DNA from: an uncultured Bacilli bacterium
GTDB taxonomy: Bacteria > Bacillota_I > Bacilli_A > RF39 > UBA660
NCBI GenBank assembly: GCA_934087065.1
Contig: CAKOIS010000005.1
Location: 2,789-66,788 of the forward strand
Reading direction: 5' to 3'
Length of the DNA: 64,000 nt
Shown: positions 1 to 64,000 of the stretch, piece after piece
How the letters are laid out: every line of letters begins with the position of its first letter
Position numbering within the stretch: the first letter of the stretch is position 1
Made by a program: the position numbers and the translations under genes
The notes under the pieces: generated by a model
What the model was told of the DNA's origin: nothing
Databases searched by the model: none
The model's input: the letters and a program-made list of their open reading frames with translations, nothing else

Positions 1-53
1 ACCGTCTAATATAGACTCCTTATGTGCTATCCTTTTTATTTTGGAGGGAATGT

Positions 54-3000
54 ATGTATAAAGAAATTAAAGAAAATACTAATGATTTGGAAAGTAACTT
101 AGTAAGCAAGTGGAAAAGTGAAAACTTACTAGAAAAAACTATTAAAAACAGGGAAGGAAAAGAAGACTTTGTATTCTATGATGGACCAATATATGCTAAT
201 GCTAAACCTGGCTTGCATCACGTATTTGCAAAAACTATAAAAGATGCTTTTTGTAAATATCAAACAATGCAAGGTAAAAGAGTATTAAGAAAAATTGGAC
301 TTGATACTCACGGCTTACCAATTGAAGTTAATGTTGAAAAGAAGTTAGGCTTTAAAACAAAGGCGGATATTGAAGCATTTGGAATAGAAAACTTCTGTAA
401 AGAGTGTAATAGTGAAACTGCTACAAATATAGATGAAGTTAATAAAATGACTGATATGATGGGTCAGTTAATTGATAGTGATAATCCATATATAACTTGT
501 ACAAATGAGTATATAGAAAGTGAATGGTGGCTAATTAAGAATATCTTTGATAAGGGTTTAATTTATCACGGTAATAAAGTTCTTCCATATTGTTATAGAT
601 GTGGAACAGAACTATCTAAAAATGAAGTTAGTTTAGGTTATCAAGAAGATACAGTTAATACTGTAATCGTACCATTTAAGTTAGTTGATAAAGACGAGTA
701 TATGCTTGTTTGGACTACAACTCCATGGACTCTTATTGATAACGTTGCGGCTTGTGTTAATCCGGATTTAACTTACTTAAAAGTAGAAAGTATGGGCTAT
801 AAATTCATTTTGTGTGAAAGTTTGGCTAATAAAGTGTTGGGGGACGAGTACACTGTTTTAGATAAGTTTAAAGGTAGTGATATGGTTGGTTTAAACTACG
901 AACAACTTCTTCCTTTTGCTAAAGTAAGTGGTAAATCATTTGTAGTACTAGCAGACGATTATGTAACTGATGCTGATGGAACTGGTATAGTTCACATCGC
1001 CCCAGCATATGGAGAAGATGACTCGCGTGTATGTAGGGAAAATGGTATAGCTTTTGTACAAAGCGTAGGAAAAGACGGTACTTACACAACTGGACCATGG
1101 ACTGGAAGAACAGTAACAGATCCAGAACTAGAAATTGAAATAATTAAATACTTAAAAGAAAATGATAAACTATTTAAGAAAATCAAAATGACTCATGAGT
1201 ATCCTCACTGCTGGAGATGTAAAAGTCCACTTATTTACTATTCAAAACCTGCTTGGTATATTGAAACAACTAAATATAAAGATAAAATACTTGCATCAAA
1301 TAAAACTGTTAACTGGTATCCTGAGTTTGTTGGAGAAAAGAGATTTAATAACTGGCTAGAAAATATGATAGACTGGGGTATTTCAAGAAATAGATACTGG
1401 GGTTGTCCAATGCCTTTGTGGACTTGTGAGTGTGGACACATCGAGTGTATTGGAAGTAGAAGCGAATTACAAAGTAAGATAGTAGAAGATACTGATGTAT
1501 TTAAGATGGAACTTCATAGACCTTATATAGATAGTTTACACATCAAATGTCCAGAATGTGGTAAAGTTATGTCAAGAGTAACCGACGTTATGGATGTATG
1601 GTTTGACTCAGGTGCTATGCCATATGCTCAAATGCATTACCCATTTGAAAACAAAGAATTATTTGAAAGTCAATTTCCTGCAGACTTTATAGCTGAAGGT
1701 GTAGACCAAACTCGTGGATGGTTTAACTCACTTATTTGTATATCTACACTAGTAAGTGGAGTAAGTTCGTTTAAAAACGTTGTAGTTAATGATATGATGC
1801 TTGATGCTAAAGGTAAAAAAATGAGTAAAAGTACAGGAAACATAATAAATCCTGAAGAAATAATGAAAGAATATGGTGCTGATGCTGTTAGATTTTATAT
1901 GCTATATGCAAGCCCTGTATGGACACCACTTAAGTTTGATATTGAAGGAGTAAAAGAAGTAAATAGTAAATTCTTTAGTACTTTAAAAAACACATATAAC
2001 TTCTTTAGTATGTATGCTAATGCAGATAAACTAGAAACAAAAGACTTCATAAATAGTACAAGTTATGAATTAATTGATAGGTGGATGCTTTCTAAATTAA
2101 ATAGACTTGTAAAAGAAGTGACTACTGCTTATAATGAGTACGACTTAAATAGAGTTGTAAAGCCACTTGTAAACTTTGTTAGTGAAGATTTATCTAACTG
2201 GTATATAAGAAGAAACAGAAGAAGATTCTGGAAAGGTGAATTAGATGAAAGTAAAAAGTCTGTTTACAAAGTAACTTATGAAGTACTTGTAACATTATCA
2301 CAACTCCTAGCCCCAGTAAGCCCATTCTTAGCTGAAGAGATATATACTAACTTAACTAAAGAAGAAAGTGTTCACTTGAGTGATTTTCCTAAATGTAATG
2401 AAGAATTAATTGATTTAGATGTTGAAAAACAAATGGATTTAGTAAGAGACGTAGTAAGCTTAGGAAGAAACGCTAGAGAAGAGGCTAATGTTAAAATAAG
2501 ACAACCACTTTCTAAAGTATTACTTGATAAGAAAAATGAAGGTGTAATTGGTAACTTGACTGACTTAATTAAGGAAGAGTTGAATGTAAAAGAAGTAATG
2601 TATACTAATGAAACAAGTGATTATTTAACTTATACAGTTAAACCTAACTTTAAAGAAGTTGGTAAGTTGTTTGGTAAAAATATTGGAGAGTTTAGTAAGT
2701 TTGTTAGTGAGTTTACTAGTGAAGACATTAAAAATATTGAAAGTAAAACTGTAACATATGACGGGGTAACATATAATTTAAATAAAGATATGTTAGATAT
2801 AAGAGTGTCAGCAAAAGAAGGATATGACGTTACAAGTGACGGAGTAAACTTTGTTATACTTGATACTACTATCACACCTGAATTAAAGGATGAAGGAATT
2901 TTAAGAGACTTAATTAGACAATGCCAAGTTTTAAGAAAAAATATTGGTTTAGACATAAGTGATAGAATTAGTATTGAATTTAATACAACTGAAGAGTTAA

Positions 3001-3137
3001 CTAACAATATAATAAATAAGTATGAGAGTGTTATAAGTAGTGAATTACTTGCAACAATTGAAAAAAATAACGGAGAAGTAAGCGAGTACATTGACGAAGA
3101 AGGTAACAAGTTTGAAATTAAAATAGAGAAAAAATAA
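54..3137 (+). CDS. ileS: isoleucine--tRNA ligase
   Basis: 1028-aa ORF. Class I aaRS HIGH-like 'PGLHHVFAKT' and KMSKS 'KMSKS' motifs are visible in the translation. GGAGGG SD sits 5 nt upstream of ATG at 54; the ORF-track start at 24 is an upstream in-frame extension. Confidence 0.9.
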   Translation: MYKEIKENTNDLESNLVSKWKSENLLEKTIKNREGKEDFVFYDGPIYANAKPGLHHVFAKTIKDAFCKYQTMQGKRVLRKIGLDTHGLPIEVNVEKKLGFKTKADIEAFGIENFCKECNSETATNIDEVNKMTDMMGQLIDSDNPYITCTNEYIESEWWLIKNIFDKGLIYHGNKVLPYCYRCGTELSKNEVSLGYQEDTVNTVIVPFKLVDKDEYMLVWTTTPWTLIDNVAACVNPDLTYLKVESMGYKFILCESLANKVLGDEYTVLDKFKGSDMVGLNYEQLLPFAKVSGKSFVVLADDYVTDADGTGIVHIAPAYGEDDSRVCRENGIAFVQSVGKDGTYTTGPWTGRTVTDPELEIEIIKYLKENDKLFKKIKMTHEYPHCWRCKSPLIYYSKPAWYIETTKYKDKILASNKTVNWYPEFVGEKRFNNWLENMIDWGISRNRYWGCPMPLWTCECGHIECIGSRSELQSKIVEDTDVFKMELHRPYIDSLHIKCPECGKVMSRVTDVMDVWFDSGAMPYAQMHYPFENKELFESQFPADFIAEGVDQTRGWFNSLICISTLVSGVSSFKNVVVNDMMLDAKGKKMSKSTGNIINPEEIMKEYGADAVRFYMLYASPVWTPLKFDIEGVKEVNSKFFSTLKNTYNFFSMYANADKLETKDFINSTSYELIDRWMLSKLNRLVKEVTTAYNEYDLNRVVKPLVNFVSEDLSNWYIRRNRRRFWKGELDESKKSVYKVTYEVLVTLSQLLAPVSPFLAEEIYTNLTKEESVHLSDFPKCNEELIDLDVEKQMDLVRDVVSLGRNAREEANVKIRQPLSKVLLDKKNEGVIGNLTDLIKEELNVKEVMYTNETSDYLTYTVKPNFKEVGKLFGKNIGEFSKFVSEFTSEDIKNIESKTVTYDGVTYNLNKDMLDIRVSAKEGYDVTSDGVNFVILDTTITPELKDEGILRDLIRQCQVLRKNIGLDISDRISIEFNTTEELTNNIINKYESVISSELLATIEKNNGEVSEYIDEEGNKFEIKIEKK

Positions 3138-3155
3138 ATTCTCTATTTTCTTTTT
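3122..3155 (+). terminator. rho-independent terminator after ileS
   Basis: 9-bp stem aatagagaa/ttctctatt (3122-3130 / 3139-3147) followed by a T-run. Confidence 0.5.
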
Positions 3156-3176
3156 AAAAAAATACCAAACAAACCG

Positions 3177-3205
3177 TTGACAAACATATATACTTATGGT
3201 AAAAT
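3177..3205 (+). promoter_or_regulatory. sigma-A-type promoter for addBA
   Basis: TTGACA, 17-nt spacer, TGgTAAAAT (extended -10). Confidence 0.5.
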
Positions 3206-3293
3206 CAAAATGTACAAAGGAAAAGTCAAAAAGTAAGTGACTTTAGTGAGTTTATATAATATAATTGAATTAGCGTAAAAAGGAAGTGAAAGA

Positions 3294-5627
3294 ATGGATG
3301 CTTTAAAAAATAATAGTATACTTATAGTAGATGATACAGTAAAAGAAAGTGTTATTAGTGAGTTTAGAAAGAGTAATGAGTTAGTAGATGTTAAGTTTAT
3401 AAGTTTTAGTGAATTTAAGAGGTTATATTATTTTGATTATGATAAAAAAACAATATTTTATTTAATTAAGAAATATCACTATAAGTATGAAGTGTGTCTA
3501 GTTTATTTAAAGAATTTATATTATATAGAAGATAAAGAATATAAAAGTGAAAAATTAAAGTTTTTAAGAGATTTAAAAAGTGAGTTAGATGAGCATGGTT
3601 TACTTACATATGACGAGTATTTTAAAAATAGTTTAAATAAAAAGAATATTTATGTTTATAGTAAGAAAAAGATAAGCAAGTTTTATAAGAGTGTATTTGA
3701 TAAGTTAAGTGTAACTTATTTAGATAATGAAGTAGTTAATAATAAAGAGTTTAATATATATGAATGCAAGAGCGTGGAAAGTGAAGTAAACTTTGTATGT
3801 AATAAAATAGTAGATTTAATTAAAAGTGGAATTGATATAAACAATATTAAACTATTAAATGTAAAAGAAGAATATATGTATTTAATTAGAAAACTATTTG
3901 GTTTTTATAATATTCCAATAGAAAAAAAGAAGACAACAAGTCTTTATAGCACAAGAATTGGAAAGTACTTTTTGAGTGCATTAGATGGTAGTAAAGAAAG
4001 CATAGTAGAAAATTTAACAAATGAGTTTAAAAATAACACGGAAGAAGTAAACATAATTATCAATATAATTAATGATTATACTTGGGTAAATGATTTAACA
4101 AGTGTCAAAGAAATGCTTATACATGACTTAAAAAACACTTATATAAAAGAAGAACAACTAAAAAACAAAGTAAGTTTTATTAGTTTAGGAGAAGTAGTAA
4201 ATAGTAAAGATTATGTGTTTTTAATGAGCTTTAACGAAGGAGATATACCACAAACTTTTAAAGATGAAGAATATATAAGTGATAACATCAAAAGTGAAGT
4301 GAATATTGAGACTACTTTAGAAAAAAATATTAATAGCAAGAATGATGCATTGAACTTCTTAAATAGCATAGATAACTTAATTATATCTTACAAGTTAGAA
4401 GAAGGTAGTATCAGTTATAATATCTCATCACTTAGTGAAGAAATGAATTATAATGTACTCAAGTTTGAAGACGTGTATAATAAGTCAAATATATATAATA
4501 AAATAAGATTAAGTAACTTACTTGATTTATATTCAAAGTATGGAGTAGTTACTAAAGAGACAAGTAAACTACTAAGTAATTATCCGGATATTAATTACCT
4601 AAGTTATGATAACAAATTTAAAGGAATAGACAAAAACAAACTAGATAAGAATATACTTTTATCTTATTCAACGCTTGATAACTACTATAGATGTAGTTTC
4701 AGGTACTATATTGATAGTGTGTTAAAACTTGGTATATTTGAAGAAACATTTATGACATTTATTGGAAGTTTATATCACTACATACTTTCAATTATGGATA
4801 AAGAAAATTTTGACTTAGATAAAGAATACGATAATTTTATAAAAGAAAGTAATAAAGTCTTTAGTAAAAAAGAAGAGTTCTTTTTAGAAAAATTAAAAAG
4901 CGAGTTAGCTTTCGTTGTAAAAACAATAAAAGAACAATATAAGTACTCTAGTTTAGATGATAAACTCTATGAAGAGAAGATATACATTAATAAGAATGAC
5001 AATAAAACTTTCATGGGAATAGTTGATAAAATCATGTATAAAACTATAAACGATAAAACAGTAGTCTCTATAGTAGATTATAAAACTGGAAACCCAATGA
5101 TAAGTTTAGATAATGTTGCTTACGGAATAGGAATGCAACTACCCATATACTTGTATCTAGTAAGTAAAAGTAACAAATTTAAGAATGTAATAATAGGTGG
5201 CTTTTACTTACAAAAAGTACTTAATACAGTGGTAAATAAAGATAACTCTAGTAGTTATGAAACACTAAAGAAAAATAATTTGAAATTACAAGGATACTCA
5301 ACAAGTAATGAAGAAGTACTTGATTTAGTTGATAAGAGTTATAATGACAGTTTAGTTATCAAAGGACTAAGAACTTCAAGTAAAGGTTTTTATAGTTATA
5401 GTAAAGTGATAAATGAAAGCGAGATTAACAAACTCGTTAGTGAAGTTGATGATAGAATTGAAGATGCGTTTGCTGGTGTTAGTGAAGGCAAGTTTGATAT
5501 TAACCCAAAGAGAATTGGTAAAATCAACAAGGGTTGTGAGTTTTGTAAATACTATGATATTTGTTATAGAAAAGAAAATGATATAGTTAATTTAAAAGAA
5601 GTTAAGTTTGGAGGTGAAGAAGAGTGA
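3294..5627 (+). CDS. addB: helicase-nuclease complex subunit AddB/RexB-like, short form (777 aa)
   Basis: C-terminal RecB-type nuclease motif 'IVDYKTG' plus Cys cluster 'CSFRYY...CEFCKYYDIC' typical of the AddB Fe-S nuclease domain. Translationally coupled to the downstream AddA gene. Confidence 0.65.
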   Translation: MDALKNNSILIVDDTVKESVISEFRKSNELVDVKFISFSEFKRLYYFDYDKKTIFYLIKKYHYKYEVCLVYLKNLYYIEDKEYKSEKLKFLRDLKSELDEHGLLTYDEYFKNSLNKKNIYVYSKKKISKFYKSVFDKLSVTYLDNEVVNNKEFNIYECKSVESEVNFVCNKIVDLIKSGIDINNIKLLNVKEEYMYLIRKLFGFYNIPIEKKKTTSLYSTRIGKYFLSALDGSKESIVENLTNEFKNNTEEVNIIINIINDYTWVNDLTSVKEMLIHDLKNTYIKEEQLKNKVSFISLGEVVNSKDYVFLMSFNEGDIPQTFKDEEYISDNIKSEVNIETTLEKNINSKNDALNFLNSIDNLIISYKLEEGSISYNISSLSEEMNYNVLKFEDVYNKSNIYNKIRLSNLLDLYSKYGVVTKETSKLLSNYPDINYLSYDNKFKGIDKNKLDKNILLSYSTLDNYYRCSFRYYIDSVLKLGIFEETFMTFIGSLYHYILSIMDKENFDLDKEYDNFIKESNKVFSKKEEFFLEKLKSELAFVVKTIKEQYKYSSLDDKLYEEKIYINKNDNKTFMGIVDKIMYKTINDKTVVSIVDYKTGNPMISLDNVAYGIGMQLPIYLYLVSKSNKFKNVIIGGFYLQKVLNTVVNKDNSSSYETLKKNNLKLQGYSTSNEEVLDLVDKSYNDSLVIKGLRTSSKGFYSYSKVINESEINKLVSEVDDRIEDAFAGVSEGKFDINPKRIGKINKGCEFCKYYDICYRKENDIVNLKEVKFGGEEE

Positions 5628-8600
5628 TACCTATTAAACCAAGTGATGCAATATGGACGGATGAACAATGGAATGCAATATATGATAAAGGACACAATAT
5701 AATAGTATCTGCGGGTGCTGGAAGTGGTAAAACTGCTGTTTTAAGTGAAAGAGTAATTGAAAACTTAAAAAGTGGAATGAGCATAAAAGAAGTATTGTTG
5801 CTTACATTCACTAAAGCAGCAAGCTTAGAAATGAAAACAAGAATTAGAAATAAAATTAAAAAGAACCCTAGTTTATCTAAAGAACTTTCATTGATAGATG
5901 AAGCATATATAACAACATTTGATAGTTTTGCATTATCAATTGTAAAAAAATATCACTATATACTAAACATAAGTCCAAACGTAAGCATTATTGATGAGCC
6001 AATAATAAGAATAAAAAAGAAAGAAATACTAACTAATATATTTGATAAGTATTATGAAAATAAAAATGAGAAATTTTTAAAACTTATAAGTGACTTTTGT
6101 ATAAAAGATGATAAAGAAATATTTGAAAGTATTTTGTCTATTTATTCTAAAATAGATTTAAAATATAACAAGAACGAATACTTAGATAACTATATAAATG
6201 AGTACTTTAATATTGATAGAATTAATAATGATATAAATGATTACGAAAAACTTTTAATGAGTAAATTTGAAGAATTAGATTATCTAATTGAAGATATGTC
6301 TTATTATACAGATAGTGACTATATAACTAACTTAAGGCTAAGTGTTAGTAACCTAATGAGTTCTAAAACATATGACGAAATAGTATCAAACTTAAGTGTT
6401 GAAATACCTAGACTACCCAAAGGAAGTACTGACGAAGTAAAAGAAAAGAAAGAACTTATTAATGATGTAATTAAAAATATAAAAAGTTTATGTTCTTATA
6501 AAAATAGAGAAGAAATAATGAGTAGTATTTTATCCACTAAAGAGTACAAAGAAGTAATTATTGACGTATTAAAAGAATTTGATAAATATGTAATGGCTTA
6601 TAAATATGAAAATGATATTTATGAGTTTACAGATATAGCTAACCTAGCAATAAAATTAGTTAAGGAAAACGTGAGTGTTAGAGAAGAACTAAAGAATTCC
6701 TTTAAAGAGATAATGATAGACGAGTATCAAGATACAAATGACTTACAAGAAATACTAATTAACATGATAAGTGATAATAATGTCTATATGGTTGGAGATA
6801 TAAAACAATCTATTTATAGATTTAGAAATGCAAACCCAGATATATTTAAAGAAAAATATAATAAGTATAGTAACCATATAGGTGGAGAGAAAATAGACTT
6901 AAATAAAAATTTCAGGTCAAGAGAAGAAGTACTTAATAATATTAATTTACTATTTAATAAAGTAATGGACGAAAGTATAGGTGGAGCCGATTATATTAAA
7001 AGCCATCAAATGATTTTTGGTAATAAAAGTTACATTAAAAAAGGAAAAACTCTACAAAACTATGACTTTGAATTATATAGTTATATGTATGATAAAAAGA
7101 GCGAATACTCTAAAGAAGAAATTGAAGCATTTATTATTGCAAAAGATATACTTAGTAAAGTAAAAAGTAATTATCAAATATTTGATAAAGACACAAGTGT
7201 ACTTAGAAACGCAGAATATAGTGACTTTGTAATACTAATGGATAGAACTACTAACTTTGACTTATATAAAAAGATATTCTTGTATTTAGGTATACCACTA
7301 GAATTATATAAAGATGAAACAATGAACGAGGACACTGATATAATTGTATTAAATAACTTAATAAAATTTACTATTAAACTTGATTCAGGAGTATATGACA
7401 AAGAACTTGAGTACTTGTTTACAAGTGTTATGAGAAGCTTCTTGTGTGAAAGTACTGATGAAGAAATATTTGATACAATTAAAAATAAGACAATACTAAG
7501 TAGTAACTTAGCTAATAAAGTAAAGAAGATTAAGTTAAATAATAAATCTAGTTATGAAATAATAAATGATTTAATTAATGAATTTGATTTTTATAATAAA
7601 CTTATTACAATAGGTAATGAAAGTGCTTCAAGCGTAAAAATAGAAAACATTTTATCTAATGCAAAAACCACAAGTGGTATAGGTTACGATATAAATAGTT
7701 TTAGTGACTACTTAGATAATGTTATTAAAGAAAAAATAGACATAAAATACACAATTCATAGTGGTGTAAGTAACTCGGTTAAAATAATGACTATTCATAA
7801 ATCAAAAGGACTAGAGTTCCCAATATGTTATTTTTCAGGACTTTATAAGCCATTTAATATAAGTGACATAAAAGAGAAGTTTACATATAGTAATAAATAT
7901 GGAATAATAACTCCATATTTTGATGAAGGGGTAGGAGAAACCATTTATAAAAACTTACTAAAAAATGATTACTTAAAAGAAGAAATTAGTGAAAAAATAA
8001 GACTATTTTATGTAGCCCTTACTAGAGCAAAAGAAAAAATGATTCTAGTAATGCCTTATGAAGAGATAGTAAATGGTAAAGAAAGTGATTTAGTAAGTAG
8101 TGTAGTAAGAAGTAAATATAAAAGTCTTTTAGATATAGTATCTAGTACTTTAGTAAGTTTAACTAAGTATGTTACAGTAATTGATTATAATAAATCAGGA
8201 ATTTCAAAAGACTATAGTTTACTTATTAAAAAAGACTTTAAAAGTGGAATAGAAAAAAGTAGTGAAGTATTAAATGTAAACGAGCTTTTAGTTGAAAATG
8301 AAACTTTAATAGATAAACATTACTCAAAAGAAAACAATAAACTAATTACAAATGACATAAAAAAGAATATTGAGTTTGGTAAATATGTTCATGAAGTTTT
8401 AGAATATTTTGACTTAAAAAAGAAAGATTATTCTTATATAAAAGATGAGTTTATCAAAAATAAAATCATATCTTTTAGTAATTTACCAATATTTGATAAT
8501 GTAAGTGAGGCTAATATCTTTCATGAATATGAGTTTGTTTACACATTAGATAATACTAAATATCATGGAATAATAGATTTAATGCTAGAATATCCTGATC

Positions 8601-8755
8601 ATATTGATATAATTGATTACAAATTAAGTGATGTTACAGATATAAACTACATTTCACAACTAAATGGTTACAAAGAATATATTAGTAGTATTACTAAGAA
8701 ACCAGTTAATGTTTATTTATATTCAATAATTAATGAAAAAATAAGTAGTTTGTAA
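5624..8755 (+). CDS. addA: ATP-dependent helicase/nuclease AddA (UvrD/Rep family)
   Basis: Walker A 'GAGSGKT' near the N-terminus. UvrD-like helicase motifs. C-terminal RecB nuclease motif '...IDIIDYKLSD'. Confidence 0.8.
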   Translation: MIPIKPSDAIWTDEQWNAIYDKGHNIIVSAGAGSGKTAVLSERVIENLKSGMSIKEVLLLTFTKAASLEMKTRIRNKIKKNPSLSKELSLIDEAYITTFDSFALSIVKKYHYILNISPNVSIIDEPIIRIKKKEILTNIFDKYYENKNEKFLKLISDFCIKDDKEIFESILSIYSKIDLKYNKNEYLDNYINEYFNIDRINNDINDYEKLLMSKFEELDYLIEDMSYYTDSDYITNLRLSVSNLMSSKTYDEIVSNLSVEIPRLPKGSTDEVKEKKELINDVIKNIKSLCSYKNREEIMSSILSTKEYKEVIIDVLKEFDKYVMAYKYENDIYEFTDIANLAIKLVKENVSVREELKNSFKEIMIDEYQDTNDLQEILINMISDNNVYMVGDIKQSIYRFRNANPDIFKEKYNKYSNHIGGEKIDLNKNFRSREEVLNNINLLFNKVMDESIGGADYIKSHQMIFGNKSYIKKGKTLQNYDFELYSYMYDKKSEYSKEEIEAFIIAKDILSKVKSNYQIFDKDTSVLRNAEYSDFVILMDRTTNFDLYKKIFLYLGIPLELYKDETMNEDTDIIVLNNLIKFTIKLDSGVYDKELEYLFTSVMRSFLCESTDEEIFDTIKNKTILSSNLANKVKKIKLNNKSSYEIINDLINEFDFYNKLITIGNESASSVKIENILSNAKTTSGIGYDINSFSDYLDNVIKEKIDIKYTIHSGVSNSVKIMTIHKSKGLEFPICYFSGLYKPFNISDIKEKFTYSNKYGIITPYFDEGVGETIYKNLLKNDYLKEEISEKIRLFYVALTRAKEKMILVMPYEEIVNGKESDLVSSVVRSKYKSLLDIVSSTLVSLTKYVTVIDYNKSGISKDYSLLIKKDFKSGIEKSSEVLNVNELLVENETLIDKHYSKENNKLITNDIKKNIEFGKYVHEVLEYFDLKKKDYSYIKDEFIKNKIISFSNLPIFDNVSEANIFHEYEFVYTLDNTKYHGIIDLMLEYPDHIDIIDYKLSDVTDINYISQLNGYKEYISSITKKPVNVYLYSIINEKISSL

Positions 8756-8806
8756 TAGACAAACAACAAAAAAAGTAGTATACTATAAATGTAAGGAGTT
8801 GATTGT

Positions 8807-8869
8807 ATGAAGTATAAATTACTAAATATTATTAATTCCTTTGTTTGTTTTTTTTGCAGGGCGCTTTAG
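8807..8869 (+). CDS. 20-aa upstream ORF (MKYKLLNIINSFVCFFCRAL) with strong SD; stop codon lies inside the terminator stem
   Basis: AAGGAG SD 7 nt before ATG 8807; TAG at 8867-8869 falls within hairpin 8860-8873. Speculative leader peptide. Confidence 0.2.
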   Translation: MKYKLLNIINSFVCFFCRAL

Positions 8870-8881
8870 CGCCTTTTTTTG
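8860..8881 (+). terminator. rho-independent terminator (after addA / uORF)
   Basis: Stem ggcgc/gcgcc with tTTa loop, then T8. Confidence 0.6.
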
Positions 8882-8904
8882 TAACCAAAAAGGAGTGCGT
8901 GATT

Positions 8905-9306
8905 ATGAAACAAGTAACAAAAGACATGATACATATTTATAGACTTAATAAACTTAAATACGATTTTGCAGGATATAATTTTAACAATAATCGTGAATTA
9001 AGTTTTCATCATTTAATAATAGCTAACAGAGATGGTGGACCTTGTATAGTAGACAACGGAGCCATTTTAAAACAAAGTACTAGCCATGATTATATCCATA
9101 GAATTGAAGAGTTAGATCCAGAAATATTTTACTTAATCACTAGTGAAATGATAGACGAAAACATTAAAGGTTATTTAGACATTCAAAATCTAAGAAAAAT
9201 AAGAAGACTACTAGAATATTTTGAAAAAGAACACTGCAGCACTAGAACTAAAAATGGAAAACTACTTATAAAAGAAGCTTACATAAGAGATAGAATAAAA
9301 CTATAA
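8905..9306 (+). CDS. small HNH-motif nuclease-like protein
   Basis: AAAGGAG SD then ATG 8905. The ORF-track start at 8845 overlaps the terminator and is unlikely. Motif 'LSFHHLIIANRDGG...VDNGAIL...SHDYIH' fits the H-H / N / H spacing of the HNH fold. Confidence 0.45.
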   Translation: MKQVTKDMIHIYRLNKLKYDFAGYNFNNNRELSFHHLIIANRDGGPCIVDNGAILKQSTSHDYIHRIEELDPEIFYLITSEMIDENIKGYLDIQNLRKIRRLLEYFEKEHCSTRTKNGKLLIKEAYIRDRIKL

Positions 9307-9330
9307 AGTACGGCAAATAAATGTCGTACT

Positions 9331-10023
9331 TTAAATTTTGTTATTCTTTATAAACTCTCTATATAATTTAACTAAAGCTCTCTTTTCAATTCTACTTACA
9401 TAACTTCTACTGATTTTTAAATCTTTAGCAATCTCTCTTTGTGTTTCTTCCTCTTTATCAAGTAGTCCATATCTCCTTATAATAATTTCTTTTTCTCTTT
9501 TAGTTAATACACCAATATAAGTCCTTAAAAGTTCTACATTATCTTTTAAATTAATAATTTCTGAAGAGTCAACATACTCACTTTTTAAAACTTCACCTAA
9601 AGTAATCTCATTTCCATCTTTATCATATCCAATACTATCATCTAAACTTAAATTATTCATGTTCTTTTTATTTTGTCTTATATACATGAGTATCTCATTT
9701 TCAATACATTTAGCAGCATAAGTAATTAACTTAACTGGCTTTTCTGGATTATACGTGTCAATTCCTTTAATTAACCCAATTGTGCCTATACTAATTAAAT
9801 CGTCTGGGTTCTCATTAAAGTTTTCATACTTCTTAACAATATGCGCAACAAGTCTTAAGTTGTGTTCAACGAGCATATTTCTAGCTTCCTTGTCTCCATT
9901 TATAGATAAATAAATGTACCTTTCTTCCTCTTCTGTACTAAGTGGGTCTGGAAAAACATTAATACTATAGCTTGTTGTAAGAAACCTTACTTTTTTTAAA
10001 AATTTCAATAATAAATCTATCAT
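9331..10023 (-). CDS. sigK: sporulation-type sigma factor, pro-sigma-K-like
   Basis: Strong similarity to SigK/SigE region 2 ('ARNMLVEHNLRLVAHIVKKYENF...DLISIGTIGLIKGIDTY') and region 4 ('REIAKDLKISRSYVSRIEKRALVKL'). N-terminal pro-sequence 'SINVFPDPLSTEEEERYIYL' resembles the B. subtilis pro-sigK processing region. Monocistronic; no SD visible. Confidence 0.7.
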   Translation of the reverse strand: MIDLLLKFLKKVRFLTTSYSINVFPDPLSTEEEERYIYLSINGDKEARNMLVEHNLRLVAHIVKKYENFNENPDDLISIGTIGLIKGIDTYNPEKPVKLITYAAKCIENEILMYIRQNKKNMNNLSLDDSIGYDKDGNEITLGEVLKSEYVDSSEIINLKDNVELLRTYIGVLTKREKEIIIRRYGLLDKEEETQREIAKDLKISRSYVSRIEKRALVKLYREFIKNNKI

Positions 10024-10059
10024 ACTAAAATATATGAAAAAACAAATAATTAATTACAC

Positions 10060-10088
10060 TTGATTTTATCATTCTTTTGTAGTACAAT
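10060..10088 (+). promoter_or_regulatory. promoter TTGATT-17-TACAAT
   Basis: Divergent from sigK; upstream of the 10116 CDS. Confidence 0.45.
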
Positions 10089-10115
10089 ATATTGTACAGA
10101 AAAAGGGGTTTGTAT

Positions 10116-10922
10116 ATGTTTAGCGATAACATTAAAGATTATATATTAAATAATATTAATGAAAGAGATTTTTTTGATAATAAGTTTTTAAATTTATTTA
10201 GATTAGAATTATATAAAGATGAACCAGATATTAAATATTCTTTTAATTCGATTTATACTGGAGATAAATATACTTATTCTTGGTATGACGATAAACAAAT
10301 ATATATATCTAGTAAAACGATTAACAAATACATAAAAGATTATAAAATAAAATATCCTAAAGGAATAATTGACAGTTATTTTTTTAGAAATATGTGCTTA
10401 TTAGAATGCTTGATACATGAAGTTATACACGCTTATCAGTTTATGTGGTGTTTTACAAGTGAAGGATTAATATGTGATGTGTTAAAAGACGGAGATGAAG
10501 TATTTGAAGAAATCGTTAAACTTCCTTTAATAAATAATTTACTTACAAAGATGTTTTATGAAACATATCATGATATTTTCCCATTTGAAATACACGCGGA
10601 TAATTATGCTTCACTATTTTTATTTGATATATATGATAGTGCACAAAACAAAAGCGAGTTTCCATTTTTTAAATTATCTAAAGCTGAAAACATATTGGGA
10701 CAATACACTTACAAAAATAATGAGCTAGTTAGTCCACTTTACAAGTTTTATAAAAAAGCTCATATAACAAGCAAGTTTAAAAAGTATAACTTTGATACTT
10801 TACCAAATATTGATAGGCTTATGATAGGAGAGTTATCTGATATTTCTAAAATTAACGAAGAGATAAATAAACTTATGAGTACTGGTAACCATGACTATTC
10901 TAGGCTTATAAAAAAACGTTAA
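10116..10922 (+). CDS. hypothetical HExxH-motif protein (putative zincin-like), paralog A
   Basis: 'LIHEVIHAYQF' HExxH motif plus downstream 'FPFEIHADNYA'. Paralogous to 14751-15584. SD AAGGGG then ATG 10116. Confidence 0.5.
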   Translation: MFSDNIKDYILNNINERDFFDNKFLNLFRLELYKDEPDIKYSFNSIYTGDKYTYSWYDDKQIYISSKTINKYIKDYKIKYPKGIIDSYFFRNMCLLECLIHEVIHAYQFMWCFTSEGLICDVLKDGDEVFEEIVKLPLINNLLTKMFYETYHDIFPFEIHADNYASLFLFDIYDSAQNKSEFPFFKLSKAENILGQYTYKNNELVSPLYKFYKKAHITSKFKKYNFDTLPNIDRLMIGELSDISKINEEINKLMSTGNHDYSRLIKKR

Positions 10923-11075
10923 AAATAATTGAATTTTTTCTTCAAGTGCGCTATAATTTAGGTATGGGTGGGGTGAAGTAAAGAATGTTACACTATATTA
11001 AATTGATATTTTAAATATTGTTTAGTATGGTGTTTTATTTTTAAATCTCGCTACAATTAAGAAAGGAGTGTATGT

Positions 11076-12038
11076 ATGGGAAAAGTTAAGTATGTATTTC
11101 TAACAATTTTATCTATATTCTTTATAACTGCTTGTAGTTGTAGTAAAATAACTTACACTGTTACATATGACACTGATGGTGGAACTAAAGTAAGTAAAGA
11201 AATAGTAGAAAAAGGAGAAAAAGCAACTGTACCAGTTGACCCAACTAAAGATGGTTACACATTTATTGGTTGGTACCTAGAAGACGAAAAGTATGACTTT
11301 AATAGTGAAGTAACAAAAGACATCACATTAAAAGCAAAATGGGAAAAGAAAGCTGATACAACTGGTGATGATTCAAAAGAAGATAATGATAAAAATGATA
11401 CTAAAGTAACGTATACTTATTATAAAGTGACTTTTGACTCTAATGGTGGAAGTAGTATTCCTAATAGATTTGTCATAAAAGGTATGAGTACAAATAAACC
11501 AGTTGATCCAACTAGAGAAGGATATACTTTTGTTGGTTGGGTATATAACGACGAAATTTTTGATTTTTCTAGCAAAATATACAAAAACATCACACTAAAA
11601 GCTATTTGGGAAAAAGTTGTAACTGAAAAAACTTACACAGTTAAATTTGACACAGATGGTGGAAGTGCAATAAAAGATATAATTGTTAAAGAAAATACTA
11701 AAATTAAAAGTCCAGGCAACCCAGTTAAAGAACACTATAAATTCCTAGGTTGGTTTGTTAACGACATTGAATTTGACTTTAACAATGTAATTACAAGTGA
11801 CATTACATTAAAAGCTAAATGGGAATACGTTCCAACAATTAGTTACATCAAAGAAGACATTAAAACTTCTGTAGTTGATCAAGTCGTAATCTATGTAACT
11901 AAAGATGATGTTAAAGTTGATGGATACGTTACAATTACAACTACTACAGGTAAAACAAAAACTGTGTCTGTCCCTAGTAGTGGTTACATAACAAATGGAA
12001 AAATAATAAAAGAAATAACAGACGCAAAAATTAAATAA
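11076..12038 (+). CDS. lipoprotein with three Listeria-Bacteroides (Flg_new-type) repeats
   Basis: Signal peptide with lipobox 'FITAC'. Three ~75-aa repeats 'TYTVTYDTDGG...GYTFIGWY...DITLKAKWEK'. Confidence 0.65.
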   Translation: MGKVKYVFLTILSIFFITACSCSKITYTVTYDTDGGTKVSKEIVEKGEKATVPVDPTKDGYTFIGWYLEDEKYDFNSEVTKDITLKAKWEKKADTTGDDSKEDNDKNDTKVTYTYYKVTFDSNGGSSIPNRFVIKGMSTNKPVDPTREGYTFVGWVYNDEIFDFSSKIYKNITLKAIWEKVVTEKTYTVKFDTDGGSAIKDIIVKENTKIKSPGNPVKEHYKFLGWFVNDIEFDFNNVITSDITLKAKWEYVPTISYIKEDIKTSVVDQVVIYVTKDDVKVDGYVTITTTTGKTKTVSVPSSGYITNGKIIKEITDAKIK

Positions 12039-12052
12039 GAAAGGACAAAAAA

Positions 12053-14674
12053 ATGAACAAAATTAAAAAGATATTATTTACTTTAGTTTTATCTTTATTG
12101 TTTGTTGTTAATACTGATGCAATTATAAAAGAAGACCCTGCTAATTTTACTGAAGACACTTATATAATTGGTATAACTAAGTTTGATAAAAACATCACAG
12201 TAAATGCATCAATGGCTAATCAAGCTGGAATAGATTATGCTAGTTTTATGCAAAGTATCAATAACGATGATTTAACAAGTGATGTGTATTTTTATAGTAA
12301 ACTAACTGATGAGTGGTTTAAAATAAGTAAAAACACAAATGAATATAAATTGTTAAATGAAAATGAAAAAGAAGAATTAATAAATAATTTAAATATTTTC
12401 TATGTAAATAATGAAGAAAAAACTACAACTTTAGATTATAATGGAAATGTTTCTAAAATAAGTAATTCTAAAGTTAAGTTTGAAAATAATAAGTTTATTA
12501 TACCAGTAACTTTATTAAATTTTAATTTTACAACTATAGATGACATTACGCTTGATGTTGATTTAGCAAAAGATAAAGATGGTATTAATAACTATGGTGA
12601 ATATTATATTCCTTATATAGTAAGCTATTATGATGAAGAACAAAACTTAATTGGGACAATTAAAACTAACAAAGATGGTTCTTTAAATTTAAGTAATTTT
12701 ACTATTCCTACTAAAGATGGTTACAAGCATGAATTTGTTAATAATGAAGGAAATGTAGTAGACATCAACACTTTAGTAGTAAGTGATAACCTTACTAAAA
12801 TCTATGATAAATGGACAAAAGTTGGAAGTTTAATGGAAAACAATGTTAGTATATTTGATAAAGACAGTCTTACATTAAAATATACTGGCTTAATTGATAG
12901 AAGAGATAACTCTAACTATATATATGTAACAATAGTCGCACCTATAAACTTTGATACAACTAATACTTTAGTAAATGGTGAAAGTGTTAAATGGATAAGT
13001 GGCGTTAAAAATACTGCCGAAATCAAGCTTGATGTTAAAGACAAGTCTAGTCAAAAAATTACTGTTAAATGGGACGATATTGACACAACTACATTTACAG
13101 TAGATTTAAGTGAAAGCAAGTTTAGTTATCTTATCACTTATAAAGAAGGAAACATTACTAAAAATGTAGGATTTATAACAGAAGGCGAAAAACTAAGTAA
13201 TATTTATGAATATACTAAAAAAGGTAAAATATTTGTAGGACTAACTACTATTAAAAATGGTAGAGTAAAATTTGATACTAATACTCCTATTACAAAAGAT
13301 TATACATTCTATCCAATTTACATAACTCCAGTATTAAGTTACAATAATGAAGTAACTAAAGAAGTTGAATACGCTTTTGTAAATGGAGAAGAAAGCAATC
13401 AAATATTTAAACTAAATTATCAAAAAGTGACAAGTGGTAAATTTAAACTTGTTGTTGAATTTAACGATACTAATGCTGTATATGACGAAAATGATTATAT
13501 AAAAGCAAAAATTAATGATAAATGGGTAGACTTTAAGGATGGTGTTATATTTGACGTAAACGAAAAAGGTTATACCGAAATACCTTTCAAAGTCAAAATG
13601 ACTAATAACACATCTACTAGTTATAAGTATTCAATTTATTATAATGATAAACTAGTACTATCTAAAACTATAGTTAACGGTCTAACTAGTGAAGAAAACT
13701 TAACTTTAAGTATTGGGAAACACAAATTCACTAATACAAAAGCAAGTAAAATAATGAAATATGGAACAGCAGAAACTCCAGTAAAACTACTAAAAGATGT
13801 AACATTAACTGGTGTAGCCGGTATATCAGGAAATTCTTATATTGATTTAAATGGATTTACTTTAACAAGTGGAAAAAGTAACAGTATATTTGAATTTTCT
13901 ACAACTATTGCTACAAATGATAATAGTTTAAACATATATAATGGTAATCTAAATTTAGTAAGTACTAAAAAAGACACTTATGTTGTCAATGGTGGCAAAA
14001 AGTCTGGAAAAGGCAAGTTCACTTTAACAATGACTAATGTTGAAGTTACTTCAAATAACGAAACATTCTACATGGCTGGAACTAACAGTAAAATAGAATT
14101 AAATAATGTTACAGTTAATTCTAAAAATAATGCATTCTTTATTGAAGGAAAGAATCCTGTAGTTGTTATTAATGATAGTAAACTAATTACTGATCAAGTT
14201 GCAATTTATACCAATGGTAGTACATCAAGTGATACAAATATTACTTTAGATAATTCTGATATTGTATCAAAAAGTATGGGTATATATCAAGCTTCAAGTG
14301 GAGTGCTTACTATATCTAATAATTCTAGTGTAACTGGTACAACTGGTATAGGACTAAAAAGTGGACAACTTAATGTATTAAATTCAACTATCGTTGGTAA
14401 TGGTACTTCTGTTGAAACTCCACAAGTAGAAAATAGTGGTATATCTGATACAGGAGATGCTATCTACGTTGAAGTTAACAGTGGATACCAAAGTGTAACT
14501 AAAGAGAATAGTGATATTTCTATTAGTGTTACTAATAGTGAACTAACAAGTAAAGCTAATAATTCAATAAGAGTATTTAACCCTGAAGAAATAACTGGTA
14601 CAATAGTACTAGCAAATGACTACAACATATTCGCTGAAAACACAGAAGGAAAATTTTATACACTTAATAAATAG
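12053..14674 (+). CDS. large secreted protein (873 aa), N-terminal signal peptide, C-terminal beta-helix-like repeats
   Basis: Signal peptide 'LVLSLLFVVNTDA'. C-terminal third rich in N/S/T/G repeats typical of right-handed beta-helix / pectate-lyase-like folds. Confidence 0.55.
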   Translation: MNKIKKILFTLVLSLLFVVNTDAIIKEDPANFTEDTYIIGITKFDKNITVNASMANQAGIDYASFMQSINNDDLTSDVYFYSKLTDEWFKISKNTNEYKLLNENEKEELINNLNIFYVNNEEKTTTLDYNGNVSKISNSKVKFENNKFIIPVTLLNFNFTTIDDITLDVDLAKDKDGINNYGEYYIPYIVSYYDEEQNLIGTIKTNKDGSLNLSNFTIPTKDGYKHEFVNNEGNVVDINTLVVSDNLTKIYDKWTKVGSLMENNVSIFDKDSLTLKYTGLIDRRDNSNYIYVTIVAPINFDTTNTLVNGESVKWISGVKNTAEIKLDVKDKSSQKITVKWDDIDTTTFTVDLSESKFSYLITYKEGNITKNVGFITEGEKLSNIYEYTKKGKIFVGLTTIKNGRVKFDTNTPITKDYTFYPIYITPVLSYNNEVTKEVEYAFVNGEESNQIFKLNYQKVTSGKFKLVVEFNDTNAVYDENDYIKAKINDKWVDFKDGVIFDVNEKGYTEIPFKVKMTNNTSTSYKYSIYYNDKLVLSKTIVNGLTSEENLTLSIGKHKFTNTKASKIMKYGTAETPVKLLKDVTLTGVAGISGNSYIDLNGFTLTSGKSNSIFEFSTTIATNDNSLNIYNGNLNLVSTKKDTYVVNGGKKSGKGKFTLTMTNVEVTSNNETFYMAGTNSKIELNNVTVNSKNNAFFIEGKNPVVVINDSKLITDQVAIYTNGSTSSDTNITLDNSDIVSKSMGIYQASSGVLTISNNSSVTGTTGIGLKSGQLNVLNSTIVGNGTSVETPQVENSGISDTGDAIYVEVNSGYQSVTKENSDISISVTNSELTSKANNSIRVFNPEEITGTIVLANDYNIFAENTEGKFYTLNK

Positions 14675-14696
14675 AGACTTAAGGTCTCTTTTATTA
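14673..14696 (+). terminator. rho-independent terminator
   Basis: agagac/gtctct stem then TTTTATT. Confidence 0.5.
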
Positions 14697-14697
14697 T

Positions 14698-14726
14698 TTG
14701 ACAAAAAGTGCGTTTTATGGTACAAT
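14698..14726 (+). promoter_or_regulatory. promoter TTGACA-17-TGgTACAAT
   Basis: Near-consensus with extended -10, upstream of HExxH paralog B. Confidence 0.55.
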
Positions 14727-14750
14727 TAATTTAGTTAAGGGGGAACGTAT

Positions 14751-15584
14751 ATGTTAGATAAAGAAGTGTTAGAGTTATTTTGTGAGCAAATGAATAATGC
14801 CAGCATCTTTAATAGAGTATTTATAGAAAAATTAACAAGTCTGTTAAAACAAAGTAAATACTTTGAAAATTTAAACCCTATACTATTTAAAAAAACAAAC
14901 TTTTTAACTGAAGCTGACACCTTTGATAATGAAATAACTATGCACCCAGAAATAATCAACGCAAGTTATCAAAACTCTTTAGATAAATATGGTATTCTTA
15001 ATGATACTTTATTTACAAGGAACATCTATAGAACTATTTCTCTACTACATGAACTTACTCATGTATATCAGTTTAACTTAGAAATGAACGAAATTAAAAA
15101 AGTATATCTAGAGTGTCTAAAAGTAAAAGAAGGATACGTTTTAATGAACAACAATCTAGATAAATTAATAGTCAAACTTCTTAACAAGCTAAATCTAAAA
15201 ACACAAAGTGAATTATATGTAGCTTTAAAGTCTTACGGTTTATACATGAAAAATCATGATATGTTTCCAATTGAAAAAATGGCAGATGGGTATGCTTATA
15301 AATATTTGATAGAAATATATCACATGCTAGGAAAGGAATACTTTAAAGATTTTGATAGTTTCTTAGACATAATGATTTATCATATTATAAAAGATTACTA
15401 CCAAGAAGGTGATTTAGTTAGTACACCATATAATAGATTTTTAACTTTAATTAAAAGACATGGATACACTTTTAAAGACATAAATATACAAAACATAAAT
15501 GCATACGATAGACTACTTATTGGAATGGAAGAAGATAAAAATACTATAAATAATATAATAAATACTAAAATATTAAGGAAATAA
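14751..15584 (+). CDS. hypothetical HExxH-motif protein, paralog B
   Basis: 'LLHELTHVYQF' and 'FPIEKMADGYAYKYL' match paralog A motifs. SD AGGGGG. Confidence 0.5.
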   Translation: MLDKEVLELFCEQMNNASIFNRVFIEKLTSLLKQSKYFENLNPILFKKTNFLTEADTFDNEITMHPEIINASYQNSLDKYGILNDTLFTRNIYRTISLLHELTHVYQFNLEMNEIKKVYLECLKVKEGYVLMNNNLDKLIVKLLNKLNLKTQSELYVALKSYGLYMKNHDMFPIEKMADGYAYKYLIEIYHMLGKEYFKDFDSFLDIMIYHIIKDYYQEGDLVSTPYNRFLTLIKRHGYTFKDINIQNINAYDRLLIGMEEDKNTINNIINTKILRK

Positions 15585-15597
15585 GAGTAAAAAGGTC

Positions 15598-15626
15598 TTG
15601 TAAAGAGTGTAAATATTTGTTATAAT
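15598..15626 (+). promoter_or_regulatory. promoter TTGTAA-17-TGtTATAAT for rpmG-efp
   Basis: Sequence match to consensus. Confidence 0.5.
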
Positions 15627-15655
15627 TTTTAATGTAAAAAAAGGAGGCAAGAAGA

Positions 15656-15826
15656 ATGGCAAAGAAAGAAAATAGAGAAGGAGTAGCTCTTCAATGTACA
15701 GAATGTAAAGAAATTAACTATTTAACAAGTAAAAATAAGAAAAATACTGAAGGAAAACTTGAGATAAAGAAGTTTTGTCCAAGATGTAATAAAACAACTT
15801 CTCACAAAGAAAGAAAGGCTAGTTAA
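15656..15826 (+). CDS. rpmG: 50S ribosomal protein L33
   Basis: 56-aa ORF '[56 protein letters not shown]' with CxxC...CxxC zinc ribbon. AAGGAGG SD. Below the ORF-track size cutoff. Confidence 0.85.
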
Positions 15827-15828
15827 TT

Positions 15829-16386
15829 ATGTTTAATGTAAATGATATTAAAAATGGAATGACTATTAGTTATGAAGGTAATATATATCAAGTAGTTGAG
15901 TTTCAACATGTAAAACCAGGTAAAGGTAGTGCATTTGTCAAAACTAAATTAAAGAATTTAAGAACACAAACTACACAAGAAATTACTTTCAACGCTGGTA
16001 TTAAACTTGAAAAAGCAAATGTTGTAAAAAACGATTTAAGTTATTTATATAGTCAAGGAGACTCTTATGTATTTATGGATAATAATACTTATGATCAAAT
16101 TGAAATAAATAAGAGCAAGCTAGGCGATAATGCTAAATTCTTAAAAGAAGGATTAGTAGTTAATGTAATGAATTACAATGGAGAAATTGTTGGAGTAACT
16201 TTCCCAGATAAAATTAGCTATAAAGTTGTTGAAACTGAACAAGCAGTTAAAGGAAACACTACAAGTGGAGCTCAAAAAGATGCTACATTAGAAACAGGAT
16301 ATACTGTTAAAGTTCCTTTATTCATTGAAGCTGGAGAAGAAATAATTATTACTACTAGTGATGGTAAATATTCAAGTAGAGCATAA
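15829..16386 (+). CDS. efp: elongation factor P
   Basis: 185 aa. Conserved 'KPGKGSAFV' loop containing the modified Lys. Confidence 0.9.
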   Translation: MFNVNDIKNGMTISYEGNIYQVVEFQHVKPGKGSAFVKTKLKNLRTQTTQEITFNAGIKLEKANVVKNDLSYLYSQGDSYVFMDNNTYDQIEINKSKLGDNAKFLKEGLVVNVMNYNGEIVGVTFPDKISYKVVETEQAVKGNTTSGAQKDATLETGYTVKVPLFIEAGEEIIITTSDGKYSSRA

Positions 16387-16398
16387 AAGCTCTTTTTT
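16378..16398 (+). terminator. efp terminator
   Basis: agagc/gctct stem then T6. Confidence 0.5.
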
Positions 16399-16401
16399 GT
16401 G

Positions 16402-16430
16402 TTGAATTTTTATATAATTTATGTTATCAT
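16402..16430 (+). promoter_or_regulatory. promoter TTGAAT-17-TGtTATCAT for leader / paralog copy 1
   Basis: Same architecture and spacing relative to the conserved 'aaagatagg' box as at copies 2 and 3. Confidence 0.45.
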
Positions 16431-16440
16431 TTTAATGTAA

Positions 16441-16610
16441 TAAAGATAGGAGATAAACATATGAAAGATACATTTTTAGTACAAAGTAAACTACAAAATG
16501 GGGGGGGTTATTTAAGTAAAGTAAATAACTTAAGTTTTCATATGTCTAAATATAATGGATAGAATAAGTCTACCCATTTTTTGTTGTGTAAGAAAGAAGG
16601 AGTATGATTT
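16441..16610 (+). promoter_or_regulatory. conserved leader, copy 1: SD + leader ORF (16461-16562, 33 aa) containing G8 tract (16500-16507) + terminator hairpin (16555-16583) + SD of main gene
   Basis: Leader ORF MKDTFLVQSKLQNGGGYLSKVNNLSFHMSKYNG*. Its TAG stop lies in the 5' arm (atggatag) of the hairpin atggatag/ctacccat, which is followed by TTTTTT. Homologous leaders at 36215-36393 and 47098-47272. Confidence 0.55.
16500..16507 (+). repeat. poly-G homopolymer (G8) inside leader ORF
   Basis: Read directly from the sequence. G-runs of 8 or more are otherwise absent from this 30% GC window. Confidence 0.9.
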
Positions 16611-18257
16611 ATGAATAAGAAGAGTATAACAATATTAGTAGTGTGTTTAATAGTGACTGTGTTGTCAGTCAGTTTAGCATACTATAGTGCTAGAATAATA
16701 GGTGATGGGAAAAACGTAAGCGTGAATGCAAAAGAGCTTACAATAAACTTTGACAATAATAACGAAATAGCGAGTGGTATAATTGAACCAGGTTGGAGTA
16801 GTTCTAATACTTTTAGTGTTACTAATAAAAGTAAAACTAACTTTACATATGATATTGTATTAAAGAACTATAAAAATACTACTAAGACTAATGGATACCT
16901 AGTTTATAAAATAACTAGTACAAATGGTTACAATATGACTGAATATAAAGATATGCCAAAAGATGGAGATAATACATATGACCTAGTAATTGCTAGAGGC
17001 ATAACTATTGAACCAGGAAGTAGTAATAAACAAAGTTATACTTTAGAAATAAAATACCTAGATAGCACTGAAGACCAAAGTATAGATATGGGGTCAACTG
17101 TTACAGGTAGTTTATATATAGTAGAAAGTACAACAAACGAAAATAACCCATATACTAAAGGAACATTAGGTTATCAAATAATGGAAGATAACTCAAATAT
17201 TAAAACTAGAACAGATTTTAGTAAAACCTACACAGATGTAAATATTGGAACAATGTATAAAGCACAAGAAGAAAATACTGACGTTTATTATTTTGCAGGA
17301 GATGCAAGAAACAACTGGGTTAAATTTGGAACATGGAAGGAAGATAAAACCATAATAGTTGGATATTACGACACATCAGCTTTTCAGGGCAAACTTTATG
17401 ATACGTTAGAAGAATGTAATACGGCTAGTTCATATAATAAAAATTGTCACTCAGTTACATTGGCTAAAAAAGGAAATGCAATGTACTGGAGAATAATTCG
17501 TACAAATAATGATGGAAGCATAAGACTATTATACGCAGGGACTAATCCGTATGGTAATGAAGCATATGTAAATATAAGTGTATATAATTCTCCATATAAT
17601 AACCCTATGTATGTAGGCTATATGTATGGAACATTAGGCTCTTTGGAAAATAATAGACAAAACACAACAGATAGTTCGGTTAAATCAGCAATTGATAATT
17701 GGTATGTAAATAACATGACATCATATACAAAATATTTAAGCACAAGTGCAGTATATTGTAATGACCGTAGCATACCAAATTCAGACTATAACACTGATAA
17801 AACAGGTTTTAATTATAATTCAGTGTATAGGTTAAATACTAACAAAACTCCAACATATAATTGCGAAAGCGAATATGACGCTTTTAGTGTAGAAAATGCA
17901 AATGCTAAACTAACTTACCCAATAGCCTTAATGACAGCAGACGAAATTGCATATGCAGGTGGTTTACACAACACTCGTTCTGAAACGTGGGTATATAAAA
18001 GTGCTGTACTTAATTCTGACAATGAAAATATTATAAGTGCAACAGGAATTACAAGGTGGTGGACAATGAGCCCTGGAATTTGGGAAGGAACAATATCTAG
18101 AACATATTTTTTAAACACTGTAGCTTGGCCAGGACATTTAAGTACGCAATATATTAATTATGGATATGGTGTAAGACCAGTAATAAGTATAAATAGAAAT
18201 AACATATGGAAAAGTGGAGATGGAAGCGTAGAACATCCATATGAAATTAGTAATTGA
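16611..18257 (+). CDS. secreted paralog family member 1 (548 aa); SipW-cognate-like signal peptide, TasA/camelysin-like N-terminal region
   Basis: N-terminus 'MNKKSITILVVCLIVTVLSVSLAYYSARIIGDGKNVSV...IEPGWSSSNTFSV'. Conserved C-terminal block shared with copy 3 ('WRIIRTN.DGS.RLLY.GT', 'YPIALMTADE', 'VRP'). Confidence 0.6.
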   Translation: MNKKSITILVVCLIVTVLSVSLAYYSARIIGDGKNVSVNAKELTINFDNNNEIASGIIEPGWSSSNTFSVTNKSKTNFTYDIVLKNYKNTTKTNGYLVYKITSTNGYNMTEYKDMPKDGDNTYDLVIARGITIEPGSSNKQSYTLEIKYLDSTEDQSIDMGSTVTGSLYIVESTTNENNPYTKGTLGYQIMEDNSNIKTRTDFSKTYTDVNIGTMYKAQEENTDVYYFAGDARNNWVKFGTWKEDKTIIVGYYDTSAFQGKLYDTLEECNTASSYNKNCHSVTLAKKGNAMYWRIIRTNNDGSIRLLYAGTNPYGNEAYVNISVYNSPYNNPMYVGYMYGTLGSLENNRQNTTDSSVKSAIDNWYVNNMTSYTKYLSTSAVYCNDRSIPNSDYNTDKTGFNYNSVYRLNTNKTPTYNCESEYDAFSVENANAKLTYPIALMTADEIAYAGGLHNTRSETWVYKSAVLNSDNENIISATGITRWWTMSPGIWEGTISRTYFLNTVAWPGHLSTQYINYGYGVRPVISINRNNIWKSGDGSVEHPYEISN

Positions 18258-18270
18258 ATAGCAAACAAAA

Positions 18271-18298
18271 AGAGAAAAACTAAAATTTTCTCTTTTTA
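18271..18298 (+). terminator. rho-independent terminator
   Basis: agagaaaa/ttttctct stem then T-run. Confidence 0.5.
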
Positions 18299-18423
18299 AG
18301 TGTCACAGTTTCTTCTTTTTTTAGTGTTTCTTTTTCTTTATGTAGTGTATCCATTTTATTATTAACTGATAACACAAATATTAAAGCAAAAACTAAAGCA
18401 AGAAATTTCTTCTTATTATTCAT
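18280..18423 (-). CDS. possible 47-aa small exported peptide
   Basis: GGAGGA SD 4 nt before ATG. MNNKKKFLALVFALIFVLSVNNKMDTLHKEKETLKKEETVTLKKRKF. Not in ORF track (<60 aa). Speculative. Confidence 0.2.
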   Translation of the reverse strand: MNNKKKFLALVFALIFVLSVNNKMDTLHKEKETLKKEETVTLKKRKF

Positions 18424-18476
18424 GAGTCCTCCATCTACTAAAATTATAACACAAAAAAACCACTATGTTAAGTGAT

Positions 18477-18638
18477 TTATTTTTCTAAACTTCTGATTTC
18501 TTTTGTAGTTAATCTAACTTTTTTACCATCAATTTTAACTGTTTGTAAATTAACTTTTTGAGTCTTCTTAGTAGCCTTTAAACTGAAAGGTCTGTTGTTA
18601 GCACTCATATTTTTTCTATCTGATACATTTTTTGCCAT
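18477..18638 (-). CDS. rpmB: 50S ribosomal protein L28
   Basis: Internal start with AAGGAGG SD. 53 aa 'MAKNVSDRKNMSANNRPFSLKATKKTQKVNLQTVKIDGKKVRL...' resembles Bacillus L28 (NNRSHA...NLQKVRI..GK.KKV). Confidence 0.75.
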   Translation of the reverse strand: MAKNVSDRKNMSANNRPFSLKATKKTQKVNLQTVKIDGKKVRLTTKEIRSLEK

Positions 18639-18734
18639 TCTTCTTGCCTCCTTAAACTTCTCTAATAATTTACCACAAAATACTGGTTTAGTCAACAGAT
18701 TTTTGATATAATTACACTATTGGAGGTAAAAATT

Positions 18735-19625
18735 ATGTTATATATTGGAAGTCATACAAGTTATTTAAAGGATAAGGGACTATTGGGGGTAGTTAACGAA
18801 AGCATTAGTTATGGTGCTAATATCTTTATGTTTTATACAGGAAGTAACCAAAGTACACTAAGGTTTCCTATTGATAAAGAACTTACTAGAAAGGCACACG
18901 AAAAAATGCTAGAATATAAACTAGATAAAACAAAATGTATTGTACACGCTCCGTTCATAATAAATCTTGCTAATAATAGTAGTGAAGAAAAGTATGAGTT
19001 TTACATTAATTTCTTAAGACAAGAACTAAATAGGTGTATAGAACTTGATATAAGAAATATTGTTCTTCACCCGGGAAGTTATACTACTCTTGATAGAGAA
19101 ACTGGAATTAAAAATATTGCTAATGGTTTAAATATAGCACTAAAAGATATTGAGGGGGTTAACTTACTATTAGAGTTTATGAGTGGAAAAGGTACAGAAG
19201 TAGGTACAAGTATAAGTGACTTAAAAGGTATATTTGATTTATTAGATGAAGACATTAAAGAAAAAGTTTTTGTTTGCTTAGACACATGTCATATGAATGA
19301 TGCAGGTATTGATATAAGTAAGTTTGATGAGTTTTTGGATGTTTTTGATAAGACTATTGGAATTGATAAAATTAAATGCATTCATGTAAATGATAGCATG
19401 AACCCAATTGGAAGTCATAAAGATAGGCATGCTAACTTAGGCTATGGCACTATTGGATTTGAAAATTTAATAAATGTAATTTATAACAAGAGACTAGATG
19501 ATATTCCTAAAATACTTGAAACTCCTTGGATAAATAGAAATGAAAAAGATGCATATGCACCTTATAAGTATGAAATAGAAATGATTAGAAATAAAGAATT
19601 TAAAGACTATATTAATTCTAAATAA
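18735..19625 (+). CDS. nfo: endonuclease IV (AP endonuclease, xylose-isomerase-like TIM barrel)
   Basis: GGAGG SD then ATG 18735. 'IGSHTSY...HAPFIINLAN...HPGS...' are Nfo family hallmarks. Confidence 0.8.
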   Translation: MLYIGSHTSYLKDKGLLGVVNESISYGANIFMFYTGSNQSTLRFPIDKELTRKAHEKMLEYKLDKTKCIVHAPFIINLANNSSEEKYEFYINFLRQELNRCIELDIRNIVLHPGSYTTLDRETGIKNIANGLNIALKDIEGVNLLLEFMSGKGTEVGTSISDLKGIFDLLDEDIKEKVFVCLDTCHMNDAGIDISKFDEFLDVFDKTIGIDKIKCIHVNDSMNPIGSHKDRHANLGYGTIGFENLINVIYNKRLDDIPKILETPWINRNEKDAYAPYKYEIEMIRNKEFKDYINSK

Positions 19626-19866
19626 ATTTAGAGTATTTGTCTAATAGTTCATTTAGTTTAAGATACACTCTTTCACTAAATGAGCTTTTTTTACTTTCTA
19701 ACACTTCTTTAGCGTGCCCATTAAGTATGTAGTCAATATTTTCTTTAACAGTACTTACAAATATATCTGCCTCATTAGTAGTTATTTGAATTCCTTCTTT
19801 AATCCCGTACCTAATTACATCTTCACTAGTTAATTTTAAAGCGTATTGCTTTACTAAATTCTTCAA
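19618..19866 (-). CDS. hypothetical protein (82 aa)
   Basis: ORF only. Confidence 0.35.
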   Translation of the reverse strand: MKNLVKQYALKLTSEDVIRYGIKEGIQITTNEADIFVSTVKENIDYILNGHAKEVLESKKSSFSERVYLKLNELLDKYSKFI

Positions 19867-19999
19867 AATATCACCTATATAAAAGTATGTATAATTTTTA
19901 AAATTATGAGTAGAATATTAATGGTAAGGAGATATCTTTACCATAGTTAGATTATAATCGGGAGATTAATGTAGTAGTCTAACAAAAAGCTTAAGAAAA

Positions 20000-20437
20000 T
20001 CACTTCTTAAGCTTTTTTGTATACGTTTTATAGTTAGTTACAGTTTGAAATTTAAAATATCTTGATTTGATATTATCTATTTCGTTTTCATTTAAATTCC
20101 ATACTAGCACTTTGTAATTTATTTTATCATATTTATCATATAAATCATAACTTGCTAGAATATTCCCACAGATATTGTTAAATATTTCTGCTATATTGGA
20201 TTCTACAAATGGGTCAAAATATAAAACTAACCCATCACTTATATTAACTCCCACATAAGTATTATTGTATTTAAAACTAAAATAACTCGCTGTGTGGTAT
20301 TCATTAACTATAATATTATTTAAATTACTTTTTAAATAATCTATTAAATCATTAATAAATATTTCACTTTTTAAAACATTATTATCTATATAAAGATACT
20401 TATATTCTAAAGATAATTCTATTAGTTTTCTGTCCAT
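20000..20437 (-). CDS. hypothetical protein (145 aa)
   Basis: ORF followed by a bidirectional hairpin aagcttaagaa/ttcttaagctt at ~19985-20016. Confidence 0.4.
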   Translation of the reverse strand: MDRKLIELSLEYKYLYIDNNVLKSEIFINDLIDYLKSNLNNIIVNEYHTASYFSFKYNNTYVGVNISDGLVLYFDPFVESNIAEIFNNICGNILASYDLYDKYDKINYKVLVWNLNENEIDNIKSRYFKFQTVTNYKTYTKKLKK

Positions 20438-20503
20438 TTTATCACCTTATAAATTATATGAATATAAATAAAAAAAGTTCCATACGGAACCTAAATTTCT
20501 TAA

Positions 20504-20594
20504 TGGCGGAGTGAGAGAGATTTGAACTCTCGCGCCAGTTTCCCGACCTACACCCTTAGCAGGGGCGCCTCTTCAGCCTCTTGAGTATCACTCC
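20504..20594 (-). tRNA. tRNA-Ser (anticodon GCT)
   Basis: Reverse complement reads GGAGTGATACTCAAGAGGCTGAAGAGGCGCCCCTGCTAAGGGTGTAGGTCGGGAAACTGGCGCGAGAGTTCAAATCTCTCTCACTCCGCCA. 7-bp acceptor stem, anticodon loop CUGCUAA, long variable arm, T-loop TTCAAAT, encoded CCA. Followed by hairpin gttccgtatggaac + T-run. Confidence 0.85.
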
Positions 20595-20713
20595 ATAAAT
20601 TTCACTGACTACTAAATCATACCTTATTTTTTTATGATTGTCAAGAGTTTATATGAAAATTCTCTTTAAAAAAATAGGTAAATATGATATACTTTAAATC
20701 GGATGTGAAAGTT

Positions 20714-22498
20714 ATGGATAAAAGTAAAATTAGAAATTTTAGTATAATTGCTCATATAGATCATGGTAAAAGTACTTTAGCAGATAGAATACTTGATGTG
20801 TGTGGTAATGTAACTGAAAGAGAAAGAAAAGAACAACTTTTAGATAATATGGATATTGAAAGAGAAAGAGGCATCACTATTAAACTAAATGCAGTTGAAC
20901 TTAAGTATAAAGGCTACACTTTACATTTAATAGATACTCCAGGGCACGTAGACTTTAGTTATGAAGTAAGTAGAAGCTTAGCTGCTTGTGAAGGAGCAAT
21001 ACTTGTAGTGGATGCAACTCAAGGAATTGAAGCCCAAACTTTGGCTAACTTGTATTTAGCACTTGATAATGATTTAACGATTATTCCAGTTATAAATAAA
21101 ATAGATTTACCTAATGCAGACCCTGAGAAAGTAAAAGACGAACTTGTTAAAACAATAGGTTTTGAAAAAGATGAAATACTTTGTGTAAGTGGAAAAACCG
21201 GTGAAGGTGTAAAAGAGCTTATGGATGCAATTGTTAAAAGAATTCCATCACCAAAAGGCACTGACGATAAATTAAGAGCTTTAATATTTGATTCATACTT
21301 TGATAGTTACAAAGGCATAGTTGCCTTAATAAGAGTAGTGGATGGAACTGTTAAATTAAAAGATAAAATTAAAATGATTAGTACAGGTGCCGTGTATGAA
21401 GTAACATCTTTAGGTAAAACAACTCCAAAAGACAGCCCAAGAGATAGTTTAAGTTGCGGAGAAGTTGGATATATTACAGCGAGTATTAAGAGTATAGAAG
21501 ACGTAAGAGTAGGAGACACTATTATACATGAAGGCGATGAGTTAGAAGCTTTACCTGGTTATAAGCCTATGAAACCAATGGTATTTAGTGGAATATTTCC
21601 AATAGATAGTAGTAAATATAATAACTTAAAAGAAGCTTTAATGAAACTAAAACTAAATGATGCAGCACTTACTTTTGAACCTGAAAAATCTGATGCTTTG
21701 GGGTTCGGTTTTAGATGCGGTTTTCTAGGACTTTTGCACATGGAAATCGTAGAAGAGAGAATTGAAAGAGAATTTAATATAGAATTAATTGCAACAAGTC
21801 CAAGCGTAATTTATGAAGTAGAGTTAACAAATGGTGAAACACTTAATATTGATAGTCCAAGTAAAATGCCTGAACAAAGTAAGATCAAATGTGTTAAAGA
21901 ACCTTTTGTTAAAACAGATATATTTGTACCAAATGAGTATGTTGGTTCAGTAATGGAGTTATGTCAAGACAAAAGAGGTATTTATAAAAGTGTTAATTAT
22001 ATAGACGAAAAAAGAGTAGATGTAATATATGAACTTCCTTTATCAGAAATTGTATATGACTTCTTTAATAAGTTAAAAAGTTTTACTAAAGGTTATGCTT
22101 CATTTGATTATGAGTTTATAGGTAATAGGGAGAGCAAACTTGTTAAGTTAGATATTCTATTGAATGGAGTTGTAGTGGATGCATTAAGTGTAATCGTGCA
22201 CAAGGATGACGCTTATAACCGTGGTAAGACTGTTGTTGAAAATTTAAAGAAAATTATTCCAAGACAGATGTTTAGTGTTCCCATTCAGGCTAGTATTGGT
22301 ACGAGAGTAATTGCAAGGGAAACTATAAGCGCAATGAAAAAAGATGTACTAGCTAAATGTTATGGGGGAGACGTAAGTAGAAAAAGAAAACTACTTGAAA
22401 AGCAAAAAGAAGGTAAAAAACGTATGAAACAAGTTGGTAGTGTTGAAGTACCACAAGAAGCATTTTTAAGCGTTTTAAGTGTTGATAAGAAAGAATAA
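20714..22498 (+). CDS. lepA: elongation factor 4 (LepA)
   Basis: '[18 protein letters not shown]', 'DTPGHVDF', 'NKIDL' GTPase motifs and LepA C-terminal domain. Confidence 0.9.
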
Positions 22499-22695
22499 GA
22501 CTAGTTTTTATTCTTTTTTTTATGGAATTTTTTTTAACAGATTTTAAAAAATGATAACAATTAATATCTGAAATTGTATTTAATTTATTACAATTGTAGT
22601 TAATAAGGTTCAAAAATGTATAACAATTTTTAAAATCTGTAAATTTGACAGTACTTTTAATATATGATAAATTTAGGAAGAAAGGAGAAGATAGA

Positions 22696-23256
22696 ATGAC
22701 TAGTTATATCATGGAAAAGTCTTTGGCTGATAGAATAGATGATGTTCTAAAAAACATATATGAAAGAAATCCTGTGAGATTAAAAAATAACACGCCAGAT
22801 GTATTAGTTGATAATGGAGTGAAAAATTTACCGATGTATGAAAATCCATCTCACGTAAGAAAAAATATTTTGACAGAACAAGAAGCTAGAAATTTAGGAA
22901 TTACAGTAAATTCAAGAGATCATTATCATGGCTTAGGAAAAGATTTATATATAAAAATAATTATAGCTTTAGATGATCCGAGAGTAATATTTAAAAATAA
23001 AAACGAAAAAGATTATTTAATTCTAACAACAATTAAGGACAAAAACAAAAATAATGTGCTAGTACCAATAGAAATAGAAACAGGCACAACTGTCAATAAA
23101 ATCACAATTGAAATAAATAGAATTAAAAGTGTGTATGGATATAATATAAAAAAACCAAACCTTAACAGTTTTATAAAATATAATATTAAAAATGGAATTT
23201 TTAAAAAGATATATGAAAAAAAAGAACTAAGTACGGGCAATAGCAACCGCAGTTAG
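22696..23256 (+). CDS. hypothetical protein (186 aa)
   Basis: AAAGGAG SD then ATG 22696. Preceded by candidate promoter TTGACA-17/18-(A)TAAAT and a tacaattgta palindrome at ~22580-22680. Confidence 0.45.
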   Translation: MTSYIMEKSLADRIDDVLKNIYERNPVRLKNNTPDVLVDNGVKNLPMYENPSHVRKNILTEQEARNLGITVNSRDHYHGLGKDLYIKIIIALDDPRVIFKNKNEKDYLILTTIKDKNKNNVLVPIEIETGTTVNKITIEINRIKSVYGYNIKKPNLNSFIKYNIKNGIFKKIYEKKELSTGNSNRS

Positions 23257-23398
23257 TCCTTCTGATAGATAATTTATCACTTTATAACGCTAATGTCAAC
23301 AAAAAAAATGAAATACTGAATGCAAATGTGAAAATTTAGTTGTTTGAAATCAGTAATGATAATGTATAAATTTATTACGAAAGGAAAGGAGAGAATAA

Positions 23399-24349
23399 AT
23401 GAATTACTATAATGAAATAAAAAATATTTTAATAGATAATGCAATTGGAAGAAAGGTAAGAGAATATAAAAGTAATCAAAAAGACTTAGAAAGTTACTAT
23501 AACGTGGGAAAACTTTTGGTTGAAGCACAAGGTGGAGAAGAAAGGGCTAAGTATGGAGATGGTTTGATTAAAGAATATTCTAAGAGACTTACTAGTGAAC
23601 TTGGTAAGGGTTATTCTGCAAGGTCTTTAGCAAATATGAGGTCATATTACTTGTTAACACAAAAATTGCAGCCATTGGCTGCAAAATTTAGTGCTTCAAA
23701 TATAACGTGGTCAAACTTATGCGAAATATTAAATTTAAAGGATATAAACAAAATAAAGTATTACTTAAATTTATCTGGGAGATACAATTTAACAAAAAGA
23801 GAATTGAAAAATAAAATTAAATCAAAAGAGTATGAAAGACTTGATAGTAAAATTAAAGAAAAATTAGTAAAACAGGAAGAAGTTCCAGTAAAAGATAAAA
23901 TACCAGACCCGATAGTATTGGAAGGTTTAGAATATAAAGAAAGACTTACTGAAAAGATGGTACAGAAATGGATAGACGAAAACCCAGCTTCATTTTGTAA
24001 GTCATTGGGTGAAGGTTATTCTTATATAGAAAGCCAATATAAAATTAAAATAGGTTCAAATTATAACTATATAGATATATTACTATTTAATTACATATCT
24101 AATTCATTTGTAGTAGTAGAGATAAAAGCAACAGAACTCAAGAAAGAACATATAGGACAAATAGAAACTTACATGAATTACGTTGATGTTAATCTAAAGA
24201 AAGACTTTCACAATAAGACAACAGGGATACTTTTAGTTAGAGAAAATAATAAATGGCTAATAAAATACATAAATAATGATGGAATATTAGTAAGAAACTA
24301 CATAACAAGTGACGAGCAAGTTAGTGAATGTTTAGGAGGTTTAAAATGA
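23399..24349 (+). CDS. YhcG/DUF1016-family protein with C-terminal PD-(D/E)XK nuclease-like core
   Basis: 316 aa. N-terminal 'NYYNEIKNIL...YYNVGKLLVE' domain. C-terminal 'FVVVEIKATELKKEHIGQIETYM' E-x-K motif. Confidence 0.6.
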   Translation: MNYYNEIKNILIDNAIGRKVREYKSNQKDLESYYNVGKLLVEAQGGEERAKYGDGLIKEYSKRLTSELGKGYSARSLANMRSYYLLTQKLQPLAAKFSASNITWSNLCEILNLKDINKIKYYLNLSGRYNLTKRELKNKIKSKEYERLDSKIKEKLVKQEEVPVKDKIPDPIVLEGLEYKERLTEKMVQKWIDENPASFCKSLGEGYSYIESQYKIKIGSNYNYIDILLFNYISNSFVVVEIKATELKKEHIGQIETYMNYVDVNLKKDFHNKTTGILLVRENNKWLIKYINNDGILVRNYITSDEQVSECLGGLK

Positions 24350-24903
24350 ATTATTACAATGAAATAAAGAATATACTAGTAGATAATGCAATTGAAAGAA
24401 AAGTAAGAGAATACAAAAGTAATCAAAAAGACTTAGAAAGTTACTATAACGTGGGAAAACTTTTAGTAGAAGCACAGGGTGGAGAAGAAAGAGCAAAGTA
24501 TGGAGATGGACTTATTAAAGAGTATTCTAAGAGACTTACAACTGAACTTGGAAATGGATATTCAACCAGAAATCTAAAATATATGAGAAATTTTTACATT
24601 GTTTGCCAAAAACGGCAATCACTGATTGCCGAATTCAAGTTTCACAATATTTCTTGGACATGTATTACAAAATTGTTGAAATTAGACGATATTAATGCAA
24701 TATTCTATTATGTTAAATGTATTGGTAAAATGAATTTAACTACAAGAGAGTTAGATTTAAAATTAAAATCAAAAGAATATGAAAGACTTGATAGTAAAAT
24801 TAAAGAAAAATTAGTGAAACAGGAAGAAGTTTCAATAAAAGATAAAATACCAGACCCGATAGTATTGGAAGGTTTAGAATATAAAGAAAGACTTTCACAA
24901 TAA
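24346..24903 (+). pseudogene. truncated tandem duplicate of the YhcG/DUF1016 gene (260-bp internal deletion, frameshift)
   Basis: Starts on the ATGA overlap with copy 1's stop. 5' 160 nt and 3' tail nearly identical to copy 1; middle diverged. Deletion junction at direct repeat aaagaaagactt (23936-23947 vs 24196-24207) causes an immediate stop (KERLSQ*). 24904-25032 is the noncoding remnant of the copy-1 3' end. Confidence 0.6.
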
Positions 24904-25032
24904 GACAACAGGGATACTTTTAGTTAGAGAAAACAACAAATGGCTAATAAAATACATAAATAATGATGGGATATTAGTAAGAAACTACATAACAAGTGAC
25001 GAGCAAGTTAGTGAATATTCAGGAGGGTTAAA

Positions 25033-25197
25033 ATGAATTATTATATTATAATGAAAGAATGGTTTATTAGATTTATAGAAGAGCAAAGAAAAGGATACTT
25101 TATAAGAATATTAAAATATTTAATTATCCAAAACTTGCAGTCAATAGCTTTCAAATTCAAAAGCTTTAATTATATATTACAAATTGTAACGAGTTAG
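25033..25197 (+). pseudogene. third, further-degraded fragment of the same gene start (MNYY...)
   Basis: Begins with the same 'ggagg(g/t)ttaaaATGAATTATTA' junction; rest diverged. Confidence 0.35.
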
Positions 25198-25290
25198 TAA
25201 AAGATTTATTTAAAATGTAGTAAAATCTCAACTTTTAGCATTAAAACTACAAAAAAACACAACTTTATCATAATTCTCTTAAAAAGACAC

Positions 25291-25319
25291 TTGAAAAAAC
25301 AAGCATTTTGTGATATTAT
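25291..25319 (+). promoter_or_regulatory. promoter TTGAAA-17-TGaTATTAT upstream of rplK-rplA
   Basis: ~115-nt leader follows, possibly the L1-binding autoregulatory leader. Confidence 0.45.
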
Positions 25320-25433
25320 TTACCTTGAGTTATATATTTATTATGTAACTAAAGAAGTGGAAGAGTTTTGGATTACTTGTGGACCACTCGCGAAAATTAA
25401 CTAGAATATTAAATTTTATAGGAGGTGTTTTTC

Positions 25434-26030
25434 GTGGCAAAGAAAGTTACTAAAGTTGTAAAAATTCAAATTCCTGCTGGAAAGGCTACACCAGCTCCAC
25501 CAGTTGGTACAATATTTGGACCTCTAGGAATTAACTTACAAGAATTTTGTACAAGATACAACGACGCAACTAGAGACAAAATGGGAGATATAATTCCATG
25601 TGAAGTTAGTGTTTACGAAGACAGAAGTTTTGACTTCGTATTAAAGACACCACCTGCTGCTAGTTTACTTTTAAAAGTTGCTGGTATTCAAAAGGGTGGA
25701 GTTAAAGGCGCTAATGATATAGTTGCTACAATTACAAAAGATCAGTTAAAACAAGTTGCTGAAATTAAGTTACCTGACTTAAATACAAATGATATTGAAC
25801 AAGCTATGAAAATAGTTGCAGGTACTGCTAGAAACATGGGTATTGCTGTTAAAGGACTTAATGATGTAGAACTTGAAGAACAAGCTGAAGAAGCAAAAGA
25901 AGCTGAAGCTGAAATGGCTAAATTAGATGCTGAATTTGCTGAAATGGAAGCTGAAGCTAAAGCTAATGCTGATGCTGAAGTTCCAGAAGTAGAAAGTACT
26001 GAACAAAAAGCTGAAAGCGTAGAAGAATAA
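25434..26030 (+). CDS. rplK: 50S ribosomal protein L11 with ~60-aa Ala/Glu-rich acidic C-terminal extension
   Basis: GGAGGTG SD then GTG 25434 (MAKKVTKVVKIQIPAGKATPAPPVG...). Canonical L11 ends about 'GIAVKG'. ORF continues 'LNDVELEEQAEEAKEAEAEMAKLDAEFAEMEAEAKANADAEVPEVESTEQKAESVEE'. Confidence 0.8.
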   Translation: MAKKVTKVVKIQIPAGKATPAPPVGTIFGPLGINLQEFCTRYNDATRDKMGDIIPCEVSVYEDRSFDFVLKTPPAASLLLKVAGIQKGGVKGANDIVATITKDQLKQVAEIKLPDLNTNDIEQAMKIVAGTARNMGIAVKGLNDVELEEQAEEAKEAEAEMAKLDAEFAEMEAEAKANADAEVPEVESTEQKAESVEE

Positions 26031-26092
26031 TAAGTAATAAAAAAAGTCGAGTAAGATAAATAATCCAAATACCACATAAAGGAGGTAAAATT

Positions 26093-26785
26093 ATGAAACG
26101 TCGTGGACGCTTATATGTGGAAGCTTCAAAGAGTGTAGACAAAAATAAATTATACACACCAGAAGAAGCGGTTAAATTAGTTAAATCTCTTTCTAAAAGA
26201 AAATTTGATGAAACAGTAGAAGTTGCTATGAATTTAAACGTTGATACTACTAAAAGTGATCAACAAGTAAGAAGTTCATTCACACTTCCAAATGGTACTG
26301 GTAAAACTAAAAGAGTTTTAGTTGTAACTAAGACTAAAGCTGAAGAAGCTAAAAATGCTGGTGCCGACTTCGTTGGAGACGACGACATCATTGAAAAAAT
26401 AGTTAAAGAGAACTGGTTTGATTTTGATGTAATGGTTGCAACACCTGAAATGATGGTTAGTTTAGGTAAAATTGGTAAAATTTTAGGACCTAAAGGTTTA
26501 ATGCCAAACCCTAAAACTGGAACTGTTACTACAAACGTAAGTGATGCAATTGCTAACATTAGAAAAGGTATGGTAGAATACAGAGCTGATTCTAATGGTA
26601 ACGTACACGCACTTGTTGGTAAAGTTAGTTTTGATGAAGATAAATTAACTGAAAACCTAGTTGCTTTTATTAATGAAGTAATTAAAAATAAGCCTACAGG
26701 TGTTAAAGGTTCATTCGTTAAGAATATAAGTATTTCTTCAACAATGGGTCCTGGAGTTAAAATTGACACAAATTTATTTAAATAG
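26093..26785 (+). CDS. rplA: 50S ribosomal protein L1
   Basis: 230 aa, AAAGGAGG SD, typical L1 sequence. Confidence 0.9.
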   Translation: MKRRGRLYVEASKSVDKNKLYTPEEAVKLVKSLSKRKFDETVEVAMNLNVDTTKSDQQVRSSFTLPNGTGKTKRVLVVTKTKAEEAKNAGADFVGDDDIIEKIVKENWFDFDVMVATPEMMVSLGKIGKILGPKGLMPNPKTGTVTTNVSDAIANIRKGMVEYRADSNGNVHALVGKVSFDEDKLTENLVAFINEVIKNKPTGVKGSFVKNISISSTMGPGVKIDTNLFK

Positions 26786-26935
26786 TATTTACAAAATTAA
26801 CTTTTTGTAGTAAAATACTATTCATGAGTTCGCCGTAGACCGTAGGTATACAAATAAATCCTACCGAGGAAGACTAATCTTTTAAGAAGTTTTCCTTGTG
26901 CGGAAAACTTTTATTAATATTATAAGGAGGAAAAA
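26786..26935 (+). promoter_or_regulatory. rplJ (L10) leader with stem-loops / attenuator
   Basis: 150-nt untranslated region between rplA and rplJ. Hairpins cgccgtagaccgtagg...cctaccgagg and gaagttttcc/ggaaaactt + TTTT. Matches position of the known L10 leader. Confidence 0.45.
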
Positions 26936-27439
26936 ATGGCAAGCGAAAAAAATCTAAAAGTTAAAAAAGACCTCGTAAGTGAAATCAATTCTAAGTTAGA
27001 TACTGCTAGTACAGTTCTACTAGTAGACTATCAAGGAATGAGTGTGCTTGAACTTAATAATCTTAGACAAAGTTTAAAAAGTACTGGCAGTGATTTAAAA
27101 GTATACAAAAATACTTTAGCTAGTATAGCTTTTAAAGAAAAAGACATTAAGTTAGATGACTACATGACTGGACCTAACGCTTACATCTTTAGTAAAGATA
27201 TCATCGAGCCTATTAAAATAGTTAGCGAAGCTGCTAAGAAAAATGAAAACTTAACAATTAAAGCTGGTTATATTAATGGTGAATTTGCTGATACAAAAAC
27301 TATTGGTGAATATGCAAGTATTCCAAGTTATGAAGGACTTCTTACAATGTTTGCTGGTGGCTTAATTGAACACGTAAGAAATTTAAGTATTGCACTTAAC
27401 TTATATGCCGAAAAATTAGAGAATGGAGGAAATGAATAA
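26936..27439 (+). CDS. rplJ: 50S ribosomal protein L10
   Basis: 167 aa, AAGGAGG SD. Confidence 0.9.
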
Positions 27440-27807
27440 TGGCAAAAATTGAAAACAAAGATATTATCGAAGCAATTAAAGAAAAAACTATTCTTGAAGT
27501 TAAAGAATTAGTTGATATGATGAAAGAAGAATTTGGAGTAGACCCAAGTGCTGTTGCTGTAGCTGCTCAACCTACTGCAAGTGCTGAAGACGAAGGAGAT
27601 GTAACTAAGACTGTAGTTCTAGCTAATGCTGGAGGACAAAAGTTACAAGTAATCAAACTAGTTAGAGAAATCACTGGTTTAGGATTAAAAGAAGCTAAAG
27701 ACTTAGCTGATAATGGTGGTAATATCAAAGAAAACGTTTCTATGGATGAAGCTAATGATTTAAAAGCTAAATTTGAAGAAGTTGGCGCTACTATAGAATT
27801 AAAGTAA
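27439..27807 (+). CDS. rplL: 50S ribosomal protein L7/L12
   Basis: 122 aa; start overlaps rplJ stop (TAATG). Ala-rich hinge, conserved C-terminal domain. Confidence 0.9.
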
Positions 27808-27821
27808 GCAAAAAAATTACG

Positions 27822-27847
27822 GCCTTTACTATTAGAAAGGCTTTTTT
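27822..27847 (+). terminator. rho-independent terminator after rplL
   Basis: gccttt/aaaggc stem then T6. Confidence 0.55.
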
Positions 27848-27871
27848 GCGTTAATAAGAAGGGAGTATTTT

Positions 27872-28462
27872 ATGGAACATTATTTTACAAATAACGAAAA
27901 CTTAAAAAGTGAATTTAGGAGTGTGAAGTATGTCTATAAAGATACTCCTTTTGTATTTACTAGTGATTTAGGAGTATTTTCTAAAGACAAAGTTGACTAT
28001 GGAAGTAAAGTGTTACTAGAAAAAGTTTTACAAATAGAAAGTACTGGTAAAAAAATACTAGATGTTGGATGTGGTTATGGTTTTATCGGAATAGTTTTGT
28101 CTAAAATATTAGACAGTACAGTAGATATGGTAGACGTTAACAAAAGAGCTTTACATTTAACACAAATGAATATAAAAAATATGAAAGTAAATGCTAAATG
28201 TTTTACATCAGACGCTTACAAATCTGTTACAGAAAAGTACGATATAATCATAACAAACCCACCAATCAGGGCAGGCAAAGACAAAGTTTTAGAAATACTT
28301 TTGGGTGCAAAAGAACATTTAAATATAGATGGTACACTTTACTACGTAATAAGAAAAGACCAAGGTGCTAAAAGTATAACTAAGGTGTTAAGTGAAACAT
28401 ATAAAATAGAACTATTAGAAAAAAATAAAGGTTTCTATATTTATAGTGCAAAAAAACTTTAA
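27872..28462 (+). CDS. ybxB: class I SAM-dependent methyltransferase (YbxB/RsmC-like 'MTS' small domain)
   Basis: 'VLDVGCGYGFIG' motif I and 'ITNPPI' motif IV. Located between rplL and rpoB as in Bacillus. Confidence 0.65.
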   Translation: MEHYFTNNENLKSEFRSVKYVYKDTPFVFTSDLGVFSKDKVDYGSKVLLEKVLQIESTGKKILDVGCGYGFIGIVLSKILDSTVDMVDVNKRALHLTQMNIKNMKVNAKCFTSDAYKSVTEKYDIIITNPPIRAGKDKVLEILLGAKEHLNIDGTLYYVIRKDQGAKSITKVLSETYKIELLEKNKGFYIYSAKKL

Positions 28463-28480
28463 GAAATTAACTTTAGATAG

Positions 28481-28509
28481 TTGACTTCTTTACAAAAATC
28501 AAGTAAAAT
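28481..28509 (+). promoter_or_regulatory. promoter TTGACT-17-TAAAAT for rpoBC
   Basis: Sequence match to consensus. Confidence 0.5.
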
Positions 28510-28578
28510 TATATATTGCGATACATGTAGTTTCTTGACTCTATGTGTTTTAAATCTAAGGGATTGGGGTGACTAATT

Positions 28579-31500
28579 TTGGCTTATAAAGTTGAAAAAT
28601 TCGGTACAAAAAGAGAAAGAAGAAATTTCTCACAATTAAGAAACAAATTTGAACTTTCAAACTTGCTTGAAATTCAAAGAGATTCGTTTCAAAAGTTTTT
28701 AGATGAAGGGATAAGAGAGGTATTTGACGATATTTTTCCAGTGGAGAGTTTCAGTGGGAGTTTATCGCTTGAATTTGGTGAATACACTTTAGAAGAACCT
28801 AGGTATAGTGTAATTGAATCCAAAGAAAGACGTGTTACTTACGCTGCTCCATTAAAAGTAAAAGCAAGATTATTTATTAATGAGACAGGTGAAGTAAAAG
28901 AACAAGAAGTATTTTTAGGTGACATTCCATTAATGACTGAAAATGCAAGTTTCATTGTTAACGGAGTAGAAAGAGTTATAAACTGTCAACTTGTACGTTC
29001 TCCATCTATTTATTTCAAACGTGAAATAGATAAAAATGGTAGAAATATTATAACTAACGAAGTAATTCCTAGTAAAGGTACATGGTTAGAGTATGAACTT
29101 GATGCAAGAAATATTTTCTATGTAAGAATAGATAGAACAAGAAAAGTAACTATAACAACTTTCTTGCGTGCATTAGGTTTAAGTAGTGACGATGACATTC
29201 TAAAAGTATTTGGAGAAGACGAAATTCTTGTTAATACTTTAGAAAAAGACTCAACTAAGAATACAGATGAAGCATTAATTGAAATTTATGAAAAATTAAG
29301 ACCAGGTGAACCTGCAACACTTGATTCTTCTAAGAACCAATTAATTACAAGATTCTTTGATAAATTTAGATATGATTTAGCAAAAGTAGGTAGATACAAA
29401 TTTAATAGAAAATTAAATGTAATGGATAGACTACTTAATAATCGTATTGGTGAAGATATAGTAGTAGATGGTGTTACATACATCAAAAAAGGTGAAGTTG
29501 TAACTAAAGAAAAATTAGAAGAATTAAAGCCTATCTTTGAAAATGGATATGGTGTTCATGAAGTTAAAATCAATGAAGAATTAGATACATATAATAAAAT
29601 ACAAGAAGTACTTGTGTATGCTAACGATGGAAGTGATAAATTACTTAAAGTTATAGGTAATGATCAAAGTATAGATACTAAACGTCTAACAATAAGCGAC
29701 ATTTATGCATCAATTTCATACTACATTAACTTACATTATGGAGTAGGAAATTATGATGAAATAGACCACTTAGCCAACAGACGTGTTAGACAAGGTGGAG
29801 AATTAATTCAAAATCAATTTAGAGTAGGTATTGCAAGAATGGAAAGAGTTATTCGTGAAAGAATGACTACACAAGAAATAGACTCTGTAACTCCTAAGAC
29901 ATTAATCAATATTAGACCAGTTACAGCTGCACTAAAAGAGTTCTTTGGAAGTAGCCAATTATCTAAATTCATGGATCAAATTAACCCATTAGCAGAATTA
30001 TATGATAAACGTAAACTAAGTGCCCTAGGGCCAGGCGGTTTATCAAGAGATCGTGCTGGTATGGAAGTTCGTGACGTTAACTCAAGTCACTATGGTAGAA
30101 TTTGTCCAGTAGAAACTCCAGAAGGACAAAACATTGGACTTATCACAAGTTTAGCAGGATACGCAAAACTAAACGAATATGGTTTCATAATGACTCCATA
30201 TAGAAAAGTAGTAGACGCTAAATTAACAGATGAAATAGTATACATGACAGCTGATGAAGAAGAAAACTATTACATTTGTCCAGCTACAATTAAAGTAAGT
30301 GAAGATAATACAATAACTGATGAAATGGTTCCAGTTAGATTTAATAGAGATAACTTAATGGTTGAAAAAACAAAAGTTGACTTTAGTGATGTAAGTCCTA
30401 GTCAAATAGTTTCAATTACAACAAGTTGTATACCATTCTTGGAACACGACGATGCTAACCGTGCACTAATGGGTGCCAACATGCAAAGACAAGCTGTACC
30501 ACTTATGAAAACAGAAGCTCCAATTATTGCAACTGGTGTTGAATACTACGCTGCAAAAGATTCTAGTGCTGTAGTTAAAACAAAAATAGATGGTGTAGTA
30601 GACTATGTTGATGCTAAAAGAATAGTAGTAAAAAATAGCAAAGAAAAAGCTGAATACCCACTAATGACATTTGAAAGAAGTAACGCTGAAACATGCTATA
30701 CTCAAAGACCAATCGCACATGTAGGTGATAAAGTTAAAGCTGGAGACATCATTGCAGATGGACCTAGTACAAATGATGGAGAAATGTCTTTAGGTAAAAA
30801 CTTAACTGTAGCATTTATGACATATAATGGTTACAACTATGAAGATGCTGTTATATTAAACGAGAGAATAGTAAAAGACGACGTACTAACAAGTGTACAC
30901 GTTGAAATGCTTGAAGTAGAAGCAAGAGACACAAAGCTTGGACCTGAAGAGTTTACAAGAGACATTCCAAACGTTAGTGAAGAAGCTAGAAAGAACTTAA
31001 ACGAAGAAGGTATCATTAGAATTGGTACTGAAGTTAAAGAAAACGACATTCTAGTTGGTAAAATCACTCCAAAAGGAGTACAAGAATTAACTAGTGAAGA
31101 AAAATTATTACATGCAATATTCGGAGAAAAAACTCGTGAAGTAAGAGACACTTCTTTAAGAGTTCCACATGGATCTAGCGGTATAGTACACGATGTACAA
31201 GTATTCACAAAAGATAATTCTGATGAGTTACCAGCAGGTGTAATTAAAATTATAAGAATATACTTAATAAAGAAAAGAAAGATGCAAGTCGGAGACAAGA
31301 TGAGTGGACGTCATGGTAACAAGGGTGTAGTAAGCTTAGTATTACCAGAAGAAGATATGCCTTACTTACCAGATGGTAGAACTGTAGACGTTATCTTAAA
31401 CCCACTAGGTGTTCCATCACGTATGAACCTAGGACAAATATTAGAAGTTCACTTAGGTATGGCTGCTAAAACATTAGGCGTACATATTGCAACTCCAGTG

Positions 31501-32190
31501 TTTGATAGTGCAACTGAACAAGATATAATAGATATGACTAAAGAAGCAGGACTAGACCCTGACTACAAGACTTGGTTATATGACGGACGTACTGGTGAAA
31601 AATTCCACAAACGTGTAAACGTTGGAGTCATGTACATGATTAAACTTAACCACATGGTAGATGATAAGATGCATGCAAGAAGCACAGGACCTTACAGTTT
31701 AGTAACACAACAACCTCTAGGTGGTAAAGCACAATTTGGTGGTCAAAGATTTGGTGAAATGGAAGTATGGGCATTATATGCATATGGTGCTGCACATATC
31801 TTACAAGAAGTTCTAACAATTAAGTCAGACGACGTTGTAGGTCGTGTTAAAGTATACGAACAACTTGTAAAAGGAAAAGCTGTTGACCAAGCAGGAGTAC
31901 CTGAAAGCTTTAGAGTATTAATGAAAGAATTCCAAGCATTAGGTTTAGATATAAGTATACTTACTAAAGATGGAATGAAAGACTTAAAAGAATTAGAAAG
32001 CATTGAAGAAAAAGAAGATATTCCAGTATCAATTGAAGAAGTAGATACTACAAAAGATATGGAAGAGTTTACAACAAGTTTAGAAGATGAAGAAGAAGAC
32101 TACTACGATGATGATGAAGAGAGTGAAGACTTTGAACTTGATGATTTAAGTGACGAAGATTTTGAAGAAGATATGGAAGAGGGTGACTAA
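28579..32190 (+). CDS. rpoB: RNA polymerase beta subunit
   Basis: 1203 aa; TTG start with GGGGTG SD. Rif cluster and catalytic motifs recognisable. C-terminal ~50 aa are D/E-rich ('[35 protein letters not shown]'). Confidence 0.95.
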
Positions 32191-32192
32191 AA

Positions 32193-35100
32193 ATGATGGA
32201 TGTAAATATGTTTGAAGGAATCAGAATAGGTATAGCAAGTCCTGATAAAATACGTTCATGGAGTTATGGAGAAGTTAAGAAACCTGAAACAATAAACTAT
32301 AGAACACTTCGTCCAGAAAGAGATGGCTTATTCTGCGAGAAAATTTTTGGTCCAACAAAAGACTTTGAATGTGCTTGCGGTAAATATAAAAGATTAAGAT
32401 ATAAAAATGTAGTGTGTGATAGATGTGGAGTTGAAGTTACTCGTTCTAACGTAAGACGTGAAAGAATGGGACACATTGAACTTGCAACTCCAGTTGCGCA
32501 CATCTGGTATACTAAAGGAGTTCCACCTAAAATAGGACTAGTACTAGATAAAAGTCCAAGAGATATAGAAGAAGTAATTTATTTTGTTAGCTATATAGTA
32601 CTTGACCCAGGAAAAGCTCCACTTGAGAAAAAACAAATCTTAAGTGACAAAGAATACCGTGCATATTATGAAAAATATGGTAACTCATTTAAAGTAGGAA
32701 TGGGTGCAGAAGCAATTAAGACTTTACTTTGTGAAGTTGACCTTGAAAAAGAAAAGGAAGAATTAAAGAAAGAAATAGAAAGTAGTCAAGGGCAAAAGAA
32801 ATTAAGACTTGTTAAAAGACTTGACTGTATAGAAAGTTTTATTGAAAGTGGTAACCGTCCTGAATGGATGATACTAGATGTACTTCCAGTATTACCTCCA
32901 GAATTAAGACCAATGTTACAACTTCCCGGTGGAAGATTTACAACAAGTGACTTAAACGACTTATATAGAAGAATTATAAATAGAAATAATCGTTTAAAGA
33001 AATTACTTGAACTAGGTGCACCTACAATCATCGTACAAAATGAAAAACGTATGTTACAAGAAGCAGTTGATGCTTTAATAGATAACGGTAGACGTGGAAG
33101 AAGCGTAAGTGGCGTAGGAAATCGTCCATTAAAGAGCTTAAGTTCTATGCTTAAAGGTAAACAAGGAAGATTTAGACAAAACCTACTTGGTAAACGTGTA
33201 GACTATTCAGGCAGAAGCGTTATCGCTGTTGGTCCAACACTTAAAATGTACGAGTGTGGTATACCAAAAGAAATGGCTCTAGAACTATTTAAACCACATG
33301 TTATTCATGAAATAGTAGAAAGAGAACTAGCTCACAATATTAAAGGAGCTAAAAAATTAATAGATGCACAAGATGAAAGAATTTGGGATATCGTAGAAGA
33401 CGTAATTCACGAACACCCAGTAATGTTAAACCGTGCACCAACACTTCATAGATTAGGTATTCAAGCATTTGAGCCTAAACTAGTTGGTGGAAAAGCAATG
33501 AGACTACACCCACTAGTATGTACAGCATTTAATGCAGACTTTGATGGAGACCAAATGGCAGTACACGTTCCACTTAGTGAAGAAAGTCAAGCAGAAGCAA
33601 GATTACTAATGCTAGGTGCAAATAATATTCTTTCTCCTAAAGACGGAAGCCCAATTGTTACTCCAGGACAAGATATGGTATTAGGTAACTACTACTTAAC
33701 TCTTGAAATAGCTGGACTTGAACACGAAGGTAAAGCTTATAAAAACTCAAATGAAATACTAATGGATTACGAAAGAAGAAATATAACTCTTCACACTAGA
33801 GTATGTGTTCCTGCAAAAAGCTTTAAACATAAAGTTTGGACAGACGATAACATGGAAAAATACCTAGTAACTACTCCAGGTAAAATCATTTTTAACGAAA
33901 TACTACCAGATGCATTTCCATATGTAAACGAAGCATCTAAAGATAATTTTGAAGGTATGACACCAGATAAATTCTTCTTAGAAAAAGGTACAGACTTAGT
34001 TAATGCTGTTAAAGAGATGCCAGTAGTTAATGGATTTGTTAAGAAAGACTTAGAAAAACTAATCGCTCAAATATTTAAGAGATTCAAAACTACTGAAACT
34101 AGTATATTCCTAGATAAATTAAAAAATCAAGGATTTAAATATAGTACTCTATCAGGTATCACATTCAGTTTAAGTGATATTCCAGTTAGTGAAGCTAAAC
34201 AGGAGATTATAGCTAATACTCAAGCTACAGTAGATAAAGTAAATAAACAATATAATCGTGGTTTAATAACTGACGAAGAAAGACATAGAAAAGTAGTTGA
34301 CCTATGGCTAGCTGCTACAAAAGATGTTCAAAAAGCAGTTATTGCTGAGATGGCTAAAACAAGAGACTCTAACCCACTTGCAATGATATTCACATCTAAA
34401 GCCCGTGGTAACGATAACCAATTAGGACAACTTAGTGGTATGCGTGGTATCATGGCTAAACCAGATGGTGAAGAAGTAGAAATACCTATCACAACATCAT
34501 TTAAAGAAGGACTAGACGTTCAAGAATTCTTCTTAAGTTCACACGGTTCTAGAAAAGGTACAGCCGACACTGCACTAAAAACAGCTGACGCTGGATACTT
34601 AACTCGTAGACTTGTTGATGTTGTACAAGACTTAATCATAAAAGAAGAAGACTGTGGTACTATTCAAGGACTTGAAGTAAGTGCATTCGTAGACGATAAG
34701 TCTGGTAGTGTACTAGAAAGCTTTGAAGAAAGAATAGTAGGTAGATTTACTAACCAAAAAGTAGTTAACCCTGAAACTAAAGAATTAATTATAGATAAGG
34801 GAGAATTAATTACTGAACAAATAGCTAAGAAGATAATTAAAGCTGGAATTGAAAAGATAGAAATAAGAAGTGTACTTACTTGTAAGACACACAATGGATT
34901 ATGTCAAAAATGTTACGGAAGAAACCTTGCAACTGGAAATGTTGTTGAAGTTGGTGAAGCTGTTGGTATTATGGCTGCACAAAGTATCGGTGAACCTGGT
35001 ACACAACTTACAATGCGTACATTCCATACTGGTGGTGTTGCCGGAGCTGATGATATAACTCAAGGTCTACCTCGTGTAGAAGAATTATTTGAAGCTAGAA

Positions 35101-35903
35101 TTCCAAAAGCTAAAGCTACTATTGCTGAAATAAGCGGTAAAGTAACTAAAATACAAGAAGATAAAGGTAAATTCAAAATTTATATTACAAACGACGTAGA
35201 AGTAAGAGAACATATAACTCTATATAATGCTAAGTTAAGAGTTGAAAAAGGTTCTATAGTAGAAGCAGGTCAGGCATTAACTGAAGGAAGTATAAGTCCA
35301 AAAGAATTACTTGCAGTAACTGATCCAACTACTGTTGAAGAATATATCTTAAGAGAAGTTCAAAAGGTATATAAATCACAAGGTGTTGATGTAAGTGACA
35401 AGCATATAGAAACTGTTGTAAGAAGAATGATTTCAAAAATGAGAATAGTTGATGCAGGAGACACTGACTTTGTAGAAGGTACTACTGTTTCAATTAGAGA
35501 ATTTGGAGAAAGAAACAAACCTTACATCCTTGAAGGTAAAGTTCCTGCAACTGGTAAAGCTGTAATGCTTGGTATTACTAAAGCAAGCTTAGAAACTGAT
35601 TCATTCTTAAGTGCAGCTTCATTCCAAGAAACTACAAGAATTCTAACAGACGCTGCTGTAAGAGGTAAGATAGATCATTTAAACGGACTAAAAGAAAACG
35701 TTATCCTAGGTAAACTAATACCTGCAGGTACTGGTGCTAGACAATATAAGGACATTGAAATAGAACTTCAAAAAGAATTCCTAAGCGATGACCCAACAGA
35801 AGTACTAGAAGAAACTTTTATGTCTGAAACAAATGACGACTTACTAATAGATGACGGAGTAATGAATATAGATAACGAAGAAGAAACAGAAGAAGAAAAA
35901 TAA
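32193..35903 (+). CDS. rpoC: RNA polymerase beta' subunit
   Basis: 1236 aa. Zinc-binding 'CACGKYK...CDRCG' and 'NADFDGD' catalytic motif. Confidence 0.95.
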
Positions 35904-35941
35904 CTTCTTCTTTTCTTTTTGAAACAAATTAAACATATATA

Positions 35942-35969
35942 TTGACAACTTCTTTATTTCTGCTATAAT
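35942..35969 (+). promoter_or_regulatory. promoter TTGACA-16-TGcTATAAT
   Basis: Consensus hexamers with extended -10. Confidence 0.55.
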
Positions 35970-35992
35970 TAAATCATAAAGGAGTGTTATGT

Positions 35993-36160
35993 ATGAAGAA
36001 AAACGAAATATGTCTAGACAAAGTAATATTAAAAGAAATACAACAAATAGAAAAAGATATGAAAGAAGCAGCAGAAGAAGTAAGAAAGATAGAAAACCAC
36101 GAAGGCAACTATAAAGTTTATGACGATGTTAAAAGCTTTATGGAAGATTTGTCTAAGTAA
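35993..36160 (+). CDS. hypothetical 55-aa protein
   Basis: AAAGGAG SD 8 nt upstream. MKKNEICLDKVILKEIQQIEKDMKEAAEEVRKIENHEGNYKVYDDVKSFMEDLSK. Below ORF-track cutoff. Confidence 0.4.
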   Translation: MKKNEICLDKVILKEIQQIEKDMKEAAEEVRKIENHEGNYKVYDDVKSFMEDLSK

Positions 36161-36182
36161 GTAAAATCTTTAAGTTTACTAC

Positions 36183-36212
36183 TTGACAAGGCTCACTAAA
36201 AAATGCTAAAAT
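36183..36212 (+). promoter_or_regulatory. promoter TTGACA-18-TGcTAAAAT for leader / paralog copy 2
   Basis: Sequence match to consensus. Confidence 0.5.
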
Positions 36213-36214
36213 TT

Positions 36215-36393
36215 AAGAGTAAAAAGATAGGAGAAGATATATATGGAATCTAACTCTTTAGTACAAAATGAAGTACAAATGGGGGGGGGTATTTAGTTTA
36301 GTAAATACCACTAGTTTTCATATACTTTTAATGAGATAGAATATTTTTCTATCTCTTTTTCGTGTCTTTAAAAAGAAGGGAGAGCATAAAATT
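36215..36393 (+). promoter_or_regulatory. conserved leader, copy 2: leader ORF 36243-36296 (MESNSLVQNEVQMGGGI*) with G9 tract 36281-36289; terminator 36333-36360
   Basis: Perfect 9-bp stem gagatagaa/ttctatctc then TTTTT. With G9 the leader ORF stops 37 nt upstream of the hairpin. Confidence 0.55.
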
Positions 36394-37689
36394 ATGCATA
36401 ACAAACAATTAACATTAGTTGTAGTAAGCCTTTTAGTAGTAGTACTAAGTGTATCACTAGCATGGTTTACAACACAAATATTGGGAAAGGGGAAAGACGT
36501 AAGTGTAAGTAGTGCTAACTTACAAATAATATTTACAGATAGTGACGGTGCTTTATCAGCAAATGATATAGAACCAGGATGGAGTGCAACAAAAACATTC
36601 ACTGTACAAAACAATAGTAAAGAAGAATACAAATACAATATTATTATAAAAGATTTGGTAAACACATTTGTAACAAACGGATACTTACAATACAAGATAA
36701 CTAGTACAAACGATGGATATAATATGACAGAGTATAAGGATATACCAAAATCTAGTACAGCTAAAGATATAATACTTGCTTATAGTGTATCTATACCAAA
36801 GGGAGAAACTCAAACATACACAATAGAATTTAAGTATGCAAATGACGAAAGCAAAGACCAAAGTGTAGATATGAATAAGAAACTGAGTGGAACTTTATTT
36901 ATAACAGAAGGAATAGAAGAACCAAAATCACTTGCAACATTAATACAAACAAATGCTATAAATGAAAATGGATATAGATATGAAGGAACAGACCCAAATA
37001 ACTATATACAAATGGAGAAGACTGATGGCACAACAGAAATATGGAGAATAATAGGGTTATTCCCAGATGGAGAAAATGGAGAAGATGTAATAAGAGTAAG
37101 AAAAGTAGAATATGAGAGTGCTCCTTATGACTCAAATGATACAAACCATTGGCCAAATACAACGCTATATACATATTTAAAAGATACATATTCATTAACA
37201 AATTATAAAAACACAGTAAACTATAAAATGTACTTAGGTGGTGCAAGTAGTATATCAAGTTATACATCACAAGACTTATATGATATGGAAAGAATGTTAA
37301 ATAGTAAAGGAACAGCAGGAAAAACATCACAAAATAGTTATTCTAGCACAACAACATTTACAGGAAGTGTAGGACTAATGTATCCAAGCGATTATGGGTG
37401 CGCTGTACTAGCAAGTGACTGTGCAAGAACAATCACGCCTGAAAAATATACTGAACCAGCAGCATGCCACGATAACAACTGGTTATTCCAAGGTTCAAAT
37501 ATTCGACAATGGTTAATAAGCCCAGGCGTCTCTTTTAATAATTATGCGTTCATTGTCCATGCTAATGGGTATGCCACTCACATGTACATCGTAACTGTTT
37601 CCGTCTCTTATAGCCCAGTTATGGCTCTAAAGTCCGATGTAATCGTAACAGGAAGTGGTACACAAAGTGACCCATATGTAATGAATTAA
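36394..37689 (+). CDS. secreted paralog family member 2 (431 aa)
   Basis: N-terminus 'MHNKQLTLVVVSLLVVVLSVSLAWFTTQILGKGKDVSV...IEPGWSATKTFTV', about 65% identical to copy 3 over the first ~175 aa. Divergent C-terminal half. Confidence 0.6.
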   Translation: MHNKQLTLVVVSLLVVVLSVSLAWFTTQILGKGKDVSVSSANLQIIFTDSDGALSANDIEPGWSATKTFTVQNNSKEEYKYNIIIKDLVNTFVTNGYLQYKITSTNDGYNMTEYKDIPKSSTAKDIILAYSVSIPKGETQTYTIEFKYANDESKDQSVDMNKKLSGTLFITEGIEEPKSLATLIQTNAINENGYRYEGTDPNNYIQMEKTDGTTEIWRIIGLFPDGENGEDVIRVRKVEYESAPYDSNDTNHWPNTTLYTYLKDTYSLTNYKNTVNYKMYLGGASSISSYTSQDLYDMERMLNSKGTAGKTSQNSYSSTTTFTGSVGLMYPSDYGCAVLASDCARTITPEKYTEPAACHDNNWLFQGSNIRQWLISPGVSFNNYAFIVHANGYATHMYIVTVSVSYSPVMALKSDVIVTGSGTQSDPYVMN

Positions 37690-37788
37690 GGACTAAATAA
37701 AGTACAAGATAAGGAATTCAAGAAATTGGGTTCTTTTTTCTTTATTGTTTTGTGTTTTTATGGTATAATTTTAGGGAAGAAATGAGTG

Positions 37789-39081
37789 ATGTTTATGTTT
37801 ATAGATGAAGTAGTTATAACTGTTATAGGTGGACACGGAGGAGATGGGTGTACTAGTTTTAGACACGAGAAATTTGTTGAAATGGGTGGACCAGATGGTG
37901 GCAATGGTGGAAAAGGTGGAGATGTTGTTTTTGTTGCCGAAGAAGGCCTTAAAACTCTTATTGATTTAAGATATCAAAAGAAAATCAAAGGAGAAAAAGG
38001 AAATAACGGAAGTGGAGCATTAAGGACTGGTGCAAGTGGAAGTGATACTTTTATTAAAGTTCCTGTAGGTACAACTATTACCGATATTGAAACTAATCTA
38101 ATTATAGGAGACTTGACTAAACAAGGAGAAAAATGTGTAGTAGCTAAAGGTGGAAAAGGTGGAAGAGGTAACGCATCATTTAAAAGCAATAAAGATAAAG
38201 CGCCTAAGATAAGTGAGCACGGAATGGCTGGAGAAGAAAGAAAGTTAAAGCTTGAGTTAAAACTTTTAGCTGATGTTGGACTAGTGGGCTTTCCAAGTGT
38301 AGGGAAAAGTAGCTTAATCAGTGTTATAAGTGCATCTAAACCAAAAATTGCAGACTACCATTTCACAACATTAACACCAAACTTGGGTGTAGTATCAACT
38401 AAGAGTACTAGCTATGTAGTAGCTGACCTTCCAGGTATCATAGAAGGAGCATCAAATGGCGTTGGTTTAGGAGATAAATTCTTAAAACACGCAAGTCGCT
38501 GTAAAATTGTTGCCTATGTAATAGACGCTTCATGTATAGAAGGAAGAGACTTAGTAAGTGAATATCAAATTTTATTAAATGAAGTAAAAAACTATAGTGA
38601 AAAACTATATAATAAGAAAAGTATAGTAATAGCTAATAAAATGGATATCTTTGGTAGTAAGGAAAATTTAGAAAACTTTAAAAAAGCATTCCCTGATGTA
38701 GAAGTACTAGAAACAAGTGCAGTTACGCACCTTGGAATAGAAGAACTAAAAAGTCGTCTAGGAGAACTTGTTTTATCTACTAATGAAGAAAATATGTATA
38801 GCGATGAAGAGTTTGAAAGCTATGTATTATATGAATTTAAAAACAAAAGACCATATAACATTACAAGAATAGATGATCACACTTGGGTATTATCTGGAGA
38901 AAAACTAGAAAATTTACTTAAGAAAACAAGATTTAATAGTGATGAAGCACTACTTAAATTTGCAAGAAAACTAAAGAACATGGGCGTTGATGACGAGTTA
39001 AAAACTATGGGTGCCAAAAGCGGGGACACAGTTAGAATATTAGATGTAGAGTTTGAGTTTAGTGAGAAACTTGACTATTAA
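37789..39081 (+). CDS. obg: GTPase Obg
   Basis: Gly-rich N-terminal Obg fold 'GGHGGDG...GGNGGKGGDV', G1 'GFPSVGKSSL', C-terminal OCT domain. AGGGAAG SD then ATG 37789. Confidence 0.9.
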   Translation: MFMFIDEVVITVIGGHGGDGCTSFRHEKFVEMGGPDGGNGGKGGDVVFVAEEGLKTLIDLRYQKKIKGEKGNNGSGALRTGASGSDTFIKVPVGTTITDIETNLIIGDLTKQGEKCVVAKGGKGGRGNASFKSNKDKAPKISEHGMAGEERKLKLELKLLADVGLVGFPSVGKSSLISVISASKPKIADYHFTTLTPNLGVVSTKSTSYVVADLPGIIEGASNGVGLGDKFLKHASRCKIVAYVIDASCIEGRDLVSEYQILLNEVKNYSEKLYNKKSIVIANKMDIFGSKENLENFKKAFPDVEVLETSAVTHLGIEELKSRLGELVLSTNEENMYSDEEFESYVLYEFKNKRPYNITRIDDHTWVLSGEKLENLLKKTRFNSDEALLKFARKLKNMGVDDELKTMGAKSGDTVRILDVEFEFSEKLDY

Positions 39082-39090
39082 GGAGGAGTT

Positions 39091-39615
39091 ATGATAGATA
39101 AGTTTGTACCTGATATGTTTTATCAAAGTATTTATAGAGTTGACTATGAAAAATTAAAAAGTATTGGAATTAAACTAATAATATTTGATTTAGATAATAC
39201 AATTGCAACCTATAGTGAAAGTATTCCTAGAAGTGAAGCTAAAGAATTAATTGATAAACTAAAAGAGATGGGTTTTAATGTAATACTCATGAGTAACTCA
39301 AGTAAATCTAGAGTACTTCCTTTTAGAAATGCTTTAGAAATAGACTCATGCGCTGGTGCTAAAAAGCCTTTAACAAGTGGATACAAAAAAATAATGAAAG
39401 TATATCATCTTGACGCAAATAAAATAGCTTGTATAGGAGACCAATTAATCACTGATATATGGGGTGCTAATAAAATGGGAATGACTAGTATTTTAGTTAA
39501 TCCTATGTCAAAAAAAGATAGAAAGATTACTTATATAAATAGATTTTTTGAAAAGATATTATTTAAAATAATGGATAAAGAAGAATTATTTAAGAAGAGG
39601 AATATGTATGAATAA
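39091..39615 (+). CDS. yqeG: HAD-superfamily phosphatase YqeG-like
   Basis: 'IIFDLDNTI' DxD motif I, 'GDQLITDI' motif IV. Confidence 0.7.
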   Translation: MIDKFVPDMFYQSIYRVDYEKLKSIGIKLIIFDLDNTIATYSESIPRSEAKELIDKLKEMGFNVILMSNSSKSRVLPFRNALEIDSCAGAKKPLTSGYKKIMKVYHLDANKIACIGDQLITDIWGANKMGMTSILVNPMSKKDRKITYINRFFEKILFKIMDKEELFKKRNMYE

Positions 39616-40603
39616 AGTATGTATTGGATGTGGTAGTAAATTTCAAACTTTAGATAAAAATAAAGAAGGATACATTAACCCTAAAGTTTATGATAAAGCT
39701 ACACTTTGTGAAAGATGTTTTAAAATAAAATACTATGGAGAAACTTATGTAACAGATAATCCTAAAGATAAAACTACACTTATTAAAATGATAAATGACT
39801 CTAAAAAAAGTGTAGTCTATTTAGTAGATACTCTAACACTTAGTAAAGAGTCACTTAGTGTGATAGATTCACTTTCTAACAAAGTATATTTAGTACTCAC
39901 TAAAAGAGATTTGCTACCAAAAAGTGTTAAAAACAGCAAATTAAAAGAATACATAAGTAACCTAACATTAATAAAAGACGTGTTTGTAATAAGTGCTCTA
40001 AAAAATAATGGAGTAACTGAGTTATATAATGAACTTATTAAAAATAATGAAAAAAGTGTTTATGTAATAGGCTACACTTCAAGCGGAAAATCTACATTTA
40101 TTAACAAGTTACTTAGGATTAATGGTAAAAGTGGTAACATTACTACAAGTAGTTTACCTAACACAACACTAGAATGCATTAATATTAAGTTAAACGATAA
40201 ACTTACACTAATAGATACTCCAGGTTTTGTAAGTGAAAACTCTTCATATAACTTTATAGATGTTGATATATATAAGAAATTGCTACCTAAAAGTGTTATC
40301 AAACCTAAAGTATACACTATAAAAAAGGACTTCATGATAATTCTAGGAGATATACTTAGAATAGAAAACAATAGTAATGAAGACGTTAATTTAGTGTTTT
40401 ACTTTAAAAATGAGATTAAACTTAATAAAATGAGAAGTATTAGAAATGAATTATTAAAAGATAAAGATAAACTTGATGTTAAAGTAAGTGATAAAGACAT
40501 TATTTTAGAAGGTCTTGGCTACATAAAAGTAGTAAAAGATGCTAATTTAACAATGTACACTTTAAATAAAAAAATGATTAGTATTAGAAATAAAATGATA
40601 TAG
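39608..40603 (+). CDS. yqeH: ribosome-biogenesis GTPase YqeH
   Basis: N-terminal CxxC...CxxC zinc finger, circularly permuted GTPase 'GYTSSGKST'. Confidence 0.75.
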   Translation: MNKVCIGCGSKFQTLDKNKEGYINPKVYDKATLCERCFKIKYYGETYVTDNPKDKTTLIKMINDSKKSVVYLVDTLTLSKESLSVIDSLSNKVYLVLTKRDLLPKSVKNSKLKEYISNLTLIKDVFVISALKNNGVTELYNELIKNNEKSVYVIGYTSSGKSTFINKLLRINGKSGNITTSSLPNTTLECINIKLNDKLTLIDTPGFVSENSSYNFIDVDIYKKLLPKSVIKPKVYTIKKDFMIILGDILRIENNSNEDVNLVFYFKNEIKLNKMRSIRNELLKDKDKLDVKVSDKDIILEGLGYIKVVKDANLTMYTLNKKMISIRNKMI

Positions 40604-40611
40604 AGGTAATT

Positions 40612-42387
40612 ATGGGACTAATAAAAGTAATGGATGAAAACCTATCTAACAAAATTGCAGCTGGGGAAGTTGTAGAAAAAGTTAGCAGTGTTGTAAAAGA
40701 ACTTGTAGAAAATTCACTTGATGCAGGCAGCACTAATATTGAAGTAAGCCTAGTGGATGCTGGAATAAAAGAAATTAAAGTAATAGATAATGGTAAAGGA
40801 ATGGACAAAAGTGACGCAGTACTTGCTTTTACACCACACGCGACTAGTAAGATAAAAAACGAAAATGATTTGTTCTTCATTAATACCCTAGGTTTTAGGG
40901 GAGAAGCTCTTCCTTCAATTGCAAGTGTAAGTGAAGTAGTACTTGATACTAGTAATGGAATAGATAGTACTTTAGTTAATATAAAAGGTGGAACACTTCT
41001 TTCAAAAACAGAAGGCACAATGTCTAAAGGAACTAAGGTAGTTGTAAAAAACTTATTTTATAATACTCCAGCTAGACTTAAATTTTTAAAAAGTTATTAT
41101 ACAGAATTAAATGGAGTAGTTAACTTAATAGAAAAGCTTGCCTTAAGCCACCCTGAAGTTAGCTTTAAACTTAATAGTGATAATAAAGACATGATTAGTA
41201 CAAGTGGAAGTAATGACTTACTTAAAACAATTCACGAAATATACGGATACAACGTAAGTAAAAACATGGTTTATATTGAAGGAAGTAACAGCGACTATGA
41301 CATTAATGGTTATGTTAGTAATATTAATATAGTTAAAAGTACCAAAAAAGATATGATTATCTTAGTAAACGGAAGAATTGTAAATAATAGCTATGTAAAT
41401 AAAGTAATAAAAGACGCATACCATACATACTTAGCTGTAGACAAATACCCTATAGTGGTAATAAACATATTAGTAGACCCAACTATAGTAGACGTTAATA
41501 TCCATCCTACTAAACAGGATATAAAGTTTAGTAAAATGGACACACTAGAAGATATACTATTTAGTACCATAAGAGACAGGTTAATGAATATAAACAATAT
41601 ATTTAAAGCATATGACGAAACAGATAACTATGTTAGTAATGAATACTCTTCTGGTGTAGACTACTCTGTAAACGAAGATTTAGTAGTGAATACTCCTAGT
41701 GTAGAAAAACCTATAATAGAAGAAAATAAAATGAATTTTCTTATGAATGAAGACACTACTGGATATGAAACTGTACTAGATACTAATTTAGAAGAAGAAA
41801 AACCAAGTTTGCTTCACCCAATTGGACTTGCTATGGGAACATACTTGTTTGCAACAGACGAAAGTTGTGTCTACATGATAGATATACATGCTGCTAATGA
41901 AAGAATAAATTATGAAAAACTACTAAATGCTTTAAAAGAAGATACTGTTAGTACTACTAGTATGTTATTTCCTATTACGATAGAATTTACTAAAAATGAA
42001 TATATGATTATAGAAAGAGAAAAAGACTTTATACTTAGTTTAGGCATTAAGTTTAGTGAGTTTGGAGTAAACACAATAAGAGTATATGAGCACCCTACAT
42101 ACTTTAGAGAAGGCTATGAAGAAGAAAGTTTAAGAAGAGTATTTGACCTTATTGTAAGTATGGATAAAAAGTTTGACAGAGTTAAATTTAACGAACAACT
42201 AGCAATAAACTTATCTTGCAAAATGAGTGTAAAAGCAAACACCTTCATTGGGCCACTTGAACAAGAAACACTATTAAAAAGACTATTTAAGTGTGAATTT
42301 CCTTATACTTGTCCTCATGGAAGACCAACTATTATAAAATACACTAAATATGAATTAGAAAAACTATTTAAAAGAGTAAATGCATAA
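40612..42387 (+). CDS. mutL: DNA mismatch repair protein MutL
   Basis: GHKL ATPase 'ELVENSLDAGST', 'GFRGEAL', C-terminal dimerisation domain. No adjacent mutS in this window. Confidence 0.9.
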   Translation: MGLIKVMDENLSNKIAAGEVVEKVSSVVKELVENSLDAGSTNIEVSLVDAGIKEIKVIDNGKGMDKSDAVLAFTPHATSKIKNENDLFFINTLGFRGEALPSIASVSEVVLDTSNGIDSTLVNIKGGTLLSKTEGTMSKGTKVVVKNLFYNTPARLKFLKSYYTELNGVVNLIEKLALSHPEVSFKLNSDNKDMISTSGSNDLLKTIHEIYGYNVSKNMVYIEGSNSDYDINGYVSNINIVKSTKKDMIILVNGRIVNNSYVNKVIKDAYHTYLAVDKYPIVVINILVDPTIVDVNIHPTKQDIKFSKMDTLEDILFSTIRDRLMNINNIFKAYDETDNYVSNEYSSGVDYSVNEDLVVNTPSVEKPIIEENKMNFLMNEDTTGYETVLDTNLEEEKPSLLHPIGLAMGTYLFATDESCVYMIDIHAANERINYEKLLNALKEDTVSTTSMLFPITIEFTKNEYMIIEREKDFILSLGIKFSEFGVNTIRVYEHPTYFREGYEEESLRRVFDLIVSMDKKFDRVKFNEQLAINLSCKMSVKANTFIGPLEQETLLKRLFKCEFPYTCPHGRPTIIKYTKYELEKLFKRVNA

Positions 42388-42448
42388 AAAGAGTAATGTA
42401 TAAAATAAAGTACTTGATTTAATTAGTAAAATTTGTTATAATTAAATT

Positions 42449-42577
42449 GTCTTAAATGACATATAATATTAATGGACAAACAAAAAGAGTAGTACCAAGC
42501 TTTGGGATGTTAGGTGTTCACTCAGTCCAATAATTGACGTAGGAACACCGTCTCAGTAGTTGATACGGTGTTCTTTT
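42449..42577 (+). ncRNA. candidate small RNA (orphan promoter-to-terminator unit, ~130 nt)
   Basis: Promoter TTGATT-17-TGtTATAAT at 42414-42442; two mutually exclusive hairpins sharing 'gaacacc'; terminator aacaccgt/acggtgtt + TTTT at 42543-42577. No plus-strand CDS follows for 1 kb. Confidence 0.3.
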
Positions 42578-43478
42578 ACATTTTATGTTTTTCGGTTTCT
42601 GTGGTTAAGTGTTTAATTACATCTAATTGCATTTGTTTTCCATATAAAAGTTCTTCACGAGACAAATTCAAACTATCAGCTATATCATAAATTAACCATT
42701 CATTATTGCATTCACTTTTTCTTACAATTTCTAAAAATACTTGTACAGCTTGAGCTCTTGACAGATTAAATTTCTTAGCTATAGTTTCCATACATCCTCT
42801 TACAAATAAATATGAAGATATATAAGATAATCTAAATGAACAAGATTTATAACTTGAAATCTTCTCTATACCATATGTATTATCATTTTCTGAAACAAGT
42901 ATTTCTTCTGCACTTAGAATTTGTTCTTCACTTAAATTTAATAATATGTTTTTATGCTCGGTGAAAACTTCTTCTAAATTTAACGCATATAATGGTAATG
43001 CTTCAGCAAACCCTTCGCTAATAATTAAATCTTTACTAAAAAACTGACTATGTACTATATGTGATAACTCATGAATTTCATTTTCAATTTTAGAAATTCC
43101 TATTTCTTTAAGTTCCTTGTTTTCTAACATATTTTGACTTAGCCCATAAGCCCATGAAAAGCCATCTAAGTCATAACACATTACTGGCTTTCCTCCGCCT
43201 TTTCCATTATCAAATTTTTTTGGAATATTTAAAAGTTCTCCATAATTTTCATCTGGTACAATATAAACATATAATATAGGGTGTGCATTTGCTGGATATT
43301 TAATTCCAAGAGTATTTATCATTTCTAAACATTTACTCATGTTATTTAAATACTCATTATAGCTACCATTATCATATTTAATTGCTAATTCTTTAGATAA
43401 TCTAACTTTTATTGCACTACTAAAAACTCTTAGTTCTGAATTCTTAATATATTCTCTCATTTTATTTTTTTCGTACAT
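42576..43478 (-). CDS. hypothetical HExxH metallopeptidase-like protein (ImmA/IrrE-like motif 'HELSH')
   Basis: GGAGG SD precedes the internal ATG at 43478 (MYEKNK...). 'IENEIHELSHIVHSQ'. Confidence 0.4.
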   Translation of the reverse strand: MYEKNKMREYIKNSELRVFSSAIKVRLSKELAIKYDNGSYNEYLNNMSKCLEMINTLGIKYPANAHPILYVYIVPDENYGELLNIPKKFDNGKGGGKPVMCYDLDGFSWAYGLSQNMLENKELKEIGISKIENEIHELSHIVHSQFFSKDLIISEGFAEALPLYALNLEEVFTEHKNILLNLSEEQILSAEEILVSENDNTYGIEKISSYKSCSFRLSYISSYLFVRGCMETIAKKFNLSRAQAVQVFLEIVRKSECNNEWLIYDIADSLNLSREELLYGKQMQLDVIKHLTTETEKHKM

Positions 43479-43611
43479 TTTCTTTACCTCCATGATTAAA
43501 TTATACTTTGTTTTATAAGGAGGGTCAAGTGAAAAATACTCCTAAACACTTGAAAATATAAGACTTTTCGTATATAATTTAAATATAATTATTTAATTAG
43601 GTGGTGTTATC

Positions 43612-44622
43612 ATGTTTAATTTATTTAAAAAGAAGAAAGTAAGTGGACCGGTAAAAGATGAAGCATATTATAGAAGTTATGACGCTTACGAAGATGAAGA
43701 AGATATTTACTTTGAAAAAAGAAATAATCAAAAAGCAAGAGTATTTTTAGTTATGGGACCAACTTGTAGTGGTAAAACTAAAGTGAGTATTGAAATAGCT
43801 AAGAAGTTTAACGCTGAAATAATAAATGCAGACAAAGAACAAATGTACAAGCATCTTAATATAGGTACTGCTAAAGTAACTAAAGAAGAAATGAAAGGTA
43901 TAAAACATCATTTGATAGATTTTCTTGATTTAAGAAGTAACTATACAGTAAGAGATTATCAAAGAGATGGTAGAAAGATACTAGACGAGTTATTAGACCA
44001 AGGAAAAAATGTTGTTGTAGTAGGTGGCTCAGGACTATATATAAAAGCACTTTTATTTGACTATAGATTTCCTGAAGAAGACCCAGAATTTTATCCTGAA
44101 TGTGAAAATTTTGATAATGGATACTTAAAAACGAAAGCAACACAATTTGAACCTTTTACTGAAGTACACGTTAATAATAGACGTAGACTTGAAAGAATAT
44201 TTACTCGTGTATTTGCATCTAAAGAGCGTATTCATAATAACTGCGGTAAAAATCTTCCTTTATATGATATTGACTATGTAGAATTATGTCCAGAAAGAGA
44301 AGAGTTATATGATAGAATTAATAAAAGAGTAGACCAGATGTTTAAGAGTGGTCTAGTAGAAGAAGTAAAAAAATATAAAAGATATCCAAAACTTAAAACA
44401 ATAATTGGATATAAAGAAACACTACAGTATTTAAAAAATGAAATAACTTTAGAAGAATGCAAAACACTAATAAAAAGAAATACTAGACATTATGCAAAAA
44501 GACAAATGACATGGTTTAGAACACAATTTATGGAAAGTGCATCCTATAGTGTTGACTACAAACATTTTAATTACTCAATAGAAAGGATCCTAAGATGTTT
44601 AGGACCCCTCAACAAAAAATGA
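43612..44622 (+). CDS. miaA: tRNA dimethylallyltransferase
   Basis: P-loop 'VMGPTCSGKT' after a ~45-aa N-terminal extension. 336 aa. Confidence 0.8.
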   Translation: MFNLFKKKKVSGPVKDEAYYRSYDAYEDEEDIYFEKRNNQKARVFLVMGPTCSGKTKVSIEIAKKFNAEIINADKEQMYKHLNIGTAKVTKEEMKGIKHHLIDFLDLRSNYTVRDYQRDGRKILDELLDQGKNVVVVGGSGLYIKALLFDYRFPEEDPEFYPECENFDNGYLKTKATQFEPFTEVHVNNRRRLERIFTRVFASKERIHNNCGKNLPLYDIDYVELCPEREELYDRINKRVDQMFKSGLVEEVKKYKRYPKLKTIIGYKETLQYLKNEITLEECKTLIKRNTRHYAKRQMTWFRTQFMESASYSVDYKHFNYSIERILRCLGPLNKK

Positions 44623-45486
44623 GTTATCAAAGTTATGCTCTTTAGTATCTAAACTAAGGAGTTTTTCTTTTGTTATTAAAAAGTAATTATCTCTATATCT
44701 ATTATTATCTATGTCATCCCAAGTAAGATCAAGATGTAACCAATTATTATCTAAATAAACTAAATTCCACACATGATTAGTACTGCTTATTTTTAAATTA
44801 GGAATATTAAATTTATCAAGAAATAATGCCATCGCGTCAGAGTACCCACTACAAACTGCATGACCTAAAATTAACGAACCATAAGCACTAGTAGTATCTA
44901 AATTATCACTTTCACTATCATATACAGTATTACTTAAAATATAATTATGTACTTTCTCAATTATTTCTCTATCACTTAAATTTTCAACATTTAACTCAGT
45001 AATAACTTTATTTACCTTATTATCTAAAACTTTGATTTTCTCGTCATCATATTTAGGCGTAACGCTTATTTTAATTTCTCTTGTACTAGAAATAGTAGTC
45101 TTAATATTTTCAAAACTATTAAATGGGCTAATATAATTATTAATATTACTCATAAGTGTATTGTCATTACCAACAGTTTCAACATCATCCATACACGTTT
45201 TATATTCCTTAGGACAATAGAAAGTAAATTCTTTCCAACCATTATTTAACACATTAAAATAAATATTAATAATATCATCTTTAGTATAAGGAATGTAATT
45301 AATGTTATAGTTAAAATTAACATAATTATATTCTCTCTTAAAGTTATTTGCTTCTTTTATAGTAACTTTTTCATTACTAACAAGTAAATCAGTAAAAAAT
45401 TCGCTTATAGTATCTATATTTCTATAAACTAATAGTATAACTAAAATTAATAAAATTGTATATATTATATCTCTTATCTTTTTCAT
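44599..45486 (-). CDS. transglutaminase-like cysteine peptidase-fold protein, N-terminal membrane anchor
   Basis: Cys-His-Asp spacing 'GHAVCSGYS ... NHVWNLVY ... LDLTWDD'. Confidence 0.5.
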   Translation of the reverse strand: MKKIRDIIYTILLILVILLVYRNIDTISEFFTDLLVSNEKVTIKEANNFKREYNYVNFNYNINYIPYTKDDIINIYFNVLNNGWKEFTFYCPKEYKTCMDDVETVGNDNTLMSNINNYISPFNSFENIKTTISSTREIKISVTPKYDDEKIKVLDNKVNKVITELNVENLSDREIIEKVHNYILSNTVYDSESDNLDTTSAYGSLILGHAVCSGYSDAMALFLDKFNIPNLKISSTNHVWNLVYLDNNWLHLDLTWDDIDNNRYRDNYFLITKEKLLSLDTKEHNFDNSFFVEGS

Positions 45487-45597
45487 AATTAAATTATATA
45501 TTAAATTTACAAGTATAGCAAGTATAAAAATAAAAAGTGTAAAACTTCTTTACTTTAAAGATAAATAAATATATAATTAAAGTGTGAGGTAATAAGT

Positions 45598-46293
45598 ATG
45601 AATGAGGTATTAAGTAAAAATAATTATAGGAAGTTATTAGTGGAAAATGAAGTAACCGTTTTTAATAATGAAGAAGAAGTTACTTTTAATGCTGATAATA
45701 AAGAGAAAGAAGAAGTAGTTGATTTCTTTCTAAGAAACCATAGAGTTAATGTTATGAAAGTAGGTTTAAAAGACTATACTTTTACATCTGCTAGTGCTTG
45801 TATAGATAATTATAATAAAAACTTAGTTAATCTTATAAGTGATGCTAGTATGAAGTTAGGTATTAGTACAAACATATCATTAAAGATAAAAGCTATTAAA
45901 AAGTTTTATAACGATAGATTATATAGTTTATATAAGAGCAATGCTAACAAAGTAAGAATAGTAATGGGTTATAACACATCAAAATATATTACTTTATTTG
46001 ATAAACTATTAATAGAAGTACTAAATAACAAATTAGATTTATCTTTTATATATGAATATATTTCTAGCTTAACAAAAGGAGATAAATTAGAAATCAAATA
46101 TAAAGAAATATATTGGTTTCCACTTGAACCAGATAGAACTAGAGGGTACAGTAACATGCCTTACATAACAGGTTTAACAAAAGTAGTAGAGTTTGATAAC
46201 ATATTACTACCTTATATGGAAAGACTAGTTAACGAATATAATAGTGAATTAAATAAATTTAATACGTTACAATTTAAACTAAAAGAATTTTAA
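45598..46293 (+). CDS. hypothetical protein (231 aa)
   Basis: ORF with GAGGT SD. Confidence 0.4.
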   Translation: MNEVLSKNNYRKLLVENEVTVFNNEEEVTFNADNKEKEEVVDFFLRNHRVNVMKVGLKDYTFTSASACIDNYNKNLVNLISDASMKLGISTNISLKIKAIKKFYNDRLYSLYKSNANKVRIVMGYNTSKYITLFDKLLIEVLNNKLDLSFIYEYISSLTKGDKLEIKYKEIYWFPLEPDRTRGYSNMPYITGLTKVVEFDNILLPYMERLVNEYNSELNKFNTLQFKLKEF

Positions 46294-46307
46294 AAGGGTG
46301 TGAATTT

Positions 46308-46967
46308 ATGAATATACTAATGGATTTTGTATTTTTTAGTATTATTGGTTTTATAAGTGAAGTTATTTACTGCAGCTTAAACAAAAGAAAAAGTGGTAAA
46401 GCTCTTTATGGTCCATGGTGTCCATTATATGGTTTAGGTGGTTTATTAATTATAAGTGTAGTTAGTCATGTGCCTGAAAATATGTTCATCATATATTTAG
46501 TAAGCGTACTAGTATCAAGCTTTACTGAATACTTAGTAAGTGTTGTATTAGAAATGATTTTTGATATGAAATGGTGGGACTATAGTTTTAAAAAGTTTAA
46601 CTTAAATGGTAGAATTTGCTTAGAAAACTCACTATTATTCGGTGTCCTAGGTATTCTAATATTTTACTTCTATTTACCACTTAAAGTTTATATGATAAGT
46701 ATATGTGACCCACTTTTACTAAAGATTATAGTGTATTTACTATTTACAGCAATGTGTATTGATGGGGTTATAACTATAATTGAAGCATTTGAGGTTAAAT
46801 ATAGATATCAACTTATAAAGAAAATTGGACTTAATAACAAAGATAAACTAAAGAGCAAACTTGCTAAATTAAAAAGTTCATTTAACTTTAAAAGACTTAT
46901 CTATGAATTTGATTTTGATAATAAAGAGAAGATTAAGTTTTTAAAGAAATTTTATAAGAAGAAATAA
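46308..46967 (+). CDS. small integral membrane protein (4-5 TM)
   Basis: Hydrophobic segments; 'FVFFSIIGFISEVIYCS' N-terminus. Confidence 0.4.
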   Translation: MNILMDFVFFSIIGFISEVIYCSLNKRKSGKALYGPWCPLYGLGGLLIISVVSHVPENMFIIYLVSVLVSSFTEYLVSVVLEMIFDMKWWDYSFKKFNLNGRICLENSLLFGVLGILIFYFYLPLKVYMISICDPLLLKIIVYLLFTAMCIDGVITIIEAFEVKYRYQLIKKIGLNNKDKLKSKLAKLKSSFNFKRLIYEFDFDNKEKIKFLKKFYKKK

Positions 46968-47061
46968 TAAAAAACTAAGTTTATACATAATTGAATGAAC
47001 TTAGTAACTTAAAATTCTAAGCATTGTGACTTATAAAATTTATCAATATTTAAAATTGTAC

Positions 47062-47090
47062 TTGAAAAATAGTACTTTTTTTGATAAGAT
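47062..47090 (+). promoter_or_regulatory. promoter TTGAAA-17-TGaTAAGAT for leader / paralog copy 3
   Basis: Same spacing to the 'aaagatagg' box as copy 1. Confidence 0.45.
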
Positions 47091-47097
47091 TATCTTG

Positions 47098-47272
47098 TAA
47101 TAAAGATAGGAAGTGAAGTACATGAAAATTAACTCTTTGGTACAAAATAAAGTACAAAATGGGGGGGGGTTATTTAAATAGTATAAATAACTATAGTTTT
47201 TCATGTGCAATTAAATGGATAGAATAACTCTACCCATTTTTTCGTGTCTTAAAAAGAAAGGAGAACATTAAT
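47098..47272 (+). promoter_or_regulatory. conserved leader, copy 3: leader ORF 47122-47181 (MKINSLVQNKVQNGGGLFK*) with G9 tract 47161-47169; terminator 47215-47243
   Basis: Hairpin atggatag/ctacccat + T6 identical to copy 1. In the G8 frame the ORF would read ...GGGYLNSINNYSFSCAIKWIE*, similar to the copy-1 leader peptide, and would end inside the hairpin. Confidence 0.55.
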
Positions 47273-48754
47273 ATGCAAAAGAAAAAATTAACACTTGTAA
47301 TAGTAAGCTTACTTGTAGTAGTACTAAGTGTATCACTAGCTTACTTTACAGCACAAATAATAGGAAAGGGTAAAAATGTAAGTGTAACAAGTGCTAACTT
47401 ACAAATAGTATTTACAGATAGTGATGGAGCTTTAACAGAAACTGGTATAGAACCAGGGTGGCAAAAAACTAAAACTTTTACTATTAAAAATGATACTAAG
47501 ACAGAATACAAGTATAATATAGTAATAAAAGACTTGTTAAATACTTTTGTAACTAATGGATACTTACAATATAAGATAACTAGTACAAATAATGGATATA
47601 ATATGACTGAGTTTAAAGATATTCCAAAGTCAAGTGCACCTAAAGATAAAATACTAGCTTATAGTGTTAGTATTCCAGTAGGAGTAACACAAAGTTATAC
47701 TATTGAATTTAAGTATGCAAACGATGAAAGTGTAGACCAAAGTGATGATATGGGTAAGAAACTAAGTGGAACACTATTTATAACTGAAGGAACAGAAGAT
47801 CCAAACAAAACACTTTTAACTCAATTATTTGCAGACAAATCAACAGTATTAACAAGAACAGACTTTAGTACAGTATTAACAACAGATAATACAAAAACAT
47901 TATATACGGGAACAGAGAATGGAACAACAGTATACTATTTTGCAGGGAATGCAACAGATAACTGGGTAAAGTTTGGAAAGAATGCAAGTAATGAAGACTT
48001 ATACTGGAGAATAATAAGAACAAACTCAGATGGTAGTGTAAGACTTTTATACCATGGAACAAGTACAACAGCAACAGACGCATATATAGGGACATCAGCA
48101 TTTAATAGTAGTAATAATGATATAGCATATGTAAGCTATATGTATGGAAATTTAGGAAGTGTTGCAAATGCTAGAGAAAATACAACTAACAGTACAATAA
48201 AAACAATAATAGATAACTGGTATAAAGATAATTTGAATACAAATTATGGTAAATACCTAAGTACAACAGCAGTATACTGTAACGATAGAAGTACATCAGA
48301 TAATGCATCCTTTGGAGCACGTACAAGACTACAAACAAATAAAACACCAACATATGACTGTTCAGTAGCAGAAGACAAATTCACAGTAGACACAAGTACA
48401 GGAAATGGGAAACTAACATACCCAATAGCATTAATGACAGCAGACGAAGTAAGTTTTGCAGGTGGAGTATGGATAGTAAATGCACCTACATGGTATTATA
48501 AAAATAGTGCAAACGAAAGCTCTACAGACTCAACCTGGTGGTGGTTGTTGTCTCCTCGCGGTTGGTATGACAGCGTCGCTTACGTGTTCTACGTGTCCGG
48601 TTCGTCCAAACCTGGCTACTTGTACGACAACAGCGTCAACTACACCACCCGTGTGCGTCCAGCCCTATCACTAAAATCTTGTGTTAAATATGCAAATGGA
48701 GATGGCTCAGCAAGCGCACCATACACAATAAAAGAAACTTCAAGTGGGTGCTAA
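47273..48754 (+). CDS. secreted paralog family member 3 (493 aa)
   Basis: N-terminus 'MQKKKLTLVIVSLLVVVLSVSLAYFTAQIIGKGKNVSV'. Central/C-terminal block homologous to copy 1. GC3-rich patch at ~48553-48666. Confidence 0.6.
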   Translation: MQKKKLTLVIVSLLVVVLSVSLAYFTAQIIGKGKNVSVTSANLQIVFTDSDGALTETGIEPGWQKTKTFTIKNDTKTEYKYNIVIKDLLNTFVTNGYLQYKITSTNNGYNMTEFKDIPKSSAPKDKILAYSVSIPVGVTQSYTIEFKYANDESVDQSDDMGKKLSGTLFITEGTEDPNKTLLTQLFADKSTVLTRTDFSTVLTTDNTKTLYTGTENGTTVYYFAGNATDNWVKFGKNASNEDLYWRIIRTNSDGSVRLLYHGTSTTATDAYIGTSAFNSSNNDIAYVSYMYGNLGSVANARENTTNSTIKTIIDNWYKDNLNTNYGKYLSTTAVYCNDRSTSDNASFGARTRLQTNKTPTYDCSVAEDKFTVDTSTGNGKLTYPIALMTADEVSFAGGVWIVNAPTWYYKNSANESSTDSTWWWLLSPRGWYDSVAYVFYVSGSSKPGYLYDNSVNYTTRVRPALSLKSCVKYANGDGSASAPYTIKETSSGC

Positions 48755-48781
48755 ACTGTGTCTCTTGGGATCCCATGCTAG

Positions 48782-48806
48782 ATTAGGAATTTAGACAGTT
48801 CCTAAT
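48782..48806. terminator. bidirectional hairpin between convergent genes
   Basis: attaggaa/ttcctaat stem then T6. Confidence 0.45.
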
Positions 48807-50090
48807 CTTTTTTATGTGCATGAATGTACTTATTATAAGTGTAACTATTATTGAAAGTATTAGAGAGTACATTCCTATTTTTAGAAGGGAAAGTAATGTT
48901 AATAAGACTAGTTTTGTTATGGAAGTAATTAGAGTGATATTCATTTCTTCTTTAGACATATCTAGTGCTTGAAGAGCGTTTGCAAGTGGTGTATTTATGA
49001 AGTAAAGTAAGAAGAAAGGAGCTAAAACTTTGATGTAGTTAGAACCTAGTGTTGTTTTATAAATTAGATTAAGTAAGTATTCAGGTATAGCAAAAATAAT
49101 TCCTGTTGAGAAAGCTCCAATTGCTAAAGATAGTCCTGTTATTTGGTATATTCTTTTTTTACATTGTATGATGTTTTTAACTGAGTAGTTTTTAGCAAGT
49201 TCTGGAATTAGTGAAGTAGATATGCTCATTGTAAAAAATTGTGGAATTAAGAGTAGTGCTAAAGCGTACCCGTTAATGATACCATATTCTCTAACTATAA
49301 AGTCATTTGAATATCCTACAAAGTTTAGTATGTTTATTAGTACTATTGGTTCTAGAAAGTGAGCTAGACTTCCTACAATTTTACTACTAGTACTAGGTAC
49401 ACTTATATTCATGATGTCTCTTATGTATTCTTTTTTGGGTTTTATATCTTCTTTTGATAATGTAATTCCCTTAGGTAAACCTAAGAGCATTACTATGATA
49501 CTTGATGTTTCACTAATCATATTTACTAAGATTATCACTGAAATAGTGAGTACTAAACTTTTTTCTATTAGTATAGGTATTAAGAAAATAAGTATAGCTA
49601 TTCTAACTATTTGTTCAACTATATTAGAAAGAATATATACTCCCATTCTTTGTTTACCCCAGTAGTAACCTTTTATTATTGAAGACATTCCTATAAATGG
49701 AAGAGTAAAACCAATAGATAGAAGTGGAATGTATAGTCTAGCGTCTTTTAAAAAGTAGACTGCTAGTGGTTTTGCAATTAAAAAGATTATTAGAAGTGTA
49801 ATTAGGTTTAATAGTAGTGATATTGGTATAATAGAAAACACCGCACTTTTAGAACTTTTCTCTCTTACATTTATAACTTTACTAATGCTTGCAGGGTAAC
49901 TGAATGTCGCAATTGTGATAAAAAGACTAAAAGTAGGCGTGATAAGTGAGTATAAGCCAATTCCTTCAGTACCTATTTGTCTAGTAATGATTATTCTCAA
50001 AACAAAACCAAGTAACTTTGATAGAAAGCCACCAGTAAGGAGTATTAGTGTTCCCATAAAAAAGTTGTTTTTTAGTAATTTTTTAATCAT
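48783..50090 (-). CDS. MOP-superfamily polysaccharide/lipid-II flippase (SpoVB/MurJ/Wzx-like)
   Basis: 435 aa, about 12 TM. N-terminus 'GTLILLTGGFLSKLLGFVLRIIITRQIGTEGIGLYSL' typical of SpoVB/MurJ. Confidence 0.6.
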   Translation of the reverse strand: MIKKLLKNNFFMGTLILLTGGFLSKLLGFVLRIIITRQIGTEGIGLYSLITPTFSLFITIATFSYPASISKVINVREKSSKSAVFSIIPISLLLNLITLLIIFLIAKPLAVYFLKDARLYIPLLSIGFTLPFIGMSSIIKGYYWGKQRMGVYILSNIVEQIVRIAILIFLIPILIEKSLVLTISVIILVNMISETSSIIVMLLGLPKGITLSKEDIKPKKEYIRDIMNISVPSTSSKIVGSLAHFLEPIVLINILNFVGYSNDFIVREYGIINGYALALLLIPQFFTMSISTSLIPELAKNYSVKNIIQCKKRIYQITGLSLAIGAFSTGIIFAIPEYLLNLIYKTTLGSNYIKVLAPFFLLYFINTPLANALQALDMSKEEMNITLITSITKLVLLTLLSLLKIGMYSLILSIIVTLIISTFMHIKKIRNCLNS

Positions 50091-50156
50091 ACTTAAGTAT
50101 ATTCTAAATTAATTTAAAACTTTACTTTTAATGAGTAAACGTGTTATAATTTAGAC

Positions 50157-50861
50157 ATGCAACAGTATTTTAGTAAAAAAAGAGAAAATGATATTTTGTA
50201 TTTGGATAGTTGTGACTTTCATCACATTAAGAACGTTATGAGAATTAAAAGTCATGACAGTGTTATTGTGGGCTACGATGGCATTCTTTATATGTGTTTG
50301 ATGAACGAGGACTTAACAAGCGTGACTATTAAAAGTGTGTATAAGGAAAGTGACGATGCAAAAGTAATAGTCTATATGCCAGTGTTAAGTGATGAAAAGA
50401 TGTCTTTTATAATTGAAAAAGGAACAGAAATGGGTGTTACTAAATTTGTGCCTGTACAGTACGAAAGATGTAAATTTGTGATTAATAAAGATAAGGTAAG
50501 TAAGAAGTTAGAAAGGTATAATAAAATAGCTAAAGAAGCAAGTGAGCAAGCAAGAAGAACACGTGTTACTGAAGTGTCTGATATTATTAAGGTTGACACT
50601 ATTGATAAGATAGATGGTGTAAATATAGTGTGTTCACTTGACAAAGATAATGTAAAAAGAATAAAAGAGGTGTTAAATGATAAGACTATTTGTGATACAA
50701 TTAGTATAGCATTTGGACCTGAAGGAGGACTTACAAGTAAAGAAGAAAGTGTACTTGTAAATAAAGGTTTCATAAAGACTTCGTTAGGTAGTAATGTGCT
50801 TAGAACAGAAACTGTAGTAATCGCGGTGTGTTCAATAATAAACTATGTAAAGGGTGAATGA
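50157..50861 (+). CDS. rsmE: 16S rRNA (uracil1498-N3)-methyltransferase
   Basis: 'MQQYF...HHIKNVMRIK' N-terminal PUA-like domain, SPOUT C-terminal domain. Adjacent to mtaB as in the Bacillus yqeU-yqeV pair. Confidence 0.7.
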   Translation: MQQYFSKKRENDILYLDSCDFHHIKNVMRIKSHDSVIVGYDGILYMCLMNEDLTSVTIKSVYKESDDAKVIVYMPVLSDEKMSFIIEKGTEMGVTKFVPVQYERCKFVINKDKVSKKLERYNKIAKEASEQARRTRVTEVSDIIKVDTIDKIDGVNIVCSLDKDNVKRIKEVLNDKTICDTISIAFGPEGGLTSKEESVLVNKGFIKTSLGSNVLRTETVVIAVCSIINYVKGE

Positions 50862-50864
50862 GTT

Positions 50865-51482
50865 ATGAAAAATGGAATAGATAATTTTATAGAGTTATTA
50901 GTTAAAGGAGACTTCTTTTTGATATTCTTAATAGTAATGATGATAGTGGTTACGTGTATTATTGCTTACTTAATCAAATTACAAATGAGCGAGAAGTATT
51001 ATGATGAAGATGAAGAAGATGATGAAGATAGTAACTTTGTGGAAAAATATATTCCATTAGAAGACAAAGAACCTGTTAAAAAGGTAGATCAAAAGAAGTT
51101 TGATTTTGAAAATAATACCATAGAAAGCTCTATTAAGAATTATGAAAGTGACCAAGAAGAAATGGCTATTATAAGTGCTGATGAGTTAGACAATAGAATT
51201 AGTAATATGAAAGAAACTGGTGAGTTTGACCGTCATTTAGAACAAATAGATGAGTATGAAGCTGAACAGGAAAATAAAGCTATCATTAGTTATGAAGAAC
51301 TACTTAAAAGAGCATCAACTAATACAGTAACTTATGAGAGTACAGAAAACTTAGGCGGTATTAAAGTTGGAAAAGTTGATACTTCTAAAATAGATATAAC
51401 AAGTGAAGAAAATAATACTCCATATTATAAAGAAGAAGCATTTTTAAGTGCTTTAAAGGAGTTTAGGGGGAGTTTACAATGA
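50865..51482 (+). CDS. hypothetical acidic protein with one N-terminal TM helix
   Basis: Inserted between rsmE and mtaB. D/E-rich. Confidence 0.4.
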   Translation: MKNGIDNFIELLVKGDFFLIFLIVMMIVVTCIIAYLIKLQMSEKYYDEDEEDDEDSNFVEKYIPLEDKEPVKKVDQKKFDFENNTIESSIKNYESDQEEMAIISADELDNRISNMKETGEFDRHLEQIDEYEAEQENKAIISYEELLKRASTNTVTYESTENLGGIKVGKVDTSKIDITSEENNTPYYKEEAFLSALKEFRGSLQ

Positions 51483-52735
51483 CATTTTGTATTAAGACAC
51501 TTGGTTGCAAAGTTAATACATATGAAAGTGAATTAATCCATAACCTTTTCATTAGAAAAGGTTATGTTTATTCTAAAGATAATGCTGATGTGTACGTAAT
51601 TAATACTTGCACAGTAACAAATATGAGTGATAGAAAATCTAGACAAATTATAAACACTACAAGAAGGGATAATAAAAATGCAATAATAGTGGTGTGTGGT
51701 TGTTTTAGTCAAAACGCTTTTAATTCAGGAAGGTTAGACGAAATAGATGCAGATATTATTATAGGAAATAAAGATAAAAGTAAAATAGTAGAGTATGTAG
51801 AAGATTACATCAAGAATAAAAGTAAGACTACTAAATTTTATAACATGGACGAAGTAGAATTTGAAAATATGGAACTAGATAGTATGGAAGGAAGAACACG
51901 TGCGTTTGTTAAAATTGAAGATGGGTGTGAGAACTTCTGTACTTACTGTATTATTCCTTATGTAAGGGGTAAAGTTAGAAGTAAAAGTCATGAAATGGTA
52001 ATAGAAGAAGTGACTAATTTAGTTAATAAGGGTTACAAAGAAGTAGTGTTAACTGGAATACATACTGGGCATTACGTGGATGAAGATTATAACTTTGAAC
52101 ATTTACTTAGAGATTTAGTTAATATTAGTGGACTACTTAGACTTAGAATATCTTCCATTGAGATAAATGAGTTAACTGATGGAGTACTTGACATCTTTAG
52201 TAAAAGTGATGTACTTGTACCACACTTACATATACCACTACAAAGTGGGAGTGACCATATTTTAAAAGAAATGAATAGAAAGTATGATAAGGAATATTTT
52301 ATAAATAGGATAGAATATATAAAGAGTATCAAAAAAAACGTTAGTATCACAACTGACGTAATCACTGGTTTTCCAGGAGAAACTGATATGGAACATTTAG
52401 AAAGTATGGAAACTATAAAGAATATAGGCTTTACTAAAGTACATGTTTTTCCATATAGTGACAGATACAATACAGTTGCAAGTAAGATGCCCAACAAGGT
52501 AGATGGTAATGTTAAAAAAACGAGAGTGAAAGATTTACTTGTGTTAAGTGATGAATTAGAAAGTAGTTTTAATTCTAAGTTTTATGGTAGAGTATTGCCG
52601 GTGTTAATTGAAGAAGAAAAAGATGGATACTTTTACGGACACACTGCAAACTTTATAAGAGTTAAAGTAAGTGGTAACTACAAACATAATGAAATATATA
52701 ATATAAAACTTAGTGAAGAAAATATAGTTAGATAA
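51479..52735 (+). CDS. mtaB: radical-SAM tRNA methylthiotransferase (MtaB-like)
   Basis: N-terminal MTTase Cys triad 'LGCKVN...CTVT...CGC', radical SAM 'CENFCTYC'. Confidence 0.75.
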   Translation: MTFCIKTLGCKVNTYESELIHNLFIRKGYVYSKDNADVYVINTCTVTNMSDRKSRQIINTTRRDNKNAIIVVCGCFSQNAFNSGRLDEIDADIIIGNKDKSKIVEYVEDYIKNKSKTTKFYNMDEVEFENMELDSMEGRTRAFVKIEDGCENFCTYCIIPYVRGKVRSKSHEMVIEEVTNLVNKGYKEVVLTGIHTGHYVDEDYNFEHLLRDLVNISGLLRLRISSIEINELTDGVLDIFSKSDVLVPHLHIPLQSGSDHILKEMNRKYDKEYFINRIEYIKSIKKNVSITTDVITGFPGETDMEHLESMETIKNIGFTKVHVFPYSDRYNTVASKMPNKVDGNVKKTRVKDLLVLSDELESSFNSKFYGRVLPVLIEEEKDGYFYGHTANFIRVKVSGNYKHNEIYNIKLSEENIVR

Positions 52736-52788
52736 GTCTTGTAAAAGGCTTTTCTTTTTGCTACAATATTTATTACTTGGGTGGTTTT

Positions 52789-53868
52789 ATGGAAAAGTAT
52801 TTGATTAATATTTTAAAAGATAAAGATTTTGACGAAATCGTAATAGGAGACGCGTGTATTTATAAAGAAGGAGAATATTTTATAGTAAGTGCATCTTACA
52901 GTGAATACAAGTTATCTAAAAAATTATACAGATATTTAAAATTAAATGGGTTAAACACTAAAGTGCGTATAGCTGACAATAAAACTCCCAATAAGAAAAA
53001 GATAGATAAATTATACCAAGGCATTCCAAAAAAAGACATTAGTTTTTTGTTTTATGCTGCTGATGGAATATTTAGTATATATGACTATGAAGGCTTAACT
53101 GAAGTTCAAAATTTAGTTAATTATTATAAATCGTTTATAGGTAAAGATATGTCAGCTCTTGAAAGATTATTAATGGCTTATGATATTGTGAAGAGCATTG
53201 TTTATGACTTTGAAGACGTTGACAAAGTGTATGGTGGTAATATTAAATATTACATGGATACCGGACGTATTGCCTGTGCTGGTTTTTCTACTTTACTTTC
53301 TATGATACTTGATAAAAATAGTAAAGACTTAATTGTTAGATGTGAAGGAATTTATGGACGTACTGAAAAAGACGATGGTCACGCTAGAAGTGTCGTTATT
53401 ATAGATGATAATAAATATAATTTTAAAGGACTGTTTGTAATGGACGCAACATTTGACTCAAATTTGGTAGATAATAATATTCTTATAAAGAGGGAAGATA
53501 ATTATAATTATTTTTTATTAAATGTGAAACAAGTAAATCGTGAATATTATAATTTTTTAGATAGTGAATTTTTTTCTAAAGTTAAATCTTATATGAAACT
53601 AAATAGTAAAAAGAATAAGTACAACCTTACTAATACTTTTGATGAAATGTTTGATGTAAGATTAAATAGAAATGAAATGGTTGAGCTTACTAAGAATTTT
53701 AGAAATCAAGAGACGATATTGAAGGCACTTGTAAGAGTGAGAAAACAAGAAGGTTATTCTGAATTTGAAACAATAAGAAGTTTACATAGATATTTGAGAG
53801 AAAATATTCCTAATACTAAAAAGATATTTGCTAGAAAAGTAAGAGATATTGTGAAAGAAAATTATTAA
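52789..53868 (+). CDS. hypothetical protein, possible transglutaminase-like fold
   Basis: Cys/His/Asp in 'RIACAGFS ... GHARSVVII ... FVMDATFD'. Confidence 0.35.
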   Translation: MEKYLINILKDKDFDEIVIGDACIYKEGEYFIVSASYSEYKLSKKLYRYLKLNGLNTKVRIADNKTPNKKKIDKLYQGIPKKDISFLFYAADGIFSIYDYEGLTEVQNLVNYYKSFIGKDMSALERLLMAYDIVKSIVYDFEDVDKVYGGNIKYYMDTGRIACAGFSTLLSMILDKNSKDLIVRCEGIYGRTEKDDGHARSVVIIDDNKYNFKGLFVMDATFDSNLVDNNILIKREDNYNYFLLNVKQVNREYYNFLDSEFFSKVKSYMKLNSKKNKYNLTNTFDEMFDVRLNRNEMVELTKNFRNQETILKALVRVRKQEGYSEFETIRSLHRYLRENIPNTKKIFARKVRDIVKENY

Positions 53869-53921
53869 ATAAGTGATGAAATGCTGTTTTAAGTTTAAAT
53901 TAAAGACTTATTGATTAAAAT

Positions 53922-54306
53922 AACTTGAAGTTTCAATTTGAAACTTCAAGTTTTGTAATTGTGCAAAAGTCGCATTATAATTTACAATGTGAATGTTAAA
54001 GAACTAGTTATGAAATATGCTAAAATATATTCAAACTTGAAGTCACAAATTGTGACTTCAAGTTGTAATAAAGCCAAGATACAAAGCATGACAATTATTT
54101 GAAAAAGCGCATAAAACTGTAAGTTTTAAAGATTTTTTTTAAATAAAAAAGTTCAAACTTGAAGTCACAATTTGTGACTTCAAGTTTGATAACATAATAT
54201 AAAAAATATAACAGTTATTAAAAAAGCAACGTAAAATCGTAAGCTTTAATAGAATTTTTAAACCGAAAAAGTGAAAACTTGAAGTTTCAAATTGAAACTT
54301 CAAGTT
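53922..54306. repeat. tandem array of four 31-33-bp perfect palindromes (AAACTTGAAGT[ttcaa|cacaa]N[ttgaa|ttgtg]ACTTCAAGTTT) at ~112-122-bp periodicity; inter-palindrome segments related
   Basis: Palindromes at 53922-53952, 54034-54064, 54156-54186, 54276-54306. Each is a perfect inverted repeat around one central nt. Spacers share 'aaaag(c/t)gcaTaaaa..gtaag.tttaa'. Confidence 0.85.
53953..53981 (+). promoter_or_regulatory. promoter TTGTAA-17-TATAAT abutting palindrome 1
   Basis: -35 starts at the nt after the palindrome. Confidence 0.4.
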
Positions 54307-54344
54307 TGTTACTTAAAAAATTACGAAAAAAGACAAACAATTAG

Positions 54345-54373
54345 TTGACAAACGAACGAGCATTTGTTAAAAT
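54345..54373 (+). promoter_or_regulatory. promoter TTGACA-17-TGtTAAAAT for the ORF6N-domain gene
   Basis: Consensus. Confidence 0.55.
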
Positions 54374-54417
54374 AAAAGTGTAGTTACAAAATAAATAAAG
54401 AAAAGGAGGTTTTGATA

Positions 54418-55281
54418 ATGGAGAATAGTATAATTTTAAGAGAAAATGAAGTAATAGAAAATTTAATTTATGAAATTAGAGGAAAACAAGTAATGTTAGA
54501 CTCAGACTTAGCAAAATTGTATGAATGTAAAAACGGTGCAAAAGTTATTAATCAAGCAGTGAAAAGAAATATAACTAAGTTTCCAGAAAGATATTGTTTT
54601 CAATTAACTGAAACTGAGTATAGAAACTTGAAGTTCCAAAATGGAACTTCAAGTTTGAATACCTATGGTGGAGTTAGAAAAATGCCGTTTGTATTTACAG
54701 AACAAGGTGTTGCAATGTTAGCGACAGTTTTAAAAACTCCTGTTGCTGACGCGGTTAGTATGAAAATAATAGATGCATTTGTGTATATGAGAAGATATTT
54801 ATCAGGTGTAACTGGTAGTAATATGTTAGTTAATCATGAAGAGAGAATATTAAAACTAGAAGAACAATTTAATAGGTTCTCAAGTAAAAGAAATACGATT
54901 ATTTATGAAGGAAAAATATATGACGCTTACAGCGTGATGTTAGATATATTTAATGAAGCTAATGACGAAATGATTATAGTGGATAATTATGTAAATAAAG
55001 AACTATTGGATATTTTAAGAGAAGTAGATAAAAAAATAATAGTCATATCAAATAATATGAATAATGAATTAATTAAGAAATATGAAAGTCAGTATGATAA
55101 TACTCAGTTTGTTAGTGATAATCCATTTCACGATAGATATATCATACTTGACAGAAAAGAAGTGTACGTAAGTGGAATGTCATTAAAAGATGTTGGTAAA
55201 AAATATAGTTATATAAATAAGATAGAAGAGAGCATTTTTATAAATGAATTAATTAAAAGAATTATAAAAATATTAAAGTGA
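54418..55281 (+). CDS. ORF6N-domain (KilA-N-like DNA-binding) protein with uncharacterised C-terminal domain
   Basis: AAGGAGG SD then ATG 54418. N-terminus 'LIYEIRGKQVMLDSDLAKLYECKNGAKVINQAVKRNITKFPERYCFQLT' matches the ORF6N signature. Contains a fifth palindrome copy at 54624-54656. Confidence 0.55.
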   Translation: MENSIILRENEVIENLIYEIRGKQVMLDSDLAKLYECKNGAKVINQAVKRNITKFPERYCFQLTETEYRNLKFQNGTSSLNTYGGVRKMPFVFTEQGVAMLATVLKTPVADAVSMKIIDAFVYMRRYLSGVTGSNMLVNHEERILKLEEQFNRFSSKRNTIIYEGKIYDAYSVMLDIFNEANDEMIIVDNYVNKELLDILREVDKKIIVISNNMNNELIKKYESQYDNTQFVSDNPFHDRYIILDRKEVYVSGMSLKDVGKKYSYINKIEESIFINELIKRIIKILK

Positions 55282-55395
55282 GCCATGAACTTTCAAATTT
55301 GCCCTTGTATTTAAGGGAAAACTATAGTATAATTAAATTACTTGAAAGGAGTGGCAGAAACGAGCCACTCTTTAATTTATGTATAAGGAGGATGT

Positions 55396-55644
55396 ATGAA
55401 AGAAAAACTTATGGAAGAATTAACTCCACTGTTAAGTGAAGTAGGAGTAAAAATTTATGATATTTCTTTTGAAAAAGAAGATGGAGTAGATACATTATTT
55501 ATTAAAATTGATAGTGATAAAGAAGTTGATACTGATTTATGTACTATGGTATCTAATATTGTTAACCCTGTAATTGACAAGTTAGATTTAATTAAGGAAG
55601 AGTATGTTTTAGACATATGTAGTAAAGGAGAAGAAAATGAATAA
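55396..55644 (+). CDS. rimP: ribosome maturation factor RimP (short, N-terminal domain only)
   Basis: Position upstream of nusA; 82 aa. Confidence 0.55.
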   Translation: MKEKLMEELTPLLSEVGVKIYDISFEKEDGVDTLFIKIDSDKEVDTDLCTMVSNIVNPVIDKLDLIKEEYVLDICSKGEENE

Positions 55645-56695
55645 TCAAGAATTTAAAAATGCGTTTGACTATTTAGTTAAAGAAAAAGGTTTAGACCCAG
55701 AATTAATAAAGGAAGCAATGACTAATGCGTTTACTGCAGCATATAAAAAGAATACTGGAGAAGACGCTGATATTAGATGTGAAATTAATACAGATAATGG
55801 AATGATTAGAGTATTTAAAAGAATGACTGTTGTTGATGGAGAATTAGAAAATCCCGATGCAGAGTATACATTAGAAGAAGCACAAGAAGAACACGAGGGT
55901 GCTCAAGTTGGAGATGTATACGAAACTGAAGTTGAAACCGAAGACTTTGGACGTGTTGCAATAAGTGTTGCTAAACAAGTTGTTTTACAAAAAATTCGTG
56001 AAGCTGAAAGAAATCAAGTAATGGACGAGTTTAGAGATAAAACAGATGAATTGATGATAGGTTTTTTAGCTATGGAAGACTCAAGAAACTATTATGTAGA
56101 CCTTGGAAAAGCAAGAGGAATATTACCTAAAAACGAATTAATTCCAGGAGAAAAACTAAATATGGGAGATAGTGTTAAAGTTTACGTTACTAAAGTTGAA
56201 GAGACTAGTAAAGGACCAAGCATTAGATTAAGTAGAAAACACTATGGTTTTGTAAAAAGATTATTTGAAAGTGAAATACCCGAGTTTAAAGATGGTTTAT
56301 TACTTATGCATGGTGTTGCTCGTGAAGCAGGTGTAAGAAGTAAAGTCGCAGTATCAAGTACAAGTGCAAACGTGGATGCAATTGGAAGTTGTATTGGAGA
56401 AAAAGGTAGACGTATTGCTTCAATTATTAAAGCTTTAAATGGAGAAAAAATAGACTTGGTTTTATATAGTGAAGACCCAGAAGTTTATATTGCAAATGCC
56501 TTAAGTCCAGCTAAAAATTTAAATGTAAGTATAATGGACGAAAAGAAAAAAGAAGCACTTGCTATAACTGATAAAGAAAATTTGAGTTTAGCTATAGGAA
56601 AACAAGGAATAAATATTAAGTTAGCTAGTAAGCTTACTAAGTATAATATACAAGTTAAAACTTTAGATGATATAAACAAACAAATTAATGAGTAA
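55637..56695 (+). CDS. nusA: transcription termination/antitermination factor NusA
   Basis: S1 and two KH domains; 352 aa. Confidence 0.9.
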   Translation: MNNQEFKNAFDYLVKEKGLDPELIKEAMTNAFTAAYKKNTGEDADIRCEINTDNGMIRVFKRMTVVDGELENPDAEYTLEEAQEEHEGAQVGDVYETEVETEDFGRVAISVAKQVVLQKIREAERNQVMDEFRDKTDELMIGFLAMEDSRNYYVDLGKARGILPKNELIPGEKLNMGDSVKVYVTKVEETSKGPSIRLSRKHYGFVKRLFESEIPEFKDGLLLMHGVAREAGVRSKVAVSSTSANVDAIGSCIGEKGRRIASIIKALNGEKIDLVLYSEDPEVYIANALSPAKNLNVSIMDEKKKEALAITDKENLSLAIGKQGINIKLASKLTKYNIQVKTLDDINKQINE

Positions 56696-56717
56696 AATAT
56701 AAAGGAGGTGTGTTTAC

Positions 56718-56969
56718 TTGAAAAAGATACCTATGAGAACTTGTGTTGTAACAAGAGAAAAATTAGAAAAGAAAGATTTGTTAAGAGTTGTTAGAACTCC
56801 TGAAGGAAATGTAATAGTAGATGACACACTAAAATCTAATGGAAGAGGTGCTTATCTAAAAAAAGATATTTCTGTAATAGAAAAAGCTAAGACTTCTAAA
56901 ATTCTAGATAAACATTTAGAAGTTCCTGTTCCATTAAATATATACGAAGATTTAAAAGAAAGGGTGTGA
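56718..56969 (+). CDS. ylxR: YlxR/RnpM-family (DUF448) RNA-binding protein
   Basis: TTG start after AAGGAGG. 'KKIPMRTCVVTREK...DLLRVV' typical of YlxR. Confidence 0.65.
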   Translation: MKKIPMRTCVVTREKLEKKDLLRVVRTPEGNVIVDDTLKSNGRGAYLKKDISVIEKAKTSKILDKHLEVPVPLNIYEDLKERV

Positions 56970-56974
56970 GATGT

Positions 56975-59077
56975 ATGACTGTAGAAGAATACGCAGTAGA
57001 CACTAATAATAGTATAGATGTAGTACTAAAAAAATGTAAGGAATTAGCAATTGATGTTAGTTCTAAAGACGATTTTCTAGAAGATGATGATATAATTATT
57101 CTAGATAATGAGTTAAATGGCGAAGAAAACTTACTTAGTGAAGAGTTAGAAAGCAAGTATGACTTTGAAGACCGAGCAGAAGAATTAATTGTAAATGAGA
57201 ACATTAAGACAGAGAGCCCTGTTAAAAAGATTAAGTTAAAGAAAAAAGATAGTACTAAAGATATAGAAAACTTCAAGAAAGAAAAGAAGAGTATCTATAA
57301 AAATAAGACTAAACTTCAAAGTAATATGAATGCTGAAAATAATGTTATTCTATATAAAGAAGGAATGACTGTAAAGGATTTAGCTAAAGTTTTAGGTGTA
57401 GGTGACGCTGACTTAGTTAAAAAGATGTTCATGATGGGACTTATGATTAATATTAACTCAAGCATTAGTTTTGAAGACGCAGAAGTAATTTGTATGGAAT
57501 ATAAAAAAGAGTTAAAGAAAGAAGCTAGTGTTGATATTAGTAACTTTGAAGAATATGAGATTATTGATAATGAAAATGACTTAGTAACTCGTCCACCAGT
57601 TGTAACTATTATGGGTCACGTTGACCATGGTAAAACTTCACTTCTTGATTATATAAGAAATACGCATGTAGTTAGTAAAGAAGCAGGAGGTATAACACAA
57701 GCAATTGGTGCATATCAAGTTGAAATAAATGGAAATAAAATCACATTTATAGATACACCAGGGCACGCAGCATTCACCGAAATGCGTGCTAGAGGTGCTA
57801 AAATAACAGATATAGTTGTAATAATAGTCGCAGCAGATGACGGGGTTATGCCTCAAACTAAGGAAGCTATTGACCACGCTAAAAGTGCTAAAGTACCAAT
57901 TATTGTTGCTATAAATAAAATAGATAAAACAACAGCTAACGTTGATAAAATAATGAGTGAAATGAGTGAATATGGTTTAACTCCTGAAGAATGGGGTGGA
58001 GATACAATATTTGTCAAGTTAAGTGCTCATACTGGTGAAAATGTTGACTTACTTCTAGAAAACATTATTGCTTTAGCTGAGATGGAAGAGTTAAAAGCTA
58101 ACCCTAAAAGATATGCAGTTGGAACTGTTATTGAAAGTAAACTAGATAAAAACAAAGGTGTAACAGCTTCACTTTTGATAAACAACGGTACACTGCGTTT
58201 AGGAGACCCAATTGTGGTAGGAAGCTCTTTTGGTAAAGTAAGAACACTAAAAGACTCTAACGGTAAAGACTTAACAAGTGCTGAACCTTCAATGCCTGTA
58301 GAGATAACTGGTCTTAATGAAGTACCAGTAGCTGGTGATAAATTTATGGCTTTTGAAGATGAAAAAACAGCAAGAAGCGTTGCTGAAAAAAGAAGCGTAT
58401 TAGAAAAAGAAAAGAAATTTACTAAAAAAGCGGTAAGCTTAGAAGACTTGTTTGAAAGAATAGAAAGTGGACATAAAGAAATTAATGTAGTACTTAAAAC
58501 TGATGTTAAAGGTAGTGAAGAAGCTGTTAAAAATGCTCTTGAAAAAATAAATGTTGAAGGAGTAAAAGTAACAGTTATAAGAAGTGGTGTTGGAACTATT
58601 ACTGAAAGTGATGTAGTTCTTGCAAGTGCTTCAAATGCAATTATAATAGGCTTTAATGTAGTGCCTAGCTCAAAAACAAAAGAAGCAGCTAAAAATTATA
58701 ACGTTGATATAAGACTATATAATATAATCTATAAGTTAGTTGAAGAAATAGAAAGTGCAATGAAAGGTATGTTAGACCCTGAATACGAAGAAGTGACAAC
58801 TGGTGAAGCAGAAATAAGACAAATATTTAAGTTCTCTAAAGTTGGAAATATTGCAGGTGTACACGTTACAAGTGGTGTAGTTAAAAATAATAGTGAGTGT
58901 AAACTTATTCGTGATGGAGTGATTATAACTACTACTAAGATAAAAAGTTTACAAAGAGAGAAAGATCAAGTTAAGGAAGTTAAAAGTGGATTTGACTGTG
59001 GTATAACTCTAGAAAATTATACTGATATTAAAGTAGGAGATACTATACTTACTTTTGAAATGAGAGAGGTAAAATGA
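56975..59077 (+). CDS. infB: translation initiation factor IF-2
   Basis: G domain '[12 protein letters not shown]', 'DTPGHAAF', 'NKID'. No L7Ae (ylxQ) gene between ylxR and infB. Confidence 0.9.
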
Positions 59078-59418
59078 AATTAAAAGGTGAAAGAGTAGCA
59101 AGTGATGTAATAAAAGAATTAAGTAATATCTTACTTACAGAAGTAAAAGATGATGACTTAAAAAAAGTAACGATTACATATGCAACTGTTACAAATGATT
59201 TATCAAGTGCCAAAATATATTTTACTACACTAGATGACGATAAACGCGATAAAGTAATTAAAGATATGAATAATGCAAGTGGTTACTTTAGAAGTGAACT
59301 AGCTAAACGTTTAAATATTAGACATATACCAGAATTACATTTTGTATATGATACTTCAATTGAATATGGACAAAAGATAGAAAGTATTATTAAAGAGATT
59401 AACGAAGAAGAAAGTTAA
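59074..59418 (+). CDS. rbfA: ribosome-binding factor A
   Basis: 114 aa, typical RbfA. Confidence 0.85.
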   Translation: MKLKGERVASDVIKELSNILLTEVKDDDLKKVTITYATVTNDLSSAKIYFTTLDDDKRDKVIKDMNNASGYFRSELAKRLNIRHIPELHFVYDTSIEYGQKIESIIKEINEEES

Positions 59419-59508
59419 TCTCTTTTTTAAATACAAAGTATACCATAGTAACCATACCCAAAAGAAAAAATTGTGTTATCATATAATTAGAAATAAAGAG
59501 GTTTGTAG

Positions 59509-60289
59509 TATGGTTAATTTTGTAATAGTTGAAGATAATAAGTTTCATATGATTAGGACTAAAGAAATAGTTTTAGAGTTTATGATGAAAAATAATTTTG
59601 CTTTTAAAATAAGAGAAGTGCCTGAAGTTGATGACAAGTTTTATGAAATGATTAAGTATGGGAATGCTAAGCAATTTATTTACATATTAGATTTTGAATT
59701 AGGTAATACTAATGCAATAGATGTTGCAAGAAGAATAAGAAAGTATGACTGGAAAAGTCCAATAATAGTTTTTACTGTTAATGGTGGAATGGCTTATGAT
59801 ACGTTTAAGAAAAGACTACAAATACTAGACTTTGTAAACAAACAATATGATGCAGAAAAGAATTTACATGAATTATTTGAAATATGTTTTAGAATGTTAA
59901 AAATTAGTAAAGAGTTTAGAGTTAACACTAATAAAGGAACATATTGTATAGATTATGCTGATATAAAATATTTTTGTAAAGACGCTACCGGTAGAAAAAG
60001 TGTTATTGTAACAGATGTAGCTGAATATAAAATACCTTTAACACTTAGTCAAATTAAAGGTTTAGTAGACAATACATTTGTCTATACTCATAAATCATAC
60101 TTAGTAAATAGAAAGAGAATACATTTGCTTGACTGGCAAACGCTTGAAGTAAATTTTGATAATGGCACCAGTGCTAGACTTTTATCAAGAACACACAAAA
60201 AGGAACTTGGAGAACTTGGACTTCCTTTTAAGCAACCACCTAAAGTAAAATATAAAAAAACCAATTTAAAAGACAAAGTAGGGTTTTAA
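59509..60289 (+). CDS. LytTR-family response regulator (receiver + LytTR DNA-binding domain)
   Basis: AAGAGG SD then ATG 59509 (MVNFVIVEDN...). C-terminal 'YCIDYADIKYFCKD...HKSYLVNRKRI' LytTR motifs. No cognate histidine kinase adjacent. Confidence 0.6.
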
Positions 60290-60391
60290 AAATCCTTTTT
60301 TCTTTACAGATATTTATCACTTAGTATTTGCATAAAATAAGTTTTATGATATAATTTAATTGTATATAATTAAGTAGGAAAGAGGTGTTAT

Positions 60392-61129
60392 ATGTTAACA
60401 CATTATCAAACAGACCCTGGAAAGGTTAGAAGTCATAATGAAGACTCAGTAACAATAGTAAGAAATTTAAGTGGAGACTACTTACTTATGGTAGCTGATG
60501 GAATGGGCGGACATAAAGCTGGAGAAGTTGCTAGTTCAATGGCTGTTACTACTATAGGAAGTAGATTTCAAAGTATGAGCACACTTGGAAATAAAGTAGA
60601 CGCGATTACATGGCTTAAAGAAATAATAGAAGAAGTAAATACAAGCATTATTAGATATGCAAACGAACATGTTGACTCAATGGGACTTGGCTCAACTTTA
60701 GTATGTGCCGTTTTAAGTAAAGACTATCTAATATTTGCAAATGTTGGCGACTCTAGTGGTTTTGTAATAAAGTCAGGTAAACTATATAAAGTAACAAAAG
60801 ACCATACACTAGTAAACGTACTTGTTGAAAGTGGAGAATTAAGACCTGAAGAAGCAGTAAATCACCCACAAAAAAATGTCTTAATGAAGGCATTAGGTGC
60901 AGGGGACAAAATAGACGCTGATATATTTGATGTTGAAACTACAGTAGATGGAATATTCTTATGTAGTGATGGACTAACAAATATGGTAACAACCGAACAA
61001 ATTGAAAGAGTACTAAATGATAATAGTTTAGATATAGAAGAAAAAGTAGATAAACTTATATTAAAAAGTAATTTAAGGGGAGGAAATGACAACATTTCAA
61101 TTGCTTATTTAAGTAGGGAAGGAGAATAG
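60392..61129 (+). CDS. prpC: PP2C-family Ser/Thr protein phosphatase
   Basis: 'VADGMGGH', 'DSMGLGSTL', 'CSDGLTN' motifs. Confidence 0.8.
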   Translation: MLTHYQTDPGKVRSHNEDSVTIVRNLSGDYLLMVADGMGGHKAGEVASSMAVTTIGSRFQSMSTLGNKVDAITWLKEIIEEVNTSIIRYANEHVDSMGLGSTLVCAVLSKDYLIFANVGDSSGFVIKSGKLYKVTKDHTLVNVLVESGELRPEEAVNHPQKNVLMKALGAGDKIDADIFDVETTVDGIFLCSDGLTNMVTTEQIERVLNDNSLDIEEKVDKLILKSNLRGGNDNISIAYLSREGE

Positions 61130-61131
61130 TA

Positions 61132-62871
61132 GTGATAATTAAGGGAACTAAAATTAATAATAGATATTCTATAATAAGAACACTAGGAGAAGGTGGAATG
61201 GCTAATGTTTATTTAGCGTATGACACAATACTTGATAGGAATGTAGCAGTTAAAGTACTTAGAGGTGACTTAGCAACAGACGAAAAGTTTGTAAGACGTT
61301 TTCAAAGGGAAGCTTTGAGTGCTAGTAATTTATATCATCCAAATATTGTACAAATCTATGATTTTGATAGTGAAGATGGACAATACTATATAGTAATGGA
61401 GTATGTAGAAGGTAAAACTTTAAAGCAACTTTTAAAAAGAAGAGGAAGTTTAACTATAACTGAAGTAATTGATATAATGAGTCAAATAACTGATGGAATG
61501 GCACACGCACATGACTCCTACATTATTCATAGAGATATAAAACCTCAAAATATAATGATACTTGATAATGGAATGATTAAGATAACTGACTTTGGTATAG
61601 CAATGGCTCTAAATAGCACTCAACTAACTCAAACCAATTCAGTAATGGGTAGTGTTCATTATTTACCACCTGAGCAAGCAGCAGGCAAGGGTTCTACCAT
61701 AAGAAGTGACATCTATTCAATGGGTATTTTGATGTATGAGTTGTTAACCGGACAAGTTCCATATAAAGGGGATAATGCTGTAGAAATAGCTTTAAAACAT
61801 TTAAAAGAACCACTTCCAAGTATCAGGAAGATATTACCAGAGTTACCACAAAGCATTGAGAACATAATATTAAAGGCAACTGCAAAGAACCCACAAAATA
61901 GATATAAAGACGCTAGAGAAATGCATCAAGATATAATAACTGCAATGGATGAGTCTAGAATAAATGAACCTAAGTATGTATATCCATATAAAGAAAATGA
62001 CTTAGAAGAGACAAAAAGCTTAGATGAAGCAGTAGCTGTTATAAAAAAACAAGAAAAGGAAGAAAAAGAGAATATGAAAAAGAAAGAATTAGAAGAAAGT
62101 AAATCTGAAAAGAAAATACTTATTATATTTGCTAGTATATTCACTGGACTTATAGTACTATGTGCAGCTTTAGTATTCTTGCTTCCATATTTAAGTAAAG
62201 GAAAAACAGTAAGCGTGCCTGATGTTAGTAAGTTAACTAAGGTTGAAGCAACTAATAAACTTGTAAAAGAAGGGTTTACTGTAAGTTGTGGAGAAGAAGA
62301 CTATAAATATGACTCAAGCGATACTATAGAAGAAGGCTACGTTATTAAGTCTAGTCCTGAAGCTGGCACTATGGTTAAAGAAGGAAAGACTATATGTTTA
62401 ACAGTTTCCAGTGGAGAAAGTAGTTTTGAGTTAGAAGACTATACCGGAATGAATTATTTTGAAGCAAAAGGTATACTAGACACTAAATGTAAAGACTTAT
62501 GTAATGTCGTAATAGAAAAACAAAAAGTAAAAGAAACTGATAACTATGAGGATAATACTGTAATTAAAACAAGTCCTAGTAAAGGTGAAATGGTTAAAAA
62601 AGGAGACACTATAACATTATATATTCCTGATAAAGAGATACTATATCCAAACTTTTCAACTTATACTGAAGAACAATTAGATGAATTTGCTACTAAATAT
62701 GGTATTACTGTTGAAAAGAAATATGTAGAGAATTCAAGTATTGCACCTGGAACAATTACTAGTCAAAATAGAAAACAAGGAGACCCAGTAGTTGCGGGAG
62801 TAACACTAACTGTTACAATTACAAAAGCGCCTGAAGTTGTGGAGGGTATAATTTTACCAAATGAAGAATAG
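61132..62871 (+). CDS. prkC: Ser/Thr protein kinase with TM segment and three PASTA domains
   Basis: GTG start. 'LGEGGMANVY', 'HRDIKPQN', 'DFGIA' motifs. C-terminal PASTA repeats. Confidence 0.85.
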   Translation: MIIKGTKINNRYSIIRTLGEGGMANVYLAYDTILDRNVAVKVLRGDLATDEKFVRRFQREALSASNLYHPNIVQIYDFDSEDGQYYIVMEYVEGKTLKQLLKRRGSLTITEVIDIMSQITDGMAHAHDSYIIHRDIKPQNIMILDNGMIKITDFGIAMALNSTQLTQTNSVMGSVHYLPPEQAAGKGSTIRSDIYSMGILMYELLTGQVPYKGDNAVEIALKHLKEPLPSIRKILPELPQSIENIILKATAKNPQNRYKDAREMHQDIITAMDESRINEPKYVYPYKENDLEETKSLDEAVAVIKKQEKEEKENMKKKELEESKSEKKILIIFASIFTGLIVLCAALVFLLPYLSKGKTVSVPDVSKLTKVEATNKLVKEGFTVSCGEEDYKYDSSDTIEEGYVIKSSPEAGTMVKEGKTICLTVSSGESSFELEDYTGMNYFEAKGILDTKCKDLCNVVIEKQKVKETDNYEDNTVIKTSPSKGEMVKKGDTITLYIPDKEILYPNFSTYTEEQLDEFATKYGITVEKKYVENSSIAPGTITSQNRKQGDPVVAGVTLTVTITKAPEVVEGIILPNEE

Positions 62872-63703
62872 TTTAGGAAAAATAATAAGCATAAATAAAG
62901 ACTTATATTCTGTACTTTGTGGTACAGAAGTTTTTCCATGTTCAGTCAGGGGAAAACTAAAAAATATCAAATTAACTGTAGGAGATAATGTTAAATTTGA
63001 TAAAGATAATAAAACTATTGAAGGAGTACTTGATAGAAAGAATACACTAATAAGACCACTTGTATCTAATATTGATAAACTTTTTATTGTAACTTCTAGT
63101 GTAACACCACTCTTTAGCTCGTATTTACTTGATAAATTTGTAGTACTAACTGTACACAACAACATCACTCCTGTAATAGTTATAACTAAGTTAGATTTAG
63201 TAGATAGAAAAACTAAAAAAGATATACTAAATACTCTAAAGTACTATAAGAAACTAGGTATTCATGTATATAAAAACACTAATACTTTTATGATAAAGAA
63301 AGAACTAAAAAACTGCGTTAGTGCACTAGGTGGACAAACCGGGGCAGGAAAAAGCACTCTTTTAAACAAGTTAGATAAAACTCTTAACTTGAAAACAGGA
63401 GAAGTGTCTATGGCTTTAGGAAGAGGGAAACACACTACAAGACTAGTTGAATTAATGCCTTTATGTAAAGGTTTAATTGCTGATACACCAGGTTTTAGTA
63501 GTCTAGAATTAGATTTAACAGAAAATGAAATAAGAGACGCGTTCACAGAGTTTGGCTTTAACTGCAAATATAACACTTGTAATCATACTCATGAAAATGG
63601 GTGTGACGTTATTAAAAGAGTTAAAGAAGGAAAGATACTAGAAAGTAGGTATAATAATTATATTAAACTAATTAAGGAGGATAAACATGTTAGTAAGTGG
63701 TAG
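62861..63703 (+). CDS. rsgA: ribosome small-subunit-dependent GTPase A
   Basis: Circularly permuted GTPase 'LGGQTGAGKSTLLN', C-terminal zinc finger 'CKYNTCNHTHENGC'. Confidence 0.85.
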   Translation: MKNSLGKIISINKDLYSVLCGTEVFPCSVRGKLKNIKLTVGDNVKFDKDNKTIEGVLDRKNTLIRPLVSNIDKLFIVTSSVTPLFSSYLLDKFVVLTVHNNITPVIVITKLDLVDRKTKKDILNTLKYYKKLGIHVYKNTNTFMIKKELKNCVSALGGQTGAGKSTLLNKLDKTLNLKTGEVSMALGRGKHTTRLVELMPLCKGLIADTPGFSSLELDLTENEIRDAFTEFGFNCKYNTCNHTHENGCDVIKRVKEGKILESRYNNYIKLIKEDKHVSKW

Positions 63704-64000
63704 CTTTTTAAGCAGTACAATTAGTCCAAGAGACGCTATAAGTTATTTAGATAAGTTTGTAGACTTAATGCACGTAGACATTATGGACGGAAAATTTGTA
63801 GAAAATAAAACATATACAACTGGTGAAGTAATAAAGTTAAGTAAATACACCACAAAACCTTTAGATATTCATTTGATGGTTAAAAACCCTATTAAATATA
63901 TTGATGAGTTAGCTATGTTAAACGTAAACAACATTACTTTTCACTATGAGGCAGTTAAAAAACCAATGGAAGTGATTAATCATATTAAAAGTATGGGTAT
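63687..64000 (+). CDS. rpe: ribulose-phosphate 3-epimerase (5' partial, runs off window)
   Basis: AAGGAGG SD. 'SFLSST...HVDIMDGKFV...LDIHLMV' matches the Rpe N-terminus. Confidence 0.65.
   Translation, partial: MLVSGSFLSSTISPRDAISYLDKFVDLMHVDIMDGKFVENKTYTTGEVIKLSKYTTKPLDIHLMVKNPIKYIDELAMLNVNNITFHYEAVKKPMEVINHIKSMG

Follow-up and report, generated by a model that had tools for sequence, protein, structure and literature searches.

A probable phase-variable leader-peptide transcription attenuator upstream of secreted-protein genes in an uncultured human-gut bacterium

A conserved leader of approximately 175 nt, carrying a poly-G tract inside a short open reading frame (ORF), was found in three copies in the analysed window, a 64-kb stretch of DNA from an uncultured human-gut bacterium. 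All three copies had a complete set of parts and were followed by paralogous genes encoding proteins with signal peptides. Analysis of these copies and of related leaders from gut metagenomes indicated that the leader probably acts as a phase-variable leader-peptide transcription attenuator. In the proposed mechanism, a sigma-70-type promoter would give rise to a leader RNA of ~175 nt, the 5' end of which carries a Shine-Dalgarno (SD) sequence and a short ORF holding eight to ten G residues (G8-G10), and the tract would gain or lose one G through slipped-strand mispairing in replication, as suggested by its length polymorphism. In one length class (modulo 3) the leader ORF would stay open for some 17-20 more codons and would end in the 5' arm of a terminator hairpin (TAG), in its loop (TAA or TGA) or just past its T run; the predicted terminator site lies 28 nt before the ATG of the structural gene. 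A ribosome trailing RNA polymerase would then cover the hairpin, so that no terminator forms and transcription reads through into the secreted-protein gene (ON). When translation stops 2-6 codons past the tract, 29-51 nt before the hairpin, the hairpin would form and most transcripts would end there (OFF). Ribosome and polymerase are presumably coupled at the leader; the RNA polymerase of Bacillus subtilis has been reported to outrun ribosomes, which would weaken attenuation that depends on coupling.

The leader upstream of paralog 1 (copy 1) and its gene comprised the following features.

16402-16430, + strand: leader promoter, TTGAAT-17-TATCAT with TG upstream
16448-16452, + strand: SD sequence AGGAG of the leader ORF, 8 nt before the ATG
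16461-16562, + strand: leader ORF, 33 codons at G8, predicted ON
16500-16507, + strand: poly-G tract G8, the putative slippage site, read as Gly-Gly-Gly in the leader ORF
16554-16582, + strand: terminator-like hairpin, AATGGATAG (16554-16562)/CTACCCATT (16570-16578), with T6 ending at 16582
16596-16602, + strand: main SD sequence of paralog 1
16611-18257, + strand: paralog 1 gene, 548 aa, with an N-terminal signal/TM helix and a beta-rich domain

The promoter, the SD-bearing 33-codon ORF and the Gly-Gly-Gly reading of the tract had all been assigned to this leader in the preliminary description and were found at these positions. Its placement of the leader stop inside the hairpin also held, the TAG at 16560-16562 forming the last three bases of the 5' arm, as did the distance of about 28 nt between the terminator and the main gene (28 nt from the T run to the ATG at 16611). 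The hairpin and T6 were located where they had been described; the complementarity of the arms is imperfect, with an A.C mismatch. At G7, G9 or G10 the leader ORF of copy 1 would stop at 16515 or 16519. Copies 2 and 3, like related loci, kept the promoter at this position, and the region of the leader SD sequence, AAAGATAGGAG, was conserved across copies.

The leader was not unique to this locus, there being at least three copies in the window and hundreds in gut metagenomes; the further copies in the window, both with a G9 tract, were located at 36183-36393 and 47062-47272.

36183-36212, + strand: leader promoter of copy 2, TTGACA-18-TAAAAT (11/12 matches) with TG upstream
36243-36296, + strand: leader ORF of copy 2 at G9, 17 codons, predicted OFF
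36281-36289, + strand: poly-G tract G9 of copy 2
36333-36360, + strand: predicted terminator of copy 2, a perfect 9-bp stem GAGATAGAA/TTCTATCTC followed by T5, dG -11.7 kcal/mol
36394-37689, + strand: paralog 2 gene, 431 aa
47062-47090, + strand: leader promoter of copy 3, TTGAAA-17-TAAGAT with TG upstream
47122-47181, + strand: leader ORF of copy 3 at G9, 19 codons, predicted OFF
47161-47169, + strand: poly-G tract G9 of copy 3
47213-47242, + strand: predicted terminator of copy 3, AAATGGATAG/CTACCCATTT with an A.C mismatch and a T run, dG -7.7 kcal/mol
47273-48754, + strand: paralog 3 gene, 493 aa, with a weak DUF6273 match at the C-terminus

When other tract lengths were simulated, the ORF of copy 2 at G8 or G11 ran on to a TAG in the 5' arm of the hairpin (36337-36339), and that of copy 3 at G8 or G11 reached the TAA at 47225-47227 in the hairpin loop. 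Paralog 1 (G8) is therefore predicted to be ON in the window, and paralogs 2 and 3 (G9) are predicted to be OFF, each one deletion away from the ON state.

Long G runs were largely confined to this leader. The 64-kb window (29% G+C) contained no G run of six or more apart from the three in the leader copies, and at least 97 of the 99 G or C runs of seven or more in 1.1 Mb of related DNA were located in it; 95 of these 97 were followed by the hairpin motif and two were cut by N runs. This placement is far beyond chance. A total of 133 leader copies was retrieved from gut metagenomes with a search pattern that specified the terminator alone, and the sample was therefore blind to tract length. 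Tract lengths among these leaders ranged from G8 to G10, all being assembly consensus calls of a sequence type that is error-prone on Illumina platforms. In groups of leaders with identical flanks the length differed in 9 of 15, a polymorphism made up of between-sample consensus differences. A single G also separated the members of four ortholog pairs that were otherwise free of indels and had 0-1 substitutions over 700-1200 nt. The ortholog of the copy 1 locus in another strain, also located downstream of efp, carried G9, with its leader ORF cut to 19 codons. The proposal of a slippage-prone tract in the leader ORF was supported by these comparisons, in which tract length was the only difference between otherwise identical orthologous sequences. 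The lengths clustered at the ON length plus or minus one, and only 44% of uninterrupted tracts were at the ON length itself, a proportion that would fit a switch and is no proof of one.

Among the 92 unique leaders there were 91 in which one length class (modulo 3), and no other, carried the leader ORF into or through the hairpin, in agreement with the earlier suggestion that tract length would decide whether the ribosome reaches the terminator. Stops in this long frame fell at +2, +7 or +31 from the GATAG anchor; those of the other two length classes fell at -29 to -51, all but one of them at -32 or beyond. Exactly one stop-free frame was present in 56 of 57 unique post-tract segments, compared to at least one open frame in only 45% of mononucleotide shuffles of these segments, and one open frame was kept in all eight sequence clusters, indel variants included. 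The same conserved nucleotides were read in all three frames across different copies; the leader peptide itself is therefore not what is conserved. Leaders in which the tract had decayed or been deleted were in the long frame in 15 of 16 cases as scored by script, as was one more (L102) scored by hand, corresponding to approximately 12 of 13 independent tract degenerations (binomial P ~2e-5 against an expectation of 1/3). Frame logic and long-frame selection were both shown by these results. Since nearly all of these locked leaders were in the long frame, we infer that the long frame is the expressed state and that the switch runs in this direction (long frame = ON). The locked leaders also lend support to the earlier assignment of G8 as the ON length at copy 1.

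A hairpin and a run of five to seven T residues were present in all copies. The calculated stability of the copy 1 hairpin was -6.8 kcal/mol, similar to the -7.4 kcal/mol of the bona fide efp terminator located just upstream. A consensus terminator scanner called copy 2 and did not call copies 1 and 3, which have the A.C mismatch; for copy 1 it was this mismatch that caused the hairpin to be missed. Compensatory changes in the arms of copy 2 gave a perfect 9-bp stem followed by T5, and on that basis the terminator looks real; the covariation evidence comes from copy 2 and one further leader (L092). The terminator columns of copy 2 were misplaced in the alignment, and the pairing counts for this helix are therefore too low. 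In its commonest form the hairpin has little stability (about -7 kcal/mol, the A.C mismatch being conserved), and this was counted against an attenuator. An nhmmer search of all fetched loci for more terminator variants returned only copy 2, a degenerate leader (L095) and a short antisense match (L037). The antisense match was to the near-palindromic hairpin.

Additional pairings, designated P0 and P1, were predicted in the copy 1 leader RNA.

16457-16466, + strand: 5' strand of P0, the start-codon region of the leader ORF, ACATATGAAA
16508-16528, + strand: P1 hairpin directly 3' of the tract, TTATTTA / TAAATAA, with both OFF-frame stops inside
16535-16545, + strand: 3' strand of P0 (the box), TTTTCATATGT, complementary to the leader start region

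In the alignment, 95.5% of the P0 cells were paired, compared to 27-57% in slid controls, and two pairs were changed on both sides. P1 was folded type by type, its arms falling in different alignment columns between leader types; on this basis leader types C and L2 have a hairpin of different sequence at the P1 position, and type B leaders showed no convincing P1 or P0. The hairpin 5' arm GATAGAAT and the box motif TTTTCAT were more invariant than the hairpin alone requires and also score as a promoter-like pair, which was likewise counted against an attenuator. P0 and P1 play no part in the attenuator model as proposed above, and this too was counted against it. The 5' edge of the tract, AAAAUGGG, could pair with the terminator 3' arm, CCCAUUUU. 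In copy 1 this duplex was calculated at -10.7 kcal/mol, compared to -5.5 kcal/mol for the terminator arms; in copy 2, where the pairing is not conserved, the values were -6.7 and -11.4 kcal/mol, respectively. When the whole window was searched with Rfam 15 at the gathering threshold there was no match in the leaders, and a search of 16380-16640 with E values up to 10 gave only chance-level matches (E above 4).

Several other explanations of these data were weighed. There is a small but real chance that the length of the leader ORF controls the gene by a route other than intrinsic termination, such as a block to Rho loading, RNase protection or structure remodelling, in which P0, or the hairpin 3' arm paired with the purine-rich SD region, would limit translation of the main gene. 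What the frame logic and the long-frame bias of the locked leaders show is that translation as far as the hairpin matters, and not its effect there; the leader start codon is sequestered in P0, the commonest form of the hairpin is weak, and in the minimum free energy (MFE) fold of copy 1 the hairpin is absent, its pyrimidine-rich 3' arm and the U run being paired with the main SD region. However, MFE folds of AU-rich RNA are unreliable, the five to seven T residues directly after the hairpin are the signature of an intrinsic terminator, compensatory changes made the stem of copy 2 perfect, and the proven case in Streptococcus gallolyticus is one of intrinsic termination (PMC3894217). It is improbable that the tract functions as an RNA element, as the target of a C/U-rich sRNA or through antiterminator pairing of AAAAUGGG with CCCAUUUU, and not through its frame. 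Such a role is consistent with the stronger tract-edge duplex in copy 1, with the conserved A.C mismatch, which leaves a C able to pair with a G of the tract, and with the A(A/T)ATGGG that precedes the tract in most leaders. A change in length between G8 and G10 would barely affect pairing, though, and neither the maintained open frame nor the bias of the locked leaders would be explained; furthermore, the duplex is not conserved in copy 2, the 64-kb window has no C run of five or more, and the leader matches no Rfam family.

The length differences could also have arisen in sequencing or assembly, in which case the leader would be a fixed attenuator, or a fixed leader peptide, that does not switch stochastically. 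The lengths were all taken from the consensus of short-read metagenome assemblies, contigs frequently break at the leader, and in one MAG N runs adjoin the G8 tract, although these are possibly masked stretches and not true gaps. An artefact is nonetheless quite improbable, given that independent assemblies concur on G8 for copy 1 and G9 for copies 2 and 3, that there was no other indel in ~3.4 kb of identical flanks rich in A/T homopolymers, and that lengths cluster around the ON length; a G8-G10 run that is kept at one leader position in a genome of 29% G+C, and whose loss always favours the long frame, is the trace that a contingency locus would be expected to leave. We gave very little weight to an internal promoter (the box TTTTCA, a 16-17 nt spacer and TAGAAT in the hairpin 5' arm) driving the gene, with the poly-G as a spacing or UP-like element. 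Promoter-like matches do occur at the same place in all three copies, with both hexamer regions nearly invariant, but they score 9/12, which is as frequent in shuffled AT-rich sequence; the spacing between the box and TAGAAT varies by leader type and type B has no -35 region at a usable spacing (both as judged by eye), a far better promoter lies upstream of the leader (11/12 in copy 2), and ORF conservation and the locked-leader bias would be left unexplained. It is similarly hard to credit that the small ORF encodes a functional secreted peptide, with a double-glycine-like N-terminus, that is phase-varied by the tract. By eye, the sequence M K x N S L V Q N K V Q N G G G loosely resembles a GG leader, yet the peptide after the tract is read in three frames and ends differently across copies, indels shift the frame between close relatives, and the part before the tract is entirely different in type C leaders.

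Three other candidates were considered and rejected: a G-quadruplex, which a single G run cannot form, a single frameshifted gene and a promoter-spacer tract.

A more elaborate form of the attenuator model is possible, although we regard it as doubtful: the leader may be a dispersed 'phasome' element of uncultured gut Bacilli in which P0, P1 and the tract edge are all functional and many paralogs are switched sharply and independently. P0 would shut the leader start codon once the box had been transcribed, so that only the pioneer ribosome counts, and P1 together with the U-rich box would pause RNA polymerase and synchronise it with that ribosome. The 5' tract edge AAAAUGGG would serve as the antiterminator strand for CCCAUUUU; a ribosome terminating just past the tract would mask it (OFF), and the ON frame would expose it. 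Such an antiterminator role would account for conservation of the terminator's A.C mismatch.

The products of the downstream genes belong to an unannotated family of gut proteins with more than 7800 members. When the paralogs were compared with Pfam, NCBIfam and PDB sequences, only the weak DUF6273 match of paralog 3 was found; the 'TasA-like' label previously given to paralog 1, for which these sequence comparisons gave no match, was not confirmed. An AF2 model of residues 1-185 of the downstream protein was of medium confidence (pLDDT 62) and gave generic beta-sandwich matches only. The gene for one homolog (P0096, 813 aa, 20 contigs) had no leader.

The preliminary description had found no described mechanism to match; a precedent exists in the pil1 and pil3 loci of S. 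gallolyticus, where the leader-peptide ORF ahead of a terminator contains GCAGA repeats (Danne et al. 2014, PMC3894217). Attenuation at these loci was proven with start-codon, stop-codon and terminator-deletion mutants, and expression is low when the leader stop lies 28-39 nt or more before the hairpin and high when it lies within or after it (PMC3894217). The leader described here resembles pil1/pil3 in having a hypermutable simple-sequence repeat (G8) inside a short leader ORF preceded by an SD sequence (AGGAG), a predicted stem-loop terminator between that ORF and the structural gene, a repeat number that places the leader stop either well before the hairpin or within or after it, and more than one locus per genome; what pil1/pil3 control are surface structures, in a Firmicute from the gut. 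The two systems do not resemble each other in sequence. In place of ~13-23 GCAGA units there is a mononucleotide tract of G8-G10, and one of three frames is predicted ON, whereas in pil1/pil3 the two out-of-frame classes give long peptides. Unlike pil1/pil3, the leader is a conserved, dispersed cassette of ~175 nt, of which the 64 kb hold at least three copies and the metagenome sample at least 133, and it has the extra conserved pairings P0 and P1. The hairpin is predicted to be far weaker (about -7 to -12 kcal/mol) than the -28 kcal/mol reported for pil3 (PMC3894217). The pil1/pil3 mechanism was proven with mutants, whereas the present one is a proposal made from sequence.

In the contingency loci of Neisseria, Campylobacter, Haemophilus and Mycoplasma, the tract usually lies in the ORF of the structural gene or in a promoter spacer. 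The leader shares with these loci a G/C homopolymer of 8-10 nt, polymorphism of plus or minus one between near-identical strains and a multigene family of exported proteins, but its tract is in an upstream ORF of its own, from where it would be expected to affect elongation of the transcript. In the E. coli pyrBI and the trp and his attenuators, a translating ribosome that closely follows RNA polymerase blocks the folding of the leader terminator or diverts it; the input is a physiological signal (UTP or charged tRNA), and the pyrBI type has no antiterminator. The proposed input here is, by contrast, a heritable and reversible frameshift. The candidate for a trp/his-type antiterminator is the pairing of the tract edge with the 3' arm in copy 1 (-10.7 kcal/mol), which is not conserved in copy 2.

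Poly-G tracts in transcribed leaders are known from Helicobacter pylori, where the G-repeat in the tlpB 5'-UTR is the target of the sRNA RepG, and from the uspA1 5'-UTR of Moraxella catarrhalis. As proposed for the present leader, a length-variable poly-G modulates the downstream gene in these cases; however, the tlpB and uspA1 tracts lie outside a translated ORF and have no terminator read-out, whereas the present tract lies in an ORF preceded by an SD sequence. The combination of a repeat in an untranslated leader with a C/U-rich sRNA partner, as in RepG/tlpB, was not found, there being no C run of five or more in the 64-kb window, and translation is favoured as the read-out because of the frame logic and the long-frame bias of locked leaders. 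At cwpV of Clostridioides difficile, site-specific DNA inversion decides whether an intrinsic terminator forms in the leader of a surface-protein gene, and there is no leader peptide. Phase variation is likewise proposed to be read out here by the formation or absence of a terminator, but by means of slippage and a leader peptide.

As far as the searched literature shows, slippage combined with leader-peptide attenuation has so far been demonstrated in one organism only. What is new in the present case is the homopolymer tract, the single ON frame of three, the dispersed multi-copy cassette and the extra conserved RNA pairings. A second, unrelated instance, if true, would show that this is a general design that evolved convergently, and the instance would be a widespread one, a homopolymer version found across an exported-protein family in uncultured human-gut bacteria. 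ON and OFF states could then be predicted from metagenome sequence by a simple rule, the tract length modulo 3 relative to the leader start, and the leader serves as a warning that the frame can matter for poly-G in apparently 'intergenic' DNA. With several copies in a genome switching independently of one another, a family of surface or secreted proteins would vary combinatorially. If the more elaborate phasome reading were true, the element would be the main antigenic-variation system of the lineage, and some loci would control an operon with an HTH regulator. The members of the family, more than 7800 in number, are likely to be host- or phage-exposed surface antigens under diversifying, bet-hedging control.

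The layout that the preliminary description had claimed for 16380-16640 (promoter, ORF with a Shine-Dalgarno (SD) sequence, G8, TAG in a hairpin arm and T6) was confirmed throughout in the sequence, as follows:

16402-16430, + strand, promoter-like TTGAAT-17-TATCAT with TG upstream (promoter scan)
16448-16452, + strand, leader SD AGGAG, 8 nt ahead of the leader ATG
16461-16562, + strand, leader ORF of 33 codons
16500-16507, + strand, G8 tract, codons GGG GGG GGT
16560-16562, + strand, leader stop codon TAG, the final bases of the hairpin 5' arm
16554-16578, + strand, hairpin AATGGATAG/CTACCCATT, arms with an A.C mismatch
ending at 16582, + strand, T6 run after the hairpin
16596-16602, + strand, main-gene SD, preceding the ATG of the 548-aa gene
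16611-18257, + strand, paralog 1 (548 aa), ATG at 16611

The terminator hairpin was present, but the pairing of its arms is imperfect, and because of the mismatch a simple terminator scanner misses it. Predicted folding gave -6.8 kcal/mol, compared to -7.4 for the efp terminator immediately upstream; the two would match in stability. Since the gap between hairpin and main ATG is 28 nt, there is no room there for another promoter. Just upstream of rpmG-efp are genes for a protein of 873 aa whose N-terminus resembles a signal peptide (12053-14674, + strand) and for one of 277 aa (14751-15584, + strand); a Pfam search of both gave no match.

The element of copy 1, the leader of paralog 1, is not a one-off. 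The window has a G+C content of 29% and, over its whole length, three G runs of at least six, each approximately 100 nt upstream of a paralogous gene:

starting at 16500, + strand, G8 tract of copy 1
starting at 36281, + strand, G9 tract of copy 2
starting at 47161, + strand, G9 tract of copy 3
36394-37689, + strand, paralog 2 gene, downstream of copy 2
47273-48754, + strand, paralog 3 gene, downstream of copy 3

The paralogs have a signal/transmembrane N-terminus in common, and their identity to paralog 1 is 33-50%. The three upstream regions could be aligned from end to end, with common tract flanks (...GTACAAA(A)T-Gn-T(T)ATTTA...) and the same order of elements: promoter, AAAGATAGGAG then ATG, tract, P1 (an AT-rich hairpin adjoining the 3' side of the tract), a box (consensus TTTTCAT(A/G)TG), hairpin with T run, and SD/ATG. 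The copy 2 promoter (TTGACA-18-TAAAAT) had 11/12 matches. No Rfam family matched the leaders; the sole match in the whole window at the gathering threshold was the ribosomal protein L10 leader (RF00557, 48.8 bits, 26815-26924, + strand), upstream of the rplJ/rplL-rpoB-rpoC region. All three leaders also contain a promoter-like pair (TTTTCA or TTCATA, 16-17 nt, TAGAAT in the hairpin 5' arm), with a chance-level score and a conserved position:

16537-16565, + strand, internal promoter-like pair
36315-36342, + strand, internal promoter-like pair
47198-47225, + strand, internal promoter-like pair

With the observed G8, the copy 1 ORF runs for 33 codons and its stop ends at 16562 in the 5' arm; simulated lengths of G6, G7, G9 or G10 placed the stop at 16515 or 16519. 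Copies 2 and 3, both G9, have stops ending at 36296 and 47181, respectively, and G8 or G11 would take them to TAG at 36337-36339 (5' arm) and TAA at 47225-47227 (loop). Exactly one length class (modulo 3) took the SD-ATG ORF to the hairpin in 91 of 92 unique leaders among the matches listed. For the 86 listed leaders with uninterrupted tracts of at least G7, the stop in this long frame was at +2 (TAG, 5' arm end; 20/86), +7 (TAA/TGA in the loop; 56/86) or +31 (past the T run; 10/86); stops in the remaining two classes were 29-51 nt before the hairpin, and at least 32 nt in all except one. Tracts were at the predicted ON length in 38/86, at +1 in 23/86 and at -1 in 25/86. Exactly one frame was stop-free to the hairpin in 56 of 57 unique post-tract segments (among the matches listed); mononucleotide shuffles gave at least one open frame in merely 45%. 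The open frame was kept in all eight sequence clusters (~80% identity), including variants differing in length modulo 3. The amino-acid sequence of the peptide is not the conserved target: box and 5' arm, near-invariant as nucleotide sequence, are translated in each of the three frames in one copy or another, and indels change the frame between close relatives.

When leaders were grouped by identity of their flanks (30 nt ahead of the tract and ~50 nt after it; among the matches listed), tract length varied within 9 of the 15 groups. Four ortholog pairs of related loci were one G apart (L031/L135, G8/G9; L041/L061, G10/G9; L113/L127, G9/G8; L079/L133, G8/G9), with otherwise 0-1 substitutions and no other indel in 700-1200 nt of flank. 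At the efp-downstream locus, a strain with a 98% identical protein had G9, which cut the leader ORF to 19 codons; two further retrieved contigs had G8 at the copy 1 locus, as in the window, and one may be the window's own source. On these comparisons the tract is hypervariable; because tract lengths are consensus calls, not read counts, we infer slippage as the within-population source. In L064 (38-60 and downstream), the terminator T run has grown to ~14 T; this second homopolymer of the cassette may be length-unstable too.

Decayed tracts bear on the direction of the switch. Examples were GGGGTGGGG, GGGGTATGG, AGGAGGGG, GAGGAGGA, ATGAGGC, GGAGGAA and a clean deletion in L023. The long frame was fixed in 15 of 16 such leaders by script, and in L102 by hand, with stops at -2 to +43; the sole short-frame fixation was L114. 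After near-duplicates were collapsed, ~12 of 13 independent decays were in the long frame, against an expectation of 1/3 (binomial P ~2e-5). A gene that stayed permanently OFF would serve no purpose, so the expressed state is likely to be the long frame, in agreement with the earlier prediction that G8 is ON. The L023 leader (1304-1426), a natural deletion variant, has lost all of the pre-tract, tract and P1 5' segment; start codon, box and terminator are retained and the 17-codon ORF ends at the hairpin base. A locked, tract-less GGAGGAA leader in the long frame was found in L030 (- strand, 6910-7071), followed by genes for an 80-aa HTH-type protein and two secreted-family paralogs (817 and 494 aa); L078, L111 and L141 were similar.

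The paralog proteins were present on human-gut metagenome contigs, Hadza samples among them, with relatives in MAGs labelled Clostridium sp. CAG:628, Bacillota UBA11492 and 'uncultured Bacilli'; the paralog 1 family has at least 7800 database members, essentially all unannotated. A metagenome contig scan with GATAGAATNNNTCTACCCATTTT, a pattern that specifies the terminator only and so is blind to tract length, matched at least 120 contig stretches. The matches listed and the loci fetched earlier gave at least 133 leader instances, comprising G9 (52), G8 (26), G10 (16), G12 (1), G5/G6 (10, mainly interrupted, for example GGGGG(G)AGGG), and leaders without a G run of at least five (28, of which 8 were truncated where the contig ends). 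The fetched DNA, 1.1 Mb in all, had 99 G/C runs of at least seven. The hairpin motif came after 95 of these, another two adjoined N runs in leader context, and one, in L092, probably belongs to a leader whose hairpin is a variant.

A second architecture, type B (L011, L025 and ~50 metagenome copies among the matches listed), has a longer ORF, with ~22 codons ahead of the tract and the N-terminus MTNN(Y/F)VNKLSY...; its box TTTTTTGCATGAAAT lacks complementarity to its start codon, no start-box pairing (P0) was evident, and its frame logic is that of the other leaders. In MAG UBA11492, N runs begin exactly at G8 tracts (L008, 1137-1144; L024, 1109-1116 and 1323-1330), and contig ends in the leader or gene 5' end are common in related genomes (L006, L007, L009, L014, L015, L017, L020). 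The pattern points to breaks in the assembly, either at the repeated cassette or at the poly-G; some N stretches may be masking. The gene for P0096 (813 aa, L148-L157), a homologue 66% identical to paralog 1, has no poly-G leader; upstream are a divergent HTH_3 regulator gene and sequence identical in 10 samples.

Most of the doubt about the switch falls on its read-out: translation of the leader may count, yet act through something other than intrinsic termination. Terminator covariation is limited to copy 2 and L092, because the retrieval pattern fixed the common arms. In copy 2 both arms (GAGATAGAA/TTCTATCTC) are changed relative to the common TGGATAG/CTACCCA, giving a perfect 9-bp stem with T5, and L092 has G.U in place of the A.C of most copies. 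Terminator read-out by the translated leader remains the likelier reading. The A.C mismatch itself is conserved at 16554-16578, at 47213-47239 (+ strand) and in most metagenome copies, and is A-U in copy 2; its C could pair with G at the tract 5' edge (AAAAUGGG/CCCAUUUU). The 5'-arm GATAGAAT is retained in copy 2 despite the altered 3' arm.

Further pairings were found. P0 consists of two complementary stretches, [N4]ATGAAAA at the leader start and TTTTCAT[N4] in the box; 95.5% of cells were paired in a 44-sequence alignment, compared to 27-57% in slid controls, and two pairs were changed on both sides (C-G 37/U-A 6; G-C 21/A-U 5). P1 sits after the tract, with a sequence that varies by leader type. 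A duplex of the tract 5' edge with the 3' arm and U run of the terminator is possible; it is predicted in copy 1 at -10.7 kcal/mol versus -5.5 for the terminator arms and is not conserved in copy 2. The edge could be an antiterminator. Candidate roles for P0, P1 and the tract-edge pairing are pausing/synchronisation, start-site closure and antitermination.

The paralog 1 product begins with a hydrophobic helix, after which comes a beta-rich domain, and it is reasonable that the gene encodes a secreted or surface protein. The label 'TasA-like' found no confirmation: Pfam and NCBIfam searches of the paralogs gave nothing besides a weak DUF6273 match in paralog 3.

The preliminary observation therefore stands, and comparative evidence supports its poly-G-switch interpretation: the leader is quite likely a slippage-driven leader-peptide terminator switch. 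A mechanism of this kind has already been described. In S. gallolyticus, slippage-variable GCAGA repeats lie inside a leader-peptide ORF; short peptides stop 39 bp ahead of a stem-loop terminator, with low pil1 expression, and long ones stop within or after the hairpin, where the ribosome blocks folding and pil1 expression is high, as proven with start-codon, triple-stop and terminator-deletion mutants; pil3 operates as pil1 (Danne et al. 2014, PMC3894217). A full-text literature search found the mechanism in no organism besides S. gallolyticus. The logic here is the same, so the mechanism is not new, and the present case is a variant. It differs in its homopolymer repeat, in having one ON frame of three rather than two, in a weaker hairpin and in the P0/P1 pairings. 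Unlike in S. gallolyticus, it is a conserved, dispersed cassette for a large paralogous family, in some loci preceding an HTH_3 gene and then two paralogs.

Follow-up and report, generated by a model that had tools for sequence, protein, structure and literature searches.

A family of putative TasA-like surface proteins with lectin-like C-terminal domains and poly-G leaders in an uncultured gut Bacilli bacterium

Results

Three Paralogous Genes and Their Wider Family

The window, by which we mean the whole 64,000-nucleotide stretch of DNA analyzed here, derives from an uncultured Bacilli bacterium and carries three dispersed genes, named p1, p2 and p3. The original prediction had placed three paralogs in this stretch, and all three open reading frames were recovered on the + strand, encoding 548, 431 and 493 aa, respectively, along with every motif it had listed, namely SLAYY, SLAWF and SLAYF, II/ILG(D/K)GK(N/D)VSV, IEPGW(S/Q), WRIIRTN.DGS.RLLY and YPIALMTADE. 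The three paralogs possess a common signal peptide and a beta-sandwich of about 150 aa, and their features are as follows:

16611-18257, + strand: p1 coding sequence, 548 aa, with a signal peptide at residues 1-23 and a TasA-like beta-sandwich to about residue 176
Within 16611-18257, + strand: C-terminal part of p1, a DUF6273-like domain without a DGR-type variable region
36394-37689, + strand: p2 coding sequence, 431 aa, with signal peptide and N-domain as in p1 and p3
Within 36394-37689, + strand: C-terminal part of p2, a shorter and divergent DUF6273-like domain
47273-48754, + strand: p3 coding sequence, 493 aa
47273-47341, + strand: p3 signal peptide, residues 1-23, cleavage predicted after the invariant Ala23 (SLA↓YF)
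47342-47395, + strand: p3 residues 24-41, candidate donor strand, conserved in sequence, modeled with pLDDT <50 as a monomer
47396-47797, + strand: p3 N-terminal beta-sandwich, residues 42-175, TasA/camelysin-like
47813-48751, + strand: p3 C-terminal DUF6273-like domain (Pfam 23.6 bits against a cut-off of 23.5), with a reported C-type-lectin fold
48539-48660, + strand: p3 DGR-type variable region, 122 nt, 56% GC, with NNC/NNT variable codons

Across the first ~180 aa, p2 and p1 are 78% and 50% identical to p3, respectively. This resemblance is far beyond chance; more than 7,800 family homologs were obtained from the 90% database, and the N-domain alone retrieved 2,877 cluster representatives at 50% identity, in which it always occupies residues 1-175. 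The description of a three-member family proved too narrow, as the search for additional paralogs uncovered two more members of 860 and 859 aa on a 345,830-bp contig, which also bears a p3 ortholog (98% identical), and 10 family loci in the MAG UBA11492. The C-terminal partners vary across the wider family and include LRR_5, Flg_new, Laminin_G_3 and Gp10_C, and stand-alone N-domain versions of 170-200 aa, the size of a fibre subunit, exist among the relatives. The three genes are members of this large family, whose products are probably secreted surface proteins and which is found in uncultured, low-GC Bacilli of the gut related to 'Clostridium sp. CAG:628'. As to position, p2 had been described as following rpoC, which does lie upstream, but not directly, for a 58-aa ORF (35984-36160) with its own promoter (12/12 consensus) intervenes.

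The N-Terminal Domain and Its Relation to TasA

A TasA/camelysin-like N-terminus with a SipW-cognate signal had been proposed for all three proteins. In HMM searches, none of p1, p2 and p3 matched Peptidase_M73 (PF12389, gathering cut-off 22.5 bits) or TIGR04088 (cut-off 19 bits) at E ≤ 1, so that part of the claim stayed below threshold, but the family as a whole could be tied to these models. The homolog P0122, which is 44% identical over the full length, scored 30.0 bits with PF12389 over residues 2-75, and the 119 N-domain representatives included 21 that matched M73 (E ≤ 1e-3), 10 that matched the BsaA model TIGR04090 and six that matched the TasA model. Against the 19-bit cut-off of TIGR04088, divergent relatives scored 9.9-11.7 bits, and the best of the 119 representatives had an E-value of 0.0028 (1/119). 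A profile alignment of the family with TasA by hhalign was in register with an E-value of 1.4e-4, family residues 19-86 corresponding to TasA residues 14-79, and the invariant A23 was located opposite the -1 alanine of TasA (A27↓A28; sequence checked against 8AUR), for which reason A23↓Y24 was taken as the predicted cleavage site. The homology of the window proteins to M73 and TasA holds by transitivity and not directly, and the documented part of it covers only the first ~75 residues of the N-domain.

A sub-threshold likeness to the SipW-cognate motif, of the form (S/T)(L/Y/F)A(Y/W)F, is visible in the family, and relatives display the motif G(V/T)(S/T)(Y/F)AYF. A type IV pilin-type signal was also considered and was rejected, as there is no G↓FTLxE motif. 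The AF2 model (pLDDT 90.9) contains an N-terminal helix at residues 4-18, with residues 19-41 disordered. In a Foldseek search, top matches to the predicted structure included 8aur (TasA fibre) and 7ueg (AbpA pilus), but the likeness to TasA was weak (E ~2e-3, TM 0.27) and no better than that to other beta-sandwiches. A sequence profile search of the PDB returned nothing at E ≤ 1.

The window had been said to contain no SipW gene, and neither SipW nor any other S26 peptidase was found in it. No SipW gene was detected in the loci L001-L026 either, and neither a regular-expression search for SGSM.P nor phmmer with SipW and SipS sequences gave a match when applied to the window and the initial 23 loci; a weak SipS-like match at 45598-46293 was rejected after a Pfam check. 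A sipW homologue came to light once metagenome loci joined the search: on the related gut contig L040, which comes from a related organism and is separate from the window, a leader and family gene are immediately preceded by genes for a 154-aa TasA-like protein and a SipW-type peptidase of TIGR02228, the archaeal/ER-type signal peptidase I model (75.2 bits, cut-off 51.85). The N-terminus was thus not assigned to an unrelated family, and both further paralogs and, on a related contig, a candidate peptidase partner were found; the observation behind the original prediction is confirmed and its interpretation supported.

The N-domain would then be a remote homolog of the TasA, camelysin and BsaA matrix-fibre subunits, behind a signal peptide of SipW-cognate type, and may, like TasA, insert into or form donor-strand fibres or join a fibre of small TasA-like subunits. 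SipW cleavage and fibre incorporation of p1-p3 are proposed by analogy, and the candidate role of p3 residues 24-41 follows that of the TasA donor strand (PMC9674648).

The competing reading that survives best, though we consider it unlikely, is that these binding proteins reach the surface or the medium by the ordinary Sec route, with a standard SPase-I signal or an uncleaved anchor, their beta-sandwich serving as a stalk, with neither SipW nor polymerisation. The S-L-A sequence fits the -3/-1 rule and the clean AF2 helix at residues 4-18 could anchor in the membrane; the scores of p1-p3 below all TasA, M73 and TIGR04088 thresholds, the many beta-sandwiches that match as well as TasA in Foldseek and the window devoid of SipW agree with it as well. 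Against these points stand relatives that pass the M73 gathering score and match the BsaA and TasA models, the alignment in register with TasA across the cleavage site with an invariant alanine at -1, the sipW and small TasA-like gene adjoining a family gene on L040, a post-cleavage segment that is conserved yet unstructured in the monomer model, and stand-alone N-domains of fibre-subunit size.

A Conserved Leader with a G Tract, an Upstream ORF and a Hairpin

A leader is conserved upstream of p1, p2 and p3, so that each gene has a control module of ~230 nt consisting, in order, of a promoter, an upstream ORF (uORF) with a G tract, a hairpin with U-run and the ribosome-binding site of the gene:

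16402-16430, + strand: p1 leader promoter, TTGAAT-17-TATCAT, TG-extended, its position conserved upstream of all leaders
16461-16562, + strand: p1 leader uORF, 33 aa, LONG frame, stop TAG (16560-16562) in the 5' arm of the hairpin
16500-16507, + strand: p1 G8 tract, inside the uORF
16554-16582, + strand: p1 hairpin, AUGGAUAGA / UCUACCCAU, one A.C mismatch, then U6, terminator-like
36183-36212, + strand: p2 leader promoter, TTGACA-18-TAAAAT, 11/12, TG-extended
36243-36296, + strand: p2 leader uORF, 17 aa, SHORT frame; with G8 or G11 it would extend to 31-32 aa and stop within the hairpin
36281-36289, + strand: p2 G9 tract, inside the uORF
36331-36360, + strand: p2 hairpin, GAGAUAGA / UCUAUCUC, perfect, then U5, flagged by the terminator scan
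47062-47090, + strand: p3 leader promoter, TTGAAA-17-TAAGAT, TG-extended
47122-47181, + strand: p3 leader uORF, 19 aa, SHORT frame; with G8 or G11 it would extend to 34-35 aa, with a final KWIE and the stop in the hairpin loop
47161-47169, + strand: p3 G9 tract, inside the uORF
47214-47242, + strand: p3 hairpin, then U6

The ATG of the uORF is preceded, at a distance of 7-8 nt, by a Shine-Dalgarno sequence; in p1 it is AGGAG, 8 nt upstream, and the same 33-aa gene was called on contig L023. Only three runs of seven or more G occur in the 64 kb, all in the uORFs of p1-p3, against an expectation of 0.22, and of the 99 runs of this kind in 1.28 Mb of related sequence, all but three (96) were leader-associated, in genomes of 29% GC. 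Unique leaders recovered from gut metagenomes share one layout in 84 of 85 cases, with exactly one frame ending within the hairpin and the other two stopping 28-45 nt earlier, and a uORF led by a Shine-Dalgarno sequence is open into the G tract in 88 of 90 leaders belonging to three sequence subtypes. The frame was LONG in 35 instances and short in 53, and family genes lie downstream of 84 of 94 leaders.

The hairpin variants retain pairing, with covariation limited by the fetching of loci through an exact hairpin match. The hairpin is weak, the consensus fold reaching ~-7 kcal/mol with an A.C mismatch in p1 and p3, and the terminator scan did not flag the p1 and p3 hairpins. A search of the leader against Rfam gave nothing at the gathering threshold or at E ≤ 1. 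In the minimum-free-energy folds, an upstream CUCUU segment pairs with part of the G run, and the leaders of p2 and p3 show strong structure (z ~-4.5), while RNAalifold kept the terminal hairpin alone. Long-range pairings of the uORF Shine-Dalgarno and start with the sequence after the U-run, or with the UUUUCAUG block, were rejected, as they are not conserved in other subtypes. It may be speculated that the poly-G forms an antiterminator pairing with the 3' arm of the hairpin (AAAAUGGG / CCCAUUUU), which fits p1 and p3 and not p2.

Tract-Length Variation and a Proposed Phase Switch

The G tracts range from 5 to 12 in length, mostly 8-10, across ~100 independent assemblies from several studies, these lengths being read from assemblies and not from reads, with errors of +/-1 possible. 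Near-identical alleles (≤6 mismatches over ~330 nt) form nine clusters, five of which contain tracts of different length, and interrupted or lost tracts as well as in-frame 3-nt differences also occur. Eight of the nine tract-lost alleles are in the LONG frame, which lends indirect support to the idea that translation relieves termination.

In the mechanism we propose, a sigma-A-type promoter would drive the leader, whose uORF holds a tract of G8-G10, and slipped-strand changes in this tract would shift the uORF among three frames. In the LONG frame (G8 or G11 here), the ribosome would enter the hairpin and most likely block the terminator, turning the gene ON, while in the two short frames it would stop 28-45 nt upstream, the hairpin would form and transcription would end, leaving the gene OFF; p1 would then be ON in the window, and p2 and p3 OFF. 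The leader switch probably turns each gene on and off at random, whereas the hairpin as a terminator, read-through as the mechanism and the direction of the switch are put forward more cautiously, by us, as what the layout may mean. In Bacillus subtilis, RNA polymerase outruns the ribosome, which would disfavor ribosome-dependent antitermination. The earlier suggestion of individually gated expression in an adhesive variation system fits these data, in that each copy has a poly-G, uORF and hairpin leader with a tract that varies between alleles, and p3 has a hypervariable loop in addition.

It was also considered, as an improbable alternative, that the G tract acts through its spacing to a second promoter (TTTTCA-16-TAGAAT, over the hairpin), through RNA pairing or through transcriptional slippage, the uORF being incidental. 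Each of the three leaders does have a 9/12 promoter-like site that overlaps its hairpin and conserved block, but such matches are no commoner than in shuffled sequence; the G run-CUCUU pairing and the strong structure of the p2 and p3 leaders would also suit this reading, but the long-range pairings are not conserved in MTNN-type leaders. Promoter modulation by poly-G tracts upstream of genes has a precedent in the tpr genes of Treponema pallidum. What spacing would not predict is the layout of one long and two short frames in 84/85 leaders, and the uORF opening into the tract across three subtypes and the locking of tract-less alleles in the LONG frame likewise speak for the frame-dependent switch.

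That there is no phase variation at all, the tract differences being sequencing or assembly errors in a fixed cis-regulatory RNA, is very improbable: homopolymer lengths are error-prone, all sequences come from assembled contigs, a part of them with low coverage, and contigs often break at leaders, but errors would not account for lengths of 5-12 in so many independent assemblies, for interrupted or lost tracts and in-frame 3-nt differences, for a three-frame stop layout that is purposeless unless the frame changes, or for G runs that are otherwise near-absent from genomes of 29% GC.

The C-Terminal Domain and the Variable Region of p3

The match of p3 to PF19789 barely exceeds the gathering cut-off and covers profile positions 110-172 only; elsewhere in the family, L003 scored 23.7 bits, and P0121 and P0123 scored 37-38 bits. 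No Pfam match to PF19789 was obtained for p1 and p2, both of which align with p3. A fold search with the C-domain retrieved DUF6273 phage proteins from BFVD (E 1.8e-4 to 1.3e-3, probability 1.00, ~290 columns, TM up to 0.58), and a C-type-lectin fold has been reported for DUF6273 in phage proteins (PMC10743442, PMC11792537). The C-terminus of the second copy had been called different, which did not hold, as p2 has a shorter and divergent form of the same domain (collinear BLASTP, E 2e-6 and 0.007), and in L001 the p2-type C-domain forms a second tandem module after a p1/p3-type module. The DUF6273 modules, one or two per protein, probably bind a ligand and would form a lectin-like head displayed on the fibre, giving a two-domain adhesin like FimH with the domain order reversed.

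The variable region is restricted to p3-type paralogs and is sited at the C-terminal end of the lectin-like domain. Its 43 invariant columns include no adenine, whereas elsewhere in the gene adenine makes up 45%, and its GC content is 56% against 31%; this composition and the NNC/NNT codons are those of a DGR-type variable region. A cognate DGR would be expected to act on it. Searches of the window, of related loci totaling 1.34 Mb and of IMG/VR found neither a reverse transcriptase nor a template repeat, searches of the loci and IMG/VR with the variable-region scaffold returned only other variable regions or chance GC-rich matches, and no downstream hairpin was found in the window.

A prophage origin, with receptor-binding or tail proteins in place of cellular adhesins, is hardly credible, since the DUF6273 domains and DGR targeting characteristic of gut phages, with DUF6273 reported as a DGR target in Faecalibacterium and crAss-like phages (PMC10743442, PMC11792537), the best C-domain fold matches being BFVD DUF6273 proteins, and the phage domain Gp10_C in some family members are outweighed by an N-terminal signal peptide on all copies, by single genes among efp, rpoC, obg, polC and cdaA with no phage genes nearby, by the lack of PHROG matches and by a variable-region scaffold without IMG/VR matches.

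Discussion

Overall Reading and Its Implications

The account as a whole, in which TasA-like/DUF6273 adhesins are secreted by a SipW-type route, switched by a poly-G uORF and hairpin, and in the case of p3 hypermutated, appears to us somewhat more plausible than not. On a more tentative footing, the locus might represent an undescribed, portable phase switch, from a leader-peptide homopolymer frame to a terminator, together with the first SipW-dependent TasA-type fibre components with exchangeable heads, some of them DGR-diversified. Besides many TasA-like lectin adhesin genes, the leader module also precedes a small XRE-type regulator in this lineage.

If the switch operates as proposed, it would be a new ON/OFF design in which a frameshift controls the downstream gene and the coding sequence is never damaged, and other genomes could be screened for it by looking for a poly-G tract, a short uORF and then a hairpin. 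Most of what is known about stochastic surface variation in gut bacteria comes from the invertible promoters of Bacteroides, and otherwise from pathogens. Here, an uncultured gut Firmicute with a small genome appears to combine a multigene family, a homopolymer switch and hypermutation of retroelement type, which, if true, would mean that a single protein family in a common uncultured human-gut bacterium varies its surface display at three levels. The 2,877 clusters in which a TasA-like N-domain is joined to lectin, LRR or further binding modules suggest that TasA-type fibres, or SipW-dependent secretion, may be a wide platform for adhesin display, a role that would change the view of biofilm-matrix proteins. 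The repeated leaders also break metagenome assemblies and give rise to apparent frameshifts and to variable sites, both of which pipelines may misread.

Comparison with Known Systems

TasA/SipW systems are typical of spore-forming Firmicutes, and the notion that such a family is unexpected in a spore-forming Firmicute was therefore misplaced. The nearest fibre systems are TasA, CalY (camelysin) and BsaA with SipW in Bacillus and Clostridium perfringens, and the archaeal AbpA bundling pili. Like the TasA group, the present family has a signal peptide ending in (S/T)(Y/F/W)A↓(A/Y)F, first strands and a PG(D/W)..K.F.(V/F).N motif in register with TasA, relatives that match PF12389, TIGR04090 and NF046066, a SipW-type gene and a small TasA-like gene beside one family member (L040), and a post-cleavage segment that is unstructured in the model of the monomer, which would suit a donor strand (PMC9674648). 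Unlike TasA, its beta-sandwich measures ~135 aa against ~210, its N-domain is followed by large C-terminal binding modules, one to three in number, its genes are dispersed singly and not arranged as in the tapA-sipW-tasA operon, and p1-p3 fall under all family thresholds.

As in the DGR lectin targets of phage Mtd, tentaclins and the Faecalibacterium prophage (PMC10743442, PMC11792537), a DUF6273-like domain bears a C-terminal variable region with hypervariable NNC/NNT codons in an adenine-free, GC-rich scaffold. Unlike the phage targets, p3 is chromosomal and has a signal peptide and TasA-like N-domain, only p3-type paralogs are variable, and, unlike in known DGRs, the searched sequences (window, 1.34 Mb of loci and IMG/VR) yielded no reverse transcriptase or template repeat.

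FimH is the two-domain tip adhesin of type 1 fimbriae, which are assembled by the chaperone-usher pathway and are phase-variable through the invertible fimS. By analogy and not by homology, the present proteins resemble it in a pilin-like domain that may be completed by a donor strand, a lectin-type domain and stochastic ON/OFF expression, and differ in the reversed domain order, the lack of a chaperone-usher system and a uORF homopolymer switch in the place of fimS.

Slipped-strand contingency loci are well known, with poly-G/C tracts inside ORFs of Campylobacter and Neisseria and promoter tracts at porA, opc, fim and tpr. The leaders described here are similar in having a long G run in an AT-rich genome, located 5' of surface-protein genes, present in several copies and polymorphic in length among alleles. 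They are dissimilar in that the tract lies in a separate leader uORF and not in the structural gene or promoter, and its frame sets where translation stops relative to a terminator-like hairpin, an arrangement of which searches of full-text literature found no description.

Two further systems act through termination: in pyrBI attenuation of Escherichia coli, translation through the attenuator suppresses termination with nucleotide supply as the input, and in cwpV of Clostridioides difficile a terminator-based phase switch works by DNA inversion. As in these systems, the end of a leader ORF in a hairpin with a U-run just upstream of the gene, and the formation of that hairpin, would decide between ON and OFF in the scheme proposed here, with a heritable frameshift as the input and not nucleotide supply or DNA inversion.

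Distribution of the protein family

All three open reading frames (ORFs) of the original prediction were recovered on the forward strand, and every motif quoted for them was found in the encoded proteins:

16611-18257, forward strand: p1, secreted protein of 548 aa
36394-37689, forward strand: p2, secreted protein of 431 aa
47273-48754, forward strand: p3, secreted protein of 493 aa

Across the first ~180 residues, p2 and p1 are 78% and 50% identical to p3, respectively. The earlier observation is confirmed and its interpretation supported, with caveats. p2 does not adjoin rpoC: the rpoC terminator and the p2 leader are separated by a 58-aa acidic ORF (35984-36160), driven by a 12/12 TG-extended sigma-70 promoter (35942-35969). 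The window has a GC content of 28.8%, and no known RNA families were detected in it besides one tRNA and an L10 leader.

Both p1 and p3 recurred with unchanged sequence on human-gut metagenome contigs, from the Hadza and from other sources, and the nearest named genomes were 'Clostridium sp. CAG:628', the Bacillota MAG UBA11492 and several 'uncultured Bacilli' MAGs. More than 7,800 family homologs, to which the source records give no family name, were found in the 90% database, and the N-domain profile matched 2,877 representatives of 50%-identity clusters. In all of these proteins, which range from 116 to 1,300 aa, the domain occupies residues 1-175. The description of a three-member family is valid for the window but not for the genome: a 345,830-bp Hadza contig with a 98% p3 ortholog carries two more members (860 and 859 aa), so three is a window count, and UBA11492 harbors 10 family loci in one genome.

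TasA-like N-terminal module and SipW-type partner

No match to Peptidase_M73 or TIGR04088 was obtained at E ≤ 1 for p1, p2 or p3, but the TasA/camelysin likeness proposed for their N-terminus was recovered through relatives. Among 119 N-domain representatives, Peptidase_M73 was matched by 21 (best E 5.5e-10), TIGR04090 ('BsaA family SipW-dependent biofilm matrix protein') by 10 and the TasA model by six, and the homolog P0122, 44% identical over its full length, matched Peptidase_M73 at residues 2-75 with 30.0 bits against a gathering score of 22.5. Among the more divergent members the motif is G(V/T)(S/T)(Y/F)AYF(S/T/K), essentially the end of the camelysin/TasA signal peptide. With a TasA query sequence checked against PDB 8AUR (E 5e-151), hhalign placed family residues 19-86 over TasA 14-79 (E 1.4e-4, probability 52%), the family S(Y/L)A-YF sitting over TWA-AF of TasA. 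Ala23 is invariant or nearly so across all family alignments, and cleavage of p1-p3 is predicted after this residue because of the TasA alignment register and because Ala28 is the first residue of 8AUR.

In the AF2 model of p3 (150-sequence alignment, pLDDT 90.9, pTM 0.80), residues 4-18 form a helix, 43-172 a beta-sandwich and 181-493 a large mixed C-domain. The pLDDT of residues 19-41 is <50 despite their sequence conservation, as might be expected of a segment folding only in the polymer; the donor strand of TasA is such a segment (PMC9674648). Foldseek against the PDB returned weak beta-sandwich matches only (E about 1e-3), including the TasA fibre 8aur (rank 6), the archaeal TasA-like pilin AbpA 7ueg (rank 13) and CFA/I pilins, a result consistent with TasA likeness but not discriminating.

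The absence of a SipW-type gene from the window, as originally reported, was borne out by three types of search for S26 peptidases, namely a motif regex, phmmer with SipW and SipS queries, and phmmer with the validated SipW-type protein of L040, a gut contig (ORNF01006942, 2.8x coverage) obtained via its leader. The signal peptidase partner that had been sought was instead found in the lineage, on L040 itself, where a SipW-type peptidase gene and, after it, a gene for a 154-aa TasA-like protein (NSFAWF) lie at 617-1619 and are followed directly by a leader and a family gene. The 191-aa peptidase matches TIGR02228 (archaeal/SipW-type signal peptidase I; 75.2 vs 51.85 bits) as well as the Bacillus SipW model. 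Judged from this gene order, a SipW-type partner exists in the lineage, and its presence in the genome of the window is putative. The L040 family gene is interrupted by frameshifts and has an IS element 3' of it.

C-terminal modules and hypervariable region

The C-domain of p3 is barely over the DUF6273 gathering score (23.6 vs 23.5 bits), with relatives scoring higher, and its best viral fold matches are DUF6273 proteins of gut phages. DUF6273 is reported to be a C-type-lectin fold with variable regions of diversity-generating retroelements (DGRs) at its C-terminal end (PMC10743442, PMC11792537). The C-terminal half of p2, previously described as different, is shorter and divergent but still homologous to the p1/p3 module; the related locus L001 encodes a p1/p3-type module followed by a p2-type module, and other members hold two or three modules. 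In the N-domain family at large, LRR_5, Listeria-Bacteroides repeats, Laminin_G_3 and Gp10_C are among the domains found C-terminally, indicating a constant TasA-like front end with exchangeable, putative binding modules behind. A conserved C-terminal tail, ...(S/T)(S/T)GC or NSC(N/K), with the Cys terminal or near-terminal, was also seen in p3 (48740-48751), its orthologs and many relatives, and is absent from p1 and p2.

Variability among p3 orthologs (n=117) peaks sharply at residues 421-460 (1.0-1.4 bits vs 0.07-0.5 elsewhere). There the first two codon positions are more variable than the third, opposite to the pattern in the remainder of p3:

48539-48660, inside p3: DGR-type variable region of 122 nt, 56% GC vs 31% elsewhere

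This is the sole 120-nt stretch with ≥50% GC in the whole window. Its variable codons follow an NNC/NNT pattern, and across 16 alleles adenine occupies 0 of 43 invariant columns, vs 45% of those in the remainder of the gene. These features are the signature of DGR mutagenesis directed at adenines, and the region occupies the position reported for variable regions of DUF6273. Such a region is lacking in p1 and p2, and at least four UBA11492 paralogs carry one. Neither a template repeat nor a reverse transcriptase was found in the window, the related loci or IMG/VR, so the cognate retroelement is hypothetical.

Poly-G leader upstream of the family genes

Alignment of the upstream regions revealed a conserved module, the leader, before all three genes, in which a sigma-70-type promoter is followed by AAAGATAGGAG and an upstream ORF (uORF) with a G tract, a hairpin with a U-run, and the gene's own ribosome-binding site:

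16402-16430, promoter of the p1 leader; 16554-16582, hairpin and U-run (U-run 16577-16582)
36183-36212, promoter of the p2 leader; 36331-36360, hairpin and U-run (U-run 36356-36360)
47062-47090, promoter of the p3 leader; 47214-47242, hairpin and U-run (U-run 47237-47242)

The tracts, G8, G9 and G9, are the sole G≥7 or C≥7 runs in 64 kb (0.22 expected). Hairpin variants retain pairing (GGAUAGA/UCUACCC, GGAUAGA/UCUAUCC and GAGAUAGA/UCUAUCUC), and the terminator scan flagged the p2 hairpin, leaving those of p1 and p3 unflagged because of an A.C mismatch. The -35 element either falls within the terminator hairpin that ends the gene before it or immediately follows that hairpin (L131:2780-3000, L132:2780-3000 and window 16378-16430), so the portable unit appears to include an upstream terminator insulating each copy.

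Scanning for exact matches to the hairpin pattern gave 102 gut-metagenome loci, and 96 of the 99 G≥7 runs in 1.28 Mb belong to such leaders. Tract length ranges from 5 to 12 (G9 n=44, G8 n=25, G10 n=17) and, among nine clusters of alleles with ≤6 mismatches across ~330 nt, is variable within five. A Shine-Dalgarno-led uORF is open into the tract in 88 of 90 leaders, with three sequence subtypes. Past the tract, exactly one frame is open into the hairpin in 84 of 85 unique leaders, stopping 7 or 12 nt into the pattern, and the remaining two frames stop 28-45 nt upstream. The anatomy of the leader and the polymorphism of its tract are observed features.

In the window copies, a tract of G8 or G11 yields peptides of 31-35 aa ending in the hairpin (long frame) and one of G7, G9 or G10 yields 17-19 aa (short frames); the frame is therefore long for p1 and short for p2 and p3. 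Of the metagenome leaders, 35 have the long frame and 53 a short one, near the one-third expected from free switching. Alleles that lost the tract are long in eight of nine cases, which suggests that the functional (ON) state corresponds to the long frame.

Family genes follow 84 of 94 leaders. Another seven precede an 80-86-aa protein with a resemblance, judged by eye, to XRE-type helix-turn-helix regulators, and three precede another secreted protein (MNFMKKKMSLIILL...), with L043, L045, L094, L102, L106, L038 and L054 representing these two targets. If the small protein is such a regulator, a phase-variable regulon could exist. The leader is absent, with ordinary promoters instead, from the distant members L001, L006, L009, L012, L014, L015, L017, L025 and L026, which marks it as a lineage-specific addition.

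The leader, or the 5' end of a family gene, is exactly where many MAG contigs break off (L002, L003, L005, L010, L011, L013 and L016), and the leader is masked as runs of N in several genome contig loci (L004, L020, L021 and L022). The leader and the conserved N-terminal coding region together behave as a dispersed repeat that breaks assemblies.

Proposed switch

We infer termination at the hairpin and the direction of the switch as follows. Slipped-strand changes in the G tract would set the frame of the uORF; in the long frame a ribosome would sit on the 5' arm of the hairpin and prevent termination, while in short frames the hairpin would form and transcription would stop. There are two main objections to this ribosome-gated terminator model. 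The consensus stem is weak, at about -7 kcal/mol only, and transcription and translation are reported to be loosely coupled in Bacillus.

Further features

Several other features were observed in the window:

11076-15584, shortly before efp and p1: internalin-like 320-aa protein with Listeria-Bacteroides repeats, 873-aa and 277-aa proteins
22645-25055, after lepA: variable island with a MuF_C fragment and a tandem-duplicated DUF1016/YhcG PDDEXK nuclease gene
53912-54656: 4-5 copies of a ~42-nt palindromic element (AACTTGAAGT..CAA.TTG..ACTTCAAGTT) at ~120 nt spacing

The first may be a further surface-protein cluster; its 873-aa and 277-aa proteins gave no Pfam or NCBIfam match. The nuclease duplicates (23397-24349 vs 24344-25055) are 80-93% identical, and the near-identical contig L023 carries ABC transporter genes at the island position instead. 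The palindromic copies lie in or beside the intergenic region preceding the ORF at 54412. In a related genus, a YqfD (stage IV sporulation) gene occurs close to a member of the family (L025:2059-3219), which fits the original impression of a spore-former lineage.

Comparison with known systems

The joining of TasA/SipW biology to a DUF6273 lectin-like head is a new architecture built from known kinds. The greatest novelty lies in the poly-G/uORF/hairpin leader; searches of full-text literature turned up no account of such a switch, which is absence of evidence only. Its proposed action is of the pyrBI attenuation type, in that a ribosome on the hairpin arm would prevent termination.

Follow-up and report, generated by a model that had tools for sequence, protein, structure and literature searches.

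A poly-G tract in the leader of a putative surface-protein gene of uncultured gut Bacilli as a probable slipped-strand switch acting through a leader peptide and an intrinsic terminator

We analyzed a 64,000-nt stretch of DNA from an uncultured Bacilli bacterium (hereafter the window), which contains three similar leaders with poly-G tracts. In the second of them (copy 2, with a G9 tract at 36281–36289), slippage of the tract probably makes a leader peptide phase-variable, and this peptide would in turn control an intrinsic terminator upstream of a gene for a 431-aa protein, as a heritable and reversible switch. The anatomy of this leader, its conservation and the length polymorphism of the tract among related leaders were directly observed.

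According to the proposed scheme, a constitutive promoter would drive a leader of ~140 nt with a short translated ORF holding the G tract, and replication slippage, as the polymorphism between samples suggests, would lengthen or shorten the tract by one G. Two of the three frames would make the ribosome stop 32–49 nt 5' of the terminator, so that the hairpin would form and transcription would end (OFF). The third frame would lead it to a stop codon inside the hairpin, where its footprint would block the stem and RNA polymerase would read through (ON). We infer that the leader is transcribed and translated, that the terminator is active, that the ribosome and the polymerase are close to each other and that the switch runs in this direction. 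The scheme depends on a ribosome that follows the polymerase closely, and such coupling cannot be taken for granted in Bacillota (the two are uncoupled in B. subtilis).

Leader anatomy of copy 2

The following elements were located in copy 2 and around it.

36183–36212, forward strand: promoter of the sigma-70 type (TTGACA, 18-nt spacer, TG-extended TAAAAT)
36223–36233, forward strand: leader SD box AAAGATAGGAG, with AGGAG 9 nt ahead of the ATG
36243–36296, forward strand: leader ORF in its present short frame (MESNSLVQNEVQMGGGI and stop; ATG at 36243, TAG at 36294–36296)
36261–36279, forward strand: conserved motif GTACAAA-N5-GTACAAA, immediately 5' of the tract
36281–36289, forward strand: G9 homopolymeric tract, the hypermutable element (6–11 G's in related leaders)
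36288–36309, forward strand: hairpin E (GGUAUUUA/UAAAUACC), which begins at the final G's of the tract and holds both early stops
36315–36324, forward strand: segment UUUUCAUAUA, complementary to the leader start-codon region (36239–36248); a possible long-range stem
36333–36360, forward strand: predicted intrinsic terminator (attenuator) with a perfect 9-bp stem, a 5-nt loop and T5
36375–36382, forward strand: SD of the structural gene
36394–37689, forward strand: structural gene, predicted to be regulated (431 aa, ATG at 36394)

The first-pass annotation of this DNA had described a promoter, an SD box, a leader ORF, a G9 tract, a TAG, a hairpin with T5, a second SD and an ATG, and each of them was found where it had been placed. 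The promoter (TTGACA at 36183–36188 and TGcTAAAAT, with the hexamer at 36207–36212) agreed with the consensus at 11 of 12 positions; equivalent promoters, with TTGAAA or TTGACA, a spacer of 17–18 nt and TAAGAT, were present in related leaders. The SD box of the leader, with aaagatagga at 36223–36232, was kept in nearly all leaders. In the leaders of the CAG:628 type, a canonical SD (GAAGGAGGA), located 8 nt from the ATG, stands in its stead, which argues that the box AAAGATAGGAG acts as an SD. The start codon of the leader was conserved as well, with GTG replacing ATG in one relative (L018); conservation of the SD and the start codon extended over at least 60 relatives. The GTACAAA-N5-GTACAAA motif was retained in the CAG:628 leaders and was lost along with the tract in two others (L109 and L039).

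The leader ORF comprises 18 codons and contains the G9 tract. Its TAG and the stem are separated by 36 nt, so that the stem opens at the 37th nt after the stop, and thus the distance of 37 nt to a perfect 9-bp terminator, as annotated, is correct. The hairpin itself (GAGATAGAA-TATTT-TTCTATCTC, 36333–36355, followed by T5 at 36356–36360) had a predicted dG of -11.4 kcal/mol and was the sole terminator-like site in the scanned region 35900–37900. Counted from the start of the hairpin, the leader stop falls at -40 with G9, at -35 with G10 and at +3 with G8. One additional G therefore leaves the stop 35 nt 5' of the hairpin, while the removal of one G moves it to the TAG at 36337–36339 in the 5' arm, confirming the extension of the ORF that had been proposed from the sequence.

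Other arrangements by which a tract may control a gene were considered and rejected for copy 2. Intragenic slipped-strand variation does not apply, since 105 nt separate the end of the tract from the structural ATG (36394); a leader ORF fused to the structural ORF is excluded, as the latter is not entered from the tract in any of the three frames; and variation of a repeat in the promoter spacer is ruled out by the beginning of the tract 69 nt 3' of the -10 hexamer.

The three copies and their genomic setting

The other two leaders of the window were as follows.

16442–16582, forward strand: leader copy 1 (G8 at 16500–16507; ORF 16461–16562 in the long frame; predicted ON)
47102–47242, forward strand: leader copy 3 (G9 at 47161–47169; ORF 47122–47181 in a short frame; predicted OFF)

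The leader ORF of copy 1 ends at a TAG within the 5' arm of its hairpin, and ORF 16611–18257 lies downstream; copy 3 precedes ORF 47273–48754. Under the proposed scheme, copy 1 is predicted to be ON at G8, copy 2 to be OFF at G9 and ON at G8, and copy 3 to be OFF at G9. The repeated module consists of the promoter, SD, leader ORF, G tract, tract-adjacent hairpin and attenuator and is of high nucleotide identity.

A search of the window with the leader using nhmmer returned exactly copies 1, 2 and 3. Runs of eight or more G's occurred at three sites in the window (0.03 expected), all of them at the equivalent position of homologous leaders of ~140 nt, as judged from the alignment. The GC content of the window was ~28%, and neither G6 or G7 runs nor runs of at least six C's were found elsewhere in it. 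In the window together with 867 kb of retrieved DNA, all 74 runs of eight or more G's were located at this position of the leader. The maintenance of a G8–11 run at one precise position in a genome with ~28% GC and without other runs of at least six G's or C's indicates selection.

The window is chromosomal. According to the gene table of an identical locus (L001), copy 2 is located between rpoC, which is followed by a small ORF, and obg. Copy 1 lies downstream of efp; we found no evidence of a connection between this adjacency and the rare GGG codons. The relatives are uncultured human-gut Bacillota/Bacilli: Clostridium sp. CAG:628, UBA11492 and Hadza metagenome-assembled genomes. The organism itself is known solely from uncultured gut metagenome-assembled genomes.

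Reading-frame geometry across leaders

Sixty-three tract-bearing leaders were translated from the leader ATG with the tract at its present length and with one G fewer or more. Exactly one of the three lengths placed the stop in the hairpin in 62 of these leaders, either at +3 (a TAG in the 5' arm) or at +8 (a TAA or TGA in the loop), and the other two frames stopped 32–49 nt 5' of the hairpin. At present, 26 of these 62 leaders are in the long frame and 36 in a short one, which is near the 1:2 ratio that a free-running switch should give.

The arrangement of one long and two short frames was shared by leaders of diverged types and by leaders with a different SD. The CAG:628 leaders, whose peptide has a different and longer N-terminus, have the same geometry, and it is retained in the L050 and L028 types, where the segment following the tract is different. 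A 1-nt polymorphism (T4/T5) 5' of the hairpin exchanges the C-terminus SFHVQLNG for SFSCAIKWIE, with the stop located in the hairpin either way; thus, the position of the stop is conserved, while the peptide sequence is not. When the segment between the tract and the hairpin was shuffled, the full geometry arose in 8–18% of trials for each type of leader. Taken by itself, no leader is thus significant, and the weight lies in conservation across diverged types, to be counted with the caveat that these types are mutually related.

Five leaders had no intact tract, and four of them (L109, L039, L074 and L077) were fixed in the long frame, as expected if expression takes place in this frame and leaders retain it on losing the switch. 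In L109 and L039, the tract and its flanks were deleted in frame, which leaves the ORF open as far as the hairpin; the corresponding sequence is GGGAGGGGG in L074 and ACAGGGG in L077. The only leader of this group without the long frame was L069.

Terminator and additional RNA structures

The common terminator of the orthologues has a stem ATGGATAGA/TCTACCCAT with an A-C mismatch and is weak (dG of -6.2 to -6.6 kcal/mol), which was counted against the switch. The terminator of copy 2 is derived from it by compensatory changes, which keep and improve the stem (perfect, -11.4 kcal/mol). The first-pass annotation had noted that the terminator differs between copies while its position and the stop-in-stem geometry are conserved, and it had attributed this pattern to selection on function rather than on primary sequence. 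Both statements are in agreement with our data: the stem is derived, its changes are compensatory, and the geometry is kept in 62 of 63 leaders, including the diverged ones.

The effect of the ribosome was modeled by constrained folding with a footprint of 30 nt placed on the stop codon. In copy 2, all nine stem pairs were predicted to form with G9 and G10 and none with G8; copy 1 behaved correspondingly. Gating of the terminator by a phase-variable leader peptide is therefore the best explanation of the element.

Two more structures, the hairpin directly 3' of the tract and the long-range stem that would cover the start codon of the leader, had been overlooked in the first reading. At the position of hairpin E, other leader types have GUUAUUUA/UAAAUAAC or UUAAGA/UCUUAA. 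The start-codon region can pair with a UUUUCAUAUG-like sequence located just 5' of the terminator; this stem showed one compensatory change from CG to UA (17 versus 6 sequences) and was broken in the CAG:628 leaders. RNAalifold, applied to 26 diverse leaders, gave a plausible consensus with one clearly covarying position and a covariation term of ~0, and for the latter reason we do not claim hairpin E and the start-codon stem as established. Pausing or synchronization, insulation of the terminator and promotion of slippage are possible roles of these two structures and of the GTACAAA-N5-GTACAAA motif.

These structures raise the alternative that the G tract is not translated and acts at the RNA level, its length altering folding, stability or the binding of an sRNA or a protein. 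A precedent is the G-repeat in the tlpB leader of Helicobacter pylori, which is the target of the sRNA RepG. The leader folded better than shuffled sequences (z = -4.4, -2.0 and -4.0), a hairpin abuts the tract, a long-range stem spans the leader start codon, and the GTACAAA-N5-GTACAAA motif is strongly conserved, all of which are consistent with an RNA-level action. In the common type, moreover, AAAAUGGG at the border of the tract is complementary to CCCAUUUU in the 3' arm of the terminator; however, this complementarity is missing from copy 2. Nor does an untranslated tract account for the strict period-3 logic, with one frame leading to the hairpin in 62 of 63 leaders, for the conservation of the SD and start codon, for the replacement of the SD in CAG:628 or for the tract-less leaders that remain in frame to the hairpin, and the covariation term of ~0 also speaks against it. 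We therefore regard an RNA-level mechanism as unlikely.

A conserved hairpin right after a homopolymer, as well as GGG codons that should be rare at ~28% GC judging from base composition, would also suit programmed recoding, i.e., ribosomal frameshifting or transcriptional slippage at the G run, with graded, non-heritable expression and a mixture of peptides. Stimulators of -1 frameshifting typically follow a spacer of 5–9 nt, whereas hairpin E begins inside the tract and leaves no such spacer; for transcriptional slippage, runs of G are poorer substrates than runs of A or T. The length of the tract varies between samples in the DNA itself, which is sufficient for switching, and recoding appears to be a very unlikely explanation.

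A search of the whole window against Rfam 15 at the gathering score gave a sole match, the L10 leader at 26815–26924. With permissive settings, the best match in the region 36150–36420 had E = 0.38, far under the gathering score, and no known family was recognized there. Viral contigs scanned with the terminator sequence gave no matches.

Tract-length variation among relatives

Nine contigs, each from another sample, carry the orthologous rpoC–obg locus of a sister lineage and code for one and the same protein (P0030). Their nearly identical leaders contain 8, 8, 10, 9, 9, 8, 10, 10 and 11 G's, with the caveat, valid for all tract counts given here, that homopolymer lengths in Illumina assemblies can be erroneous. 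Metagenomes were also scanned with a DNA pattern from which the tract was omitted. The scan yielded 60 loci, of which 59 were leaders, nearly all from the human gut; their tracts had 6–11 G's, and a few were interrupted.

Leaders together with 300 nt of coding sequence were clustered at no less than 97% identity with the tract masked; this threshold was used instead of exactly identical flanks, which were too strict to be informative. Tract length differed within five of the eight multi-member clusters, and the biggest cluster combined four G8, five G9 and five G10 tracts. The exact allele of copy 2, in contrast, had G9 in all three contigs available (the window, L001 and L110), and switching was therefore not directly observed at the copy-2 locus in its lineage. 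Among related alleles, the one of P0013 (76% identical) had G9 in three contigs, that of P0003 had G10, and that of P0005 had lost the tract altogether. The comparison of tract lengths suggested in the first-pass annotation thus gave a divided answer: lengths of 8–11 with shifting endpoints of the leader ORF were found at loci with at least 97% identity, while the exact copy-2 allele was G9 in every case.

The constancy of this allele would be expected if there were no switch at all and the leader were a conserved, repeated leader/promoter cassette of a paralogous family, the length differences being errors of sequencing or assembly. Many contigs do end or show N gaps at the tract, and an Illumina artefact at G tracts ("G's end") is documented (PMC9187656). 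On the other hand, lengths of 8–11 recur across assemblers and studies in contigs sharing at least 97% identity outside the tract, the restriction of G8–11 runs to one position at ~28% GC implies selection, and errors explain neither the frame geometry nor the in-frame tract-less variants. An origin of the variation in artefacts alone is thus highly improbable.

Downstream proteins

The genes behind the three leaders of the window are paralogues with 33–50% protein identity. The 431-aa protein encoded behind copy 2 has a hydrophobic N-terminal helix followed by beta-sandwich domains and belongs to a large paralogous family, with more than 4,400 metagenomic homologues. No family was assigned to the three paralogues by Pfam and NCBIfam, except for a marginal match of copy 3 to DUF6273. 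The AlphaFold model of the 431-aa protein had a pLDDT of 80; a search of the PDB with this model gave weak matches to jelly-roll and carbohydrate-binding-module-like folds, none of them convincing, and for this reason no function was assigned. We read the regulated proteins as secreted or surface proteins. Four leaders (L050, L052, L092 and L093) precede genes of XRE-like HTH proteins.

Comparison with known switches

The expression of the pil1 and pil3 loci of Streptococcus gallolyticus is controlled by GCAGA repeats within a leader-peptide ORF (Danne et al. 2014, PMC3894217). There, a short peptide that stops 39 bp before the terminator results in low expression, and out-of-frame repeat numbers extend the peptide into or beyond the hairpin, with high expression as the result; the model was confirmed by mutations of the start codon, inserted stops and deletion of the terminator (PMC3894217). 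The leaders described here have the same order of parts, namely a promoter, an SD and leader ORF with a repeat, an intrinsic terminator and genes of surface proteins, as well as several loci per genome with the same device. The early stop, known in our case from the sequence, lies at a comparable distance before the hairpin (36–49 nt versus ~39 bp).

The differences are also considerable. The repeat is a G8–11 homopolymer instead of 13–23 copies of GCAGA, and one of three frames is long, while both out-of-frame states are long in S. gallolyticus. Since the pil1 leader has no sequence similarity to ours and GCAGA repeats are absent here, the element is analogous to pil1/pil3 and not its homologue. 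In contrast to S. gallolyticus, it forms a dispersed cassette, with three copies per 64 kb and many per metagenome-assembled genome, which heads a large paralogous family and XRE-like regulators in an uncultured gut Bacilli lineage (CAG:628 / UBA11492-like) and contains the predicted hairpin E and start-codon stem.

Poly-G in a human-gut commensal is also known from the sortase-pilus genes of Bifidobacterium breve, where a tract of ~10–12 G's varies in length within populations and gates surface structures (PMC9187656). In B. breve, two ORFs are joined through that tract, which is internal to the first structural gene (PMC9187656), whereas the tract described here belongs to a separate leader ORF of 18 to 35 codons. 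The structural ATG follows 105 nt downstream of it, and control is predicted to be exerted via the terminator.

In the cwpV-type switch of Clostridioides difficile, an invertible element forms a leader terminator in one orientation. The flgB and fim switches are Rho-dependent (PMC12360218). These systems and the one proposed here have in common a heritable, stochastic ON/OFF control by premature termination in the 5' leader of surface genes; however, they rely on site-specific inversion by a recombinase without a leader peptide, while slippage and a leader peptide would be responsible here.

In the pyrBI and trp attenuators of Escherichia coli, a ribosome translating the leader into or beside the attenuator hairpin prevents termination. 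As in these systems, the upstream hairpin of our leaders could synchronize the polymerase and the ribosome. The E. coli attenuators respond to the supply of UTP and charged tRNA, whereas here the frame would be set genetically by tract length. Attenuation in the trp leader has been discussed in connection with S. gallolyticus (PMC3894217). A homopolymer version of a leader-peptide attenuator was not found in the literature searched.

Biological significance

Slipped-strand variation of the leader peptide, if confirmed, would mean that the principle of the S. gallolyticus switch arose independently, using a homopolymer, and that such an attenuator switch was packaged as a portable cassette and reused many times per genome. 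To our knowledge, the pili of S. gallolyticus are the one characterized example of repeat-driven leader-peptide attenuation.

A broader and more tentative reading is that a cassette of ~170 nt has been copied in front of many genes of secreted proteins and XRE regulators across a clade of gut Bacilli, with the extra hairpins as dedicated parts of it. If so, each cell would express a random combination of surface proteins, possibly together with phase-variable regulons, and hairpin E and the start-codon stem, which have no counterpart in S. gallolyticus, would serve, for example, pausing, synchronization or slippage.

Database tract lengths should not be trusted at face value, since G tracts break assemblies, and surveys of phase variation in metagenomes should cover intergenic poly-G tracts with downstream terminators. 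The switch, if confirmed, would operate in abundant uncultured Bacilli of the human gut and would create diversity of the surface at the level of strains and cells. Ordinary gene annotation misses such diversity, as the tract is not part of any annotated gene, and the finding is thus relevant to work on both phase variation and the strain diversity of the gut microbiome.

Conserved elements flanking the poly-G tract

Beyond the tract itself, the three leaders of the window share the following elements:

Direct repeat GTACAAA-N5-(G/C)TACAAA, directly 5' of the tract: 16480-16498 (copy 1), 36261-36279 (copy 2), 47141-47159 (copy 3)
Conserved hairpin adjoining the tract: 16506-16528 (copy 1), 36288-36309 (copy 2), 47168-47191 (copy 3)
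Long-range complementarity over the leader start codon: 36239-36248 with 36315-36324 (copy 2), with equivalents in copies 1 and 3
Terminators: 16555-16582 and 47215-47243 (common type, copies 1 and 3), 36333-36360 (copy 2)

The direct repeat encodes the peptide VQNKVQ and is also kept in the distant leaders of the CAG:628 type (Clostridium sp. CAG:628). The hairpin begins with the last G or Gs of the tract, and both early stop codons of the leader ORF lie inside it. Its arms differ between leader types (GGUAUUUA/UAAAUACC, GUUAUUUA/UAAAUAAC, and UUAAGA/UCUUAA); this divergence in sequence hints at selection on the structure of the hairpin.

The region of the leader start codon can pair with a UUUUCAUAUG-like sequence just 5' of the terminator, with a complementarity of 10–11 bp. 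A compensatory CG-to-UA change was found at one position of this stem; the covariation term in RNAalifold was approximately 0, and the stem was not present in the CAG:628 leaders.

In the common terminator, the stem carries an A-C mismatch and is weak (dG of about -6.3 kcal/mol), whereas copy 2 has a derived, perfect stem (dG of -11.4 kcal/mol). Among the relatives, the mismatch was repaired in L056 and L093 (TCTATCC), while the stem was weaker still in L047 and L055 (AGATAGA). Thus, terminator leakiness may vary between the copies.

The only Rfam match within the window was the ribosomal protein L10 leader (RF00557, 26815-26924, 48.8 bits), located 5' of rplJ/rplL and ahead of rpoB.

Leaders lacking the tract and contig breaks

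Sequences without the tract, or with other sequence in its place, were found in related metagenome contigs:

L109, 1060-1200, and L039, approximately 3800-3900: in-frame deletions
L105, 1-190, and L106, 1-162: unrelated sequence joined to the leader, two contigs with the protein allele P0013
L032, approximately 3790-4000: tract-less small ORF of a distant paralogue, Hadza metagenome-assembled genome

The deletion in the natural variants L109 and L039 removes the tract, the GTACAAA repeat, and half of the adjoining hairpin; the remaining leader ORFs of 20 and 17 codons, respectively, still end at the terminator hairpin. This is a candidate locked-ON allele at the rpoC-obg locus, orthologous to that of copy 2. 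In L105 and L106, unrelated sequence with its own hairpin (aaaagcccataaaatgggc) abuts precisely at the expected position of the tract; the junction may be a chimera introduced by assembly, or the tract may have been the site of an insertion or recombination event. The small ORF of L032 sits 3' of GGATAGGAG and encodes MSAMRRIINNIMYLMIR followed by a stop codon; its start region is complementary to TTTCTCATAG, after which a T run follows. This ORF may represent a related leader without the switch.

The tract was also the exact site of many contig ends or scaffold N gaps (L024 at 3637, L040 at 3609-3823, L046, L059, L066, L075, L078, L081, L084, and L098), and many paralogue genes start at contig ends. 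Heterogeneity of the tract or repetition of the leader would fit such breaks, as would the "G's end" artefact of Illumina sequencing (PMC9187656).

Genes adjacent to the leaders

The following genes neighbor the leaders in the window:

15829-16386: efp (elongation factor P), directly 5' of leader copy 1 (16442-16582)
35942-36160: promoter and 58-aa ORF between rpoC and leader copy 2

No sign of a tie between efp and the Gly-Gly-Gly leader was found, and their adjacency is therefore probably a coincidence. The promoter of the 58-aa ORF is a perfect consensus (TTGACA-16-TATAAT with TG upstream); in sister lineages, the position of this ORF is occupied by a RelB/YafQ toxin–antitoxin pair.

In L050, L052, L092, and L093, the poly-G leader also lies upstream of genes for small helix-turn-helix proteins of the XRE-like type (one such sequence is MTNEELKKLVGRNVRKYRL...LTQKDLASKIG...). 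Therefore, the switch may drive phase-variable regulators as well.

Follow-up and report, generated by a model that had tools for sequence, protein, structure and literature searches.

Why should an AT-rich genome carry a run of nine G residues in the leader of a gene? The stretch of DNA analysed here (the window, 64 kb, with a GC content of 28.8%) contains only three runs of at least eight G, at 16500-16507 (G8), 36281-36289 (G9) and 47161-47169 (G9). Matches to GGGGGGGG number five in the window, overlapping one another within these three tracts, against 0.03 in dinucleotide-preserving shuffles. All three runs lie at homologous positions of three leaders of approximately 170 nt each, and the window holds exactly three paralogous genes, each of which is preceded by one such leader. 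The paralogs and their leaders are referred to as copies 1, 2 and 3, and all coordinates are given for the + strand. The gene neighbourhoods are unrelated and of a housekeeping nature: copy 1 follows efp, copy 2 lies after rpoC and before obg, and copy 3 follows a CmpB-like gene. Despite this, the order of leader parts is identical in all three copies, and the mean column identity of the leaders is 78%.

Anatomy of the three leaders

Each leader comprises, in order, a promoter, a Shine-Dalgarno (SD) sequence with an ATG, the G tract, stops that close two of the three reading frames, a hairpin followed by U5-U7, and the ribosome binding site (RBS) and start of the gene. The promoter is sigma-70-type with an extended −10 element; it is found at the same position in copies 1-3 and is conserved in leaders of the same type elsewhere (type A, below). 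The SD motif AAGATAGGA occurs in the window at the three leaders only. The stops of the two closed frames fall no more than 20 nt past the tract, and the RBS and start of the gene lie about 30 nt beyond the hairpin and U tract.

In copy 3, the promoter (47062..47090) consists of TTGAAA, a 17 nt spacer and TAAGAT, with TG before the −10 element. It is followed by the SD sequence AGGAAG (47108..47113, read from the sequence) and by a leader ORF that starts at ATG 47122. As assembled, with G9 at 47161..47169, this ORF encodes the peptide MKINSLVQNKVQNGGGLFK and stops at TAG 47179-47181 (47122..47181); both the tract and the stop are as an earlier note on this locus had given them. The tract is the proposed slipped-strand switch, and homologous tracts of G8-G12 are seen in other assemblies. 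Two conserved stops within 47175..47181 close the frames that would be OFF, namely TAA 47175-77 (with G7 or G10) and TAG 47179-81 (with G9). With G8 or G11, which are the predicted ON lengths, the ORF would extend over 47122..47227 and encode MKINSLVQNKVQNGGGYLNSINNYSFSCAIKWIE, with the tail GGGYLNSINNYSFSCAIKWIE, to end at TAA 47225-47227. The earlier note had this G8 frame stop in the hairpin, which is correct, and within an atggatag arm at 47215-47222, which is not, as the TAA lies in the loop. The predicted attenuator (47213..47242, −8.5 kcal/mol, z −2.9) pairs AAAUGGAUAGA with UCUACCCAUUU in a stem at 47213-47223 / 47229-39, with the loop AUAAC and a U6 tract. A second, long-range helix, P1, links GUACAUGAAAA (47118..47128), which holds the AUG of the leader ORF, to UUUUCAUGUGC (47198..47208), which is located just 5' of the terminator and is translated in the ON frame only. 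The RBS AAAGGAG (47257..47263) precedes paralog 3 (47273..48754), a protein of 493 aa with a hydrophobic N-terminal signal or anchor, a beta-sandwich domain and a weak match to DUF6273.

The other two copies follow the same plan. Copy 1 has a promoter at 16402..16430 (TTGAAT, 17 nt spacer, TATCAT, with TG) and a leader ORF (16461..16562, G8 at 16500-16507) that is in the read-through frame as assembled, encoding MKDTFLVQSKLQNGGGYLSKVNNLSFHMSKYNG and ending at TAG 16560-16562 in the 5' arm of the hairpin. Its predicted attenuator hairpin with U6 is at 16553..16583 (−6.8 kcal/mol), and paralog 1 (548 aa) at 16611..18257. The promoter of copy 2 (36183..36212; TTGACA, 18 nt spacer, TAAAAT, with TG) has 11/12 matches. 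The copy 2 leader ORF as assembled (36243..36296, G9 at 36281-36289) is in an OFF frame, encodes MESNSLVQNEVQMGGGI and stops at 36294-36296, but with G8 it would run to TAG 36337-36339 in the hairpin arm. The predicted attenuator of this copy (36333..36360, −11.4 kcal/mol, z −4.2) has a perfect 9-bp stem of GAGAUAGAA and UUCUAUCUC followed by U5, and paralog 2 (431 aa) occupies 36394..37689. The hairpin of each copy is overlapped by a promoter-like match, TTTTCA-16-TAGAAT (9/12); matches of this kind are no more frequent than expected from shuffles.

This arrangement leads us to propose, with a probability of roughly 0.7, that each paralog is placed behind a phase-variable leader-peptide attenuator that is set by the frame of the poly-G tract. 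Transcription from the sigma-70-type promoter would yield a leader RNA with an SD-preceded small ORF, and the G8-G10 tract in that ORF would gain or lose one G at a time, with slipped-strand mispairing at replication as the presumed mutational process. Two of the three frames would bring the ribosome to a stop just past the tract, after which the hairpin and U-tract terminator would form and transcription would end (OFF). In the third frame, the ribosome would translate the 3' strand of P1 and then move into the terminator, as far as its 5' arm or its loop, or pass through it. A ribosome occupying the terminator would block the hairpin, and RNA polymerase would then read into the gene (ON).

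Tract length and reading frame in metagenome leaders

A metagenome scan using the terminator motif returned at least 120 loci, mostly from human-gut assemblies, which gave 111 non-redundant leaders; 107 of these 111 could be parsed and have an ATG with an SD before it (among the matches listed). Three leader subtypes are seen among the matches listed. The leader peptide of type A, the type found in the window, reads MKINSLVQNKVQ[MN]GGG..., that of type B reads MTNNYVNKLSY...VQNKVLNGGGYYLLTNLK..., and that of type C reads MKTKYAVKPSMGGGILRLIINLN... The tract has at least 8 G in 87/107 leaders among the matches listed, with G8 in 22, G9 in 49, G10 in 15 and G12 in one. Length also differs within a locus. 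At the locus with an identical efp protein upstream, the window has G8, whereas L151, L152 and L155 have G9 and L156 has G10. Three leaders that share flanks have G9 (L072), G8 (L140) and an interrupted tract, gggagggg (L125); the locus match between these rests on the upstream flanks, as ungapped identities downstream are unreliable.

Exactly one frame is free of stops from tract to hairpin in 87/87 leaders with at least 8 G among the matches listed, which are homologous and not independent, and in the same 87/87 the other two frames meet 1-5 stops soon past the tract. Relative to GATAGAAT of the hairpin arm, the stop-free frame ends at +2 (TAG of GATAG), +7 (GAATAA or GAATGA) or +31 (across the entire terminator), and the other two frames end at −32 to −47 nt. 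As the stem starts 5 nt before GATAGAAT, these OFF stops are about 27-42 nt upstream of the stem base. A single open frame past the tract is found in 45% of shuffles and is thus unremarkable for any one sequence.

Among the matches listed, 17/20 leaders in which the tract is interrupted or lost are locked in the read-through frame, compared to an expectation of 1/3; one of these leaders was read by hand. The interruptions are varied (ggggtgggg, gggagggg, gaggaggaa, caggggtaa, ggaggaatg and others) and apparently represent independent sequence changes. One of the three loci locked in an OFF frame has a degenerate downstream gene. One open frame is common in shuffles and the leaders are not independent; our argument rests on the locked variants, the positions of the stops, and experimental precedent.

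For most leaders among the matches listed, the ON length is G9. The predicted ON state is seen in 31/49 tracts of G9, 5/22 of G8 and 1/15 of G10 (among the matches listed), and in 38/87 of all tracts with at least 8 G among the matches listed, a mild enrichment over the 29 expected. The non-ON leaders among the matches listed are evenly split, with 28 at one G below the ON length and 23 at one G above. Leaders with the sequence ACAAAAT+G, which include copies 1 and 3 of the window, have an ON length of G8, yet G8, G9 and G10 are found in 3, 6 and 3 of them (among the matches listed); as G9 prevails here against the ON length, tract length may mainly reflect a mutational equilibrium. The equilibrium may lie near nine, with the ACAAAAT+G loci mostly OFF, or an ATG at the tract that lacks an SD may be used. 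The copy 3 locus elsewhere has G9 in three other assemblies and A3+G10 in one, all of which are predicted OFF.

The comparative data on stop positions and locked variants agree with the view of the earlier note that the G8 frame is the selected ON frame in copies 1-3. The frames, once checked, also bear out its prediction that copy 1 would be ON and copies 2 and 3 OFF as assembled, and the three loci do appear to be independently switchable, with separate tracts that vary independently (G8, G9, G9, G9 and G10 at the efp locus). Its supporting argument does not hold. It had taken amino acid conservation between copies 1 and 3 past the tract, in one frame only, to imply the ON frame. The peptide similarity exists, but it is not specific to that frame: over the first 9 codons, identity is 5/9 in the read-through frame, and the remaining frames score 7/9 and 6/9. 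The three frames appear conserved to the same degree, a consequence of the 80% identity (24/30 nucleotides) of the underlying DNA.

Alternative readings of the leader RNA

The alternative that survives best, although we consider it improbable, is a post-transcriptional switch, in which translation of the long ORF would open P1 and the hairpin and thereby stabilise the mRNA or aid translation of the gene, with no control of termination. In its favour, the only segment translated specifically in the ON frame comprises the 3' strand of P1 and the hairpin. Copies 1 and 3 have weak hairpins (−6.8 and −8.5 kcal/mol) that include an A.C mismatch, and a simple terminator scan misses both, which also counts against the proposed attenuator. 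Coupling of ribosomes and RNA polymerase in Bacillota is also debated, and in Bacillus subtilis the polymerase reportedly runs ahead of the ribosomes, which would speak against tight coupling. Against this, the hairpin is conserved among leaders together with a U5-U7 tract, as is typical of intrinsic terminators, and shows compensatory changes, including in the stem of copy 2. Furthermore, the RBS of the gene is 15-25 nt beyond and outside any predicted structure, and the one analogue that has been dissected acts on transcription (PMC3894217).

Slightly less probable still is that the leader RNA regulates in cis through its structure, in the manner of a riboswitch or by binding a protein. The G tract and a conserved GTAC-N8-GTAC would then serve in structure or recognition, tract length would tune folding, and the small ORF would be incidental. 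In favour of this, the fold of the leader is more stable than those of shuffles (z −3.1), its nucleotides are highly conserved although the peptide is not constrained, and the RNAalifold consensus of 25 leaders of the window's type includes P1 as a long-range helix from the region of the leader AUG to the strand adjoining the terminator. P1 covaries, with C-G replaced by U-A in 6 sequences and 97% of cells paired. For P1 and the hairpin together, 96% of cells are paired, and none of the 500 shuffles or of the slid controls reaches their covariation score. For type B leaders, little covariation was seen in the consensus fold outside the terminator. Scans against Rfam of the window leaders and five related loci gave no family at the gathering score and only noise at E<=10, and the G tract is without stable pairing in the consensus structures. 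The AAAUGGG of the tract is complementary to CCCAUUU in the 3' arm of the terminator in copies 1 and 3, but this pairing is not conserved in copy 2, where the arm now reads CUAUCUC and the tract is unchanged, nor in type C leaders, and was rejected as a candidate. A structured RNA would also leave unexplained the strong SD and ATG of every leader, the single frame that ends in the hairpin in 87/87, the conserved stops and the 17/20 locked variants (all among the matches listed). Elsewhere, the Rfam scan found an ordinary L10 leader.

The paired and covarying state of P1 and the hairpin is also a point in favour of the proposed attenuator, for which P1 suggests an additional role. By pairing the region of the leader AUG, it would shut off late initiation, and so probably tighten the OFF state. 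A trp-like antiterminator formed between the 3' strand of P1 and the 5' arm of the terminator was considered and rejected, as no convincing complementarity was seen by eye, in minimum free energy folds or in consensus folds.

Could the differences in tract length be sequencing or assembly noise at a homopolymer of fixed length, with the leader acting as a peptide attenuator or having no regulatory role? Homopolymers are error-prone, two leaders have N gaps directly past a G8, and many contigs break within the leader. We nonetheless regard this as very unlikely, as lengths of 8-10 recur in more than 80 independent assemblies produced with different assemblers and cluster around the ON length, the frame of the stable interrupted variants is the ON frame, and compensating arrangements of A3/G9 and A4/G8 preserve the frame. 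Noise would not yield such a frame structure in the lengths and the locked variants.

A similarly small chance is given to partial expression at all tract lengths, arising from slippage by RNA polymerase, ribosomal frameshifting or initiation at the ATG of the tract, such that the tract would set a level of expression. A run of G9 could in principle allow re-pairing of tRNA-Gly or transcript slippage, and ACAAAAT-type leaders mostly have G9 (among the matches listed). In copy 3 at G9, an ATG at 47159-47161 abuts the tract and is in the read-through frame, so the OFF state of this copy may be leaky. This ATG is not preceded by an SD, however, and its equivalent is missing from many type B leaders (AAAC+G). 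In the type B leaders with ACTAAAT, G9 is the ON length only relative to the upstream ATG, and G9 is seen in 11/14 of these (among the matches listed). There is also no stimulatory structure past the tract.

Finally, we dismiss almost entirely the idea that the ORF encodes a functional small protein that is itself phase-varied by the tract: products of 33-55 aa with recurring motifs (YYLLTNLK, ILRLIINLN) are seen, but their C-terminus is dictated by the hairpin sequence, codon-position diversity across leader subtypes shows no consistent third-position excess, and a conserved functional leader peptide was rejected on this ground. Among codon differences of a single nucleotide in the leader ORF, only 10-30% are synonymous, and indels of a single base that change the tail from SFSCAIKWIE to SFHVQLNR are tolerated if the frame still ends in the hairpin. 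Both the codon data and these indels also count against the amino acid argument of the earlier note. This indicates that selection acts on the distance travelled by the ribosome, not on the sequence of the peptide.

Known switches and the regulated genes

The closest precedent is found at the pil1 and pil3 loci of Streptococcus gallolyticus, where GCAGA repeats in a leader-peptide gene shift its frame (PMC3894217). There, expression is low when the peptide is short and stops 39 bp ahead of a stem-loop terminator, and high when longer peptides stop inside or beyond that terminator and the ribosome blocks it; this logic was proven using ATG, stop-codon and terminator-deletion mutants (PMC3894217). 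The pil1 system has also worked in Lactococcus lactis. The leaders described here share with pil1/pil3 a promoter, an SD-preceded leader ORF with a simple-sequence repeat, a premature stem-loop terminator (predicted in our case) and surface-protein genes downstream. The positions of the stops also correspond, with OFF stops at −39/−43 here compared to 39 bp there, and with the long peptide stopping in or after the hairpin. Both hosts are gut-associated Bacillota with more than one locus per genome.

There are clear differences between the two systems. The repeat is a G8-G10 homopolymer that changes in steps of 1 nt, as opposed to 13-23 copies of GCAGA and steps of 5 nt in pil1, and one of three frames is predicted ON here, whereas both out-of-frame states are high in pil1. 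The predicted terminators, at −7 to −11 kcal/mol in an AT-rich genome, are weaker than the −28 reported for pil3, and the leaders have an extra long-range helix, P1, between the leader AUG and the region before the terminator, unlike pil1. The pil1 leader has no similarity to those of the window that is apparent by eye, without alignment. In contrast to the sortase pili of pil1/pil3, the cargo here is a large paralogous family and an HTH regulator; at least three leader subtypes occur, in many copies per genome, and the host is uncultured.

Neisseria pilC is one example of a contingency gene with a homopolymeric tract. Others are the poly-G contingency genes of Campylobacter jejuni, in which phase variation is translational and takes place inside the coding genes (PMC11955535). 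The leaders resemble such classical genes in having G8-G10 tracts that change in one-G steps, in the frame setting ON or OFF, and in the pattern of G9 ON with G8 and G10 OFF. They differ in that the tract is in a separate upstream small ORF, from which the frame would be converted to a transcriptional decision. Since the tract is outside the regulated gene, the regulated protein is never truncated or altered.

Among attenuators, the pyrBI and trp leaders of E. coli act by ribosome occlusion. Ribosome-mediated attenuation has also been reported for msrD and hflXr in Firmicutes (PMC10314930, PMC6310831). Our leaders are alike in that where the ribosome stands on a leader ORF would decide whether a downstream intrinsic terminator forms, and unlike in that the input here would be a heritable frameshift as opposed to the supply of nucleotides or amino acids or stalling by antibiotics. 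Also in contrast to such attenuators, no alternative antiterminator hairpin is evident in our leaders. A further comparison can be made with cwpV of Clostridioides difficile, which reportedly has a conditional intrinsic terminator in its 5' leader, controlled by inversion by a site-specific recombinase, with no leader peptide. If so, both are phase-variable surface proteins governed by a conditional leader terminator, but repeat slippage and a leader peptide would here take the place of DNA inversion.

Our literature search found no poly-G or gut-commensal example of a leader-peptide repeat that switches termination, and as far as the literature was searched, S. gallolyticus is the sole species for which a termination decision made by such a repeat has been demonstrated (PMC3894217). 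We consider it quite probable, from the comparison of leader sequences, that the element is a poly-G and multi-copy version of this known leader-peptide phase variation and attenuation, in a common uncultured lineage of gut Bacilli. If true, an independent version would show that this form of stochastic surface-protein control recurs and is not a streptococcal curiosity. The version found here is homopolymer-based, is present in duplicate form at many loci and is plentiful in metagenomes of the human gut. As the regulated genes are intact when OFF, surveys of gene content or frameshifts in metagenomes would miss this variation entirely, but the ON or OFF state could be read from tract length in metagenomic reads.

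The regulated proteins form a large family. Among 8,000 scored candidates, approximately 7,900 were related to the paralogs at E<=1e-5, and nearly all of these are from ENA metagenomes. Pfam and NCBIfam searches with the three paralogs gave a borderline match to DUF6273 only, and a sequence search of the PDB with a paralog gave no match. In an AlphaFold (AF2) model of a paralog (pLDDT 53), residues 41-190 form a confidently modelled beta-sandwich and the rest is poor; Foldseek returned generic beta-sandwich matches only. The AYFTAQ-like signal peptide of the paralogs is reminiscent of SipW-dependent proteins of the TasA/camelysin type, but these searches gave neither a family-model nor a fold match that would support this identity for the cargo.

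Downstream of type A and type B leaders are paralogs of the window genes or other proteins with a membrane anchor. Type C leaders precede an 80-aa HTH_3 regulator, which is followed by two large proteins that have the C-terminal domain of the paralogs. A broader and more tentative reading, which we hold to be possible but less likely than its contrary, is that a single portable cassette underlies a contingency network that spans the genome of this lineage of uncultured human-gut Bacilli, which is very prevalent and near 'Clostridium sp. CAG:628' and UBA11492. The cassette would comprise the promoter, the poly-G leader ORF, P1 and the terminator in at least three subtypes. Such a network would turn dozens of surface or secreted paralogs on and off independently and, via type C, also an HTH regulator and its operon. 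P1 would serve as a gate of a kind not described for pil1, in that only a ribosome loaded before the 3' strand of P1 is transcribed could rescue transcription.

The family and its leader are found together in three reference genomes, namely 'Clostridium sp. CAG:628', the Bacillota MAG UBA11492 and an uncultured Eubacteriales MAG, and distant homologues of the family occur without the leader. The efp neighbour protein of copy 1 is present in 2,464 assembly-index blocks.

Leader subtypes and the genes behind them

The type A leaders, to which the three poly-G leader copies of the window belong, are joined by a third subtype, type C (MKTKYAVKPSMGGG...). This subtype is found at L026:2718-6957 (minus strand), one of the homologous loci drawn mostly from human-gut metagenome assemblies, as well as at L041, L054, L058 and L139. 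An 80-aa HTH_3 regulator lies downstream of the type C leader, and the next genes encode two large proteins, of 817 and 494 aa, that have a C-terminal domain in common with the window paralogs. Judged from sequence, the same poly-G switch appears to control a transcription factor of the HTH_3 type via the type C leader. In L026 and L074 the G tract is replaced by ggaggaatg, which locks the leader in the read-through frame, i.e. the proposed ON frame.

Another protein family, membrane-anchored (MKKYIIASLTITIIVF..., >590 aa), is also seen behind type B leaders (L032, L037, L057, L065, L075 and L129), so the cassette is not restricted to a single family of genes.

Sequence around the tract and the proposed attenuator

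A conserved element, GTAC-N8-[GC]TAC (agtacaaaataaagtac), is located immediately 5' of the tract in all three window leaders (47140-47155, 16479-16494 and 36261-36276), and is shared across type A and type B leaders. It could form a small hairpin, or act as a pause or binding site. In copy 3, an ATG at 47159-47161 adjoins the tract and contributes the first G of it; this ATG has no SD, and it is in the read-through frame if the tract is G9. Most assembled leaders of this ACAAAAT type carry G9, although their ON length, counted from the SD-preceded ATG, is G8.

A promoter-like match (TTTTCA/TTCATA, a spacer of 16-17 nt, then TAGAAT; 9/12 matches) covers the terminator arm and the 3' strand of P1, the long-range helix of the attenuator, in 3/3 window copies (47198-47225, 16537-16565 and 36315-36342). 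These three matches are no excess over shuffle expectation; if such a promoter were active, the attenuator would be bypassed.

Strain variation, possible decay and assembly breaks

The efp locus is polymorphic for presence or absence among strains (window 16387-18300 vs L148-L157). Some strains carry the leader and a paralog, in 548/549-aa or 753-aa variants; others lack the paralog, and some of these have an unrelated insert of ~230 nt in its place, immediately ahead of the L28/nfo genes. Several paralogs behind OFF-frame leaders are cut to 78-174 aa (L049, L056, L084, L116 and L101), and L101 combines an internal deletion with a disrupted tract. Such truncations may reflect decay of long-term OFF copies, or additional frameshift sites.

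Runs of N, marking scaffold gaps, start right after G8 in L004:2137-2144 and L020:2109-2116, and many contigs (L002, L003, L005, L010, L011, L013 and L016) terminate within the leader itself or at the paralogs' conserved 5' end. These gaps and contig ends fit assembly breaks caused by repeats or heterogeneity, and leader copies in MAGs are therefore probably under-counted.

Another G run of variable length lies downstream of a TTGACA/TACAAT promoter, within the SD region that precedes the start of gene 14751-15584. It is G5 in the window (14739-14743) and G6 or G7 in other strains (L152:410-416; L155 and L156:411-416), and may tune the SD or the SD spacing of this gene. The window also holds an ordinary ribosomal protein L10 leader (RF00557, 48.8 bits) at 26815-26924, upstream of the rplJ/rplL-rpoB-rpoC region.
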